From: Squalus acanthias | Lineage: Eukaryota | DNA: 64,000 bases | NCBI GenBank assembly: GCA_030390025.1 | Contig: CM059432.1 | Span: 19,222,001 to 19,286,000, forward strand | Direction: 5' to 3' | Part shown: positions 1-64,000 of the stretch, one piece after another | Layout: each line of letters starts with the position of its first letter | How positions within the stretch are numbered: the first letter of the stretch is position 1 | Translations under genes and position numbers: made by a program | Notes under the pieces: model-generated | Told to the model about the DNA's origin: nothing | Databases searched by the model: none | What the model saw: the letters and a program-made list of their open reading frames with translations, nothing else

Positions 1-1099
1 GTCGCTGTCTCCACCATCTGCTGATGCTCACTTGTGCACTGTGATAGACTATGTGGCAACACTACGCTAGCTCGCGAGGGCCCCACCGAGGTGTGCGTTG
101 CTGCACTGGTGCTGGGTGCACTGAGTCCTGGTGACGCTGCTCCATCAGAGGTTTCAGATTCCTCTGAGGAGATGTCCGGGTCTTCGTCCTGGATCGTGGG
201 GAGGGGGGTGCTCAATGGTCCTGTGGGAGAGTAAAGGCTTGAAGTCGACATCTGATATTGATGTAGCAGACACATCCTTTTGAGCAGATGATACAAAGCG
301 ATTCTCTATGAACATCATATTCCATTGCTTTCTGAGAGGGATGAAATTCTATTATGTCACCAGCTTCCTCTAGTGTGCCCGTCTCTCTGTCGCCCACTTC
401 CAGATCCTCGCCACCCCCAACAATCTTGTTTGATGCCTCCTCAGCACTGGTCAATGTTGCAACGGTAGGTGTTCCTCCTCCAGTCATTGCTCTCTCCCTC
501 TTATTGTGGGCTATCTTTTCCTGCAAGGAGGGACACAAGCAGTGTTTCAGTCACAATGATGGAGTGAGTGTAATTAATCCCTACCATCGAAGCTTTGAGT
601 GAGACGAAGATGGGGTAAGGTCCCAAGAGGAAGCTCCCTGTGCGTTGTTAGTTGTTGTCACTGCATGACAGTGAGAGCGAGTCTAAGGGGTGCATAGGCA
701 GGATGCTGGAGTGATTCAGTGCAGAGACAGAGATGGATAGGAAAGGGTGCAAGGGAAGTAAGAGTAAGGTGGGATGTGAAGGAGAGGCTTCCAACGCAGA
801 GTGCTGGTGATGAGAAGAGAAGGGAAGCAGAGTGAAGGCAAGTGAGATGGGATACTCACTTTTGATGTTCTCACAAGATCATTAAGCCTTTTGCGGCACT
901 GGATCCATGACCATGCATATATGGACCTAGTGCTCACCTCCTGAGCAATGCACAGTCAGGCTGCCTTGGTCTGCTGAGGAGGCTTCCTCCAGCCGTCCGG
1001 AGGGAAGAGAATCTCCCTGCACCCTCTGACAGCATCCACAAGAACTTGAAGGGACTCATCATTAAAACGAGGAGCTGCCTTGCCTCTGGAAGAAGTCAT
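1..1099 (-). pseudogene. Harbinger Myb/SANT-like DNA-binding protein gene, exons 1099-860, 520-361, 220-<1
   Basis: MTSSRGKAAPRFNDESLQVLVDAV...WIQCRKRLNDL motif. GT-AG introns at the same positions as the two other copies. In-frame stop in exon 1 (W codon to TGA). Confidence 0.8.
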
Positions 1100-1359
1100 A
1101 GCTTTGAAAAGAAGTGCAGGAAACCACAATAGAAAGGCTCAGACTGGACGGCAGCTTTAAAAGCAGCTGCTATTATGACGTCATCAGAGGTGGCCAGCCG
1201 ACCCGATCCCACTCATTGGACGAGCCAACGCACCCCCATGAAATTAACAAGGTACTTGAAAAAATCGCAACTCTGCAGCTGTTCCCGCCGGAAGCGGCTC
1301 CCGAACCCGCCCACCACGCAACCCGACTCCAACCCGCCTCGGGAATTAAAATCGAGCCC
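1..1359 (-). mobile_element. PIF/Harbinger DNA transposon, partial (Myb-gene end; rest lies outside the window)
   Basis: Ends in AAAATCGAGCCC (TIR GGGCTCGATTTT, same as the MITE at 60108). Homologous to the Myb/SANT half of the elements at 40845 and 54228. Confidence 0.85.
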
Positions 1360-1705
1360 ATGAATTCAAATCCCACCACGGCAGCTGGGGAATTTAAATT
1401 CAGTTAATTAAATAAACCTAGAATATAAAGCTAGTATCAGTAATGGTGCCCACTGAAACTATCGGATTGTCGTAAAAGCCCATCTGGTTCACTAATGTCC
1501 TTTAGAGAAGGAAATCTGCCGTCCTTACCTGGTCTGGCCGATATGTGACTCCAGACCCACAGCAGTGTGGTTGACTCTTAACTGCCCTCTGAAATGGCCT
1601 AGCAAGCCACTCATTTGTATAAGGTGGCTCACCATCATGTTCTCAAGGGCAATAAATGCTGGCCTTTCCAACAACACCCACATCCCATGAACTAAAAATA
1701 AAAAT
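1360..1705 (+). mobile_element. tRNA-derived SINE, 5' head cut by the Harbinger element
   Basis: B-box-like TTCAAATCCC, conserved-looking core CTGGTTCACTAATGTCCTTTAG...GTGACTCCAGACCC, and a 3' tail (CTCAAGGGCAATAAATGCTGGCC...CACATCCCATGAAC-A-rich) shared with the LINE at 12303-13162. Confidence 0.7.
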
Positions 1706-2092
1706 GACTTAATATACACATATATAAAATAATTGGCTTCTACTGACTTAACAGGAGTCAAAGTTTTCAACGCTAACCACTTAAGTTAGCTAAACTTATA
1801 TTTTGAAATGGTAACAGACTTTTCTACAGGAATTATTTTTTCAGTACTATACAATGTCATATTAACAGTGAATAATAAATTTAAACCATTAATTTATAGG
1901 GATTTTTCTGGCAGAAATAAGTGAAAACCTCTTTGCTATAAGACTACTGGATCTTGACTTTCTATCCTTTTTAATTCATAGGAACATCACAATGTAAAGG
2001 ACCAGAAGAGACCATTAAAATCCATATGGCCAGTCTAAAACGTTCTAAAAATACACCACTCTAACTTTCATACCACTCCACCCATCTAGGAG

Positions 2093-2170
2093 CATAGGAA
2101 CAGGAGTAGGCCATTCAGTCCCTCGAGCTTGTACCGCCATTCAATTAGATCATGGCTGATCTGTATCTGA
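2093..2170 (-). mobile_element. CR1 LINE 3' UTR fragment
   Basis: CATAGGAACAGGAGTAGGCCATTCAG...GATCATGGCTGATC matches the 3' ends of other CR1 copies here. Confidence 0.65.
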
Positions 2171-2695
2171 ACTCTCGCTGCCAAATGTCTATCAGTTCCC
2201 CCTGGAATTTTCTAACACTGTGGGGGTTCTTTGACGGTAGCGCAAAACAGGCGATAACGAATCAGCAGCCCGATTTACACGCTGCCCATTAAATCGTTTT
2301 TATTTTTAGTGCCTAGTCTTTAGTACAGGGACACAATACACACTTAAAGGAACTCCAATAATTGCATTTATCAGTCTAATTCTAAAGTTTACGAATGGAG
2401 ATACCTGGACATTTAAGGGTGCCTACTGGTCATACTTTATTCCCATGAACAAATCCAAAGTGAATGCAATTCAAAACCAAAAGGGATCTGAATTTGATCA
2501 TTTAATTCTAATTAATGAGTTGCAGCATTTTTTCCCAATTCAGAACATTTTGGGACCATGTCCAGTTCAGTTTATCAGGTTTCATTATGTCTGGTGGTCG
2601 CTCTCATATACTTTAATCATTGACTTTGGGCTGCTGATTCGCTATCAGCCATTTTGTGCTACTGCCAATGATCAATTTCACCCACTATCTGTTTA

Positions 2696-4932
2696 TAGAA
2701 TCATAAAATGGTTACAGCACGGAAGAAGGCCATTCGGCCTGTCGAGCCCATGCTGGCTCTCTGCAAGAGCACTTCAGCTAGTCCCACTTCCCCACCCTTT
2801 CCCCGTAGCTCTGCAAATTTTTTCCTTCAGATACTTATCCAACTCCCTTTTGAAAGATAAGATTGAGTCTGCCTCCATCACCCTTTTAGGAAGTGCATTC
2901 CAGATCTTAACCACTCGCTGCGTAATTTTTTTTTTCTTATGTTGTCTTTGGTTCTTTTACTAATCACTTTAAATCTGTGTCCTCTGGTTCTTGACCCTTC
3001 TGCCAATGGGAACAGTTTCTCTCTATCTACTCTGTCTAGACCCCTCATGATTTTAAACACCTCTATCAAATCTCCTCTGAATCTTCTCTGCTCCATGGAG
3101 AACAACCCCAGCTTCTCCAGTCTATCAACATAACTGAAGTCCCTCATTCCTGAAATCATTCTCGTAAATCTTTTCTGCACCTTCTCTTGAAGGGATATTT
3201 ACTAGTCCTAGCCCCTTTGGGGCTATCCCGGATCAGACGTATTTCTCAGACGTTCACTTTCAACTAAAGTTTGAGGTAGCCGAATCCTAAAGTCGCTTAA
3301 TTGGGTCTAAAGGTCCGGGCTATCTCTCCCTAAAGGAAAAGAACAACCCAAGAATGTTACCATCCTCCAGATAGCGCTTTTAATAAGTTTAGCTAGACTG
3401 TAACGTCCCGGATATTATGAGGGTCCGGAAAACTCCCTCAGAATTCTGTAACTTTTCACCAAAGAGTGTACAGAGATTGAATTCACGAGTTATTGATACA
3501 GAAGACTTATGTGAGACAATTCTAAAAATATATAGAGATTTATTAAAAGAACCGACATGCAATTTACAGTTGGTGAATCAGTCAATCGCAACGTTAACAG
3601 TTCTGAAAAGAGAAAAAGTACTATCTTATTATTAACAGAGAATCTTACTTTTAAATCTTAACTTTGCTACAGTATTACAGTTCTTAAAATTTTCTATACA
3701 GGATATCCATCAATATCAAATACCTTTGATCCCCGAGGTACAAAGATTTGGAGACCACAGAGCCACCTCTGTGGTCAAAAATTGCCTTGCCCGATTAAAG
3801 CGAGTCTGCTATCCCATTTGAAACTTCAATATTTATACCCTTTTCCAGTTGTATTTCCTTTTAGGTTTTCTGCTGATGCAAGTCAATTATCCCTATTCAT
3901 CTTTCTGCCGACCTCTGTAATTCTTACTGCCACATCAGCTTGTAATATTCCAGAATCTTGTCTCATCTCCAGGTGTTCTGAGTTTACCATATAGAATGAT
4001 GTGAAGGGCAGGTGTTCCTTATTTTATGTGCCATCTTTACAAAGTTTAAATTAAAACACCTTAATCCAGTATGGACCATTGTTTTTGTTCCCAAAGGTCA
4101 GCCTGTCGGAGCCATGCACCTTCTGTTTCAATAAGGTTATTTATTCAGGGTCAACAACTGTTTTATCTCAATAGCCAGAATTCTTTCATAGCTATTTCAT
4201 GGTTAGGTCTCTAAATTTCCAAACCCAGTTTGTCATATTTTAATAAGGCCAGAATTCTTTCATAAGATAGTGTATTTTTCTGAATAGGTTATATGGCTTA
4301 TTCCTTCACACTCTCAGGCCTTCACATCCTTCCTAAAATGTGGTGCCCAGAATTGGACACAATACTCCAGTTTGGGCCGAACCAGTGTTTTATACAGGTT
4401 CATCATAATTTCCACACTTTTGTACTCTATACCTCTATTTATAAAACCCAGGATCCCGTAAGCCTTTTTAGCTGCTTTCTCAACCTGCCCTGCCACCTTC
4501 AACGATTTGTACACGCATACCCCTAGGTCTCTCTGTTCATGCACCCACTTTAGGATTGTATCATTTAGTTTATATATCCTTTCCTCATTCTTTCTACCAA
4601 AATGTATCACTTCACACGTTTCTGCATTAAATTTCATCTGCCACATGTCCGCCCATTTCACCAGCCTGTCTATATCTTCCTGAAGTCTATCACTCTCTAC
4701 TTCATTGTTCACTATACTTCCACGTTTTGTGTCATCTGCAAATTTTGAAATTGTGCCCTGTGCACCCATGTCCAAGTCATTAATATATATCAAGAAAAGC
4801 AGTGGCCCTAGAACTGACCCCTGGGGAACACTACTGTATACCTTCCTCCAGTCCGAAAAACAACCGTTCACCCCTACTCTCTGTTTCCTGTCACTTAGCC
4901 AATTTCGTATCCATGCTGCCACTGTCCCTTTT
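2696..4932 (-). mobile_element. 5'-truncated CR1 LINE (RT C-terminal half and 3' UTR), split by a solo LTR at 3188-4310
   Basis: ORFs 4314-4922 (VPQGSVLGP, KFADDTK, YCVQFWAP) and 2878-3180 (RFTRMI, LGLFS) are consecutive parts of CR1 ORF2. Confidence 0.9.
3188..4310 (-). mobile_element. Solo LTR (family A), 1123 bp
   Basis: Termini TGAAGG...CCTTCACA, 4-bp TSD CTCT (3184-3187 and 4311-4314), cleanly interrupts a CR1. TATA-like motif (~3835) and AATAAA (3539-3544) on the minus strand. Homologous to 6544-12011. Confidence 0.8.
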
Positions 4933-5235
4933 ATTCTGTTCTACTCCCTCACAAACTGAACTGTTCCCTATATGCATCACTGTCCATGTAAACTAGTTAT
5001 ATTGAAATTTAAATTGTCTGTTTCACCTCTCTCTCTCTTCGAGCCTGAGTCTATTGCTACCTATTTCTATGACACCTGATGAGCTTTCCAGTTAGATGTG
5101 CTATCTTCACCAAGTTATTAACAATTCACATCACATGTAGCCATGACAACAGGAAAGATATTTGTTCTCAAGAAATATATTATAATGGGACAGCAATGTA
5201 ATACCAGTTTCATAAAATGCCATATACTGGACACA

Positions 5236-5520
5236 CCTAGAAGGACAAGGGCAGCAGGCACATGGGAACAGCACCACCTCCAAGTACCACTCCAAGTCAC
5301 ACACCATCCTGACTTAGAAGTATATCGCCATTCCTTCATTGTCGCTGGGCCAAAATCGTGGAACTCCCTCCCTAACAGCACTGTGGGAGTACATTCACCA
5401 CACCGACTGCAACGGTTCAAGAAGGCGTCTCACCACCACCTTCTCAAGGGCAACTGGGGACGGGCATTAAATGCTGGCCTTGCCAGCGACGCCCACATCC
5501 CATGAACGAAGTTTTAAAAA
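5236..5520 (+). mobile_element. 3' fragment of a second LINE lineage (CR1/Jockey-group)
   Basis: Matches 12875-13160 (PRRTRAAG...KSWNSLP...HHHLLKGN plus tail). Confidence 0.8.
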
Positions 5521-5610
5521 CACACGGTGGTCGATGGCACTGCAGCAACATTGTGCAGAGCCAGGGAATGGTGGCAGGTGGGGTCCAACACTTCTGTGTT
5601 GGATCCAACA

Positions 5611-5714
5611 GTTCTGACGAAGGGTCATCGACCTGAAACATTAACTCTGTTTCTCTCTCCACAGATGCTGCCTGACCTGCTGAGTATTTCCAGCATTTTC
5701 TGTTTTTATTTCAG
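5611..5714 (+). mobile_element. Short Penelope-LTR-derived insertion with hammerhead ribozyme motif
   Basis: CTGACGA-AGGGTCATCGACCT-GAAAC; similar to the Penelope repeat at 33545-33650; 10-bp TSD GGATCCAACA (5601-5610 and 5715-5724). Confidence 0.75.
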
Positions 5715-7029
5715 GGATCCAACAATTGCGGTATTCCTGCTTTCACTCGCACCACCGTGGGAAAGCACCAGCTGGAGACCTGGAACTTCTGCACAGGATG
5801 GGAGGGAAGGTAACAAAAAAAAATATCGGAGGGAGAGTCACCTCCAAGGCCACTCTTACACCACATTACCTGTACCAATTTTTATGTTACACTGGTGTCG
5901 GCAACAGCACAGGTTGCTCGCTTTGCCCATCAGTCCAACGAATGGAACACAGTGAGTGGGAACACATACCATCTGTGCATTTACCTGAAACTGTTTCATA
6001 TTCATGTTAACAATCATCGATCTGCAATAAATTGAAATGTCCAAGCAAGGTAGCTGTTGGTAAAATAGGGTTCCTTTCTAAGATTTCCTTACCCCAACTG
6101 GCACGCAGGGGGCATACTGCACGACACTGCGTTACACTTCTGTGAACGAGTGCTCATGGGCAATGTAACAGATCATAAAATTAAATGTTAATTGGCAGCA
6201 GATTGGAACTGCGTTCAATTATTATGTAGTCGGCTAAACCTTAATAGTGCATGTTGCTCGCCCTTATTCTTCTCCGTGTTAGGTTAATTAAGATGCATAA
6301 ATTTTTGTCATTTCCAAGCGCTCACACGTAATGGACTCCATTAAGTTTATTTATGATGTAAAAAAAATATCGCAATGGCACCTTGCCAGTTCGGAAAGGA
6401 AATGTTGTTGCCTACAGGAATGTTTTATGTAACCTGGTCAGGGAGCAAAATCCCAGTGAGCTGTTCAAGGTTGGTACAGGAAATGTCAGAGCCAAGCCTT
6501 GAACTGTGCTCCCATATTTGTGGAGGCTCTTTAGCTGCTCTCTTGCAAAGGAATGAGCCATATTCCAGAAAAATATACCATCCTATGAACAGAATTCTGA
6601 CATTATTAAAATATGAAAAACTGGGGTTAAAAATCTAAAAGCCTCAACAACACAAGCTGTAAATACAGGCTTCTGAGATAAGATGAAGTGTTAACACAAA
6701 GCTGTAAACACCATAAAAGCTTTTGAAATGGGAAATGATTATTGACACAGAGACAATGGCCCTATTGAAGAAGCAAAGGCTTGCTTACAAGGAGTCTGCA
6801 GTTTGGAAACAACACAATAGCTATACTTAGTTTAAAGTGTTAAAAGCAAACACTTCGAACAGGAACACAGAACATTAAAAAACCATGTGCCTTTGTAAAA
6901 GTAACATCAAATGAAACAGGACACTTGTAGTGTCCCCCACCCTTCCTCCTCCTCTAACCTAAAGGAGGTGAGTGACTATCAGGTAAGCTCTTTTTTGTTC
7001 TAGTTTAATCTGCAAGTTAGCTGGAGGGG

Positions 7030-7956
7030 ATGGCAGGGGAGGCAGTGAAATGTTCCTCCTGCAGAATGTTTGAGGTGAGGGAAGCCGTAGGTGTCCCTGC
7101 TGATTACACCTGTGGGAAGTGCACCCATCTCCAGCTCCTCGAAAACCGTGTTAGGGAACTGGAGCTGGAGCTGGATGAACTTCGGATCATTCGGGAGGCA
7201 GAGGAGGTCATAGATAGAAGCTTCAGGGATGTAATTACTCCAAAGCATGAAGATAGATGGGTGACAGTGAGAGGGGCTAGGAGGAAGCAGTCAGTGCAGG
7301 GATCCTCTGTGGTCGTTCCCCTCAGTAACAGGTATACCGCTTTGAATACTGTTGAGGGGGACGACTTACCAGTGGTAAGCCATGGTGACTGGATCTCCGG
7401 CGCTGGGTCCGTCCCTGTGGCTCAGAAGGGAAGGGGGGAGAGCAGGAGAGCAATAGTTATTGGGGACTCAATAGTCAGAGGGACAGATAGGAGGTTCTGT
7501 GGCAGCAAAAGAGACTCACAGATGGTATGTTGCCTCCTGGGTGCCAGGGTCCGTGACGTCTCGGACCGTGTTTTCAGAATCCTCAAAGGGGAGGGGGAAC
7601 AATCACAAGTCGTGGTACACATCGGTACCAACGACATAGGTAGGAGAAGGGACGGGGATTTAAAACAGGAATTTAGGGAGCTAGGTTGGAAGCTGAAAGC
7701 CAGTACAAACCATGTTGTAATTTCTGGTTTGTTGCCGGTGCCACGTGCTAGCGAGTTGAGGAACAGGGAGAGAGTGCAGATAAACACGTGGCTGCAGGGA
7801 TGGTGTAGCGGGGAGGGTTTCAGTTATGTGGATAATTGGAGCACATTCTGGGGAAGGTGGGACCTGTACAAACAGGATGGTTTGCACCTGAACCAGAGGG
7901 GCACCAATATCCTGGGAGGGAAATTTGCTACGGCTCTTCGGGGGGGTTTAAACTAA
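7030..7956 (+). CDS. CR1 ORF1p: zinc finger/leucine zipper plus SGNH (GDSL-type) esterase domain, 308 aa
   Basis: CSSC...CGKC, heptad LLENRVRELELELDEL, GDSIVRG, HIGTND and DGLH motifs; intact ORF. Confidence 0.92.
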   Translation: MAGEAVKCSSCRMFEVREAVGVPADYTCGKCTHLQLLENRVRELELELDELRIIREAEEVIDRSFRDVITPKHEDRWVTVRGARRKQSVQGSSVVVPLSNRYTALNTVEGDDLPVVSHGDWISGAGSVPVAQKGRGESRRAIVIGDSIVRGTDRRFCGSKRDSQMVCCLLGARVRDVSDRVFRILKGEGEQSQVVVHIGTNDIGRRRDGDLKQEFRELGWKLKASTNHVVISGLLPVPRASELRNRERVQINTWLQGWCSGEGFSYVDNWSTFWGRWDLYKQDGLHLNQRGTNILGGKFATALRGGLN

Positions 7957-10852
7957 TTTGTCAGGGGGATGGGAAAAAGGGCTGTAGTCCAGGAGCCAGT
8001 GGTGAGTGTAGGGAGGTACTGAGGAGGGTATCAAGGTCGCAGGAATGTACCGGCAGACAGGAAGATGGCTTGAAGTGTGTCTACTTCAATGCAAGGAGCA
8101 TCCGGAATAAGGAAGGAGAACTTGGAGCGTGGATTGGTACTTGGGACTACGATGTGGTGGCCATTACGGAGACATGGTTAGAACAGGGACAGGAATGGTT
8201 GTTGGAAGTTCCGGGGTATAGATGTTTCAGTAAGAGTAGGGAAGTTGGTAAGAAAGGTGGAGGAGTAGCATTGTTAATCAAGGATAGTTTAACAGCGGCA
8301 GAAAGGCAGTTCGAGGGGGATCTGCCGTCTGAGGTAATATGGGCTGAAGTTAGAAATAGGAAAGGAGCGGTCACGTTGTTAGGAGTTTTCTACAGGCCCC
8401 CAAATAGTAATAGAGATGTGGAGGAAGAAATTGCAAAGCAGATTATGAATAGGTGTGGAGGTCACAGAGTAGTTGTCATGGGTGACTTCAACTTTCCAAA
8501 TATTGATTGGAACCTTTATAGGTCAAACAGTTCGGATGGGATAGTTTTTGCACAGTGTGTGCAGGAGGGTTTCCTGACACAATATGTGGATAGGCCGACA
8601 AGAGCTGGGGCCACGTTGGATTTGGTACTGGGTAATGAACCGGGCCAAGTGTTTGATTTGTATGTGGGAGAGCACTTTGGAGATAGTGACCACAATTCGG
8701 TAACTTTCACTATTGCAATGGAGAGGGATAGGGCCATACGGCAGGGCAGGGTTTATAATTGGGGGAGGGGTAATTATGATGCGATTAGGCAAGAATTAGG
8801 GAGTATAAGATGGGAACAGAAACTATCAGGGAAAGGCACAAACGAAAAGTGGAGCTTTTTCATGGAGCAATTACTGCATGTCCTTGATAGGTATGTCCCT
8901 GTCAGGCAGGGAGGAAATGGCCGAGTGAGAGAACCATGGTTCACAAAAGAGGTTGAATGTCTAGTCAAGAGGAAAAAGGAAGCGTATGTAAGGATGAGAA
9001 AACAAGGTTCAGTTGGGTCGATTGAGGGGTACAAGGTAGCAAGGAATGAGCTAAAAAAAGAGCTTAGGAGAGCTAGGAGGGGGCATGAGAAGTCCTTGGC
9101 GGGTCGGATCAAGAAAAACCCCAAGGCCTTTTACTCTTATGTGAGAAATAAAAGAATGACCAGGGTGAGGGTAGGGCCGGTCAAGGACAGTAGTGGGAAC
9201 TTGTGCATGGAGTCAGAAGAGATAGGAGAGGTGATGAATGAATACTTTTCGTCAGTGTTCACCGAGGAGAGGGGCCATGTTCTTGAGGATGAGAGTGTGA
9301 TAAAGGTGGATAGGCTGGAGGTGGTAGATGTTCTGAGGGAAGATGTTTTAGCAATTTTGAAGAACCTGAGGGTCGATAAGTCCCCTGGGCCAGATGGGAT
9401 ATATCCTAGGATTCTTTGGGAGGCAAGGGAGGAGATTGCAGAGCCTCTGGCTTTGATCTTTGGGTCCTCACTGTCCACGGGGATGGTGCCAGAGGACTGG
9501 AGAGTGGCGAATGTTGTTCCTCTCTTCAAGAAAGGAAATAGGAATGACCCTGTTAATTATAGGCCGGTTAGTCTTACTTCGGTGGTTGGTAAGATAATGG
9601 AAAAGGTCCTGAGGGATAGGATTTATGACCATTTGGAAAGGGGCAACTTAATCAGGGATAGTCAACAGGGATTCGTGAAGGGTAAGTCTTGCCTAACAAA
9701 TTTGATTGAATTCTTTGAGGAGGTAACTAAGTGTGTAGACGAAGGTAGAGCAGTTGATGTCGCATACATGGATTTTAGTAAGGCGTTTGATAGGGTTCCC
9801 CATGGTCGGCTCATGAAGAAAGTACGGAGTTGTGGGATAGAGGGAAATTTGGTCGATTGGATAAGTAACTGGCTATCTCATAGAAGGCAGAGGGTGGTGG
9901 TGGATGGAGCATTTTCGGACTGGAGACCAGTTACCAGCGGTGTGCCACAGGGGTCAGTGCTGGGTCCTCTGCTGTTTGTGATTTTTATCAATGACTTGGA
10001 GGAGGGGACTGAAGGGTGGATCAGTAAATTTGCTGATGACACCAAGATTGGTGGAGCAGTGGATGAGGTGGAGGGCTGTTGTAGGCTGCAAAGAGACATT
10101 GATAGGATGCAGAGCTGGGCCGAAAAATGGCATATGGAATTTAACCCTGATAAGTGCGAGGTGATTCATTTTGGTAGGGCAAATTTGAATAAGGATTACA
10201 GGGTCAACGGCAGGGTTCTGAGGAACGTGGAGGAACAGAGGGATCTGGGGGTTCATATCCACAGATCTCTGAAGGTTGCCACTCAAGTGGATAGAGCAGT
10301 AAAGAAGGCCTATGGTGTGTTGGCGTTTATTAACAGAGGGTTTGAGTTTAAGAACCGTGAGGTTATGCTGCAACTGTACAGGACCTTGGTGAGACCACAT
10401 TTGGAATATTGTGTGCAGTTCTGGTCACCTCACTATAGGAAGGACGTGGAAGCATTGGAAAGAGTGCAAAGGAGATTTACCAGGATGCTGCCTGGTTTGG
10501 GGGGGAGGTCTTATGAGGAAAGATTGAGGGAGTTGGGGCTTTTCTCTTTAGAGAGGAGGAGGATGAGAGGCGACTTAATAGAGGTTTATAAGATGATGAG
10601 GGGGATAGATAGAGTGGATGTTCAGAGACTATTTCCTCGGGTAGAGGCAGCTGTTACAAGGGGCATAATTATAAGGTGCATGGGGGGAGATATAGAAGGG
10701 ATGTCCGAGGTAGATTCTTTACTCAGAGAGTGGTTGGGGTGTGGAATGGACTGCCTGCTGTGATAGTGGAGTCGGACACTTTAGGAACTTTCAAGTGGTT
10801 ATTGGATAAGCACATGGAGCACACCAGAGTGATAGGGAGTGTGATAGCTTGA
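7947..10852 (+). CDS. CR1 ORF2p: APE endonuclease plus reverse transcriptase (1-bp deletion near 10662 shifts the C-terminus)
   Basis: YFNARSI, ITETW, YRPP, GDFN, SDH (EN); YRPVSLTS, VPQGSVLGP, FADD (RT). Lies in the -1 frame relative to ORF1 with no ATG upstream of the EN domain. Confidence 0.92.
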
Positions 10853-12043
10853 TCTGGGTCTCGGACAATGCTCGGCACAACATCGAGGGCCGAAGGGCCT
10901 GTACTGTGCTGTACTGTTCTATGTTCTATGTTCTATATATACAACCAATTGAAGTAGCTAAGAAATGCATGGAACACCCTGGTTGAAGTGGGTTTGTTTT
11001 ATATATTGTAAATATGATACCGACAGAACACTTTGAAGATATAATATCAATAGATGTACCAAGCAATCACATTGTGTTTGTATTGAACTTGGCAGAGTTG
11101 GGAGACATGACGTCTGCTTATAACCAGTTAAGTGGATATTAAGAATTCAATAGAAGACCTCGTAAGAATGGCATCAAATAGATAAATCTGTTCAACCATA
11201 TTTGATGATAAGTTATGAAACACCTATACAGCAGACAGGATTCTGAGAGTTAGCAGCTGAACTAACAGTAAGAATAGAAAGAAGTCAACAGAAAGACTGA
11301 CTAGAGATAATTAGCTTACATCAGCAGAAAACTTCAAAGGAGATACCACTGCAAAAAGAGTATAAGATATGGGATTTTTAAATGGGAAAACAGAAGTCGC
11401 TGGAAAGGACAGGCGATTCTCAGCTTCAGAGGCAGGCTCTATAAGTTTTTAACTCTTTAGAGTCTCGGGGATCAAATGGTACTTTAATTGATTTTGGTGG
11501 ATATTCTGGATTAAGAATAAGACTTAGAAATATAAAAATGTAATGAAGTTAAGATTTGAGAATAAGGATCTCTGAGAATAGAATTGTAAGCTATTTGTAT
11601 TTTGAACTGTTAAAGTTGTGATTGACTCATCAACTGTTAACTAAATGTCGGTTCCTTAATAGATCTATATATTTTTAGAATTGTCTCACAGAGTATTTCT
11701 GTATCAACCTTGCGAACTCAAATCTCTGTACACTCTTTTGTGAGGAGTTGCAGAATTCTGGGGGGGTTTCCAGACCCTCATAATATCCGGAAGGTTACAG
11801 TCTAGTTAAACTTATTAAAAGTGCTATCTGGAGGACGGTAATATATTCAAGTCATTTCTTTCCTTTAGGGAGAGATAGTCTGGACCTTTAGACCCAATTA
11901 AGCGTCTTATACGATTCGGCTATCTCTAACTTTAGTTGAAGGGGAACGTCTGGGTAATACGCCTGATCTGGGGTAGCCCAAGAAGGGCTAGGACTTGTAA
12001 TTATCCCTTCACTCTCACACTCTTAGATAAGGTGCAAGAAAAG

Positions 12044-12172
12044 CTGACGAAGGGTCACAGGCCTGAAACATTAACTTGGTTTCTCTCTCCACGATGCTGC
12101 CTGACCTGTTGAGTGTTTCTAGCATTTTCTGCTGTTGTTTCAGATTTCCAGCATCCACAGTATTTTGCTATT
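12044..12172 (+). mobile_element. Short Penelope-LTR-derived insertion with hammerhead ribozyme motif
   Basis: Starts at CTGACGA-AGGGTCACAGGCCT-GAAAC; 11/12 TSD GT(G/A)CAAGAAAAG (12032-12043 and 12173-12184). Confidence 0.72.
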
Positions 12173-12213
12173 GTACAAGAAAAGTGTGTTGCTCTATAAC
12201 AGATGCACCTCTT

Positions 12214-12302
12214 ACAACAATGACTACACTCCGAAAGTACTTAATTGGCTGTAAAGCGCTTTGAGACGTCCAGTGGTCGTGAAAGGCGCTATATAAATGC
12301 AA
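12214..12302 (+). mobile_element. DeuSINE-like 3' tail fragment
   Basis: TAAAGCGCTTTGAGACGTCC...GAAAGGCGCTATATAAATGCAA, as at the ends of the SINEs at 57978 and 62958. Confidence 0.7.
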
Positions 12303-13162
12303 GATAATGAAGCCGTCCATGCCCACATGCAACAAGACCTGGACGATGTTCAGGCTTGGACTGATAAGTGGCAGGTAAAATTTGTGCCACAGAAGTGCCA
12401 GGCAATGACTATCTCCAACAAACGAGAGTCTAACCACCTCCCCTTGACATTCAATGGCATTACCATCGCTGAATCCCCCACTATCAACATCCTGGGGTCA
12501 TCATTAACCAAAAACTTAACTGGACCAGCCACATAAATACTGTGGCAACAAGAGCAGGTCAGAGGCTAGGTATTCTGCAGCGAGTGTCTCACCTCCTGAC
12601 GCCCCAAAGCCTTTCCACCATCTACAAGGCACAAGTCAGGAGTGTGATGGAATACTCTCCACTTGCCTGGATGAGTGCAGCTCCAACAACACTCAAGAAG
12701 CTCGACACCATCCAGGACAAAGCAGCCCGCTTGATTGGCACCCCATCCACCACCTTAAACATTCACTCCCTCCACCCCTGGCGTACCGTGGCTGCAGTGT
12801 GTACCATCTACAAGATGCACTGCAGCAACTCACCAGGGCTTCTTCGGCAGCACCTCCCAAACCCACGACCTCTTCCACCTAGAAGGACAAGGGCAGCAGG
12901 CGCATGGGAACACCACCACCTCCAAGTTCCCCTCCAAGTCACACACCATCGTGACTTAGAAGTAGATCGCCGATCCTTCATCGTTGCTGGGTCAAAATCC
13001 TGGAACTCCCTACCTAACAGCACTGTGGGAGTACCATCATTACATGGACTGCAGCAGTTCAAGAAGGCGGCTCACCACCACCTTCTCAAGGGCAACTAGG
13101 GATGGGCAATAAATGCTGGCATTGCCAGCGACGCCCTGATCCCATAAACAAATTTTAAAAAA
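12303..13162 (+). mobile_element. 5'-truncated LINE of the second lineage (RT C-terminus and tail)
   Basis: QQDLDDVQAW..KWQVKF, TIYKAQVRSVMEYS, WNSLP; GCAATAAATGCTGG tail then A-rich end. Confidence 0.85.
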
Positions 13163-15520
13163 GTCTTAGACTGGGTATTATGTAATGAGAAAGGATTAAT
13201 TAGCAATCTTGTTGTGCGAGGCCCCTTGGGGAGGAGCGATCATAATATGATAGAATTCTTCATTAAAATGGAGAGTGAAGTAATTGACTCAGAGACTAGG
13301 ATCCTGAATTTAAATAAAGGAAACTATGATGGTATGAGGCACGAGTTGGCTAGGATGGATTGGGGAATGTTACTTAAAGGGTTGACGGTGGATAGGCAAT
13401 GGCAAACATTTAAAGATCGCATGGATGAACTACAGAATTTGTTCATCCCTGTTTGGCATAAAAATAAAACAAAAAAGGTGATTCAACCGTGGCTAACAAG
13501 GGAAATTAGGGATAGCATAAGATCCAAGGAGAGGACATATAATTTGGCCAGAAAAAGCAGCAAACCTGAGGATTGGGCGCAGTTAAGGATTCAGCAAAGG
13601 AGGACAAAGGGATTAATTAAGAGGGGGAAAATAGAGTATGAGAGTAAGCTTGCAGGGAACATAAAAACTGACTGTAAAAGCTTCTATAGATATGTAAGGA
13701 GAAAAAGATTGGTGAAGTCAAGTGTAGGTCCCTTGCAGTCAGAATCAGGGGAATTTATAATGGGGAACAAAGAAAAATGGCAGACCAATTAAATACATAC
13801 TTTGGTTCTGTCTTCACAAAGGAGGACACAAATAACCTCCCAGAGATGTCGGGGAATATAGGGTCTAATAAGAGGGAGGAACTGAATGAAATCAGTATTT
13901 GTAGGGAAATGGTGTTAGGTAAATTGACAGGATTGAAGGCCGATAAATCCCCAGGGCCTGATAATCTACATCCTAGGGTACTTAAGGAAGTGGCCCTAGA
14001 AATAGTAGATGCATTGCTGGTCATCTTCCAAAATTCTATAGACTCTGGAACAGTTCCCATGGATTGGAGGATAGCTAATGTAACCCCACTATTTAAAAAA
14101 GGTGGTAGAGAAAAAACGGGGAATTATAGTCTGACATCGGTAGTGGGGAAAATGCTAGAGTCCATTATAAAAGATGTAATAGCAGAGCACTTGGAAAACA
14201 ATGACAGGATCGGACAAAGTCAACATGGATTTACAAAAGGTAAATCATGCTTGACTAATCTACTGGAATTTTTTGAGGATGTAACTGGTAGAATAGATAA
14301 GGGAGAACAAGTGGATGTGGTGTATTTGGACTTTAAGAAGGCTTTCGATAAGGTCCCGCATAAGAGATTAGCATGCAAAGTTAAGGCACACGGGATTGGG
14401 GGTAAGGTACTGTCTTGGATAGAGAACTGGTTGGCAGACAGGAAGCAAAGAGTTGGAATAAATGGGTCTTTTTCCAAGTGGCAGGCAGTGACTAGTGGGG
14501 TACCGCAGGGATCGGTGCTAGGACCCCAGTTATTCACAATATATATTAATGATCTAGACAAGGGAACTAGATGTAATATCTTCAAGTTTGCAGACGACAC
14601 AAAGCTGGGTGGGCGTGTATGCTGTGAGGAGGATGCAGAGAAACTCCAGTATGATTTGGACAGGTTGGGTGATTGGGCAGATGCATGGCAAATACAGTAT
14701 AATGTGGATAAATGCGAGGTTATCCACTTTGGTGGCAAAAACAGGAAGACAGATTATTATCTGAACGGCAATAGATTGGGAAAAGGGGAAGCGCAATGAG
14801 ACCTGGGTGTCATTGTGCACCAGTCGCTGAAGTGCAAGTGCAGCAGGCGGTTAAGAAGGCAAATGGTATGTTGGCCTTCATAGCAAGAGGATTCGAGTAC
14901 AGGAGCAAGGATGTCTTGCTGCAGTTGTACAGGGCCTTGGTGAGACCACACCTTGGAGTATTGTGTGCAGTTTTGGTCACCTCATCTGAGGAAGGATGTT
15001 CTTGCCATGGAGAGAGTGCAGCGAAGATTCACCAGACTGATACCTGGGATGGCAGGAATGACGTATGAGGAGAGATTGGGTCGATTAGGCTTATATTCAC
15101 TAGAGTTTAGAAGAATGAGAGGGGATCTCATTGAAACTTATAAAATTCTAACAGGACTAGACAGACTAGATGCAGGGAGGATGTTCCCGATGGCGGGGGA
15201 GTCCAGAACCAGGGGTCACAGTCTAAGGATAAGGGGTAAGCCATTTAGGACTGAGATGAGGAGGAATTTCTTCACCCAGAGAGTGGTGAACCTGTGGAAT
15301 TCTCTACCACACAAGGCAGTTGAGGCCAATTCATTAAATATATTCAAGAAGAAGTTAGATATATTTCTTAAGGCTAAAGGGATCAAGGGATATGGGGAGA
15401 AAGCAGGGACAGGGTACTGAATTTGGATGATCAGCCATGATCTCATTAAATGGCGGAGCAGGCTCGAGGGGCCAAATGGCCTACTCCTGCTCCTATCCTC
15501 TTTGTTTCTATGTTTCTATG
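13163..15520 (+). mobile_element. 5'-truncated CR1 LINE, frameshifted ORF2
   Basis: ORFs 13214-13792, 13777-14799 and 14953-15420 give successive EN-end/RT segments; (TGTTTCTA)n tail. Confidence 0.92.
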
Positions 15521-15890
15521 TTTTCTTGTCTCTGGATGCCGCTCTTTCTCACTACTCTCTGCTACCAATGTTACTGTGGTCAGTGCTCGCCTTATTTCTT
15601 TAAAGCTGAAAATATGCCAAGACACCAAAACTGTGAAACCCATTTCCGCCTTTTGTCATTCTTTCATCCTGCAATCTTCAACCTTCTAAAACTCAAGCTT
15701 GGCATCAGTTAATCACCACTTCCTGATTTATCTCGCCTTCTCTTTTATTCTTTTTAAACTTGGTAGTCTTACTCTACAGGTGTTGGCCCGTCAGCTGGGT
15801 TTGTCAGTTTAAAACATGGACATTAAGGGGCCTTCAGTTAAAGACAACTATGAACCATCGAAGTTATGGGAGTCCAATTTCCTTTATATA

Positions 15891-17725
15891 AGAACATAAG
15901 AAATAGGAGCAGGAGTAGGCCAATCGGCCCATCGAGCCTGCTCCGCCATTCAATAAGATCATGGCTGATCTGATCCTAACCGCCAATCTACTATCTATCA
16001 CAGAAACATCTCCTGCATCTAACAGAATTGCACACACGAAATAGGAGCAGAATCAGGCTACACAGTCCCTGGGCCCGCTCCACTACCCACAGGGCCATGA
16101 CCGATCCGAACCTAGACTCATGTCCAAATTCCTGCCCGCTCCCCGTAACCCTTAATGCCCTTTACTTCTAGGAAACTGTCTATTTCTGTTTTAAATTTAA
16201 TCAATGTTGTAGCTTCTACAGCTTTTTGTGGCAGCATATTCCATGGACCTACCACCCTCTGAGTGAAGTAGTTCCTCCTCATCTCAGTTTTGAAAGAGCA
16301 GCCCCTTATTCTAAGACTATGTCCCCTAGTTCTCGTCTCACCCGTCATCGGGAACATCCTCCCCGCATCCACCCGATCCAACCCCTTCACAATCTTATAT
16401 GTTTCAATAAGATCGCCTCTCATTCTTCTGAACTCCAATGAGTAGAGTCCCAATCTACCCAACCTCTCCTCATATGACCACCCCCTCATCTCCGGGATTA
16501 ACCGAGTGAACCTTTTTTGCACTGCCTCGAGAGCAAGGATGTCTTTCCTTAAGTAAGGACACCAAAACTGTATGCAGTATTCCAGGTGCGGTCTCACCAA
16601 TACCTTGTACAACTGAAGCAATACCTCCCTATTTTTATATTCTATCCCCCTAGCAATGAAAGCCAACATTCCATTTGCCTTCTTAATCACTTGCTGCACC
16701 TGCATACTAACCTTTTGAGTTTCGTGCACCAGGACCCCCAGATCCCTTTGCACTTCAGTACTCTCCAGTTTCTTGCCATTAAGATAATAAATTGCTCTAG
16801 GATTTTTCCTGCCAAAGTGCATCACCTCACACTTTCCAGTGCTGTATTCCATCTGCCAAATCTCTGCCCACTTACTTAGCCTGTCTATGTCCCCTTGCAG
16901 GTTTTTTATGTCCTCCTCACTCACTACTTTCCCTCCCATCTTTGTATCATCTGCAAATTTTGATATGTTACACTTGGTCCCTTCCTCCAAATCGTTAATA
17001 TAGATTGTGAAGAGTTGGGGACCCAGCACTGACCCCTGTGGAACACCACTAGTTACTGATTGCCAGTCTGAGAATGAACCATTTATCCCAACTCTTTGCT
17101 TTCTGTTAGATAGCCAATCCTCTATCCATGCCAGAATATTACCCCCAATCCCGTGATTTTTTACCTTAAGCAATAATCTTTTGTGTGGCACCTTGTCAAA
17201 TGCCTTTTGGAAGTCTAAATACACTACGTCCACTGGTTCCCCTTTATCCACTCTATATGTTACTTCCTCAAAGAACTCCAGCAAATTTGTCAAACATGAC
17301 TTCCCCTTCGTAAAACCATGCTGACTTTGTCCTATTAAATTATGATTATCCAAATGTCTTGTTACTGTTTCCTTAATAATGGACTCCAAAATTTTACCTA
17401 CCACAGATGTTAGGCTAACCGGTCTATAGTTACCAGCCTTCTGTCTACTGCCCTTTTTAAATAAGGGTGTTACATTAGCAGTTTTCCAGTCTGCCGGGAC
17501 CTTAGCGGAATCCAGGGAGTTTTGAAAAATTATTACCAATGCATCTACAATCCCTACCGCCACTTCCTTCAAGACTCTAGGATGTAAGCCATCAGGTCCA
17601 GGTGATTTATCCGCCTTGAGTCCCATTATTTTACCGAGTACCACTTCCTTAGTGATTTTGATCGTGTTTAGCTCCTCTCCCCCTATAGCCCCCTGTTTGT
17701 CCAGTGTTGGGATATTACCATCTTC
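15891..17725 (-). mobile_element. 5'-truncated CR1 LINE with uninterrupted RT region and duplicated 3' UTR
   Basis: ORF 16118-17755 carries all RT motifs through to the natural stop; CR1-type tail at 15891. Confidence 0.92.
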
Positions 17726-17871
17726 TGGCATGTCAGGCACTAAAGCAGTATTCAAAATACTGGAAAATGTACCAGGGAAAGAGGGTAATTTTCAACTTCA
17801 CCAGCTGGGCAGTACCCTGGCCAAGTAGATTGCTGTTCATTATAGAACCCGTCCAATTTTCAAATCAATTT

Positions 17872-18140
17872 GGCCCCAATTTTAACTCCAGGTGGATACC
17901 CTACTCAGGCCTGAGTTAAAATTGCAGTCGGGTCTCAATGATGTCATTGGGCCACAACATGCATATGTAAAGAAGGATCCTGTTGGCTCCGGGCGTGTGT
18001 CCTTGCTGCCTGCTCAGGAGAGCAGGTTAAAATTGCAGATGTTGCGATTATGGCGGCTTTCAGACAGGTGAGAGCCAGGGCGATTTTAACTAGCCACCCG
18101 CCAGGTTTCTGCTGAGCGTGTAGGGTTTAAATCGCCTCCC
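17872..18140. mobile_element. Degenerate Harbinger-type MITE
   Basis: GGCCCCAATTTTAAC...TTTAAATCGCCTCC termini resemble the local TIRs. Confidence 0.5.
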
Positions 18141-20479
18141 CAGGTTTTAAATTTCTATCCAGACACTAAAAAAAACGTTTCTACCTTTATTACTTGTAAC
18201 ACCCTTTGGCTTTCATGTATTTGTAGGTTTTTTCTCTCCAATTGAAGTGAAGGAATGTTGGGTATATTTGCAGCTTAAGTTACAAACCAGTAAACCACTG
18301 TATGGTCAGTGTAGTTATTTGTTTAGGGTCTGTGCCAGCTGTTTTGATGTTGCTGGTCAGCTTATGCTAATTTTCTAAGTTAGCATGTGTTCAGATTGAA
18401 AGCTTGATACAAAAAGATTTCCTTGTTATATTAGTTTGAGATAAGCTTGAACAAGGCTGTTGTATTTCATCTACTTTGAATAGTAAGTTACAGGATATAC
18501 AACTAAAATAAGTCACCTGAAACAAGGGAAAATACTAATGGCAGGACTAGGTGCTGGAGTGTGGTAACATGCCAACCATTGATATAGATTGCTCTGGTTT
18601 AATCGGGGCTCATGCACAGATTGGCACTACCTTGTTCAGGTGCTGAAAATAGATCTAATGGTACATGATTATTGATAGAAGGAGCTACTCAGGTGTCGAG
18701 CTATAAAAGGTGATGCTCATTGAGAAACAGCACATGAGCTATCTGGATTAATCAAATTATGACATTATCTATCTTTCATTCCTATCTAGGAGTCAATATT
18801 TGATAAGGTTATTATTCTGAAGAAAAAGTGTTTGTGATGATAAGGTAGAATGGACTCCCCTCCCCGCAAAAATGGAATCAATTTGTTCTGGAGAATCTGG
18901 CAGCACTTATTGTGTATACTGAGTAATTTTTGCCTTTGCAATTGCTGAAGCGCTCTATAAGAATAGATATGCTGCATTGCACATTTTTCAAGGATATAAA
19001 GAAAGCTGAGAGAAAATAATCTGATTTGGCTGATACCTGGCAAAGCTTAGCAGAGGTGATGGATTCTAGTGAACTACAGTGATGTTTTCGTATTGATGCA
19101 GTGACGGGTTAAAGGTGGTCTATGTCAATGCAGTCAACACAGTTGCCATATATAGTGTCATAATTCCCATGGTGGATGTAATCTTAAATACAGAGATCAG
19201 ATACCCTGCAAGTATCTGTCGCTCCATTGAGTACAAACCCAAGGCGCTGTTTATCTTCATAGCTCAATGATCCACAGTGCTACAATGTCCTTCATAAGGT
19301 CCTCCATGGGGTGGAAGGGGACGGGGATGGTGGGGTTGGGAGGCGGGTTGGTGGTGCGAGAATCAAAACTGGACACAATACTCCAAATGAAATTGTACCA
19401 AATCCTAATTGAACTCATGTTACCACAAGGTTAAAAAGAAATCAGCAACAGCGGAAACCCATTACCCTACATACCTTACATTGTCCTTGACATTATCCTG
19501 CACAAAGATTAGTGTACAAACCCTTAATGCACTTGCGTAAAATTCTTTGGTCCATTATTTTAACAGGGGGATAAACTCATTTAGTTAAAACAGGTTACCA
19601 TCTCCATTAAAATAATGAAGGATGAAATTTCATATTCAAACGCTAATCTTTATATGAAGTGATTTTAAGCAAATTCCTTTTAACAGTTTTTCAAAATTTC
19701 TCATGTAAACCACTGATATGATTGAAAGATTTTTTTTTAAAACAACCATGTGGTAATAACAATAAAACAACAAATAAAATTCTTTCTGAAAATCTCTTAA
19801 ACCAAAGCACTCAGAGGATTTGGCTTTTGCACTTGTTTGTTCCACAAAATGATTGGACAAAGCAACCAATTTTCTGGGAATTTACTCTTAAGCTGTTAGT
19901 CTCAAGTGGAGATCTATTCATTGTATATGGGATGAACGTACAATAAACACCATGGGGCGGGGGGGGGGGAGAATTTTCCGCTCAGTTCTCCCAATCTCCC
20001 CCCATAACATTTGTGGAGGATCAGCAGAAACACTGGAGAAACAGTGTAAATGTCCATTTCTGTGGGTTTTATGCTGATCTTCAAAAAAGCGCCTAACGCC
20101 GGCGCGAGTAAAAGACGCCTCTTTTTTCTCCTTACCCAATATGGTGAATGGCGGACTTCCTGTTGAACGTGTGCATGCGCTTCCTGCACGCCATTTTGGG
20201 GACTTAGGAGGCCGCGTAGCACCTGAAAAATGGTCATACGTGACTCAATTTCTAGGCCATGGTTTATCACATTAACAGGATTATCTTCACAAGGCTAATG
20301 AGACAGGACCTATGCTTCTTAAAACCATGCCGGGAATTCCTAAAGGTCACCAAACTCTGCGAGTGATCATAAATTGCATTTCGTATAATGCTTTCCAACA
20401 GCTTGTCTGTGGCCGACATCTAACTAGTGCGCCTACAATTACCAAGGTCTGATTTGTTTCCCCTTCTTAAATAATAAAA

Positions 20480-20595
20480 GAAAGAAAGGCTTGCATTTAC
20501 ATAGCGCTTTTCACGACCTCAGGATGTCCCAAAGTGCTTTACAGCCAAGGAAGTACTTTTGAAATGTAGTAATGTAGGAAACGCACGGCAGCCAA
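20480..20595 (-). mobile_element. DeuSINE-like 3' fragment
   Basis: Reverse complement of the SINE tail (CTTGCATTTACATAGCGCTTTTCACGACC). Confidence 0.65.
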
Positions 20596-21139
20596 TTCCA
20601 ATAATGGAATCACATGAGCCACTGTTCAATCGGTTGGAACCCCAGATCTCCTGTTGTCATGAATCTGATAAAGTTCATTTCTTCATCAAAAATAATTTTG
20701 TTACATAAAGTGACCAGACTAATATGTCTGGATCATAGACTATTACAGTACAGAAACAGGCCATTCGGCCCATCTGGTTTGTGCCCATATTTTTCTCCAC
20801 ATGAGCTATGTTGTTTAAATCTCACTTTCCTGCTTGCTCTCCATCTGATATTTCTCTACTTCAAGCACCAGTCCGGTTACCTTTTGAAATAATTTATGGA
20901 TGGAATCTGCTTCATGGTGCAGAATTACACATTGCAACTGCTCCTTTAATTCTTTTTGTGATTATCTTAATGTCTAGTCCTCTCATTGCTATCCTGCCAA
21001 TGGGTGCAAAGAATCTATTACTATTTGTGTAATATATAAAATAGAAATGCATTGTTTGCATGGCGCATCCATGATACAAGAATTGCTGTGCCTTCAAGCT
21101 GCTAAACAATCCAACAGAATTGGTTACAAACCCCCAAAA

Positions 21140-21925
21140 TAGGTGGGCTGGGGCCAGGTTAAAATGATAAAATTCTCAAACCCCAACCCACTTCCAACCT
21201 GCCCACTTCTGGGTTTAACCGAGGTGGGACAAGGGGCGGGCAGCCATGTGGCGGGTTGGCAATTTCAATATTTTATTAAGGCTGGCAGCCTCTGATTTAA
21301 TCAGTTTTACAGCTTTAACTGTGACCTGTCAGGTTTCCCAGGCCTCGGGAAACCCGACAGCTGAAGAGAGGCGAGGACAGCTTTGGGGAGAAGTTAAGTG
21401 CCTTTACAGCACTCCTTGTGGGCCAGGAGGAGCAGGAGTGCTTCCTTCCGGTCCATTCCCATTTAACCCAATGCTCAGTTTCCAATTCGTTCCATTCCCA
21501 TTCAACCCAATGCTCAGTTTCCAATTCGTTCCATTCCCATTCAACCCAATGCTCAGTTTCCAATTTGTTCCATTCCAATTCAACCCAATGCTCAGTTTCC
21601 AATTCGTTCCATTCCCATTCAACCCAATACTCAGTTTCCAATTCGTTCCATTCCTATTCAACCTCCCCCACCATCAGACCCACCCCATACAAAGACCCCC
21701 CCCAACCCCTGCCGGGATCGAACACCCCACTTTGGACCGTGGTTCGGACCTACCTGGTCCTGCTGCCTGCTCCGAAGTCCTCCCCACCCGATTGGAAGCC
21801 AAGCCTGTCAAACAGGCTGACTTCCGAGCGAGGAGCCTGACAAGGACAAAAGACGCACGCTGTGGAGTTAAAACTTGCTACTCTAGTCGGCTCATTGTAG
21901 CGTATCCTGCGCTGTATTCCATCGT
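21140..21925. mobile_element. Degenerate non-autonomous DNA element (MITE) carrying a minisatellite
   Basis: Shares motifs (GGAGGAGCAGGAGTGCTTCC, GGTTAAAAT) with MITEs at 26659 and 50040; edges uncertain. Confidence 0.45.
21452..21663. repeat. 39-bp minisatellite, ~5.4 copies
   Basis: Unit TCCATTCCCATTCAACCCAATGCTCAGTTTCCAATTCGT at 21452, 21491, 21530, 21569, 21608 and 21647 (partial). Confidence 0.95.
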
Positions 21926-22558
21926 CCATTTAAAGGAGCTGCTCCAGTGAAGCCATGGAAATCTGTGCGCCTGCCAGAGCAATGCTCACTGGGCATTTCG
22001 AGGTTGGAGCCTTCACTGAACAGGGTCTCTGACAATTACTTGTATCCCTTCATTAAGCACTGGAAAAACACATATTCAGCCAGCTTGACCACATCAAATA
22101 ACATTTTAATGTATGTCTTCTGCAACGGTGCAGCCTCCCTTTCCTCTTTCCTGTAGAACAACAATTACCTGCCCATAAACGGACTCAGAGTTAAAATTGA
22201 ACGCTATGAATCAGCCTGCTCCCTCCCATGCTTTAACAGCACCTTTAAATGGAAGAAAATAATGCAAGGTGGGAATGAGTAAATCTGGAGATTCTAAGTT
22301 AATTGCTGCTTAATAAGCAAAAAGAAGCATTAATGCCAGGCATGTACATTAAGAAAAATTAATGCCAGGAACAATTCTCAGAACTTGGACTGTCGTTAAT
22401 GCCTGTTCAATGCTTACCAACTCACAAAGTTACTGCCCTTTAATGCACAACTAGCATGAGCACTAAACCTAACAGGCTAATAAGCAACTTATACCCATAG
22501 ATGGGAAAAAAATTCCACTGTTCTCTATCTGTGGCAAAATCATTAGCACGTTTAGAAA

Positions 22559-22910
22559 GGGTAGATTTTAACTTTCCTGCTCATCCTGACCCCACAAAAA
22601 TAATTTTAAAACGTACCTTTTCTGTGGGGCCTCTTCGTCTTGACCACTAGGTTTTACTGAGTGGAGCATCCTTGGCACATGCTCTGCCAAATCAGCCTTC
22701 TAAATTGCATCGGGGTCCAACATACATCGTAGGCCCCAGATCTGCATAGAGTAATGAGGCTTCCGCCTGATTTGGACAACGGCCTGGGCTGCCCAGCAGA
22801 AGGCTTGAGTTAACATGGCGGCGGAGCAGGAATGGGCTGGTAAGTCAACCACCTTGACTTTAACATTGCTACCGCCCTATCCGCCCGGCGGAGTGAGTTA
22901 AAATCACCCC
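22559..22910. mobile_element. Harbinger-type MITE
   Basis: GGGTAGATTTTAACT...AGTTAAAATCACCCC inverted termini; internally similar to 40550-40828. Confidence 0.6.
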
Positions 22911-24509
22911 CAGCATTTTTACAATGTTGCTGCAAACAGAGAAAATCATGAGGGACGATTTTAACCAACCCCACCCCCACGCCCCCCACAATCCACCCCT
23001 ACCCCCCACCCCCCACCCCACCGCCCAGCGGGAATGGTGCACAGAGGGGTTAAAATCAGCCGAGTCCACATACCAGCCCAAGGCCGCACCATTCCCACCC
23101 GGCGACATGTCATCTTCGCCGGCACTGAAGTCAACCGAGGCTCCCGCTGCATGCACACAATTGCGCTCGGCCTTCCCTGTTGACTGATTAACAAAAACTG
23201 GATGGACTTAGCCAGTGTACATGTGTCACAGTTTGTGCTACTGTCTGCTTCATAAAGTGTCAAGAGGCTTGCACACACCAAGTATAGTTACAGATCTTTC
23301 ACACCATGACCACAACAGGCTGCATTAGTCTTAATCATTTCTTGCATTCTAGAACCTGGATGTTAAAAGAGGGTGTGGGGAAATAACACACTGCTCCAGC
23401 CACACACACAGCTATTAAAGGTCGCAGGTACAATAAGCTTTGGCAGTTTCAATTGTGCTCCTGGTGGAAAGGAATCCACAGGGGAAGAAAAAGGTCCTAA
23501 GTTCAGCACCTGACCTTACAGTCTTGTCTCCTAAAGGCGTCTCCTACCCCACTTATGAAAGTGAAAGGTCATTTATCAGTGTGGTTGCTTGTTTATGTCC
23601 AACAGAGCAAAGGTGACAGATTCATGAACTGGAGGTTTTAGACAAAGGGTTATCACAGCAAACAAAGACTCTAAAACACAGAATAGCATTTCAATTCTTC
23701 ATTGCTACAAAGGCCTATAAAAACAAACGTTCAATTTATTGCAACAAGAAAGCAACAAGTTCTGTCTCTTTGCACTGCACTTCTATTACTGCGTCTCAAA
23801 TTATTTTTGAACACTAACAGCATGTCGCTCTTCACTTGACCTACTCACAAATGAGATTTCAATTGAGAAAGTGCACACAGATGTATTTGACATTTTCTCT
23901 GGGGAACAGCATTGATAGTCTCCAATTGAAGGGATACAGAGATCTCCACGTGTTCATCCTACCCGGAAAAGAATGTAATCAGTTCTAAATCGAAGGTGCA
24001 CATTGACTTGTATATACCACCCACCCTCAGGCCTAACTTAATTGGTTTTGATACGGAAAGGATATTATGTAGGCTGTGCACCATGTCCAATGGACTGCTG
24101 AACAATTCGCCTTCATCACCCAATGTCATTTAACCCTATCATGGTGAATGACATTTTCTCAGTCTTATTTCCTTTACTGATTTCCTTTACTTATTCAGTG
24201 GCTTTAAATTCCCAGGCATCCTAATCAAGTCTGACACACTGGCAGTGACAGTGAGTTTTGTAGGGATGATAATTTTAAGCTGTATAAGATGAAGTTTTAT
24301 ATTGGGTAAAAGGTACAGAAACCAAGACCGATTAAGGGTACACAGTTGAACCTAGACTGACGTTACATGTGGGTCAAGTGATATCATGGACAAGAGGGCT
24401 TAGAAACTAAAGAAATATCAAGATGTGATGACTATTACATTTTCCTAGATACTTTGGCATCTGATTTGGATTATTCACATAAGTGAGTTCTTAGTCTTCC
24501 ATGGGATCA

Positions 24510-26506
24510 AGAACCTCTTGTCCCTGTCTCTAGTTTCTCCTCACCAACCTCCCAAGCTCATTCCATCCATCAGATTTGTCTCCTGCTCCCTCGACCCCAT
24601 TTCCACAAAATTCTTGATAATCCTAACTTCCGTTCATTGCCTCCATTTTACCCAATATTGTAAATAGTTCCTTTCCTCATGCATTGTCCCTCTACTTTTC
24701 AAAACTGTTGTCATCAAACCCCTCCTCAAAATAATCCACTCTCTACCTCTCTGCCCTCACCAACTATGGCCCCATCTTATCTCCCACTTTGCTCTCTCAG
24801 ATCCTTGACTGTGCTGTTGCCTCCCAGATCCATGCCCACTTCTCCCTGTTTTGATCCATCCAATCAGGTTTTCACCACTCCCATCAACCTATCCCTAAAT
24901 TAAAGTCACGTACAATATTCTTTATGATTGTGATAGTGGTGTATTATCTTCCTCATCCTCCAACGCTTCTCCTCTGTTGTCCAGCTCCGTGAGATTACCC
25001 TCGCTAGGTTCCACTCTTGCCTATCGAATCATAGCAAGAGGATCTCTACCAATGGCTTCACTACCCATCCCTGCACCATCACGTCCGGAGACTTTCAAGG
25101 ATCCATCCTTGGCCCCCTCCTCTTCCTTATCTACATGCTGACCCTTGGCAGCATCACACAGGCATGGGGACAGCTTCCACATGTATGCCAATGACACCCG
25201 GCACTAACCTCTGCACCACCTCTCTCAACCCCTCTACTGCCTCTGTGTTGTCAGGTTGCTCGTCCAACTTCCAGTTTTACAAGAGTTACGATTTCCTGCA
25301 GCTAAACATTGTGAAGACTGAAGCCATCATCTTTGGCACTGCCACAGACTCTATCTCTCTCCTTGGCCATTGTCGCAGTTGAACCAGAGTGCAACGTTGG
25401 TGCCCTGCCTCATCCTGAGCTTAGGGGCTGACTCCATATTCACTCTATCACAAAAACCACACACTTTCACTTCCGTAATATTATCTGCCTCCACCCTACC
25501 TCAGTCCATCTGCTGCTGAAGTCCTCATTCATGCATTTGTCTCCTCCAGCATCAATTACTCAAATGCTCTCCTGGCCTTTCATTCCCACACCATCAAGTT
25601 CAGCTCATTTAAAACTGCCACCTCTATCACACCAAGGGGGCGATTTTGCCAGCCCTGGGGAGGCGGGTATGGAGGCAGGACTGCCGGGAAAATGGCAGAA
25701 TTTGGGGGCGAGTGCCCAACCCGCCCCATGCCATCTTCCTAGGAGGCGGGTAGCCGACCCGCGCCGGGTCCCGTCTCCTTGGAGGCAGGTAGTTAACAGA
25801 CAGAAAATAGGATTATCCCCTTTTTGCCCTCACAAGTGCGGGCTTCCCGAAGGCTCCAAAACACGCCAGCTCAGCTCAGCGAGTATTGGGTCTGCGGGGG
25901 TCGGGGGGGTGCAAAAGTGTGGTGTGAAGGTAAGTGATGGGTGCAAGAGTGTAGAGGTGAGTATCTGAGGTAAGTGCAAAGTGTTTTTAAAAGTGTACTT
26001 ATCTTTGTTTCTTTCTGCAGGCTTTAGTCGGTTTGTATGTGGAGAGTCTCGGACCTCCATGTTGCAGATGACAGATGGCCATTGCATTCTCAGATGCAAC
26101 AACCATCTCATTTCTGTAAAAGAAAGAAATTTGGTGAGGTCTTGTATGCAAGACCTCATCAAACTGCAGAGAATGTCAGTGTTTGACAGCTTCACAGAGC
26201 TGTCAAACGATGACAATTCATCTGTCTAAAATTTTTGACAGATGCAACGTCATACGTTGACATTCTCTGCAACCGGCTTTCCCTTAATTGGCCTGCTCAG
26301 CCCGCTGGGCGGGCTTAACAAGGTCAATCAAGGGAAAATATCGTGGGTTGGCCACAACTCGATGGAGGTGGGACATCGACCCGCCAAGCAGCAGTCCCAC
26401 CTCCAACACGCCCCCATTAATAAAATCGCCCCCAAGTCCCGATTCCCATCGCTCAAATCCTTGTTGACCTATATTGGCTCCCGGTCCCCCAGCACCTCAA
26501 ATTTAA
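24510..26506 (+). mobile_element. Old L2-clade LINE fragment (interrupted by a MITE; probably resumes at ~32996-33070)
   Basis: C/T-rich decayed RT: QGSILGPLLFLIYML and YA(N)DT equivalents near 25097-25200; KTEAIIF. Confidence 0.7.
25636..26432. mobile_element. Harbinger-type MITE inserted in L2
   Basis: TIR GGGGCGATTTT / AAAATCGCCCC; 3-bp TSD (CAA, or AAG in the alternative register). Confidence 0.75.
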
Positions 26507-26658
26507 ACAAAAGCAAAATACTACTGTACTGTATAATTACTGTGTAGCAGGACTCCCTAAAGTGCAAGGTGTGAGAAATTGTTGGAAATCTGAAATAAAA
26601 GCAGAAAATGCTGGAAATACTCAGCAGGTCAGGCAGCATCTGTGGAGAGAGAAATAGA
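26507..26658 (-). mobile_element. Penelope-LTR-derived fragment
   Basis: Reverse complement of CTCTCTCCACAGATGCTGCCTGACCTGCTGAGTATTTCCAGC. Confidence 0.7.
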
Positions 26659-27085
26659 GGGCTGGATTTTCCCGGGTCCCACCAAGGCCGGAGGAAGGGT
26701 CCGATCACCCAGAGGGATATGATCAGAGTCGCGATCCTGGGGAGGTGGAGGGGGGCGGGCGAGGGGGGCCGATCCCTGACCCAGGACTCAGTCGCAATCC
26801 GGGGCGGAGGGTTGGGAGGTATTCCAGGCCCGAGGGGGACCCGATCCCTGGGGAGGACAGATCCTGACCCGGGGGAGGGCCAAGCTGATGGTGGGGGAGC
26901 TTGGGGGGCCGGGAGGAAGCACTCCTGCTCCTCCCGGCCCACAAGGATTGCTCCCCGAGGCTGAGGCCGCCTTGGTGCAGCCACCAGGAATCCCGAGCCC
27001 TGGAATCCCCAGCCGCGTGTAGTAAAACTGGAAAAGCAGGTTAAAGTAGAGGCTTCAGGCCTCATAATAATATGTAAATTGCAAA
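26659..27085. mobile_element. Harbinger-type MITE, left part (right part now at 28592-28750, inverted)
   Basis: TIR GGGCTGGATTTTC versus GGCCAGAATTTTC at 28592; TSD AGA is restored on un-inverting. Confidence 0.65.
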
Positions 27086-27385
27086 CAGAGACTGGCTGGA
27101 GTCATACCTAGCACAAAGGAAGATGGTTGTACTTGTTGGAGGTCAATCATCTCAGCCCCAGGACATCGCTGCAGAGTTTTTCAGGGCAGTGTCCTAGGCC
27201 CAACCATCATCAATGACCTTCCCTTATTCACCATAAGGTCAGAAGTGGGGTTGTTCGCTGTTGACTGCACAGTGTTCAGTTCCATTCACAACTCCTCAGA
27301 TAATGAAGCAGTCCATGCCCGAATTCAGCAAGACCTGGATGACATTCAGGCTTGGGCTGATAAGTGGCAGGTAACATTCGCGTCA
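27086..27385 (+). mobile_element. Second-lineage LINE, 5' part (continues at 29510-28752 on the minus strand)
   Basis: LFAVDCTVF, QQDLDDIQAWADKWQVTF; colinear with 12303-12390. Confidence 0.8.
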
Positions 27386-27622
27386 CACAGAGGCGGCGGA
27401 CCTGGGTGGAGCGGCTGCGGCGAGGCAGAGCGGTGAAAAGGCGGCGGCGAACAGGTAGGCCCACAGAGGCGGCGGACCTGGGTGGAACGGCTGTGGCGAG
27501 GCAGAGCGGTGAAAAGGCGGCGGCGAACAGGTAGGCCCACAGAGGCGGCGGACCTGGGTGGAGCGGCTGCGGCGAGACAGAGCGGTGAAAAGGCGGCGGC
27601 GAACAGGTAGGCCCACAGAGGC
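27386..27622 (+). repeat. 76-bp CpG-rich tandem monomers (3.1 copies) at the CR1 5' end
   Basis: CACAGAGGCGGCGGACC... units start at 27386, 27462, 27538 and 27614. Confidence 0.95.
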
Positions 27623-28514
27623 TTTTATAGTACGGGAAGCAGTGGTTGCTGGGTAAGTGATTAATTTTTACCTATATATAAGTTGGGCGGTTCCTAAACC
27701 CGAGACACTACACTTGTAGTGTCCCCCACCCTTCCTCCTCCTCTAACCTAAAGGAGGTGAGTGACTATCAGGTAAGCTCCTTTTTGTTCTAGTTTAATCC
27801 GCAAGTTAGCTAGAGGGGATGGCAGGGGAGGCAGTGAAATGTTCCTCCTGCAGAATGTTTGAGGTGAGGGACGCCGTCGGTGTCCCTGCTGATTACACCT
27901 GTGGGAAGTGCACCCATCTCCAGCTCCTCGAAAACCGTGTTATGGAACTGGAGCTGGAGCTGGATGAACTTCGGATCATTCGGGAGGCAGAGGAGGTCAT
28001 AGATAGAAGCTTCAGGGATGTAATTACTCCAAAGCATGAAGATAGATGGGTGACAGTGAGAGGGGCTAGGAGGAAGCAGTCAGTGCAGGGATCCTCTGTG
28101 GTCATTCCCCTCAGTAACAGGTATACCGCTTTGAATACTGTTGAGGGGGACGACTTACCAGTGGTAAGCCATGGTGACCGGATCTCCGGCGCTGGGTCCG
28201 TCCCTGTGGCTCAGAAGGGAAGGGGGGAGATCAGGAGAGCAATAGTTATTGGGGACTCAATAGTCAGAGGGACAGATAGGAGGTTCTGTGGCAGCAAAAG
28301 AGACTCACGGATGGTATGTTGCCTCCCGGGTGCCAGGGTCCGTGACGTCTCGGACCGTGTTTTCAGAATCCTCAAGGGGGAGGGGGAACAATCACAAGTC
28401 GTGGTACACATCGGTACCAACGACATAGGTAGGAGAAGGGACGGGGATTTAAAACAGGAATTTAGGGAGCTAGGTTGGAAGCTGAGAGCCAGTACAAACC
28501 ATGTTGTAATTTCT
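27386..28514 (+). mobile_element. Young CR1 copy 2: 5' UTR and ORF1, broken by an inversion
   Basis: ORF1 from 27819 is near-identical to 7030 up to VVIS, then switches abruptly at 28515. Confidence 0.92.
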
Positions 28515-28751
28515 CAACCCCTCAACTTTAACCCCCCACACGCCTCCAAACCCGACTCCACGGGTCATTCAAAATCCAGCCCGTTAACTCTGGCCAGAAT
28601 TTTCAGAGGTAAGAATGGGTGGGTTGGAAGCGTGGGGGGAAGTGAAAATTGAAAAAATGTGAACCCCGACCCCAACTCGCCTCCAACCTGCCCACTTTCA
28701 CCTTTCACTCAGGCGGGACGGGGGGCAGGCTGCCAACCCCAAGAGGCGTTT

Positions 28752-29510
28752 TTTCAAAAATTCTTTCCTGGGATTTGGGCGTCGCTGGCAAGGCCAGCAT
28801 TTATTGGCCATCCCTAATTGCCCTTGAGAAGGTGGAGGTGAGCCGCTGCAGTCCTTGTGGTGAAGGTGCTCCCACAGTGCTGTTAGGGAGGGAGTTCCAG
28901 GATTTTGACCCAGCGACGATGAATGATCGGCGATATACTTCTAAGTCAGGATTGTGTGTGACTTGGAGGGGAACTTGGAGGTGGTGGTTTTCCCCTGCGC
29001 CTGCTGCCCTTGTCCTTCTAGGTGGTAGAGGTCGCGGGTTTGGGAGGTGCTGCCGAAGAAGCCTTGGTGAGTTGCTGCAGTGCATCTTGCAGATGGTCCC
29101 ACACTGCAGCCACGGTACGCCAGTGGTGGAGGGAGTGAATGTTTAAGGTAGTGGATGGGGTGCCAACCAAGTGGGCTGCTTTGTCCTGGATGATGTCAAG
29201 CTTCTTGAGTGTTGTTGGAGCTGCACTCATCCAGGCAAGTGGAGAGTAATCCATCACACTCCTGACTTGTGCCTTGTAGATGGTGGAAAGGCTTTGGGGA
29301 GTCAGGAGATGAGACACTCGCCGCAGAATACCCAGCCTCTGACCAACTCTTGTAGCCACAGTATTTATGTGGCTAGTCCAGTTAAGTTTCTGGTCAATGG
29401 TGACCCCCCAGAATGTTGATGGTGGGGGATTCGGCAATGGCAATGCCGTTGAATATCAAGGGGCGATGGTTAGACTCTCACTTGTTGGAGATAGTCATTG
29501 CCTGGCACTT
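28752..29510 (-). mobile_element. Second-lineage LINE, 3' part
   Basis: Reverse-complement homolog of 12392-13160. Confidence 0.85.
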
Positions 29511-32500
29511 ACATAGAAACATAGAACAGTACAACACAGTACAGGCCCTTCGGCCCTTGATGTTGTGCCGAGCATTGTCCGAGACCAAGATCAAGCTATC
29601 CCACTCCCTATCACTCTGGTGTGCTCCATGTGCTTATCCAATAACCGCTTGAAAGTTCCTAAAGTGTCCGACTCCACTATCACAGCAGGCAGTCCATTCC
29701 ACACCCCAACCACTCTCTGAGTAAAGAATCTACCTCGGACATCCCTTCTATATCTCCCCCCATGCACCTTATAGTTATGCCCCCTTGTAACAGCTGCCTC
29801 TACCCGAGGAAATAGTCTCTGAACATCCACTCTATCTATCCCCCTCATCATCTTATAAACCTCTATTAAGTCGCCTCTCATCCTCCTCCGCTCCAAAGAG
29901 AAAAGCCCTAACTCCCTCAATCTTTCCTCATAAGACCTCCCCCCCAAACCAGGCAGCATCCTGGTAAATCTCCTCTGCACTCTTTCCAATGCTTCCACGT
30001 CCTTCCTATAGTGAGGTGATCAGAACTGCACACAATATTCCAAATGTGGTCTCACCAAGGTCCTGTACAGTTGCAGCATAACCTCACGGTTCTTAAACTC
30101 AAACCCCCTGTTAATAAACGCCAACACACCATAGGCCTTCTTTACTGCTCTATCCACTTGAGTGGCAACCTTCAGAGATCTGTGGATATGAACCCCCAGA
30201 TCCCTCTGTTCCTCCACGTTCCTCAGAACCCTGCCGTTGACCCTGTAATCCTTATTCAAATTTGCCCTACCAAAATGAATCACCTCGCACTTATCAGGGT
30301 TAAATTCCATCTGCCATTTTTCGGCCCAGCTCTGCATCCTATCAATGTCTCTTTGCAGCCTACAACAGCCCTCCACCTCATCCACTACTCCACCAATCTT
30401 GGTGTCATCAGCAAATTTACTGATCCACCCTTCAGTCCCCTCCTCCAAGTCATTGATAAAAATCAAAAACAGCAGAGGACCCAGCACCGACCCCTGTGGC
30501 ACACCGCTGGCAACTGGTCTCCAGTCCGAAAATTTTCCATCCACCACCACCCTCTGCCTTCTATGAGATAGCCAGTTACTTATCCAATCGGCCAAATTTC
30601 CCTCTATCCCACAACTCCTTACTTTCTTTATGAGCCGACCATGGGGAACCTTATCAAACGCCTTACTAAAATCCATGTATACGACATCAACTGCTCTACC
30701 TTCATCTACACACTTAGTTACCTCCTCAAAGAATTCAATCAAATTTGTTAGGCAAGACTTACCCTTCACGAATCCGTGTTGACTATCCCTGATTAAGTTG
30801 CCTCTTTCCAAATGGTCATAAATCCTATCCCTCAGGACCTTTTCCATTATCTTACCAACCACCGAAGTAAGACTAACCGGCCTATAATTACCAGGGTCAT
30901 TCCTATTTCCTTTCTTGAAGAGAAAACAACATTCGCCACTCTCCAGTCCTCTGGCACCATCCCCGTGGACAGTGAGGACCCAAAGATCAAAGCCAAAGGC
31001 TCTGCAATCTCCTCCCTTGCCTCCCAAAGAATCCTAGGATATATCCCATCTGGCCCAGGGGACTTATCGACCCTCAGGTTCTTCAAAATTGCTAAAACAT
31101 CTTCCCTCAGAACATCTACCTCATCCAGCCTATCCACCTTTATCACACTCTCATCCTCAAGAACATGGCCCCTCTCCTCAGTGAACACTGACAAAAAGTA
31201 TTCATTCATCACCTCTCCTATCTCTTCTGACTCCATGCACAAGTTCCCACTACTGTCCTTGACCGGCCCTACCCTCACCCTGGTCATTCTTTTATTTCTC
31301 ACATAAGAGTAAAAAGCCTTGGGGTTTTTCTTGATCCGACCCGCCAAGGACTTCTCATGCCCCCTCCTAGCTCTCCTAAGCTCTTTTTTTAGCTCATTCC
31401 TTGCTACCTTGTACCCCTCAATCGACCCAACTGAACCTTGTTTTCTCATCCTTACATACGCTTCCTTTTTCCTCTTGACTAGACATTCAACCTCTTTTGT
31501 GAACCATGGTTCTCTCACTCGGCCATTTCCTCCCTGCCTGACAGGGACATACCTGTCAAGGACACGCAGTAATTGCTCCATGAAAAAGCTCCACTTTTCA
31601 TTTGTGCCTTTCCCTGATAGTTTCTGTTCCCATCTTATACTCCCTAATTCTTGCCTAATCGCATCATAATTACCCCTCCCCCAATTATAAACCCTGCCCT
31701 GCCGTATGGCCCTATCCCTCTCCATTGCAATAGTGAAAGTCACCGAATTGTGGTCACTATCTCCAAAGTGCTCTCCCACATACAAATCAAACACTTGGCC
31801 CGGTTCATTACCCAGTACCAAATCCAATGTGGCCCCACCTCTTGTCGGCCTATCCACATATTGTGTCAGGAAACCCTCCTGCACACACTGTGCAAAAACT
31901 ATCCCATCCGAACTGTTTGACCTGTAAAGATTCCAATCAATATTTGGAAAGTTGAAGTCACCCATGACAACTACTCTGTGACCTCCACACCTATTCAAAA
32001 TCTGCTTTGCAATTTCTTCCTCCACATCTCTATTACTATTTGGGGGCCTGTAGAAAACTCCTAACAACGTGACCGCTCCTTTCCTATTTCTAACTTCAGC
32101 CCATATTACCTCAGACGGCAGATCCCCCTCGAACTGCCTTTCTGCCGCTGTTAAACTATCCTTGATTAACAATGCTACTCCTCCACCTTTCTTACCACCT
32201 TCCCTACTCTTACTGAAACATCTATACCCCGGAACTTCCAACAACCATTCCTGTCCCTGTTCTAACCATGTCTCCGTAATGGCCACCACATCGTAGTCCC
32301 AAGTACCAATCCACGCTCCAAGTTCTCCTACCTTATTCCGGATGCTCCTTGCATTGAAGTAGACACACTTCAAGCCATCTTCCTGTCTGCCGGTACATTC
32401 CTGCGACCTTGATACCCTCCTCAGTACCTCCCTACACTCACCACTTGCTCCTGGACTACAGCCCTTTTTCCCATCCCCCTGACAAATTAGTTTAAACCCC

Positions 32501-32557
32501 CCCGAAGAGCCGTAGCAAATTTCCCTCCCAGGATATTGGTGCCCCTCTGGTTCAGGT
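29511..32557 (-). mobile_element. Young CR1 copy 2: ORF1 end, ORF2 and 3' tail (inverted)
   Basis: Near-identical to 7886-10936; frameshift ~30920 and stop ~30020; tail at 29511. Confidence 0.95.
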
Positions 32558-32746
32558 CCCGACCGCTTCCCGACTGCATCCCACCTCCATGCAATTTTGG
32601 GAAAATCAGTCGCGGGGTTCCCGACTCCGTCCCGCCTCCAAGAGGCGGGAGAGGCCATTAAAGCCCTTAACAAGCCCTACATTGGCTCAGTAATAACGTT
32701 TTAGCTAGTTTAACCCTTTTCCGAGGTGAAGTACGCCTGATGTGAA

Positions 32747-32785
<39 letters not shown>

Positions 32786-32789
32786 GTCT

Positions 32790-32826
<37 letters not shown>

Positions 32827-32995
32827 GTCCACTCAGCAAATGCCAGGCAGCTCCTCTCTCACCAACAGCCAGGCAATCTCTGAGACCAGGCAGTCTCTGG
32901 CCTGCAATGCAGCAGCAATGATGACATCATCAGAGGTGACTTTCTGAAACCACTAATTGGTTCATGGGTTCCCACATGCTGGAACTCAATTGCCC
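32558..32995. mobile_element. Harbinger-type MITE body (its terminal part is at 28515-28582)
   Basis: Reverse-complement similarity to the MITE at 60108-60812. Confidence 0.65.
32748..32824. repeat. (CT)n microsatellite
   Basis: Direct inspection; a few GT interruptions. Confidence 0.95.
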
Positions 32996-33070
32996 ATTTA
33001 AAATTCTCATCAGTGTGTTTAAATCCCTCCGTAGCTTCATGCCTCCCTATCTCTGGAAATTCCCCCAGCC

Positions 33071-33300
33071 ATAAGAACATAAGAAATAGGAGCAGGAGTG
33101 GGCCATTTGGCCCCTCGAGCCTGCTCCACCATTCAATAAGATCATGGCTGAGCTTCTGCCTCATCTCCACTTTCCTGCACTGTCCCCATATCCCTTGATT
33201 CCCTTAATATTCAAAAATCGATCGATCTCTGTCATGAATATACTCAACGGCTGATCCTCCAAAGCGCTCTGGGGTCGAGAATTCCAAAGATTCACCACCC
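33071..33300 (-). mobile_element. CR1 3' fragment
   Basis: ATAAGAACATAAGAAATAGGAGCAGG tail plus ORF2 C-terminal remnant. Confidence 0.8.
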
Positions 33301-33545
33301 TTTTGGTTTGTGCCTTTTCCCTTTTTTTCTCTCTCCCTCACGGCAGCTGTCTCTCATTCTGCCAGCATTTCACACTTCACACTTCTGAGCCACCTTTTGT
33401 TTCTTAACCTGTCCCATTACCATCTCGTCTTGCCTTGAGCATCTCTTAATGTCTCTACTTACCATAGACCACCCCTTTTGTTCTTTTATTCCTCCCCCCA
33501 GCCTCCCCCTTGCTTTTTTATCTGTTTCATTTCCTGCTTTTTTCT

Positions 33546-33586
33546 CAGTTCTGACGAAGGGTTTCGACCTGAAACGTTAACTCTGT
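33546..33586 (+). ncRNA. Minimal type I hammerhead ribozyme motif (5' pLTR)
   Basis: AGUU-CUGACGA-AGG(GUUUCGA)CCU-GAAACGUU-AACU: conserved core, stem II, palindromic ACGU stem III, stem I AGUU/AACU. PLE repeats are known to carry such motifs. Confidence 0.7.
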
Positions 33587-33717
33587 TTCTCTCTCCACGG
33601 ATGTTGCCTGGCCTGCTGAGTTTTTCCAGCGTTTTCTGTTGTTGTTTCAATTTTCCAGCATCCGCAGTATTTTGCTATCGTATTAGTGTTTGGTTCACTG
33701 CCACCTCTCTTCTAGGA

Positions 33718-36441
33718 ATGCCCACCTTGAAGAAGTTCTGCTCTTCTCTTCGACGGGATCTCCGTTTGGCTCTTCAACCTTGTTCATCTTCACTGCTGTC
33801 AGTTTCCCTTCTCGTGTTTGATCAGGTATCTGCCAAGACTCGGTTTCACAGCCACATTACTTTCCTCAGCAACTGTCTCCGGTTCCGACTTATCCCACGT
33901 GGATTCCAACTAAACTTCCACCCTTCGTGTTTCGGATCCACCCAGGATTACAAATATCTCCAAGATATTTATCGTTCCTCGAACTACTGCTCTCGCCGCA
34001 TCTTGAGATCCGCGCTCAACGCCATGCGGCGCCACATGAACACTCTCGACCTCTCTCTTCAGCAGCACCGACGCACTCTATCTCAAAGCTGTCCGGGTCC
34101 ACACTTCCATTTCATCCTTAGACTCATCCGACGCTTCAACAAAAAACTTTTCTTCTTCCTTTCCGATGTCAAGGATCGCAAGCTTCAACAACTCTTGGAC
34201 ACTAATGCCCCTCCGGAACCTTCTTCCCCTTCACTTTCCTCTGACCCCCCCTTCTCCCAATCTCACCCCCTGCCGCGTTTTCACTATCCCCTCTGACCTT
34301 CCCCTCTCTGACCCCGAACGATCAGTCCTCAGCAAAGGCCTGAGCTGCATCCCCTTATGCCCCCACCTCAATGAATTTCGAGCTCGGCACGATGCTGAGC
34401 TCTTTTTCCGCCGCCTTCGTCTCCGTGCCCACTTCTCTGGCCAGGAGTCTTCCCCCCGCACGGCTGACCCTTTCTCCCGCTTTCAGAATTCTCGTTCCAC
34501 CTGGACCCCTCCCTCTGGCCTCTTACCCTCTCTAGATCTTTTCATTGCTAACTGCCGCTGTGACATCGGCCATCTCATTTTCTCCGCTCCCCTCACTCAC
34601 TCCAACCTACCTCCCTCTGAACTTGCAGCACTCCATTCTCTCCGATCCAACCCCGACATTGTCATTAAACCTGCTGACAAGGGTGGTGCTGTTGTTGTTT
34701 GGCGAACCGACCTCTATCTAGCGGAAGTTGAACGCCAACTCTCCGACACCTCCTCTTACCTCCACCTGGACCATGACCCCACTACTGAACATCAAGCCAC
34801 CGTTTCCAAGACTGTCACTGACCTCATCTCCTCTGGAGATCTTCCCCCCACGGCCGCCAACCTCATAGTTCCCCAACCCTGCACAGCCCGCTTCTACCTC
34901 CTTCCCAAGATCCACAAACAGGACTGCCCTGGTAGACCCATCGTTTCAGCCTGTTCTTGCCCCACGGTACTTATCTCTGCCTATCTCGACTCTATTTTTT
35001 CTCCCCTTGTCCAGTCTCTTCCCACCTACATCCGCGATTCCTCTGACGCCCTCCGCCACTTTAACAGTTTCCAGTTTCCTGGCCCCAACCACCTCCTTTT
35101 CACCATGGACGTACAATCCCTCTACACCACCATCCCCCACCAGGATGGCCTGAGGGCGCTCCGCTTCTTCCTTGAACAGAGGCCCAACCAGTCCCCATCC
35201 ACCGCCACCCTCCTCCGCCTGGCAGAACTTGTTCTCACATGGAACAACTTCTCCTTTGTCTCCACTCATTTCCTCCAAATCAAAGGTGTTGCTATGGGTA
35301 CCCGCATGGGTCCTAGCTATGCCTGCCTTTTCGTGGGATATGTGGAACACTCTTTGTTCCAGTCCTACTCGGGTCCGCTCCCTCACCTCTTTTTCCGGTA
35401 CATTGATGACTGTATCGGTGCCGTTTTCTGCTCTTGCCCTGAACTAGACAATTTCATTCACTTTGCCTCCAATTTCCACCCTTCCCTCACCTTCACATGG
35501 TCCATCTCCGACTCTTCCCTTCCCTTCCTCGACTTCTCCGTCTCCATCTCTGGGGATAGGTTATTGACTAGCATTCACTACAAGCCCACTGACTCCCACA
35601 GCTACCTGGACTACACTTCCTCCCACCCCGCCTCCTGTAAGGACTCTATTCCCTTCTCCCAGTTTCTCCGTCTCCGCCGCATCTGCTCCGACGATGCCAC
35701 CTTCCATACCAGTGCATCCGACATGTCTTCCTTTTTCCTCAACCGAGGATTCCCCTCTACCATGGTCGACACGGCCCTCGACCATGTCCGTTCTATCTCC
35801 CGCACTTCTGCCCTCACCCCTGCCCCTCCCTCCCGGAACCACGATAGAGTTCCCCTTGTCCTCACCTTTCACCCCACCAGCCTCCACATTCAACGGATCA
35901 TCCTCCGCCATTTCCGCCACCTCCAACGTGATCCCACCACCAAACATATCTTCCCCTCACCTCCCCTTTCAGCATTCCATAGGGACCGCTCCCTCCGAGA
36001 CACCCTAGTCCAATCCTCTATCACCCCCAGCACCCCTTCCCCCTCGCCCGGCACCTTCCCGTGCAAGCGCAGGAGATGCAACATCTGCCCTTATACATCC
36101 CCCCTTCCAGGTGAAACAGCGATTTACTTGTACTTCTTGCAATCTAGTATACTGTATTCGCTGCTCACGATGTGGTCTCCTCTACATTGGGGAGACCAAA
36201 CGCAGATTGGGTGACCGCTTTGCGGAACACCTCCGTTAAGTCCGTAAGGGTGACCCCGAGCTTCCGGTCGCCTGTCATTTTAATTCACCTCTCCACGCCC
36301 ACTCAGACCTCACCGTCCTCGGCCTCGTGCATTGTTCCACGGAAGCTCAGCGTAAACTCGAGGAACAGCACCCTCATCTTCCGATTAGGCACTTTACAAC
36401 CTTCCGGACTCAATATCGAGTTCAACAATTTCAGATCATAA
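33718..36441 (+). pseudogene. PLE reverse transcriptase plus GIY-YIG endonuclease, frameshifted
   Basis: KPADKG, FYLLPKIHK, GRPIVS, MDVQSLYT, GVAMG, RYIDD, FLD; Cys linker PCKRRRCNIC; LVYCIRCSRCGLLYIGET and GLN. Frameshifts at ~34250, ~36105 and ~36370. Confidence 0.88.
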
Positions 36442-36735
36442 CCTCGGCCCCTACCACATACATACATATATACACATTTTATCCACCCTTTTGGTTTGTG
36501 CCTTTTCCCTTTTTTTTCTCTCTCTCCCCCACGGCAGCTGTCTCTCTTTCTGCCAGCATTTCACACTTCACACTTCTGAGCCACCTTTTGTTTCTTAACC
36601 TGTCCTATTACCATCTCGTCTTGCCTTGAGCATCTCTTAATGTCTCTACTTACCATAGGCCACCCCTTTTGTTCTTCTATTCCTCCCCCAGCCTCCCCCT
36701 TGCTTTTTTAACTGTTTCATTTCCTGCTTTTTTCT

Positions 36736-36776
36736 CAGTTCTGACGAAGGGTTTCGACCTGAAACGTTAACTCTGT
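36736..36776 (+). ncRNA. Minimal type I hammerhead ribozyme motif (3' pLTR)
   Basis: Identical to 33546-33586. Confidence 0.7.
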
Positions 36777-37805
36777 TTCTCTCTCCACGGATGTTGCCTG
36801 GCCTGCTGAGTTTTTCCAGCGTTTTCTGTTGTTGCTGCCTCCTCCTCTCCTATCTCCTATCCTCCACATCTCCCACTGTTTCTCCGAAATGCCTATCCAA
36901 GAGTTTCAGAGCTTCCTTCTCATATGGGGTTTGTGGCTGTAGGTTGTGGGGAGCAGTCCAGCACATTAGTTATCAGTCAGTTTCTCCTACAAGAATAAGG
37001 CTGTATGAAGGCCCTTTGTTTGCCAACACATGGAATCTAACCCAGGTGTCAGTAAGCTTTGCTTAATGGAGGGGGGGGCGGTGGATAACAGGTGTAGGAA
37101 AGGAGCAACTGCATATCATGTGAGCTTCTTACTGCTTGTCTTCATCTTTGGTTGTATTTGAAGGGACACTTGCAGGGTAAGGAAAAGGGGGTGTGAAGAG
37201 TATTTTGGTACCTCATGCACATTGCTGGAAAATTGTAGATGGCATTCAAAACAATAAGGACAAGGTGGTAGAAATGGGAAACATGCTGATTATGCATTGA
37301 TATAATATCAGTGCCTCCTCTTCCCTTGACTGCTCTTGTGAGGTTGTTGAACTTCTTCTGGCACTGCATTGCTGTGGAGGGAATGGTAGAGGTGGCATTG
37401 ACTGCCAATGCCACCTCCTTTCACTGTGCCAGCACCAGTCCTTTAATCTCCATCCCTCTGTTCCAAATATTCAATCCCTCCTTTACCTCATTTGGCGCCT
37501 TATGTTGTATTGTAATATCCTGAGATATGCTTCTTTGCAGCACTTTAGTGTACCTTACTCCCAACTTACTCCCAATTAGGGGCCTGCCCCATTAAGCTGC
37601 TACAGATAGTTAAATATTGAATAGTGCCCAATCTTCTGCTTCTTCCCCCCAGTATTGAGCTCTAATGAGTCCACCCTCAGTATTGTAAAGTTGATCCTAC
37701 AAAATTCAGTGGGGTCATCCCAGAGGGTGAAAGTCCCACCCCAACATGCTTCCAATGAGAACCTCACCATATCGAAAAATCTGTTTTCCTTATAAAGAAA
37801 AACTT

Positions 37806-38070
37806 GAAAGACTTGCAATTATATCGCGCCTTTCACAATTTCAGGACATCCAAAGTGCTTTACAGTCAATGATGTACTTTTTAAAGTGTAGTCACTGTTG
37901 TAATGTAGGAAACGCTGCAGCCAAATTGTGCACAGCAAGATCCCATAAACAGCAATGACAAGATGATCTGTTTTAGTGATGTTGGTTGAGGGATAAAAAT
38001 TGGCCAAGACACCAGCCACAGCCTTCCTGACTCAGAGGCGAGAGTGCTACCAACTGAGCCATGGCTGACA
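37806..38070 (-). mobile_element. DeuSINE-like SINE with internal deletion
   Basis: tRNA A-box head (TGGCTCAGTTGG) at ~38050-38062 joined to the 3' half of the SINE. Confidence 0.75.
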
Positions 38071-38344
38071 CCATGACAGTGACTTGCCGCAGAGTTAAAG
38101 GGATTGCTACCAAGCTAAAACAAGACAAAATGCTTACTTTTTGTCACAGGATAAGTGGAAGGCAAAGGATTTTGAGGCAGTGGTTTCGGAGTTGCTTCCA
38201 ATGTTCTGAAGGGTGTGTGCCGATTATATTCAGGATAAACTGACTTCCATAGCCTGTTAGTAAATTGATGTATATAGGATGAAATTGTAGATGGCAAGTT
38301 TTGCCATTTAGAAGAAACTTACACAGGATGGAGCTGTACATAAT

Positions 38345-39074
38345 GGCCTAGAAATTCCGTTCCCTACGGGTGTGTACGCGCTGTGTACTCACCCGTAGGG
38401 CCAACGGAAGTGCCGGTTTTATGCATGCACTGCGCATGCGCTGGAAACCGGCACTTCCGTTCTCTGCAGTAAGGGCTTGACTGGACAAACGCCTGCGCTG
38501 GATAGGCAGCCCTTACGTTAAAAACTTCTGGTTTTTTCCCACATTGGCTTGAGTCCAGGTAAGTCGGAAACAGCTGTGCTAGAAAAGCAGGCGCAAGGTC
38601 TGCTTTTAGCAGGCTAATAGTTTAATAAAGTAAAAAAAAAAAATTTTTCCACTGATTTATCATTTTAAAATACTTTAAAGAAAGGTAAGTTTATTTTTAG
38701 ACCAGTTAAAAACTTTAATTATTTTTTCAAAAATAAAAATTTATAGTCATTTTAAAATTGTGATATATTTTTTTAATTTATTTGAACTTTTACTTATGTT
38801 TTGGGGCCGATCTCTATTCATAGATTTGACAGGTCTTCCTGTCAAATCTATGAATGGAGATTCCCTGCTCTGATTGGCTCCCCATGGCCCACGTGATCCC
38901 AGGGACGCTGTGAACTAGCTGTGCCCCTGGGATACGTGTGCCCTGCACACCGGCAGATTGAAGAGGCACAGCAACGGAAGTGTGCGCGTCCCGGGAGCCC
39001 TCCGGTCTAGGCGCAGATTTTTCCGAATCGCAGCCCTCCGCCAGTGGGAGGGCTGCGAACGGAATTTCTGGGCG
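38345..39074. mobile_element. MITE with ~17-bp TIRs and AT-rich centre
   Basis: GGCCTAGAAATTCCGTTC...GAACGGAATTTCTGGGC; internal palindromes. Confidence 0.75.
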
Positions 39075-39707
39075 ATTAGGATGAAGAAGAATACTGTTAG
39101 TGCAAATCACAAAAATAGTAAATTTGGGTAATTTAAACTAAGTTTTTTTTGGGAGGGATAATACTTTGATGAACATTGACGCCTCATGACAAGGAAAGTT
39201 TAAAAAACAAAATTCATGAAAACTATGATTTAAAATAACTAAGTCGATTACTTCAGAACAAGGTACAGGATTGTCATCTAATCATCCACACCACATATTT
39301 GTTGCACCTACAGCCTGCCTGTAAATTAGGGAACTATTGGCACTATTTGCATGCCAGATAAATGCTTCCCTACGGTCTTTATTATTGCATGGAAATTGGC
39401 TGCTTCTGCCACTCTTTCCGCTCATCCTAATGAGTTGGTTTTCCTTCCTCCTAAAGATATTTTAGGAACAGCAATATTTCAGTTTACTGGCAGTGCTCAT
39501 TCATCATGTGGGCACCAAACTATCAGATATACAGAAGCCAAAATTTGAAGATTTCAGCCAGTGCATTTCTGTACTCCAGAAAGGTTAAGATCAACACCCC
39601 AGGCTCACCAAGTTTGTCCAAATGAATCACTGAGCCATTATAACAGCGGATCCTGCATTCCAAAAGGTAATGCATTATGTGAAGCGCTTTGAGACATTTC
39701 AACACAA

Positions 39708-40395
39708 TGGGCCGAAAATTGATCCGGGTGCGCGAGAGTACGCACTGCGTACTCTCGCGTATTCCCACTCCAATTGCCGGTTTTCTGCATGCCCTGCGCA
39801 TGCGCTGAAAACCGGCAATTGCTCTTCTGAAAAGGGGGCGGGTCCTGGGTGCATCGCGTGTGCGCTACAGGCTGCGCGCACGCTGTGCACTTCATGCTTT
39901 GGACGCGCAAGTAAGTAGGGAAGATTTTGGAAATGTAAAAAGGAGGAGTAAGACCCGCTTTTAAGAAGGTAAGTAGTGAATTAAGTATTTTTTTGAATTT
40001 TTTTTTACAGGTATATCTTTTTTAGAGACTTTAAAGACAGGTAAGTTTATTTTTATAACTTTTTAAAAGATTTTAAATTTTTTCAAAAATTTAATTTTTT
40101 ATTTAAAATGGTTAATTTAATTAACTATACTTATTTTATTAATGTGATGTTTTTTTTTTAATTTAATTGAGGTTTAGCTGTTATTTTGGGGGGGTGTAAG
40201 ATTCATAGATTTCACAGCAGGTCTGTGAAACTTATGAATGGAAGATGGTGTGCTGCCATTGGCTCTGAGTCACGTGATCCCACAGCTCGCACGAATTCAC
40301 TACGCCGCTGGGATACGGAAGGTCGAATCCAGTTTGAGGGTGGGGCCTCATTAACATGCTGCCGGCGAGCTGCATATTCTGAACACGTGTCCCGC
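39708..40395. mobile_element. Related MITE (same internal layout as 38345-39074)
   Basis: Shared CTGCGCATGCGCTG(G/A)AAACCGG, AGGTAAGTTTATTTTTA, hairpin and CACGTGATCCC motifs. Confidence 0.6.
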
Positions 40396-40399
40396 TGCA

Positions 40400-40828
40400 G
40401 CTGGCCAGCGTAATATTGGGTGGGCCAGAGGCTGGGGTGGGGGGGGAGGCTGATTATGGGGGTGGGTGAGGTACGAGTCTGGGATGGCAGCAGCCCACAT
40501 TATTTTAGTGGAGCCTCAGGAACACTCCTGCTCATTCTGACTCCAGAAAAATAACTTTATACTTACCTTTCTGGGGCCTCTTCCTCTTGACCGCCAGATT
40601 TTATTGAACAAGTGTCTGCCATGCAGACTCTGCCAGCAGGCCCTCAAAACCGCATCTGGGTTCTATGTATGTCGTAGGACCCCAATATGCACAGACTGAT
40701 GAGGCTCCCGCCTGATTCAGGTGGGCATATGGCGGTGGAGCGGAAGTTGGCTGATAACTCGATCACCTTGATTTTAACTCCGCTACTGCCCTCATTTCCA
40801 TTGCGTGGTGGGAGTTAAAATCGCTCCT
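40400..40828. mobile_element. Harbinger-type MITE fragment
   Basis: Homologous to 22600-22910; ends GTTAAAATCGCTCC. Confidence 0.55.
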
Positions 40829-41115
40829 GCAGTGTCGAGACTTAGGCCGCGAATTTAATTGAGGAGGCGGCTTGGAGTCGGGTTGCCTGGTGGGTGGGGT
40901 CCGGACCCGCTGCCGGCTTCATCCGCTCCCGAGTTGAAATTTTAATTTAATTGGACCCTTAAGTGCCGTGGTGCGCGTTGGCCGGTCCAATGACTGGGAT
41001 CAGGTCTGTTAGTCGCCTCTGATGATGTCATTAGTGCAGATGTTTTTAAGGGTTCCATGCAGCCTCAGCCTTTCATTTCTTGTTTCTGCTGGTGTCTGAA
41101 TGTGGCAAGGCCACA

Positions 41116-43021
41116 ATGAGTGTTTCCAAACCGAAATCTGCTCCACGCTTCAATGAGGACTCCCTCCAAACTCTTGTGGATGCTGTCAGAGGGCGCAGGG
41201 AGTTTCTGTTCCCTCCCGATGGCCGGAGGAAGCCTCCTCAGCAAACCAAGGCAGCCTGGCTGCCCATTGCTGAGGAGGTCAGCGCAAGGTCCATTTGTTC
41301 ACGCACCTGGATCCAGTGCCAGAAATGGATTAATGATCTTCTGTGATCAGCAAAAGTGAGTATCACATCACACTTACCTTCACTCTGCTTCCCTTCTCTT
41401 CTCATTACCAGCACTCTGCTTTGTAAGCCTGCTCCTCCACATCCCACCTTACCCTTACTTACCTTGCACCCTAACCTATCCATCTCTCTCTCTGTACTGA
41501 ATCACCTCACCATCTTGCTATGCAGCCCTCACACTCGCTCTCACTGTTATGCAATGACACCAACTAAGAACGCACAGGGAGCTAGCTTCCTCTTGGCAGC
41601 TCACTCCATCTTCGTCTCCCTCAAAGCTTCTATGTTATGGATTCTTCACAATCACTGCATCGCTCTCGCTCAAACTCCACTTGTGTCCCTCCTTGCAGGA
41701 AAAGATAGCCCACAATAAGAGGAAGAGAGCACAGACAGGAGGAGGCACACCATCCCTCGCTACATTGACAAGTGCTGAGGAGGCTGCACACGAGATCGAT
41801 GGAGGTGGCGAGGAGCTGGAAGTGAGGGACAGAGAGATGGGCGCACTAGACGAAGCTGGTGACCGAATAGAGTTTCATCCCACTCATTTAGATTTAATGA
41901 TTGACTGCAATGGCATATGATGTTCATGAAGATTTGCTTTGTATCATCTGCACAAAAGGATGTGTCTGCTACATAAAAATCAGATGTCTAACTCATGCCT
42001 TTACTCTCCCACAGGACCATCGAGCGCCCCCGTCCCCACTGTCCAGGAGGAAGAGCCAGATGACTCCTCAGAGGAGCCTGCAGCCTCTGAGGGAGCAGCA
42101 TCACCAGGACTCAGCACCAGCGCAGATACGCACACCTCGGCGGGGCCCTCACGATTTAGAGTAGTGTTGTCACCTGGTGTATCACAGCTCACAAGTGAGA
42201 ATCAGCAAATGGTGGAGACAGCGACAGTAGTGGAGAGTCCTCGTCGGAGGTCACAGGACTCTCCTAGCTCTGCTCAGCTGCATTTAGACTGTGCCTCTGG
42301 GGCCATCCAGAAAGAGAGCAGTTCTGGAACTCCAGGAACAAGTGCAGGAGTCTCTGACAGGGTTTGCATCCATGGTAACTGTGAGTGTACAGAGAATGGA
42401 GGAGTCCATCTCTAACATGAGCACTGAATTTGTGGCGGCAATGGCGCATGAATGTTCCGCCATGGAGAGGGTGGCAACCGCCATGGAGGACATAAGTCGC
42501 TAGGCTAACGAAAACATGGTGACTCTTCAAAATAGATTGTCTGCTATGGAGGAGAGATGGGCATCTATAGAGGAGAGACACCAGAGCTTCATGGACGTCC
42601 TTGTTATGAGGACTGCTAGTACAGATACGGGTCCTCATGGCCCCCCCGATCTGCAGCAAGGTGCTCTCCAGCCACTTGCTAGCACTGAAATGCGGCTGAC
42701 CCATGAGAGGGATGTTGGTGGCAGGCAACAAGGAAGTGTGGGCTCCTCTCCAAGCGCTCACACGACCATGCCACTGCAAAGCCCTCGCTCACAGACCCAC
42801 ATTGCACACCCACTGAAATGGCCGTCTCAGCCCCTTCACAGCCGCAGGAAGAGCAGACTGTTGCAGAGCCTTCCCAGGCTCCCAAACCCAGAGGACGCCC
42901 GCCAAAGGCGTCTAAGCAGGCGCAGCATCAAAGTCAGCAAGGTGCCTCTACATCTGCTGAAGCCACAGGGGAAGCATCACGTAGAAGCATGCGTAAGAGG
43001 AAGATAAAGCACATATGGTAG
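41116..43021 (+). pseudogene. Harbinger Myb/SANT-like gene, exons 41116-41355, 41699-41858, 42015-43021
   Basis: APRFNEDSLQTLVDAV...AW..IAEEV...RTWIQCQKWINDL; GT-AG introns; stops at 41344 and 42501 plus frameshifts; basic C-terminus RKRK. Confidence 0.85.
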
Positions 43022-43044
43022 CCACCTGTGGTTGAAGAGTAAGC

Positions 43045-44293
43045 TTACGCGAATCTGGCATGGATGAGTGCATCACTTACGCGACGGCCAGCAATGAGCT
43101 CGAGGGCTGCTGCATTGGTCACATCCGGACCCGCAAGGCATGCCTCCACCTCGTCCTTCTCATCCTCCTTCTCCTCCTCCTCCTCTTCTTCTGAGGATGC
43201 TCTGCGCTGAGCCACTTGTTCCTCAGGCAGCGGTAAGCCACGCTGCTGTGCGATGTTGTGCAGGGCACAGCAGATGACGATGATTCTGGACACCGTGGCT
43301 GGTGCATACTGCAGGGCTCCACCAGATCTGTCAAGGCATCCAAATCACATTTTGAAAGAGCCGATGGTTTGCTCTATGATACTTCTGGTGGAAAAGTGGC
43401 TCACATAGTACCGCTCCTCAGTCTCGTTTGATGGCCTCCTCATTGGTGTCATGAGCCACTTTTTCAGGGGGATAGCCCTTGTCGCCAAGTAGCTATCCGG
43501 AAAGTTGGGCTGGCGGATTGAAGAGCTAAGGCACAGTAGACTGGCGCAGGATGAAGGAGTCATGGCAACTGCCAGGGTACTTGGCGCAAACATGCTTGAT
43601 GATGTTCCTATGGTTACACACCAGCTGGACGTGAAGGGAGTGGAAGCCCTTGTCGTTCACAAAATCAGCTGGGTTGTGATGGGGTGCCCTAATGGCCACA
43701 TGTGTGCAGTCTACGACGCCCTGCATCCTTGGGAAGTCTGCCACATTTGCAAAGCCAACCACGCGCGCGGTTACACTTGCTTCATCCGTGGAGAAGTGGA
43801 TGTAATTGGGCGCCTTTGCAAAGAGGGCATCAGTGGCCTGCGTGATGCAGGTGTCTGTGGCCGACTGAGAGATGCCGCTGATGTCTGCTGATGATCCCTG
43901 GAAGGAGCCTGAAGCAAAGAAGTTGAGTGCGGTGGTGACTTTAACAGCCACTGGTAAGGAGTGTCCACCCGCTCCTCTGGGCTCCAGGTGTTGGTGCAGC
44001 ATTGTGCAGATGTCAGCGACAACCTCTCGCAGAAGTCTCAACCTCCTTTGGCACTGCTGCTCACTCATGTTGAGGAAGCTTATCCTCTGCCTGTAAACCA
44101 TGTGTTGGGGGTATCTCTTGCGGCGAGGTGCAGGCCTGCGCTGATACCTTCTGCCCTGTGCAGCATCAGGTGACTGAGGAGAAGGTTGGCGCTCCTGCTG
44201 TTGGTGCTGCTGCTGTGCCTGGTTGCGCTGCTGCCGTGGCTGCTCTTCCTCAGAATCTGACGACCAGGATGAGAGGATATAAATGGTTCCCAT
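43045..44293 (-). pseudogene. Harbinger DDE transposase (HARBI1-like family), frameshifted
   Basis: [62 protein letters not shown]. Confidence 0.9.
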
Positions 44294-45454
44294 GGTATTT
44301 ATCTCAGACGAGGAATGGAGGTTGTGTGCGCTCATTCAAAGTGGCCAGAGGGTCTTCCAAGGAGGTCACACAGCAGATGGATTTCAGACTCAACACTCAC
44401 AAGGTTATTTGAGCTGCAAAATGTCTCCCAAACCTCAAGCCACTAAGTTGTGGCATCTGAAAGAATGAGAGATTGCAGGACCGCTTTTAAGCTGCTTCAG
44501 CAGCTGCCAATAATTTAGGTCCTCGCTCAACCCGGCTTGATTCACCTGGCGTGTTTTTATGAAGGCGAGCAGCATGTTGAAAAACCTCCATTATCTGATC
44601 AGCCCTTTAAAATAGGATTATCCGTCCTGTTAACTGCCTTAACAACCTGTCCCGCCGTTTGGTGTCGGGTCAGTTCGGGAGCGGCTGACCCGACACTTCC
44701 CAAAGCTGCGTGGAGGCGGGATGGAGGCAGGTTCGCAGCCCGCCCCCAATTTCTCCGATTTTCGCTACAGACCCGCCTCCAAACCCGCCCCCGCCCCCCT
44801 CAGTGCAATTAAATCCGCGGCCTTAATGACCACTGGAATGAGGTAGCAGAAAGTGACTGGTACCACTAGATCTGTACCCCAGCAAAGAGACAATAGAGGT
44901 GAGGGGGGGAAAAAAATCAGCGGGAAACAGAGAACAAGAAATAATAATTTACGGCAACAAATTTAATGACTGGATCATATATTGGGTAAGAATGCTGCTG
45001 TTTTGTTGCTTTATTGTTGTTTCATCTCTTTACTCTGGCTCTGAAAATACCGCAAATAGGTTGAAAATATTTTCTCTTTGCTGCGTTAAAGTTTATAATG
45101 ACAATTCATTTGGGTGCATTTGGCCCAGTTTCTTACAGGGTATGTACAAAACTGCTCATAATTTGTTACTAATTCTGTAGTCTCAGTTGGAGTAGATCAT
45201 TAGGCTGGCTGGTGTGGAAAAAGGAAATATGACAGAAATGCAATCGGGACCGAAAGGAAAAAAACTGCAAACATAGGAAATCAGAAATGAAAATGCAAAA
45301 TGCTGGAAATACATTGCAGCTCCGTCAGTACCTGAAAGAGAGAATGCAGCTTGACAACACTAAAGTTAATAACGGTTACATTTTCTTTTAAAGATGCTAA
45401 GACTAACTATAAGAGAACATTCATGTGGAAAAGTGTTTGTTTTCTACACCTTCC

Positions 45455-47139
45455 TGTAAGGGGTTTTGTCGTGCTTGTATCGCAGACGGTGCTGGTGCGA
45501 GGTTAGGCCTTCGTTGCCTAATACTATTGCTTGCTCTGGTCTCCGGCCAGCCTTGTTGCAATAAGCACCTGTGAGTGGTTCGACCCACTCGCCCTTACGA
45601 TTCTAACACTGGACTTAGGTGCAGGGAGCAGTAATGCAGAGAAAAACTCAAAATAGACCCGGTTGAATAGTACGAAATGGAAATCTTTATTGCATAGCGT
45701 CCAAGATCATGAAGTACATGTCATAGGTGCAAATTAACGAGAGTACAAGTATACATACATTCATAAAGCTTGGTCTATGGTAATGAAGAACGCACGGCAC
45801 ATCGTAAAAAGGGGAACACATTATACTTTATCCTTAATAAAACCACCCTCCCCTATCAATACCTACATTACATCTAGATTTGTAGGATCGGGAAACATGC
45901 TCACCACTCGTGATACTTCGGAGAATTTTAAAGTGAGGCACTCGGCTCGTTTCGCTGCAGCGCCTGACTGTCACGTGTTTGGAGGGGTCTCTGTACCCCA
46001 CTTGTTTATTTTCACTGCTGCGACAAGCAGGCTGGGCTCCCCGTTGTCATGAAGAACTCGACAGCACTCGGGCCCGGCTGTAGAACTCAAAGAAAAGTCT
46101 TCCTGTACCGACACCAGTTGCCGGTAGAATTCAAAGAAGAGTCTTTGACCGGTTCGTGCAGTAACCTGTAGAGTTCAAGAAATGGGTAGTATATTTTCGG
46201 GCGTGGTCGGGGTTTACTGACCGCGGCGGCACGTGGATTCTTCTTCTTCTCTTGTCATTTCGTCTCGTCTTGTTGGGCCTTTGGGTCCAAACACCGTTTA
46301 CCGACTGTCGGGATGGTGCACCCGGTCACTGGCCTTCGTCAGGGCGACTCGTTCCAATTGAGCTCCACCCAACATTCGAATAACCGTCCAGTGCGGCTAA
46401 AAGTCCAGAGGCAACAGAGTCCAGAGAAAACACAGAAGGCTGCTCGTCCAGCAGAGTTCAGCCCGAGTCAAGAGTCCGCAGAGATAAGAGCACGAATCAA
46501 GCGAATAAGAGAGCGATGGACATTTGTTGTCTATAGTTATAGTGCTGTGTCCCCTTATCTCCTGCTCAAATCTTAATGTTTGTCCTTTGTGAAATATTGG
46601 CGCTCAAAACTCCCAGCATGGGGCGATTCTTGTCTTTAGTGGGTTTCGGTAGCACCTGAAACTGGCCAACTACCCGTTAATGTTTTCCCCATTGTTGAAC
46701 CGGCTAGGAGCCTCCCTGGCTGGGTTACGGGGGCCCCCGAATACTTGTTTAATCACCCGAGAATGGCTCTCTCATTGTAGAGCCGTGGGGGTATTTGTGT
46801 ATTGATGTGTCTGAATGGGCCTTCGATTGCCCAGTACAATGGTCCTTACTTGTGCATGGAAAACGATTCCAGCACTCATATCTTTTGCTATTGTTTCGAA
46901 TGCAAACAGGTTGCATCCTGTCTATATCAGTGCTTATCGAGTCTTATATTGAAATGTATATTCGAACGCCATCTTGTCTGCCCACTGTAATTCTGGAAGC
47001 TTCTGCCACGATGCTCGGCGGCCATTTTACAGGCTTCTGTGTCCTTTTTAATCATGACAGCATTTCGTTTAAATAAACTGATCAACCGAATCTGCTTCTA
47101 TCTTGTTATTTCGAATCGCGATAATTGCGAAACTTTACA
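45455..47139 (-). mobile_element. Solo LTR (family B), 1685 bp, CpG-rich
   Basis: TGTAA...TTACA termini; 4-bp TSD TTCC (45451-45454 and 47140-47143); AATAAA on the minus strand at 45686-45691. Strand is tentative. Confidence 0.72.
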
Positions 47140-47596
47140 TTCCTTCTGCTGTAAGACAAGGTGCATAATTAGGTCATGTGGCAGATCCTTATATGTACAT
47201 ATAATCTAGGTGAGCAATGGCAAATACTAAAAATGTGTTTTAAATGAATTAGCCATATTTGTCAGGAAAGAGGGTTTAAGGCCTGAAATTCCTCCTTATA
47301 AAAAAAAGTGGGAGAATGTCACACCAGCACTAACCAAGTTGCAAGAACACATGTGTTTGGAAGGGTGCGATTTCTAAGAATGCAATTTTTAGTTGGGCTG
47401 TTAATCATAGAGAAAACAGGCATTCTCTTGCTTTAAGGAAGCATTTTACATCCCAGGTGGCAATGTGAATAAATCTATGACACCATCTACCTAAAAACTT
47501 GGCTTCAATTAAAAAGGCAAATAAGGTACTGGAAAGCATTAGCAAAGGAATAGGGTACAAAATTGCAAGAAGTTGTATTGTCGCTGTATATGACAT

Positions 47597-47820
47597 ACCC
47601 CTCGAACCTGCTCCGCCATTCAATAAGATCATGGCTGATCTGATCTTGGCCTCAACTCCACTTCCCTGCCCGCTCCCCATAACCCTTGACTCCCTTATCG
47701 TTCAAAAATCTGTCTATCTCCACCTTAAATATATTCAATGGCTCAGCCTCCATAGCTCTCTGGGGAAGAGAATTCCAAAGATTCACGACCCTCTGAGAGA
47801 AGAAATTCCTCCTCATTACT
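47597..47820 (-). mobile_element. CR1 3' fragment (inside an older plus-strand CR1 remnant, ~47500-47900)
   Basis: CCTGCTCCGCCATTCAATAAGATCATGGCTGATC; matches 15937-15975 and 33120-33300. Confidence 0.75.
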
Positions 47821-50473
47821 GATATCCTGTGGTACCGTGAGAATTTGGGTCATCTAATCATAGGGAGGAAATGATTCCCATTTACAGGAAAGCAACAAAG
47901 GACGATTGCAAAAATAAACTCAAACGCTAGTCAAGGAAAAGGCACTGGGAACTGTAGCCAAACTAGAAGTCGCCAGAAATACACAGCATGCTAACCAATG
48001 TATGAAAAGGGAAAGAGAGGTTAGTGTTTCAGTAAGGATTCTTCATCAAAACCGTCACACCCAAAGTGTTAACTTTTCAGACTGACTGCATACTTCCAAT
48101 TTCTTTTAAATATTATTTCATAGTTCCAGCCCTGTGGTTTTTCTCTTTAACTCCAGGAACTATAAGTTGCTTATGTGGTTCACATGCTTCTGTATTTATT
48201 GTGGGGTAGCTTTTATGAGTTACTGCTCCCATCGCAGAGCTTTGTGCAATGGACGGACGTACTGGCAATTCAGGCATTGCGTCCCCAATTTGCAGACCAC
48301 ATGACTTTTCACCCATTAAAGTAAATAGCCATGCAAGCCATGAATCAGGTGCAGTGACCGCCACACCTGAATTCCCAGTGTGCCCCCCCCCTGTCACGCA
48401 AAGCTCCGCGCTAACTTATAAAATGTACTCATTTCAGTTTATCTGGTTTGCATCTTTATGTATTTGCTTATGTTGGTGGGGTTGACATCCCCCAAAAAGT
48501 TTAATTGACAAACGGACTGCAAGTTAGCCATTCCAAATCATTAAGTGTGGTTCCCCAGTTAGTCAAAAATAAATACTGTTGCCAGATGGTGACAAATTAA
48601 CAACTAGTGGTGGCCATGAAACACGTGTGGACTTCATCACATGCTATACTGCAGGGATGTGCCCCAAATTCTTGGCTCTTAGACAGTACATTATAAGGAA
48701 GGTGGAGCCTACCAACAGTTAGTGGATGTCTATTAGTATTAAAGTTAATCTGTAGAGTTGCTCGGTGAGATTTTACCCACAGGGCAGTATTTTTTTTAAC
48801 AAATTTGGAAACCTTTTAAATGTCATGATTTGTATTCAAATTTAGCCCAAGGGATTTAGCTCATTCAATTTAAGTTTCAATTAGAAAGAGAGCGGTTCCA
48901 GGACTGGGTGCCTCAAAATTAGAAAGCGGTCAACAATGTTATGTGACGACAACCTTCATCGTCCTCCCAAAGGGCTTTGGGAGCATTGCAGGATAGCCCA
49001 TCACTTTGGGCTATCCTGAGGCAAAAAGATAAACCAGTGGCATCTGCCACTGACTATCCGCATAACGATGCTGAATGATAGATTACGAGTGACAATTTTG
49101 TTTTAAATTCCGTCAAAATGATTAAAGAAATATTTCTGACATGCTTCCTAATTAATGTGAATAGAGCTAAGACATAAATATTGCAGTAAAAACACGTGTT
49201 TTAAACAGTTAGCTCATCATTATTGCAAAGGCACATGTTAATTCAGACTCATCTTCAATCAGCCATCATTTAGAAAAAGAATTCAAAACTCCACAGGGAG
49301 CCAGATGTGCAGAGAGGACACAGCCACCAGCTCGTGATTTATTAATGTAATTTGCTGAGATCAACAATTGCAGATCGTTATCCAGGAACATTATGTAAAT
49401 GCAAAAATAGAACCTGACCTACCGTAAAATCCAGTGCATAGATGGGCGACCAAAACTCCTCAGGTTACGATCCCGGCACTTGCGCCGTGCCCATACCTGC
49501 CAATGCCCTACAACGCTGACTCTGCCGGAGTTTGCAGGGTTCAGCGGGAGGGCACCTTAATTTGCATGGGACAGGCGGGCACGAGCGCGCCTTCGAGTGC
49601 AGCTCTGGCAGTTGCCCGCCCATTCGCTTTGCCTTGTCGTCCTGCTGTCTCGCCTCTTGTGGTCTGTCGGTTTCAGGAATTGTGTGCGATCTTTTTCCTG
49701 CGTGAGAAAAGAATGCTTGTTATTGCTAGTCACCGACTGTTGGATCTGACAAGTGTTTGAGAATTCTCATCACTTCTCTTCTGGAATTTCCACAGAAATA
49801 GCGAGGCCTCAATGGGCATGCATGCACCGCAGGATGCTGTATCTATTCAATTGAAATATTTGGCTGCAGGTTCACTACATATCATTTAGTGTACGGCCGA
49901 TATCCTTAGATTTGTGAACACACTTTTAGGGCAAATATAGGTCTACTATCTGAAATATACATAATATACATTAAAAGCGGTTTGCAGCCATCACACTTAT
50001 CTTTGAGGGGTAATTAAACTTTATCTAGCATTAGAGAGGGGTTTGCGGGTTTGAATAGTTACCAGTGACCACCTGAGCCACTTCCTTCCACATGGTCCTA
50101 GCACTCCTGCTCCTCCTAGCCCCACAACAATCTTTTACTTTCACTTTGGAAGAGGCCTCCAACAGTTCCTATGAGGACCGGTTAGGCCCTTCAATGGCTT
50201 TACGCATTTCTCTTTGAAAAATGCAATTGGTGTCCTACAACAGGTGTAGGACCCCAGTTTGTATAACTAAATAGCCTCCTGCCTGTGTTGGGCAGGAGTG
50301 CTGAGTGCCCATTTAAAGGCCTGTCTGAAAGTTGAGTCAGGCAAATGGGCGCGCGAGAGCCCCACCCAACTTTCAACTACTGGTCGCATGTTTTTCAGGT
50401 GAGAAATGGACAGCCGGGCAGTTGAAAGTCTGCCCCAAAGTTTCGGGTCAACTTTTTGATTCTTGAGATAAGT

Positions 50474-50552
50474 CTCAAGGGCAACTAGGGGTGGGCAATA
50501 AATGCTGGCCTTGCCAGCGACGTCCACATCCCATGAACTAATATAAAAAAAA
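50474..50552 (+). mobile_element. Second-lineage LINE/SINE 3' tail
   Basis: CTCAAGGGCAACTAGGG...AATAAATGCTGGCCTTGCCAGCGACG...A-rich end. Confidence 0.7.
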
Positions 50553-50579
50553 TATAAGTCAGTATTAGTGCTAAGTCAT

Positions 50580-53085
50580 TTGTCTAAACCAGTCAGGATT
50601 TTAAATGTCTCTATAAGATCCCCCCTCATTCTTCTGAACTCCAGAGGATACAAGTTCAGTTGACCCAATCTTTCTTGATATGTCAGTCCGGCCATCCCAG
50701 GAATCAATCTAGTGAACCTTCGCTGCACTCCCTCAATAGCAAGAATGTCCTTCCTTAAGTTAGGAGACCAAAACTGCGCACAATACTCCAGGTGTGGCCT
50801 CACCAAGGCCCTGTACAACTGTAGCATCACCTCCCTACTCCTGTACTCAAATCCCCTTGCTATGAAGGCCATCATTCCGTTTGCTTTCTTGACTGCCTGC
50901 TGCACTTGCATTCCCACCTTCAGTGACTGATGTACCATGACGCCCAGGTCTCGTTGCACGTCCCCTTTCCCTAATCTGCCACCATTCAGGTAATAGTCCG
51001 CCTCTCTATTTTTACCACCAAAGTGGATAACCTCACATTTATCCACATTGTACTTCATCTGCCATACATTTGCCCATTCACCCAACCTGTCCAAGTCACT
51101 CTGTAGCCTCCTAGCATCCTCCTCATTGTTCACACTGCCTCCCAATTTAGTGTCATCCGCAAATTTGGAGATATTACATTTAATCCCTTCGTCCAAATCA
51201 TTAATATATAATGTAAACAGCTGGGGTCCCAGCACCGAACCCTGCGGTACCCCGCTGGTCACTGCCTGCCATTCTGAAAAGTACCCATTTACTCCTACTC
51301 TTTGTTTCCTGTGTGCCAACCAGTTCTCAATCCACGTCAACACATTACCCCCAATCCCATGTGCTTTAACTTTGCTCACCAATCTCTTGTGTGGGACCTT
51401 GTCGAAGGCCTTCTGAAAGTCCAAATACACCACATCTACTGGTTCCCCCCTGTCCACCCTATTGGAAACATCCTCAAAAAATTCCAGAAGATTTGTCAAG
51501 CATGATTTCCCTTTCACAAATCCATGCTGACTTGGACCTATCATGTCGCCACTTTCCAAATGGTCTGTTATGACATCTTTAATAATTGCTTCCATCATTT
51601 TACCCACGACCGATGTCAGGCTGACGGGTCTATAATTCCCTGCTTTCTCCCTCCCTCCTTTTTTAAAAAGAGGGGTTACATTGGCCACCCTCCACTCCAT
51701 CGGAACTGATCCAGAGTCTAAGGAATGTTGGAAAATGATCGTCAATGCATCCACTATTTCCAAGGCCACCTCCTTAAGTACTCTGGGATGCAGACCATCA
51801 GGCCCCGGGGATTTTTCAGCCTTCAGTCCCATCAATTTCCCCAATACCTTTTCCCGACTAATAAGGATTTCCCTCAGCTCCTCCCTCTTACCAGATCCTC
51901 TGACCCCTTTTATTTCCGGCAGGTTGTGTGTGTCCTCCACAGTAAACACCGAACCAAAGTACTTGTTCAATTGATCTGCCATTTCCTTGTTCCCCATTAC
52001 GACTTCCCCTGTTTCCGACTGCAGGGGACCTACGTTTGTTTTTACTAACCTCTTTCTTTTTACATATTTATAGAAGCTTTTGCAGTCCATTTTAATGTTC
52101 TCTGCAAGCTTCCTTTCATATTTTATTTTCCCTGCCCTAATCAAACCCTTCGTCCTCCTCTGCTGAGTTTTGAAGTTCTCCCAGTCCCCGGGTTTGCTGC
52201 TACTTCTTGCCAATTTGTATGCAACTTCCTTGGTTTTAATACTATCCCTGATTTCCCTTGTTAGCCATGGTTGAGCCACCTTCCCTTTTTTATTTTTACG
52301 CCAGACCGGGATGTACAATTGTTGTAGTTCATCCATGCGATCTCTAAATGTCTGCCATTGCCCTTCCACTGATAGCCCCTTAAATATCGCTTGCCAATTT
52401 AACCTCGCCAATTCACGCCTCATACCCTCAAAGTTGCCCTTATTTAAGTTCTGGACCATGGTCTCTGACTTAACTCTTTCCTTCTCCATCCTAATGTAGA
52501 ACTCCACCATACTATGGTCACTCTTCCCCAGGGGGCCTCGTACCACAAGATTGCTGATTAGTCCCTCCTCATTACACAACACCCAGTCCAGGATGGCCTC
52601 CCCTCGAGTTGGTTCCTCAACATATTGGTTTAGGAAACCATCCCTTAAACACTCCAGGAAATCCTCCTCCACCGTATTGCTTCCAGTTTGAGTAGCCCAA
52701 TCTATGTGCATATTAAAGTCACCCATGATAACTGCCGTGCCTTTTTTGCACGCACCTCTGATTTCCTGTTTCATACCCTCCCCCACCTCACTACTGCTGT
52801 TTGGAGGTCTGTACACAACTCCCACTAACGTTTTCTGCCCTTTGGTGTTCTGCAGCTCAACCCATATTGATTCCACATCCTCCAAGCTGATGTCCTTCCT
52901 AGCTATTGCATTAATCTCCTCTTTAACCAGCAATGCTACCCCACCCCCTTTTCCTTTTATTCTATCCTTTCTGAATGTTGAATACCCCTGGATGTTCAGT
53001 TCCCAGCCTTGATTGTTCTGGAGCCACGTCTCTGTAATCCCAATCACATCGTATCCATTAACATCTATTTGCACAGTCAAGTCAT
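50580..53085 (-). mobile_element. CR1 ORF2 segment, uninterrupted ~835 codons, truncated at both ends
   Basis: EN (ITETW, GDFN, SDH) and RT (FADD) motifs; ends at ILTGLDK with no 3' UTR; AAGTCAT direct repeat at both junctions. Confidence 0.92.
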
Positions 53086-54765
53086 GAAACATTTACCTTT
53101 TGGGCAACAACACGAACTCCCAGATTTGGTACAGCCAAGCCAAGTAAAGACTAAAGGCCTGACAATATATCTCAGCAAACATTTAGAACATTATCGCTTA
53201 CTGCACCTGTCTGACATTTTTCCATTTCCCATATCAGCCACCCGTTGGCTTCTTTGAATGAGATTTTACAATTTAGCGCCAGTTATTGAGAATTAGGGGC
53301 CGTTTAATGCTACTGGCCTGAATCCACTAGGGTTATGACTGCTCAAACTTGTTTACCTTACAACCTGATAGCCAGTGACGGTAAAATTTAATGAACAAAG
53401 ATTTTTCTGAGGTGCAATATTTGGATATTTACTTCTGCATCATCATTCCACTTAATCATGTTTTAATTCAGTGAATTGATTATATTGAAGTTAATGCTGT
53501 ATTTCTAATTCACTTAATAAACCAAAAAATGATGTTAATTAAAAATTAAATATCCTTTCAAAAAATTAGAATTCCATAATGAGTATTATATGCATTAAGA
53601 GAACATTGCACCTTAAGGGCTACTTTGCTAAATTACAAGGGTTTACTGTCTTTATAATGAGTGCACACTGTGTTAGAAGGTGGAGCAATGAAGCAGCAAA
53701 GCGAAAATAGGATTGCGAAGGTCACAAGTCAAGTATTGTAACCTTCTGTTTAATTGAACCTCTTTTAACAACCGACCACTGAGTTGGACCACTCTGAATT
53801 TATCACAGGTTATCCACATCAAGTTGCATAATTTTCTGCTTCAAACTCAGATCATTTTGCGTTTCCTTTGGATAAAAGGAAATTAAGAGAGATCTCATTT
53901 GCACATTTGTATAGAATTTATATTAAAAATTTTAGCAGCACCGTTTTTCACTTCACAGAGTATGTTGATCATCTACAGTCCCATTTGCATGTCTAATACA
54001 GCAATTATTTGATTGTGGAAATAAAGCAAAGGGCTAAGGCTCATAATGCAGGACACCACTCAATTTGAAAAGAGTGAAAGAAAAGAAGAGAGTGCAAAAA
54101 TAATTGAGCAATTTGTCGATGGTTTCTTATTTTTACGTTATTGTTTCTCTTACTTTAAAATGTCACACAAGATGGGGTGGGGGTAGGGGTTACACCTCCA
54201 TTGAAAAGCACTCTGGCTAAAGCCAAAGGCCGCGATTTTGCCGGCGCTCAGAGGGCGGGTTTGGAGGTGAGCCGAGAGTTAAAATCCAAATGATTGACGG
54301 CGGGTTGCGAACCCGCCACCATCCCGCCTCCACTCAACTTTGCAAAGTGTCGGGTCGGCGAGTCTCGATCAAACCCGACACCAAACGGCGGGAGAGGCAC
54401 TTAAGGCAGTTAACAGCTTGTTAACTGCCTAGATAATCCCTTTTTTACTGGCTCTTCCCATTTTACAACATTTTCAGAGTGATGCCCGTTGTGCGACAAA
54501 CACGCCAGCTGATTGTGCCGGGTTCTGCAAGTAGCTGAATTGTTGACAGCTGTTCCTGCAGCATAAAAGCGGAGGTGCAATATGGCTCACTTTTAGATCC
54601 AGGATTTTGTGCTTTGAGGTTTTGGAACACATTTTGCAGGTCTATTGAGCTTGTGAGTGTTTAAGCTGAGATCCATATACACTGTGACCTCCTTGGAATA
54701 CCCTCTCCCCACATTGACTGAGCGCTTATAACATCTCTTCCTCAACTGAGATATATACCAGCGGG

Positions 54766-55966
54766 ATGGGAACCATTTATACCCTCTCATCCTGATCCTC
54801 AGAATTGGAGGAAGAGCAGTCGTGGTAGCAGCAGAACCAGGCACAACAGCAGCACCAACAACAGGAGCGCCAATCTTCTCCTCAGCCACCTGAGGATGCA
54901 CAGAGGGTGTCAGCGCAGGGCTGCACCTCGCCGCAGGAGATACCCCCAACACAGGGTTTACAGGCCGAGGATGATCTTCCCCAATATGAGTGAGAAGCAG
55001 TGGCAAAGGAGGCTGAGACTTTCACGAGAGGTTGTCGCTGACATCTGCACAATGCTGCACCAACACCTGGAGCCCAGAGGAGCGGGTGGACACTCCTTAC
55101 CAGTGGCTGTCAAAGTCACCACTGCCCTCAACTTCTTTGCCTTGGGGTCCTTCCAGGGATCATCAGCAGACATCAGCGGCATCGCCCAGTTGGCCGCACA
55201 CACTTGCATCACGCAAGTTACCAATGCCCTCTATGCAAAGTCGCACAAGTGCATCCACTGTGCGTGCAGTTGGCTTTGCAAATATGGCAGGCTTCCCAAG
55301 GGTGCAGGGCGTCGTAGACTGCACACATGTGGCCATCAGGGCACCCCATCACAATCCAGCTGTATTTGTGAACCGCAAGGGCTTCCACTCCCTTATCGTC
55401 CAGCTGGTGTGTAACCACAGGAAGAACATTATGCATGTTTGTGCCAAGTTCCCTGGCAGTTGCCATGGCTCGTTCATCCTGCGGAAGTCTACTGTGCTTC
55501 AGCTCTTCAATCCGCCAACCCAACTTTCCGAATGGTGCTTGGAGACAAGGGGTATCCCCTGAAAAAGTGGCTAATGACACCGATGAGGAGGCCATCAAAT
55601 GAAGCTGAGGAGTGGTACAATGTGAGCCACATTTCCACCAGAAGCATCATAGAGCAAACCATTGGCTTGCTCAAAATGCGATTCAGATGCCTCAACAGAT
55701 CAGGTGGAGCCCTACAGATCGCACCAGCCAGGGTCTACAGAATCATCGTGGTCTGCTGTGCCCTGCACAACATCGCACAGCAGCGTGGCTTAGCACTGCC
55801 TGAGGAACAAGTGGCTCAGTGCACAGCCTCCTTGGAAGAGGAGGAGTAGGAGGAGGAGGCAGATGAGGGACGCCTTGCGGGGGTGGATGTGACAAATCTA
55901 CCAGCACGCGAGCACATTGCTGGCCGTGAGCCAAGGGATGCACTAATCCATGCCAGATTTGCGTAA
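54766..55966 (+). pseudogene. Harbinger DDE transposase, multiply disabled
   Basis: [33 protein letters not shown]; several stops, frameshifts and a deletion near 55260. Confidence 0.9.
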
Positions 55967-56236
55967 TTTTACGCAGCAAACACATGTGGCTGGCACGTGG
56001 AAATGAATGTCTGGCTGACCTTCTTAACACACCATACAGCATCTGTACAATAAACTGTGGTTTTCTATCACTCTCACCACCATCATTACAGATGAAAGGC
56101 GCCCTGACCCCTTACTGTGCAACTTCCATTTCTGAGCACACATAGGCCAACTCTTTGAATCTTTGCCATCGCTTTTCTTTAATACATTTATAATCATGAT
56201 GACAAACATTTGTATCAGATGAAAACACCCAAGTGA

Positions 56237-58609
56237 CTACCCTTGTGACCATTTGTCTGTTAACTTTCTCTTCTGCGTGCTTTTACGTGGTGCTTCCTCT
56301 GTGGCTTCAGCAGATGTAGAGGCACCTTGCTCACTTCTATGCTGCACCTGCTTAGACGCCTTTGGCGGGAGTCCTCTGGGTTTGGGAGCCTGGGAGGGCT
56401 CGGCAACAGTCTGCTCTTCCTGCGGCTGTGCAGGGGCTTTGACGGCCATCTCAGTTGAGTGAGGAATCTGTGGCTCTGACCGAGGGCTCCGCTGTGGCAT
56501 GGTAATCTGAGCGCTTGGAGAGGAGCCTACATTTCCTTGTTGTTGACCACCAACATCCCTCTCATGGGTCAGCCCCACTTCACTACTAGCAAGTGGCTGG
56601 AGAGCACCTTGCTGCACATCAGTGGAGCCATGAGGACCCATCTCTGTACAGACAGTCCTCATAATGGGGGCGTCCATGTACCTGTGGTTCCTCTCCTCAA
56701 TAGATGCATATCTATCCTCCATAGCAGACCATCTATTTAGAAGAGTCACCATGCTCATTTCAGTCTGGCGATTTATGTCCTCCATGGAGGTTGCCATCCT
56801 TTCCATGGCGGCACCTACATTTGCTATTGCGTGCACCATGGCATTGCTCATGTTTGACATGGACTCCTCCATTTTCTGTACACTCGCAGTTGCTGTGGAT
56901 ACAAGCCCTGTCAGAGACCCCTGCACTAGTTCCTGTAGTTCCAACACCACTCTCTTTCTGGATGGCCCCAGAGGCACATCATCTATATGCAGCTGAGCAG
57001 AGCTAGGAGCGTCCTGCGACCTCCGACAAGGACTCTCCACTGCTGTCATTGTCTCCACCATCTGCTGATGCTCACTTGTGAGCTGTGATACACCTGGTGA
57101 CAACACAACTCTGTGTCGCGAAGGACCCACTGAGGTGTGTGTATCTGCGCTGGTGCTGGGTGCGCTGAGTCCTGGTGATGCTGCTCCCTCAGAGGCTGCA
57201 GATTCCTTTGAGGAGTTGTCCGGCTCTTCCTCCTGGACAGTGGGGAGGGGGGCTCTCGGTGGTCCTGTGGGGGAGTAAAGGTAGCAGACACATCCTATTG
57301 TGCAGATGATCATAACTCAATCTATATGAACATCAGATGCCATATCAGTCACTCATGCAATCTAAATGAGAGGGCTGCAAATCTATTCTGTTACCAGCTT
57401 GCTCTACTGCGTCCGTCTCACCGTCCCCCACTTCCAGCTCCTCTGTACCTCCGACAATGTTGAGAGCAGCCTCCTCAGCATTTGTTAAAGTTGTCAGGGA
57501 AGGTGGGCCTCCTCCTGTCCTCCCTCTCTCCCTCTTATTGTGGGCTCTCTTTTCCTGCAATGAGGGACACAAGTGGAGTTTCAGCGAGATTAATGGAGTG
57601 AGTGTAAAGAATCCATAACATAGAAGCTTAGAGGGAGGCAAAGATGGAGTGAGGTGCCAAAATCAAGGTGCCTCCCTGTGTGTTGTTAGTTGTTGTGATT
57701 GCATAACAGTGAGAGCAAGTGTGAGGGGTGCATAGTAGGATGGTGAAGTGATTCTGTACATAGAGAGAGAGGGATAGGTAAGGGTGCAAGGGAAGTAAGG
57801 GTAAGTTGGGATGTGGAGGAGTAGGTTGACAATGCAGAATGCTGGTGATGAGAACAGATGGGAAGCAGATTGAAGGTAAGTGTGATGTTATACTCACTTT
57901 TGCTGAGCGTAGCAGATCATTGTACCTTTTTTGGCACTGCACCCAGGCGCGTGAGCACAACGACCTTGCGCTTACCCTCAGCTGTGGCTCAGTGGATAGC
58001 ACACTCGCCTCTGAGTCAGAAAGTTGTGGGTTCAAGTCCCACTCCAGGGACTTGAGCACATAAAGCTAGACTGACACTCCAGTGCAATGCTGAGGGAGTG
58101 CGGCACTGTCGGAGGTGCCGTCTTTCGGATGAGACGTTATGCCGAGGCCCCGTCTGCCCTCTCAGGTGGATGTAAAAGATCCAATGGCACTGTTTTGAAG
58201 AAGAGCAGGGGTGTTAGCCCCGGTGTCCTGGCCAATATTTATCCCTCAACCAACATAACAAAAACAGATTATCTGGTCATTATCACATTGCTGTTTGTGG
58301 GAGCTTGCTGTGTGCAAATTGGCTGCCACGTTTCCCACATTACAACAGTGACGACACTTCAAAAAAGTACTTCATTGGCTATAAAGCGCTTTGTGACGTC
58401 CGGTGGTCATGAAAGGCGCTATACAAATGCAAGTCTTTCTTTCTTTTCTCCTCAGCAATTTGCAGCCAGGCTGCCTTTGTTTGCTGAGGAGGCTTCCTCC
58501 GGCCATCAGGAGGGAACAGAACCTCCCTGCGCCCCCTTACTCCCTCCAGAAGAGAATGAAGGGGGGAGTCATCAAATCGAGGAGCAGCCTTAGATCTTGC
58601 AGCAGTCAT
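56237..58609 (-). pseudogene. Harbinger Myb/SANT-like gene, exons 58609-57898 (SINE inside), 57554-57395, 57264-56237
   Basis: Spliced reconstruction without the SINE gives ~475 aa with no stop; exon sizes 240 and 160 match the other copies. Confidence 0.85.
57978..58447 (+). mobile_element. Full-length tRNA-headed DeuSINE-like SINE (SacSINE1/AmnSINE1 superfamily)
   Basis: A box TGGCTCAGTGG, B box GGTTCAAGTCC, Deu-like core GGAGGTGCCGTCTTTCGGATGAGACG...CCCCGGTGTCCTGGCCAA, (CTTT)n tail. Family name is from recall of the consensus. Confidence 0.8.
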
Positions 58610-59299
58610 GTTCAAAAGACCCGTTTTCAGGAGCAGCATAAAGGAAATGAAATCCAAAGGCTACATGGGCCCCTTAAAAGCTCCTGAATGGAAGACATCA
58701 GTAGAGGCGAGCAGCACACCCGAACCCGCTGATCGGGCCGGGTAGCGCGCACAGCGGGCTTAATAAGCCCAGTTAAATTAAATTTGTTATTTCGGAGCGG
58801 CTGAAGCCAGCAGCAGGACCAGAAGCCGCTGACCAGTCAACCCGACTCCAACCCGCCTCCGCTGGGAAAGTCGCAGCCAAAGAAGCTGGAATATTGGGGT
58901 CCCTGTTCCGCTGCCAGATGTGTGGCAGGGTGGGACTTCTGGCCGTCGCCATGCACTGGAGTTGGCCACATCCCAAATCGTGGGGACTGGGTCATTTACA
59001 TAGCCAGGGCAGGCAGCTCACAGCTTGTAGAGCCACCGGCATCTATCCAGAAGAAGTGCTGGGAAATCAGAGCAAAACCTTAATGGGACAAAGAATAAAG
59101 TTTGAAAAATGTGTTCTTCCCCACAGTGAAACAAAGTAGGCCATTCTTAGTTAATTGATCACTGAAACAACAGCACCTCATCTTTTGATGAGGCGCTTTA
59201 CAAACTTCTGGACTCGACATTGATTTCAATAACTTCAGATCATATCCACTGCTCTCATTTTTTCATATAGCCGGTGCTAGAAATGATTCTGCTGTTGCC

Positions 59300-59600
59300 A
59301 TTTGTAGCTCCTCTAGACCCATCTTTTGTTTCTTTACTTGTCCCATTACTACCCCCTTTTGCCTTGCACCATCATCCCTTTTGTTATTTAATCACTCCTG
59401 GCCTATCGCAGACCTTGCCCATTGTTCATCCATTCCCTTCCTCCCACCTTTTCCTTGGCTCTGTACTTGCTTATAAACTGCTAAATCTCTAACTTCTCTC
59501 AGTTCTGACAAAAGGTCATCGACCTGAAACGCTGACTTTGTTTCTCTCTCCATACCTGCTGCCTGACTTGCTGAGTATTTCCAGCATTTTTCTGTTTGCA
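59300..59600 (+). mobile_element. Older Penelope pLTR remnant with decayed hammerhead core
   Basis: CTGACAAAAGGTCATCGACCTGAAACGCTGAC at 59505, followed by the pLTR tail. Confidence 0.65.
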
Positions 59601-60107
59601 TATTAGGTAATTGATGCCCTCTGGGAGCTAATGCCTTTCCCCCCTCGAGATGTCTTGGGCCTACTTTAAGGTCCAGTATGGAACCCATGCCTGCTTTCAG
59701 CAGGTGTGACTTCTGCTGGGCCTAATGGGGGCGTGCAGGATGGCATTCCGGGGATAGCCCGGAAACTTCAACCAGACACGTTCCCAAAGCTGGCTGCAGA
59801 CATAGGGAGGTAAGCAGAAGACTCGCCTGCTCGCCCTCCAATTGGAATTTAACAGTCTACATGGTGCGGAGTCCTGGCAATTTCAAATTCTGTCCCATAT
59901 TCTTGCCCACAAGCAGCCCCCAACCCCTCAACTGGGCAATCCCCCTGGGATGCACATACGCCTTCCACCCCGCTCATCCCCCACCACCCTGCCATAGGAA
60001 TTTCAGGCCCAAAACTAGCTGATCTTGTCCTGGTTCAGAGGATTAATTAAGCTAATGATGTTTTGAACCAGTTGTCAGCTGAACACGTAAAACACACCAA
60101 ACACTGT

Positions 60108-60812
60108 GGGCTCGATTTTGTCATTGGGGTGGGCTGAGGTCGTGTCATCCACTTTTCGTGTTAGCCACCCAACTCCAATTGGATGTGGGAGAATTATTCG
60201 ATTTTCTCCGAATTGGGCAATTGAGTTCCAGCATGTGGGAACCCATGACTCAATTAGTTTTTTCAGTCTGAAAGTCGCCTCTGATGATGTCATAATTGCT
60301 GCTGCATTTAAGGTCTGCAAAGACTGGGAAGCTTTTGGCCTTTGCTGTGAGAGGGACCTGGAGGCAAAATGAGCAGCAGGAGACCTAAGTTTGCGCCCAG
60401 ATTTTTTTACCACCACCACCATCATTATGACTGCTAAAAGTTCCCCCAGAATGATGATTGATCAAATCTCCTTCTTAATGATGGACCTGCAGCTGATAGT
60501 CAGCAATCCAAGTGTGCTACGGCCAGGTTTCACCGTCGTGTTTCAGAGGAGGCGTGCATCACGTCGGAAAAGTCTTAAAATCAGAAAGGCCTCTCAAAAT
60601 GGGATTATAGAGGCAATTAAGTGGTTGTTAAGGACCTTAAGGGCCTATCCTGCCTCTTGGAGGCGGGACGGAGATGGGATCAGAAACCACGCATTTGGGA
60701 AAATTGCTCGGAGGCAGGATGGAGGCGGGGTCGGGCCTGCCTGCCAATTTTGCAATTTTAACACCCCACACGCCTCCATTCCCGCCTCCTCGGGCCTGGC
60801 AAAATCGAGCCC
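60108..60812. mobile_element. Harbinger-derived MITE
   Basis: Perfect 13-bp TIR GGGCTCGATTTTG; subterminal motif GTCGCCTCTGATGATGTCAT shared with 41012-41031; no exact TSD. Confidence 0.8.
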
Positions 60813-61152
60813 AGACTGTGCTCATCAAGTACCCTAGACTTGCATTATCATGCCTTTATCTTTATAGGTTGTGAAAATTGTTGACGTTCAAGGAGATTAC
60901 TTCTGTCTGGCAGTCTGACCTTCAAAACAGGGAATATTTATTAAAGAGTTTTGTGTATTTAAAAATCCAGTACATTTCATGCATCCGAGTTCAGTATCTG
61001 AGTATTGTTTTCTTTCTGAGTAGCAAGTTTGCAATTTCCTTCTGCATATCTCAAGGTCTGCAAAGAAGATTTCAAAGGATCTCATCTGGCTGGATTTTTT
61101 GGTTAACTCTTTGTGAACTAGATCCATATCCTGTCTTTGGACTGATCTTAAT

Positions 61153-61675
61153 GGTCTGGATTTTGCGGTCAGCGGCGCCGTGACGGCGCTCGCCGCTGCC
61201 CACAAAGATCTAGTGAGCTTTGTTGTGTCAATTTCACCTTTCCCGGTGTTAATTTCATTCTGGCGCAACCTATAAGCGATCTCTGGTGTCCAGCAACAGT
61301 GATGTCATCAAGTAGACTAAGCAGCCAATCACATTGAAGAATTCTCTCAGACAGCAAACCAGGAAATAAAAAGCACTGATTATCCTTAACTTTTTAATTA
61401 TTTTACAGAGAGCAAAATAAAGATTGGGACATGCACATGGGACTAAGGTAGAAGCTAAATATTATTTTAAAAATTATTAAAATAATTTTTATTCTTTCAA
61501 AAATCTATGTAATTTTTATCATAATGGAGAAATTTGACATTCCACAAATCTAAAATGAGCTTTTCAGGTCCAGAGAGCTTGTTCGTCAATAATTATGATT
61601 TAGTATGCCGTTAAAAACCCAGTTCCACTTCATTCAACAAGGCTTAACTTTTTCGGGGTTTTTTACAGCGAGGGT
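61153..61675. mobile_element. MITE-like fragment with AT-rich centre
   Basis: Starts GGTCTGGATTTTGC, like the local TIRs. Confidence 0.4.
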
Positions 61676-61764
61676 TGAGCAATAAATACGGGCCTGGCCT
61701 GCAACGCCCACATCCCATGAATGAATAAAAAAATCACGGAAGTTTTAACCATCTGTGTTGAGGC

Positions 61765-62575
61765 TGTTCCCATGCACCTGCTGCCCTTGTCTTTCTAGGT
61801 GTGGAGATTGCAGGTTTTGAGGAAGCTGCCGAGGAAGCCTTGGCAAGTTGCTGCAGTGCATCCTGTAGATACTGCATTCTGTAGCCACAGTATGTCAGTA
61901 TACCAGCCCAAGCCTGGATGTTGTCCACTGAATGTTTAGTCCAGTAGATGAGGTGCCGATCAAGAAGACTGCATTGTCCTGGATGGTGTTGAGCTTCTTG
62001 AGTGTTGTTGCAACTGCACCCATCCAACCAAGTGCAGAGTATTCCATCACACTCCTGACTTGTGCCATGTAGGTAATGGAGAGCTTTTAGGGAGTCAGGA
62101 GCTGGGCCTCTTGCCGCTGAAACCTGCTGTAATAGCTATGGCATTTATGTGGCTGGTCCAGTTGAGTTTTTGGTCAATGGTGACCCTCAGGATGCTGATG
62201 GTGAGGGGCATGGTGATGGTAATGCCATTGAATGTTACGGGGAGGTGGTTAGGCTTTTGCTTATTGGAGATGGTCATTGCCTGGCACCTGTGTGGCACAA
62301 ATGTTACTTTCTGCTTATCAGCCCAAGCCTGGATGTTGTCCACTCTTGCTGCACATGAACATGGACTGCTCCATTATCTAAGGAATTGCGAAATGAGCTG
62401 AACATTGTGCAATCATCAGCGAACAGGCCCACTTCTGATCTTATGATGAAGCGAAGGACATTGATGAAGCAGCTGAAGATACTTGGGCCTAGGATGCTGT
62501 CCTGAGGAAGCTGTCCTGAGGAACTCCTGCAGCGAAGTTCTGGGGCTGAGATGATTGGTCTCCAACAATCACAAC
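61765..62575 (-). mobile_element. Older second-lineage LINE fragment
   Basis: GPSIFSCFIN, LFADDCTMF, QAWADK; homologous to 27086-27385 and 12303-12900. Confidence 0.8.
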
Positions 62576-62957
62576 CTGAAATCATTAGGTGCAGCAGCTG
62601 CCAGGATCAGCTCATACAGGCGGAAGTGAAGAGTTTCTGAGCCTGAAGTGTCTGGCGAGTTTGAATAGCGATTTCTGCAGCTGGGAACTATGTTTTGCCA
62701 TTCTATCTATGAACACAAACACTTGCTTCTGATAGGTCAGACCACTAGCCTATTTTTTGGACCTTCACCCCCTACCCACAGTAGGGGCTTCTCAGGAGCA
62801 AGTATGGCATTCCCTATGGGTATATTCTTGTATGCCATTATCATGCAGAAAAAGAAGGAGCAGCACAGGATAGGGAAAAGGAGAGTCAGGGAGCATTTAA
62901 GGAGGTTGCAGTCCACCAGATATTGCCCCCAACCACCCCTCTCCCCCTTACGTGTAA

Positions 62958-63421
62958 GTGTCTCTTGTGGCTCAGTGGGTAGCACACTCGCCTCTGAGTC
63001 AGAAGGTTGTGGGTTCAAGTCCCACTCCAGGGACTTGAGCACATAAAGCTGACACGCCAGTGCAGTGCTGAGGGAGTGCTGCACTGTCGGAGGTGCCGTC
63101 TTTCAGATGAGATGTTAAACCGAGGCCCCGTCTGCTCTCTCAGGTGGATGTAAAAGATTCCATGGCTCTATTTCGAAGAAGAGTAGGGAAGTTATCCCTG
63201 GTGTCCTTGCCAATATTTATCCCTCAACCAACATCACAAAAACAGATTATCTGGTCATTCTCACGTTTCTGTTTGTGGGAGCTTGCTGTGTGCAAATTGG
63301 CTGCCGTGTTTCCTACATTACAACAGTGACTCCACTTCAAAAGTACTTCATTGGCTTTAATGCGCTTTGGGATGTCCGGTGGTTGTGAAAGGCGCTACAT
63401 AAATGCAAGTCTTTCTTTCTT
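62958..63421 (+). mobile_element. Full-length DeuSINE-like SINE
   Basis: Colinear with 57978-58447; A and B boxes intact. Confidence 0.82.
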
Positions 63422-63639
63422 ACTCACAGACTATACAGGCAACACAGGTCGTATGAGGACTTTTCTGAGGAGTTGTGCAAATGAAGAGTGCTCGTCACCA
63501 AAGAGTCTATAGGGAAGCTCTGCCACCTAATGTCAGAAACTGGGAACCATAAATTACCACCCAAGACAAATTTCACCCTCACTGTTTCCACTTGTGCGTG
63601 AGTCCAGAACAAAGGGGCTTCCATATAAGCTAGCCATTT

Positions 63640-63912
63640 CCTAAAGAATTTAGGAGGAATTTCTTTACACGGAGTGTGGTGAGAATGTGGAACTTGCTTC
63701 CACATGGAGCAGTTGTAGAAGATAAAATTGATGCATTTAAAGGAGAGGCTTGATGCATACATGAGGAAGAAGGGAGTAGAGGGATATGGGAGCAGGGTGG
63801 AAAGAGGTCATTAGAGCGGGCGGGGCGATCTTCTAGAGCATAAACACCGGCATAAACTAATTGGGTCGAATGGCCTGTTTCTGTGATGTAGATTCTATGT
63901 AATCCTATGTAA
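63640..63912 (+). mobile_element. Old CR1 3' fragment
   Basis: AGGAGGAATTTCTTTACAC...GAATGTGGAAC, and tail GAATGGCCTGTTTCTGTG...TTCTATGTAA. Confidence 0.75.
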
Positions 63913-64000
63913 GAACTTTTTGTGGGTTCAAGTGACTCCCATTCTATTCCATGATTTGTGTTTTCCCTGGGTATTGTGCAGGTTCAATGTCTCTGTTCAA

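Follow-up and report, generated by a model that had tools for sequence, protein, structure and literature searches.

The CR1 LINE described here very probably relies on programmed -1 ribosomal frameshifting at the slippery heptamer U_UUA_AAC to express its second open reading frame, a reading that predicts a Gag-Pol-like ORF1-ORF2 fusion of about 1,240 aa. The Gag-Pol-like product of esterase, endonuclease and reverse transcriptase (RT) put forward in the first-pass annotation of this DNA is favoured with some confidence by the conservation of the junction. The element lies in a window of 64,000 nt from Squalus acanthias (CM059432.1, 19,222,001-19,286,000, forward strand), and its features are collected in Table 1. 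Its general organization is that expected of a CR1-type LINE, with a conserved cysteine cluster at the N-terminus of ORF1 together with an esterase domain, an APE endonuclease followed by RT in ORF2, a short-repeat 3' tail in place of poly(A), and a second copy which is 5'-truncated. In a tree of the ORF1 esterase, the window protein groups with those of hoatzin, turtle and Xenopus (99/93). Four other CR1 ORF2 pieces found in the window had no ORF1 match.

Table 1. Features of the CR1 element and its copies in the window.
Feature	Position	Strand	Remarks
5' untranslated remainder of the CR1 copy	6913..7029	+	also in copy 3, blastn 98%
ORF1, 308 aa, C-terminus G-L-N-stop	7030..7956	+	
ORF1 SGNH/GDSL esterase	about 7456-7902	+	PF13472 E 4e-12
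Slippery heptamer U_UUA_AAC, X_XXY_YYZ phase	7947..7953	+	kept in relatives
ORF1 stop directly 3' of heptamer, TAA in window	7954..7956	+	relatives: TAG or TGA
G-rich tract, GGGGG-AT-GGG (7964-7973) and GGG (7979-7981), spacer 10 nt	7964..7981	+	candidate stimulator
ORF2 as it would be entered via the -1 shift	7953..10763	+	frame open from 7836
ORF2 linker, about 40 aa, then APE endonuclease	endonuclease about 8082-8693	+	PF03372 E 1e-21
First in-frame ORF2 ATG, within endonuclease	8445..8447	+	copy 2: TTG
ORF2 reverse transcriptase	about 9537-10253	+	PF00078 E 2e-35
ORF2 tail out of frame	1-nt gap near 10659	+	versus copy 2
3' tail of short repeats, (CTGTA)n followed by (TGTTCTA)x3 (10915-10936)	10899..10936	+	
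Copy 2, 5'-truncated slightly upstream of junction	29511..32557	-	heptamer 32490-32496
Copy 3, 5' UTR and ORF1 alone, stops short of junction	27702..28514	+	

ORF1 ends GGT TTA AAC TAA, in which TTTAAAC is read T_TTA_AAC, and the -1 frame runs without a stop from 7836 to 10763, giving F-K-L-I-C across the heptamer. This second frame opens with a TTG codon, and its first ATG occurs only 165 codons after the heptamer, past the NARS, ETW and YRPP motifs of the endonuclease; the equivalent codon in copy 2 is a Leu codon. Direct reading of the sequence upheld each of these points of the first-pass annotation, as well as the G-runs which it listed at 7964-7968, 7971-7973 and 7979-7981. The heptamer is also, as it had noted, identical in copy 2; however, this provides neither independent support nor a sign of selection, because only 47 of the 3045 aligned bases differ between the two (98% identity). 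The label "coronavirus-type" is justified for the heptamer alone, U_UUA_AAC being the coronavirus shift site. As a bare 9-mer, TTTAAACTA is found at four places in the window, where 0.64 would be expected, and two of these (6828 and 39132) are unrelated. Of the 115 frames in the window that span 100 codons or more from stop to stop, just one ends in an in-phase canonical heptamer, namely that of the ORF1 junction.

Codon comparison and protein endings together indicate that the heptamer is conserved beyond what the amino acids would need. Among 23 metagenome loci which reach the junction, T/G-TTAAAC was present in 16 (15 with T, one with G), 11 of which have an unbroken phase and stop, and absent from seven. 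Across five lineages at 25-53% identity the last two residues of ORF1 are always encoded by TTA and AAC, while none of the other 21 invariant residues (of 23 in total) keeps a single codon; the background use of these codons is 18 of 156 Leu for TTA and 23 of 47 Asn for AAC. In seven of the ten readable junctions the -1 frame opens just 3-5 codons ahead of the ORF1 stop, and no ATG was found within that overlap. The prediction that phase-conserved TTTAAAC plus stop would recur across relatives was strongly borne out, codons, phase and stop being kept while synonymous sites vary. None of the observations that had been named in advance as counting against the proposal was encountered; in particular, the window's own family has no upstream ATG. 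Searches of other sequence collections were less productive: scans of viral contigs yielded no confirmed CR1 (two weak matches and 36 motif matches, none fitting the ORF1 profile or ORF2), a scan of genome contigs gave two weak bacterial matches only, and a plasmid search gave none.

At the protein level, 51 of 79 ORF1 homologues (counted by eye) carry LN directly before the stop, and named proteins of shark, ray, skate, Xenopus and turtle are among them. A hoatzin protein likewise ends in LN-stop, and F-K-L is read at the junction in those gene models of ray and turtle which slip to the -1 frame. Among 103 cluster representatives whose C-terminal block is intact, 65 have a final tripeptide compatible with X_XXY_YYZ (LN 48, GN 13, KN 3, EN 1), compared with 3.3% inside the domain, as do 32 of 68 after similar tails had been collapsed; 38 of the 103 end in no canonical-compatible tripeptide. 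The search profile A4, itself with an LN end in 11 of 12 rows, may favour LN matches. The residue before LN can be assigned to pyrimidine-ending codons only in ten cases and to purine-ending codons only in none, whereas before GN the counts are zero and eight (Fisher p=2e-5, at protein level), a switch such as U_UUA_AAC and G_GGA_AAC would demand, although such p-values overstate independence because the rows are related. The GN, KN and EN endings of remote ORF1 proteins would fit swaps to other valid heptamers, for example G_GGA_AAC in place of U_UUA_AAC, those of the GN, KN, EN and F types being predicted from protein sequence. GUU and GGA are tolerated as the first triplet of a heptamer (available text of PMC3542737), which fits locus L002 and the EN endings.

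Under the proposed mechanism the majority of ribosomes would terminate at the TAA and release ORF1p, while a minority would re-pair from UUA AAC to UUU AAA and continue in the -1 frame, with G-G-L-N-L-I-C-Q as the predicted junction peptide. Slippage by a minority would set a high ratio of ORF1p to ORF2p, much as frameshifting sets the ratio of Gag to Gag-Pol.

The least certain step of the proposal is the nature of the stimulator. In 14 of 15 junctions a run of five or six G residues begins between +8 and +11, against a background of about 0.01, with G5 beginning at +11 in ten of the 15 and at +8 in one clade; in this respect the junctions resemble the PRRSV type of site, where a conserved motif without structure follows at a distance of about 10 nt. 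Folding and a stem search revealed no hairpin, pseudoknot stem or long-range partner of the G tract common to 13 junctions, and no stable 3' stem-loop or pseudoknot at 5-9 nt downstream. Folding z-scores ranged from -1.3 to +0.5 for the 13 junctions and from +0.2 to +1.1 downstream in the window, no covarying pair was present among seven bird-type loci, and Rfam returned no match beyond one chance-level hit. In L009, L018 and L020 a hairpin spans about +29 to +52, but it is not retained in the seven-locus consensus, where none of the seven pairs shows compensatory change. Of the downstream structures for which the first-pass annotation had suggested a check, the fold checks found neither a pseudoknot nor a three-tier G-quadruplex (0 of 15 junctions). 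A two-tier pattern is present in 11 of the 15, a G-quadruplex forms part of the RNAfold MFE in three of the 15, and G4Hunter scores fall within the top 0.1-10% of local windows. It may tentatively be suggested that the stimulator is an unstructured G tract bound by protein, by analogy with PRRSV's C-rich motif. A two-tier G-quadruplex is a less likely candidate, to which we give the same modest weight as to the heptamer and adjacent stop acting alone, and it is rather unlikely that a structure has been overlooked here.

Could ORF2 instead be reached by termination-reinitiation, as in L1 and the caliciviruses, with LN being simply a protein motif? In several relatives an in-frame AUG precedes the endonuclease, so that these could reinitiate: at +5 in the bird-type loci L009, L013 and L017, where it lies 2 nt after the stop (TAG-NN-ATG), and at +56 to +77 in L002, L012 and L018. 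In the window, a near-cognate ATT at 7956 overlaps the TAA and a UGGGA lies 41 nt upstream, inside the 40-90 nt TURBS range (PMC3542737). In addition, any sense codon can replace the AUG of L1 ORF2 (PMC1965478, available text), and the failure to find RNA structure at the junctions is as reinitiation would have it. However, the +5 AUG is missing from the window as well as from L007, L018 and L020, conservation of the overlapping ATT was not seen, and a TURBS was rejected, UGGGA occurring in just three of 13 junctions and no conserved start codon being found at the stop. Reinitiation leaves unexplained both the fixed TTA and AAC, when other invariant residues change codon, and the swap between LN, GN and KN with a matching preceding base. 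We consider it improbable as the general route, although it may coexist with frameshifting in bird-type copies with an AUG 2 nt past the stop.

It is less probable still that TTTAAAC, the stop and the G tract form some other nucleic-acid signal, such as a splice site, protein-binding site or DNA element, with ORF2 translated from an RNA that is spliced or begins internally. G tracts are known to act in splicing, and the 5' UTR contains donor-like motifs (6968 and 6983) and an acceptor-like stretch (6990-7003). Yet a frame-blind signal would not hold codon phase or swap between heptamer-compatible endings. A splice acceptor between the ORF1 stop and the endonuclease was rejected, since none of the eight YAG sites there is pyrimidine-rich (fraction at most 0.45), and a GT-AG joint into ORF2, another observation named beforehand as adverse to a frameshift, was not found among the 15 joints listed, of 17 in all, from contigs. 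Transcriptional slippage, by which a base added at the junction (G7-T3-A3 in the window) would place some RNAs already in frame, appears the most improbable. The G7 directly ahead of the heptamer would suit it, as would the ray gene models P0041 and P0080, together with P0074, in which ORF1 runs straight into ORF2; but the G7 is not conserved, the T3 and A3 runs are very short, the models that read through are most simply explained as decayed copies, and no junction indel is listed in the aligned contigs, which drop rare variants.

To our knowledge, how ORF2 is translated in LINEs other than L1 is a largely open matter. If frameshifting is indeed used, it may tell how CR1 LINEs make their RT, which is then predicted to be joined to the ORF1 esterase in a fixed, low proportion, and would change the modelling of CR1 particles and the annotation and expression of ORF2; the conserved site also offers a seven-base handle for direct testing. 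In birds, turtles and crocodilians the principal LINE is CR1 (as given in the available text of PMC8535693 and PMC11835228). It is conceivable, although we would not yet call it probable, that a whole branch of LINEs with an esterase, spread across animals and with vertebrate CR1 as one of its members, makes ORF2 as a Gag-Pol-like fusion by -1 frameshifting, with heptamers swapped among U_UUA_AAC, G_GGA_AAC, A_AAA_AAC, G_GAA_AAC and U-rich forms, and with a novel stimulator in the U_UUA_AAC lineages (either a G tract recognized by ORF1p or by some G-binding protein, or a G-quadruplex of natural origin). Natural frameshifting stimulated by a G-quadruplex was not known at the time of a 2016 review (PMC5009743), and a virus, PRRSV, provides the one linear-motif stimulator found in the literature searched; a G-tract stimulator of cellular origin would therefore be new either way.

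No published description of a CR1 slippery site was found, Haas 1997, Kajikawa 1997, Kapitonov and Jurka 2003 and supplements lying outside the search. Chicken CR1 and turtle PsCR1 resemble the window element in having two ORFs, with a zinc-finger-like ORF1p and an endonuclease-RT ORF2p, and the available part of PMC4316615 states nothing on how ORF2 is translated in vertebrate CR1. L1 likewise has a bicistronic LINE RNA with a dispensable ORF2 AUG (PMC1965478, in part); however, its ORFs do not overlap and yield separate proteins, whereas here a conserved heptamer marks the place where the two ORFs overlap in the -1 frame. Dictyostelium TRE5-A and TRE3-A are also APE-RT LINEs with two overlapping ORFs, and their ORF2 is stated to need a -1 frameshift (PMC5911963, with the overlap also given in PMC5633606), but these are amoebozoan, tRNA-gene-targeted and possess an ORF1 without homology to those of other LINEs, and the accessible portions of the two papers give no heptamer, stimulator or experiment. 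With viral and retroviral -1 sites, defined by X_XXY_YYZ and a 3' structure at 5-9 nt, the CR1 junction has the heptamer grammar in common (PMC3542737, in part); unlike these, it has no conserved stem-loop or pseudoknot stem that could be found, and its host is a target-primed LINE. The -2/-1 frameshift of PRRSV nsp2 is trans-activated by nsp1beta and PCBP and, in place of RNA structure, has a homopolymer-rich motif, short and conserved, 11 nt past the shift site (PMC7939443; PMC5009743). The candidate CR1 motif differs in being G-rich rather than C-rich and in its shifted position in one clade, while its prevailing +11 spacing is that of PRRSV.

The CR1-type LINE under study (copy 1) carries ORF1 followed by a long second frame, ORF2, with APE endonuclease and RT domains. 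The 3' end of ORF1 reads GGT TTA AAC TAA. TTTAAAC (7947-7953) is thus phased as X_XXY_YYZ and abuts the stop, and ORF2 lies in the -1 frame relative to ORF1; in this the first-pass annotation, which proposed a programmed -1 frameshift giving a Gag-Pol-like fusion, was borne out. The first ORF2 ATG, at 8445, comes 165 codons past the heptamer and after the motifs NARS, ETW and YRPP, which we take to be the catalytic endonuclease motifs; a product begun there would be without most of the endonuclease, and the equivalent codon in copy 2, a 5'-truncated copy, is TTG. An in-phase canonical heptamer closes only one of the 115 window frames of at least 100 codons, namely this ORF1. As only 47 of 3045 bases separate copy 2 from copy 1, and as copy 3 (5' UTR and ORF1) ends upstream of the junction, selection is not demonstrable from the window alone. 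Copies 1 and 2 are both decayed, since each, when aligned with its counterpart, lacks one base inside ORF2 (copy 1 at about 10659, plus strand; copy 2 at the position corresponding to 9519). For the four other CR1 families, no ORF1 match was found in the 64-kb window.

Elements and frames in the window
Feature	Position	Strand
Near-full-length CR1-type LINE	about 6913-10936	+
ORF1, 308 aa, GDSL esterase	ATG at 7030	+
Other CR1 family, about 65% DNA identity	4314-4940	-
Other CR1 family, about 65% DNA identity	13148-15420	+
Other CR1 family, about 65% DNA identity	16118-17791	-
Other CR1 family, about 65% DNA identity	50576-53092	-
724-codon frame, presumably akin to Penelope-type RT	34040-36214	+
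Two copies of frames with partner ORF, presumably Harbinger-type transposase	41930-44335 and 54722-57316	

The 5' UTR (6968-7003, plus strand) contains donor-like GTGAGT (6968) and GTAAGC (6983), followed by a run of pyrimidines with an AG that ends at 7003, just before ORF1; members of the ORF1 family also occur in several isoform models that RefSeq gives for ray genes (P0035, P0060, P0061, P0080).

Conservation across families, which had been proposed as a check, was found in a metagenome scan yielding 47 loci at 26-55% identity. Twenty-seven with a match near the ORF1 end were examined, of which four stop short of the junction; the heptamer is present in 16 of the remaining 23 (15 TTTAAAC; GTTAAAC in L002) and absent from seven. 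Phase and stop are unbroken in 11 of the 16, the other five being decayed copies, and the ORF1/ORF2 overlap is 118 nt in the window, L009 and L017 alike. The clearest result of the analysis is the codon control: across five lineages at 25-53% identity there are 23 invariant residues, 21 of which vary in codon, and the final two alone are fixed, as TTA and AAC. With ten sequences 11 residues are mixed and the same two fixed, and elsewhere in ORF1 TTA accounts for 18 of 156 Leu codons. On these sequence comparisons, the junction heptamer is a real and deeply conserved feature.

Protein ends extend this picture. By eye count, 51 of 79 ORF1 homologues end L-N-stop, one each ends I-N, G-N and L-N-L-N-G, and the remaining 25 mostly break off earlier or change frame. 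Named LN-ending species include sharks, rays and skates (Mustelus, Stegostoma, Pristiophorus, Hemitrygon, Mobula, Hypanus, Leucoraja), a frog (Xenopus) and turtles (Chrysemys, Lepidochelys, Pangshura), with a hoatzin protein added through its cluster. Gene models that slip to the -1 frame read F-K-L at the junction (rays P0041 and P0080; turtle P0070; P0062, P0074, P0077); TTTAAAC fits both readings, L-N and F-K-L, in their respective frames. Records P0006 and P0063 comprise a protein 73% identical to the window ORF1, assigned to Pseudomonas aeruginosa, and a Xenopus-like protein assigned to Protopolystoma xenopodis, a parasite of frogs; both probably reflect host contamination of those assemblies.

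Among more remote ORF1s the heptamer itself appears to be exchanged, the non-LN variants being deduced from protein sequence. Fifteen of the 17 relatives recovered with P0071 as query end GN, EN, or GN followed by a single residue. Among the top 150 representatives of 50% clusters, the final esterase block sits close to the C-terminus in 103; these end LN (48), GN (13), KN (3), SN (2), EN (1) or otherwise (36), counts to be read knowing that the search profile included the LN end and that the representatives are related to one another. The terminal tripeptide is compatible with a canonical heptamer in 65 of 103 (32 of 68 with similar tails collapsed), against 3.3% inside the domain. In the collapsed set, the residue preceding LN is one with exclusively pyrimidine-ending codons in ten cases and exclusively purine-ending codons in none, whereas before GN the counts are zero and eight (p=2e-5; uncollapsed 34:1 and 0:19); this switch is what U_UUA_AAC (LN) and G_GGA_AAC (GN) require. 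In further clades S/T/A/R-K-N stands several residues short of the stop, or the protein ends FFR, GFR, FFH, GFC or LGF; these would fit A_AAA_AAC, U_UUU_UUY and G_GGU_UUY. In the ORF1 tree LN occurs in three deep groups, with GN, KN and F ends in others. P0128 and P0150, inside the L002/L012 LN clade, end SN, which no canonical heptamer fits; they are either decayed copies or a tolerated variant.

Programmed -1 frameshifting at the heptamer is very probably how ORF2 is reached: a minority of ribosomes would slip in tandem from UUA AAC to UUU AAA, giving ORF1p (308 aa) and an ORF1-ORF2 fusion of about 1,240 aa (308 + 936, copy 1 reading). In seven of ten readable junctions (L002, L007, L008, L012, L013, L018, L020) a stop interrupts the -1 frame 3-5 codons upstream of the ORF1 stop, and any shift there must therefore fall on or beside the heptamer. 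The main rival is termination-reinitiation. In its favour, L009, L013 and L017 have an AUG 2 nt past the stop, L002, L012 and L018 have one further down, and L1 ORF2 functions without an AUG (PMC1965478, portion consulted); however, the AUG position varies among loci, an upstream UGGGA occurs in only 3 of 13 junctions, and reinitiation predicts neither fixed codons nor heptamer swaps. The two may operate side by side in bird-type families.

Reinitiation is suggested by sequence in the heptamer-less esterase LINE branch (L004, L005, L006, L022, L025, L036, L043; the first three, placed in the tree, form a separate clade), with an ATGA stop-start overlap in place of the heptamer in L006 (L006:1313-1318) and an ATG just upstream of the stop in L036 and L043. 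Splicing or transcriptional slippage at the junction is unlikely, judging from contigs and sequence. Among the differing matches listed, the junction is gapless in contigs of at least two other organisms, and at least four contig pieces with 13-22 differences align across the heptamer, ending at 7969-7974, in or just past the G tract.

The pseudoknot sought downstream did not emerge: RNA there folds no better than shuffles and gave no stable fold, no stem or long-range partner recurs among 13 junctions, and no compensatory pair was found among seven bird-type loci. A 6-7 bp hairpin at about +29 to +52 (nt past the heptamer's last base) occurs in some of these bird-type loci (L009, L018 and L020) and is absent from the seven-locus consensus. 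The G-runs noted earlier did hold up, as a conserved tract of 5-6 G that begins at +11 in 10 junctions, at +10 in one and at +8 in three, usually then GGG; the probability that a run like this starts within any one stretch of 4 nt is about 0.01. G occupies +11 and +12 in 15 of 15 junctions, and as +11 falls at the third position of an ORF2 codon, a class in which the G share is 31%, glycine coding alone is insufficient to account for it. Three-tier G-quadruplexes are possible in none of the 15 junctions and two-tier ones in 11; natural use of G-quadruplexes in frameshifting is called unknown in the part of a 2016 review covered (PMC5009743).

Frameshifting in LINEs is already a known idea, as ORF2 of the Dictyostelium elements TRE5-A and TRE3-A is said to require a -1 shift (PMC5911963, in part). 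CR1 is unmentioned in the covered part of the 2016 review, and a CR1 frameshift was not found in the portions consulted of PMC4316615, PMC4255032, PMC8535693, PMC1925062, PMC3747384, PMC11835228 (first half), PMC5006619 and PMC5633606, nor in literature searches; Haas 1997, Kajikawa 1997 and Kapitonov and Jurka 2003 may mention the site. The X_XXY_YYZ rule admits GUU, GGA and GGU exceptions (PMC3542737, in part). Although no canonical stimulator was found, the CR1 junction is predicted to work as a viral -1 frameshift site does. PRRSV, which is without a predicted structure, has a C-rich motif 11 nt downstream to which nsp1beta and PCBP bind (PMC7939443 and PMC5009743, in the parts consulted); the CR1 G tract resembles it in spacing and absence of structure, and by this analogy our leading candidate stimulator, a guess, would be a G-binding protein on the tract.
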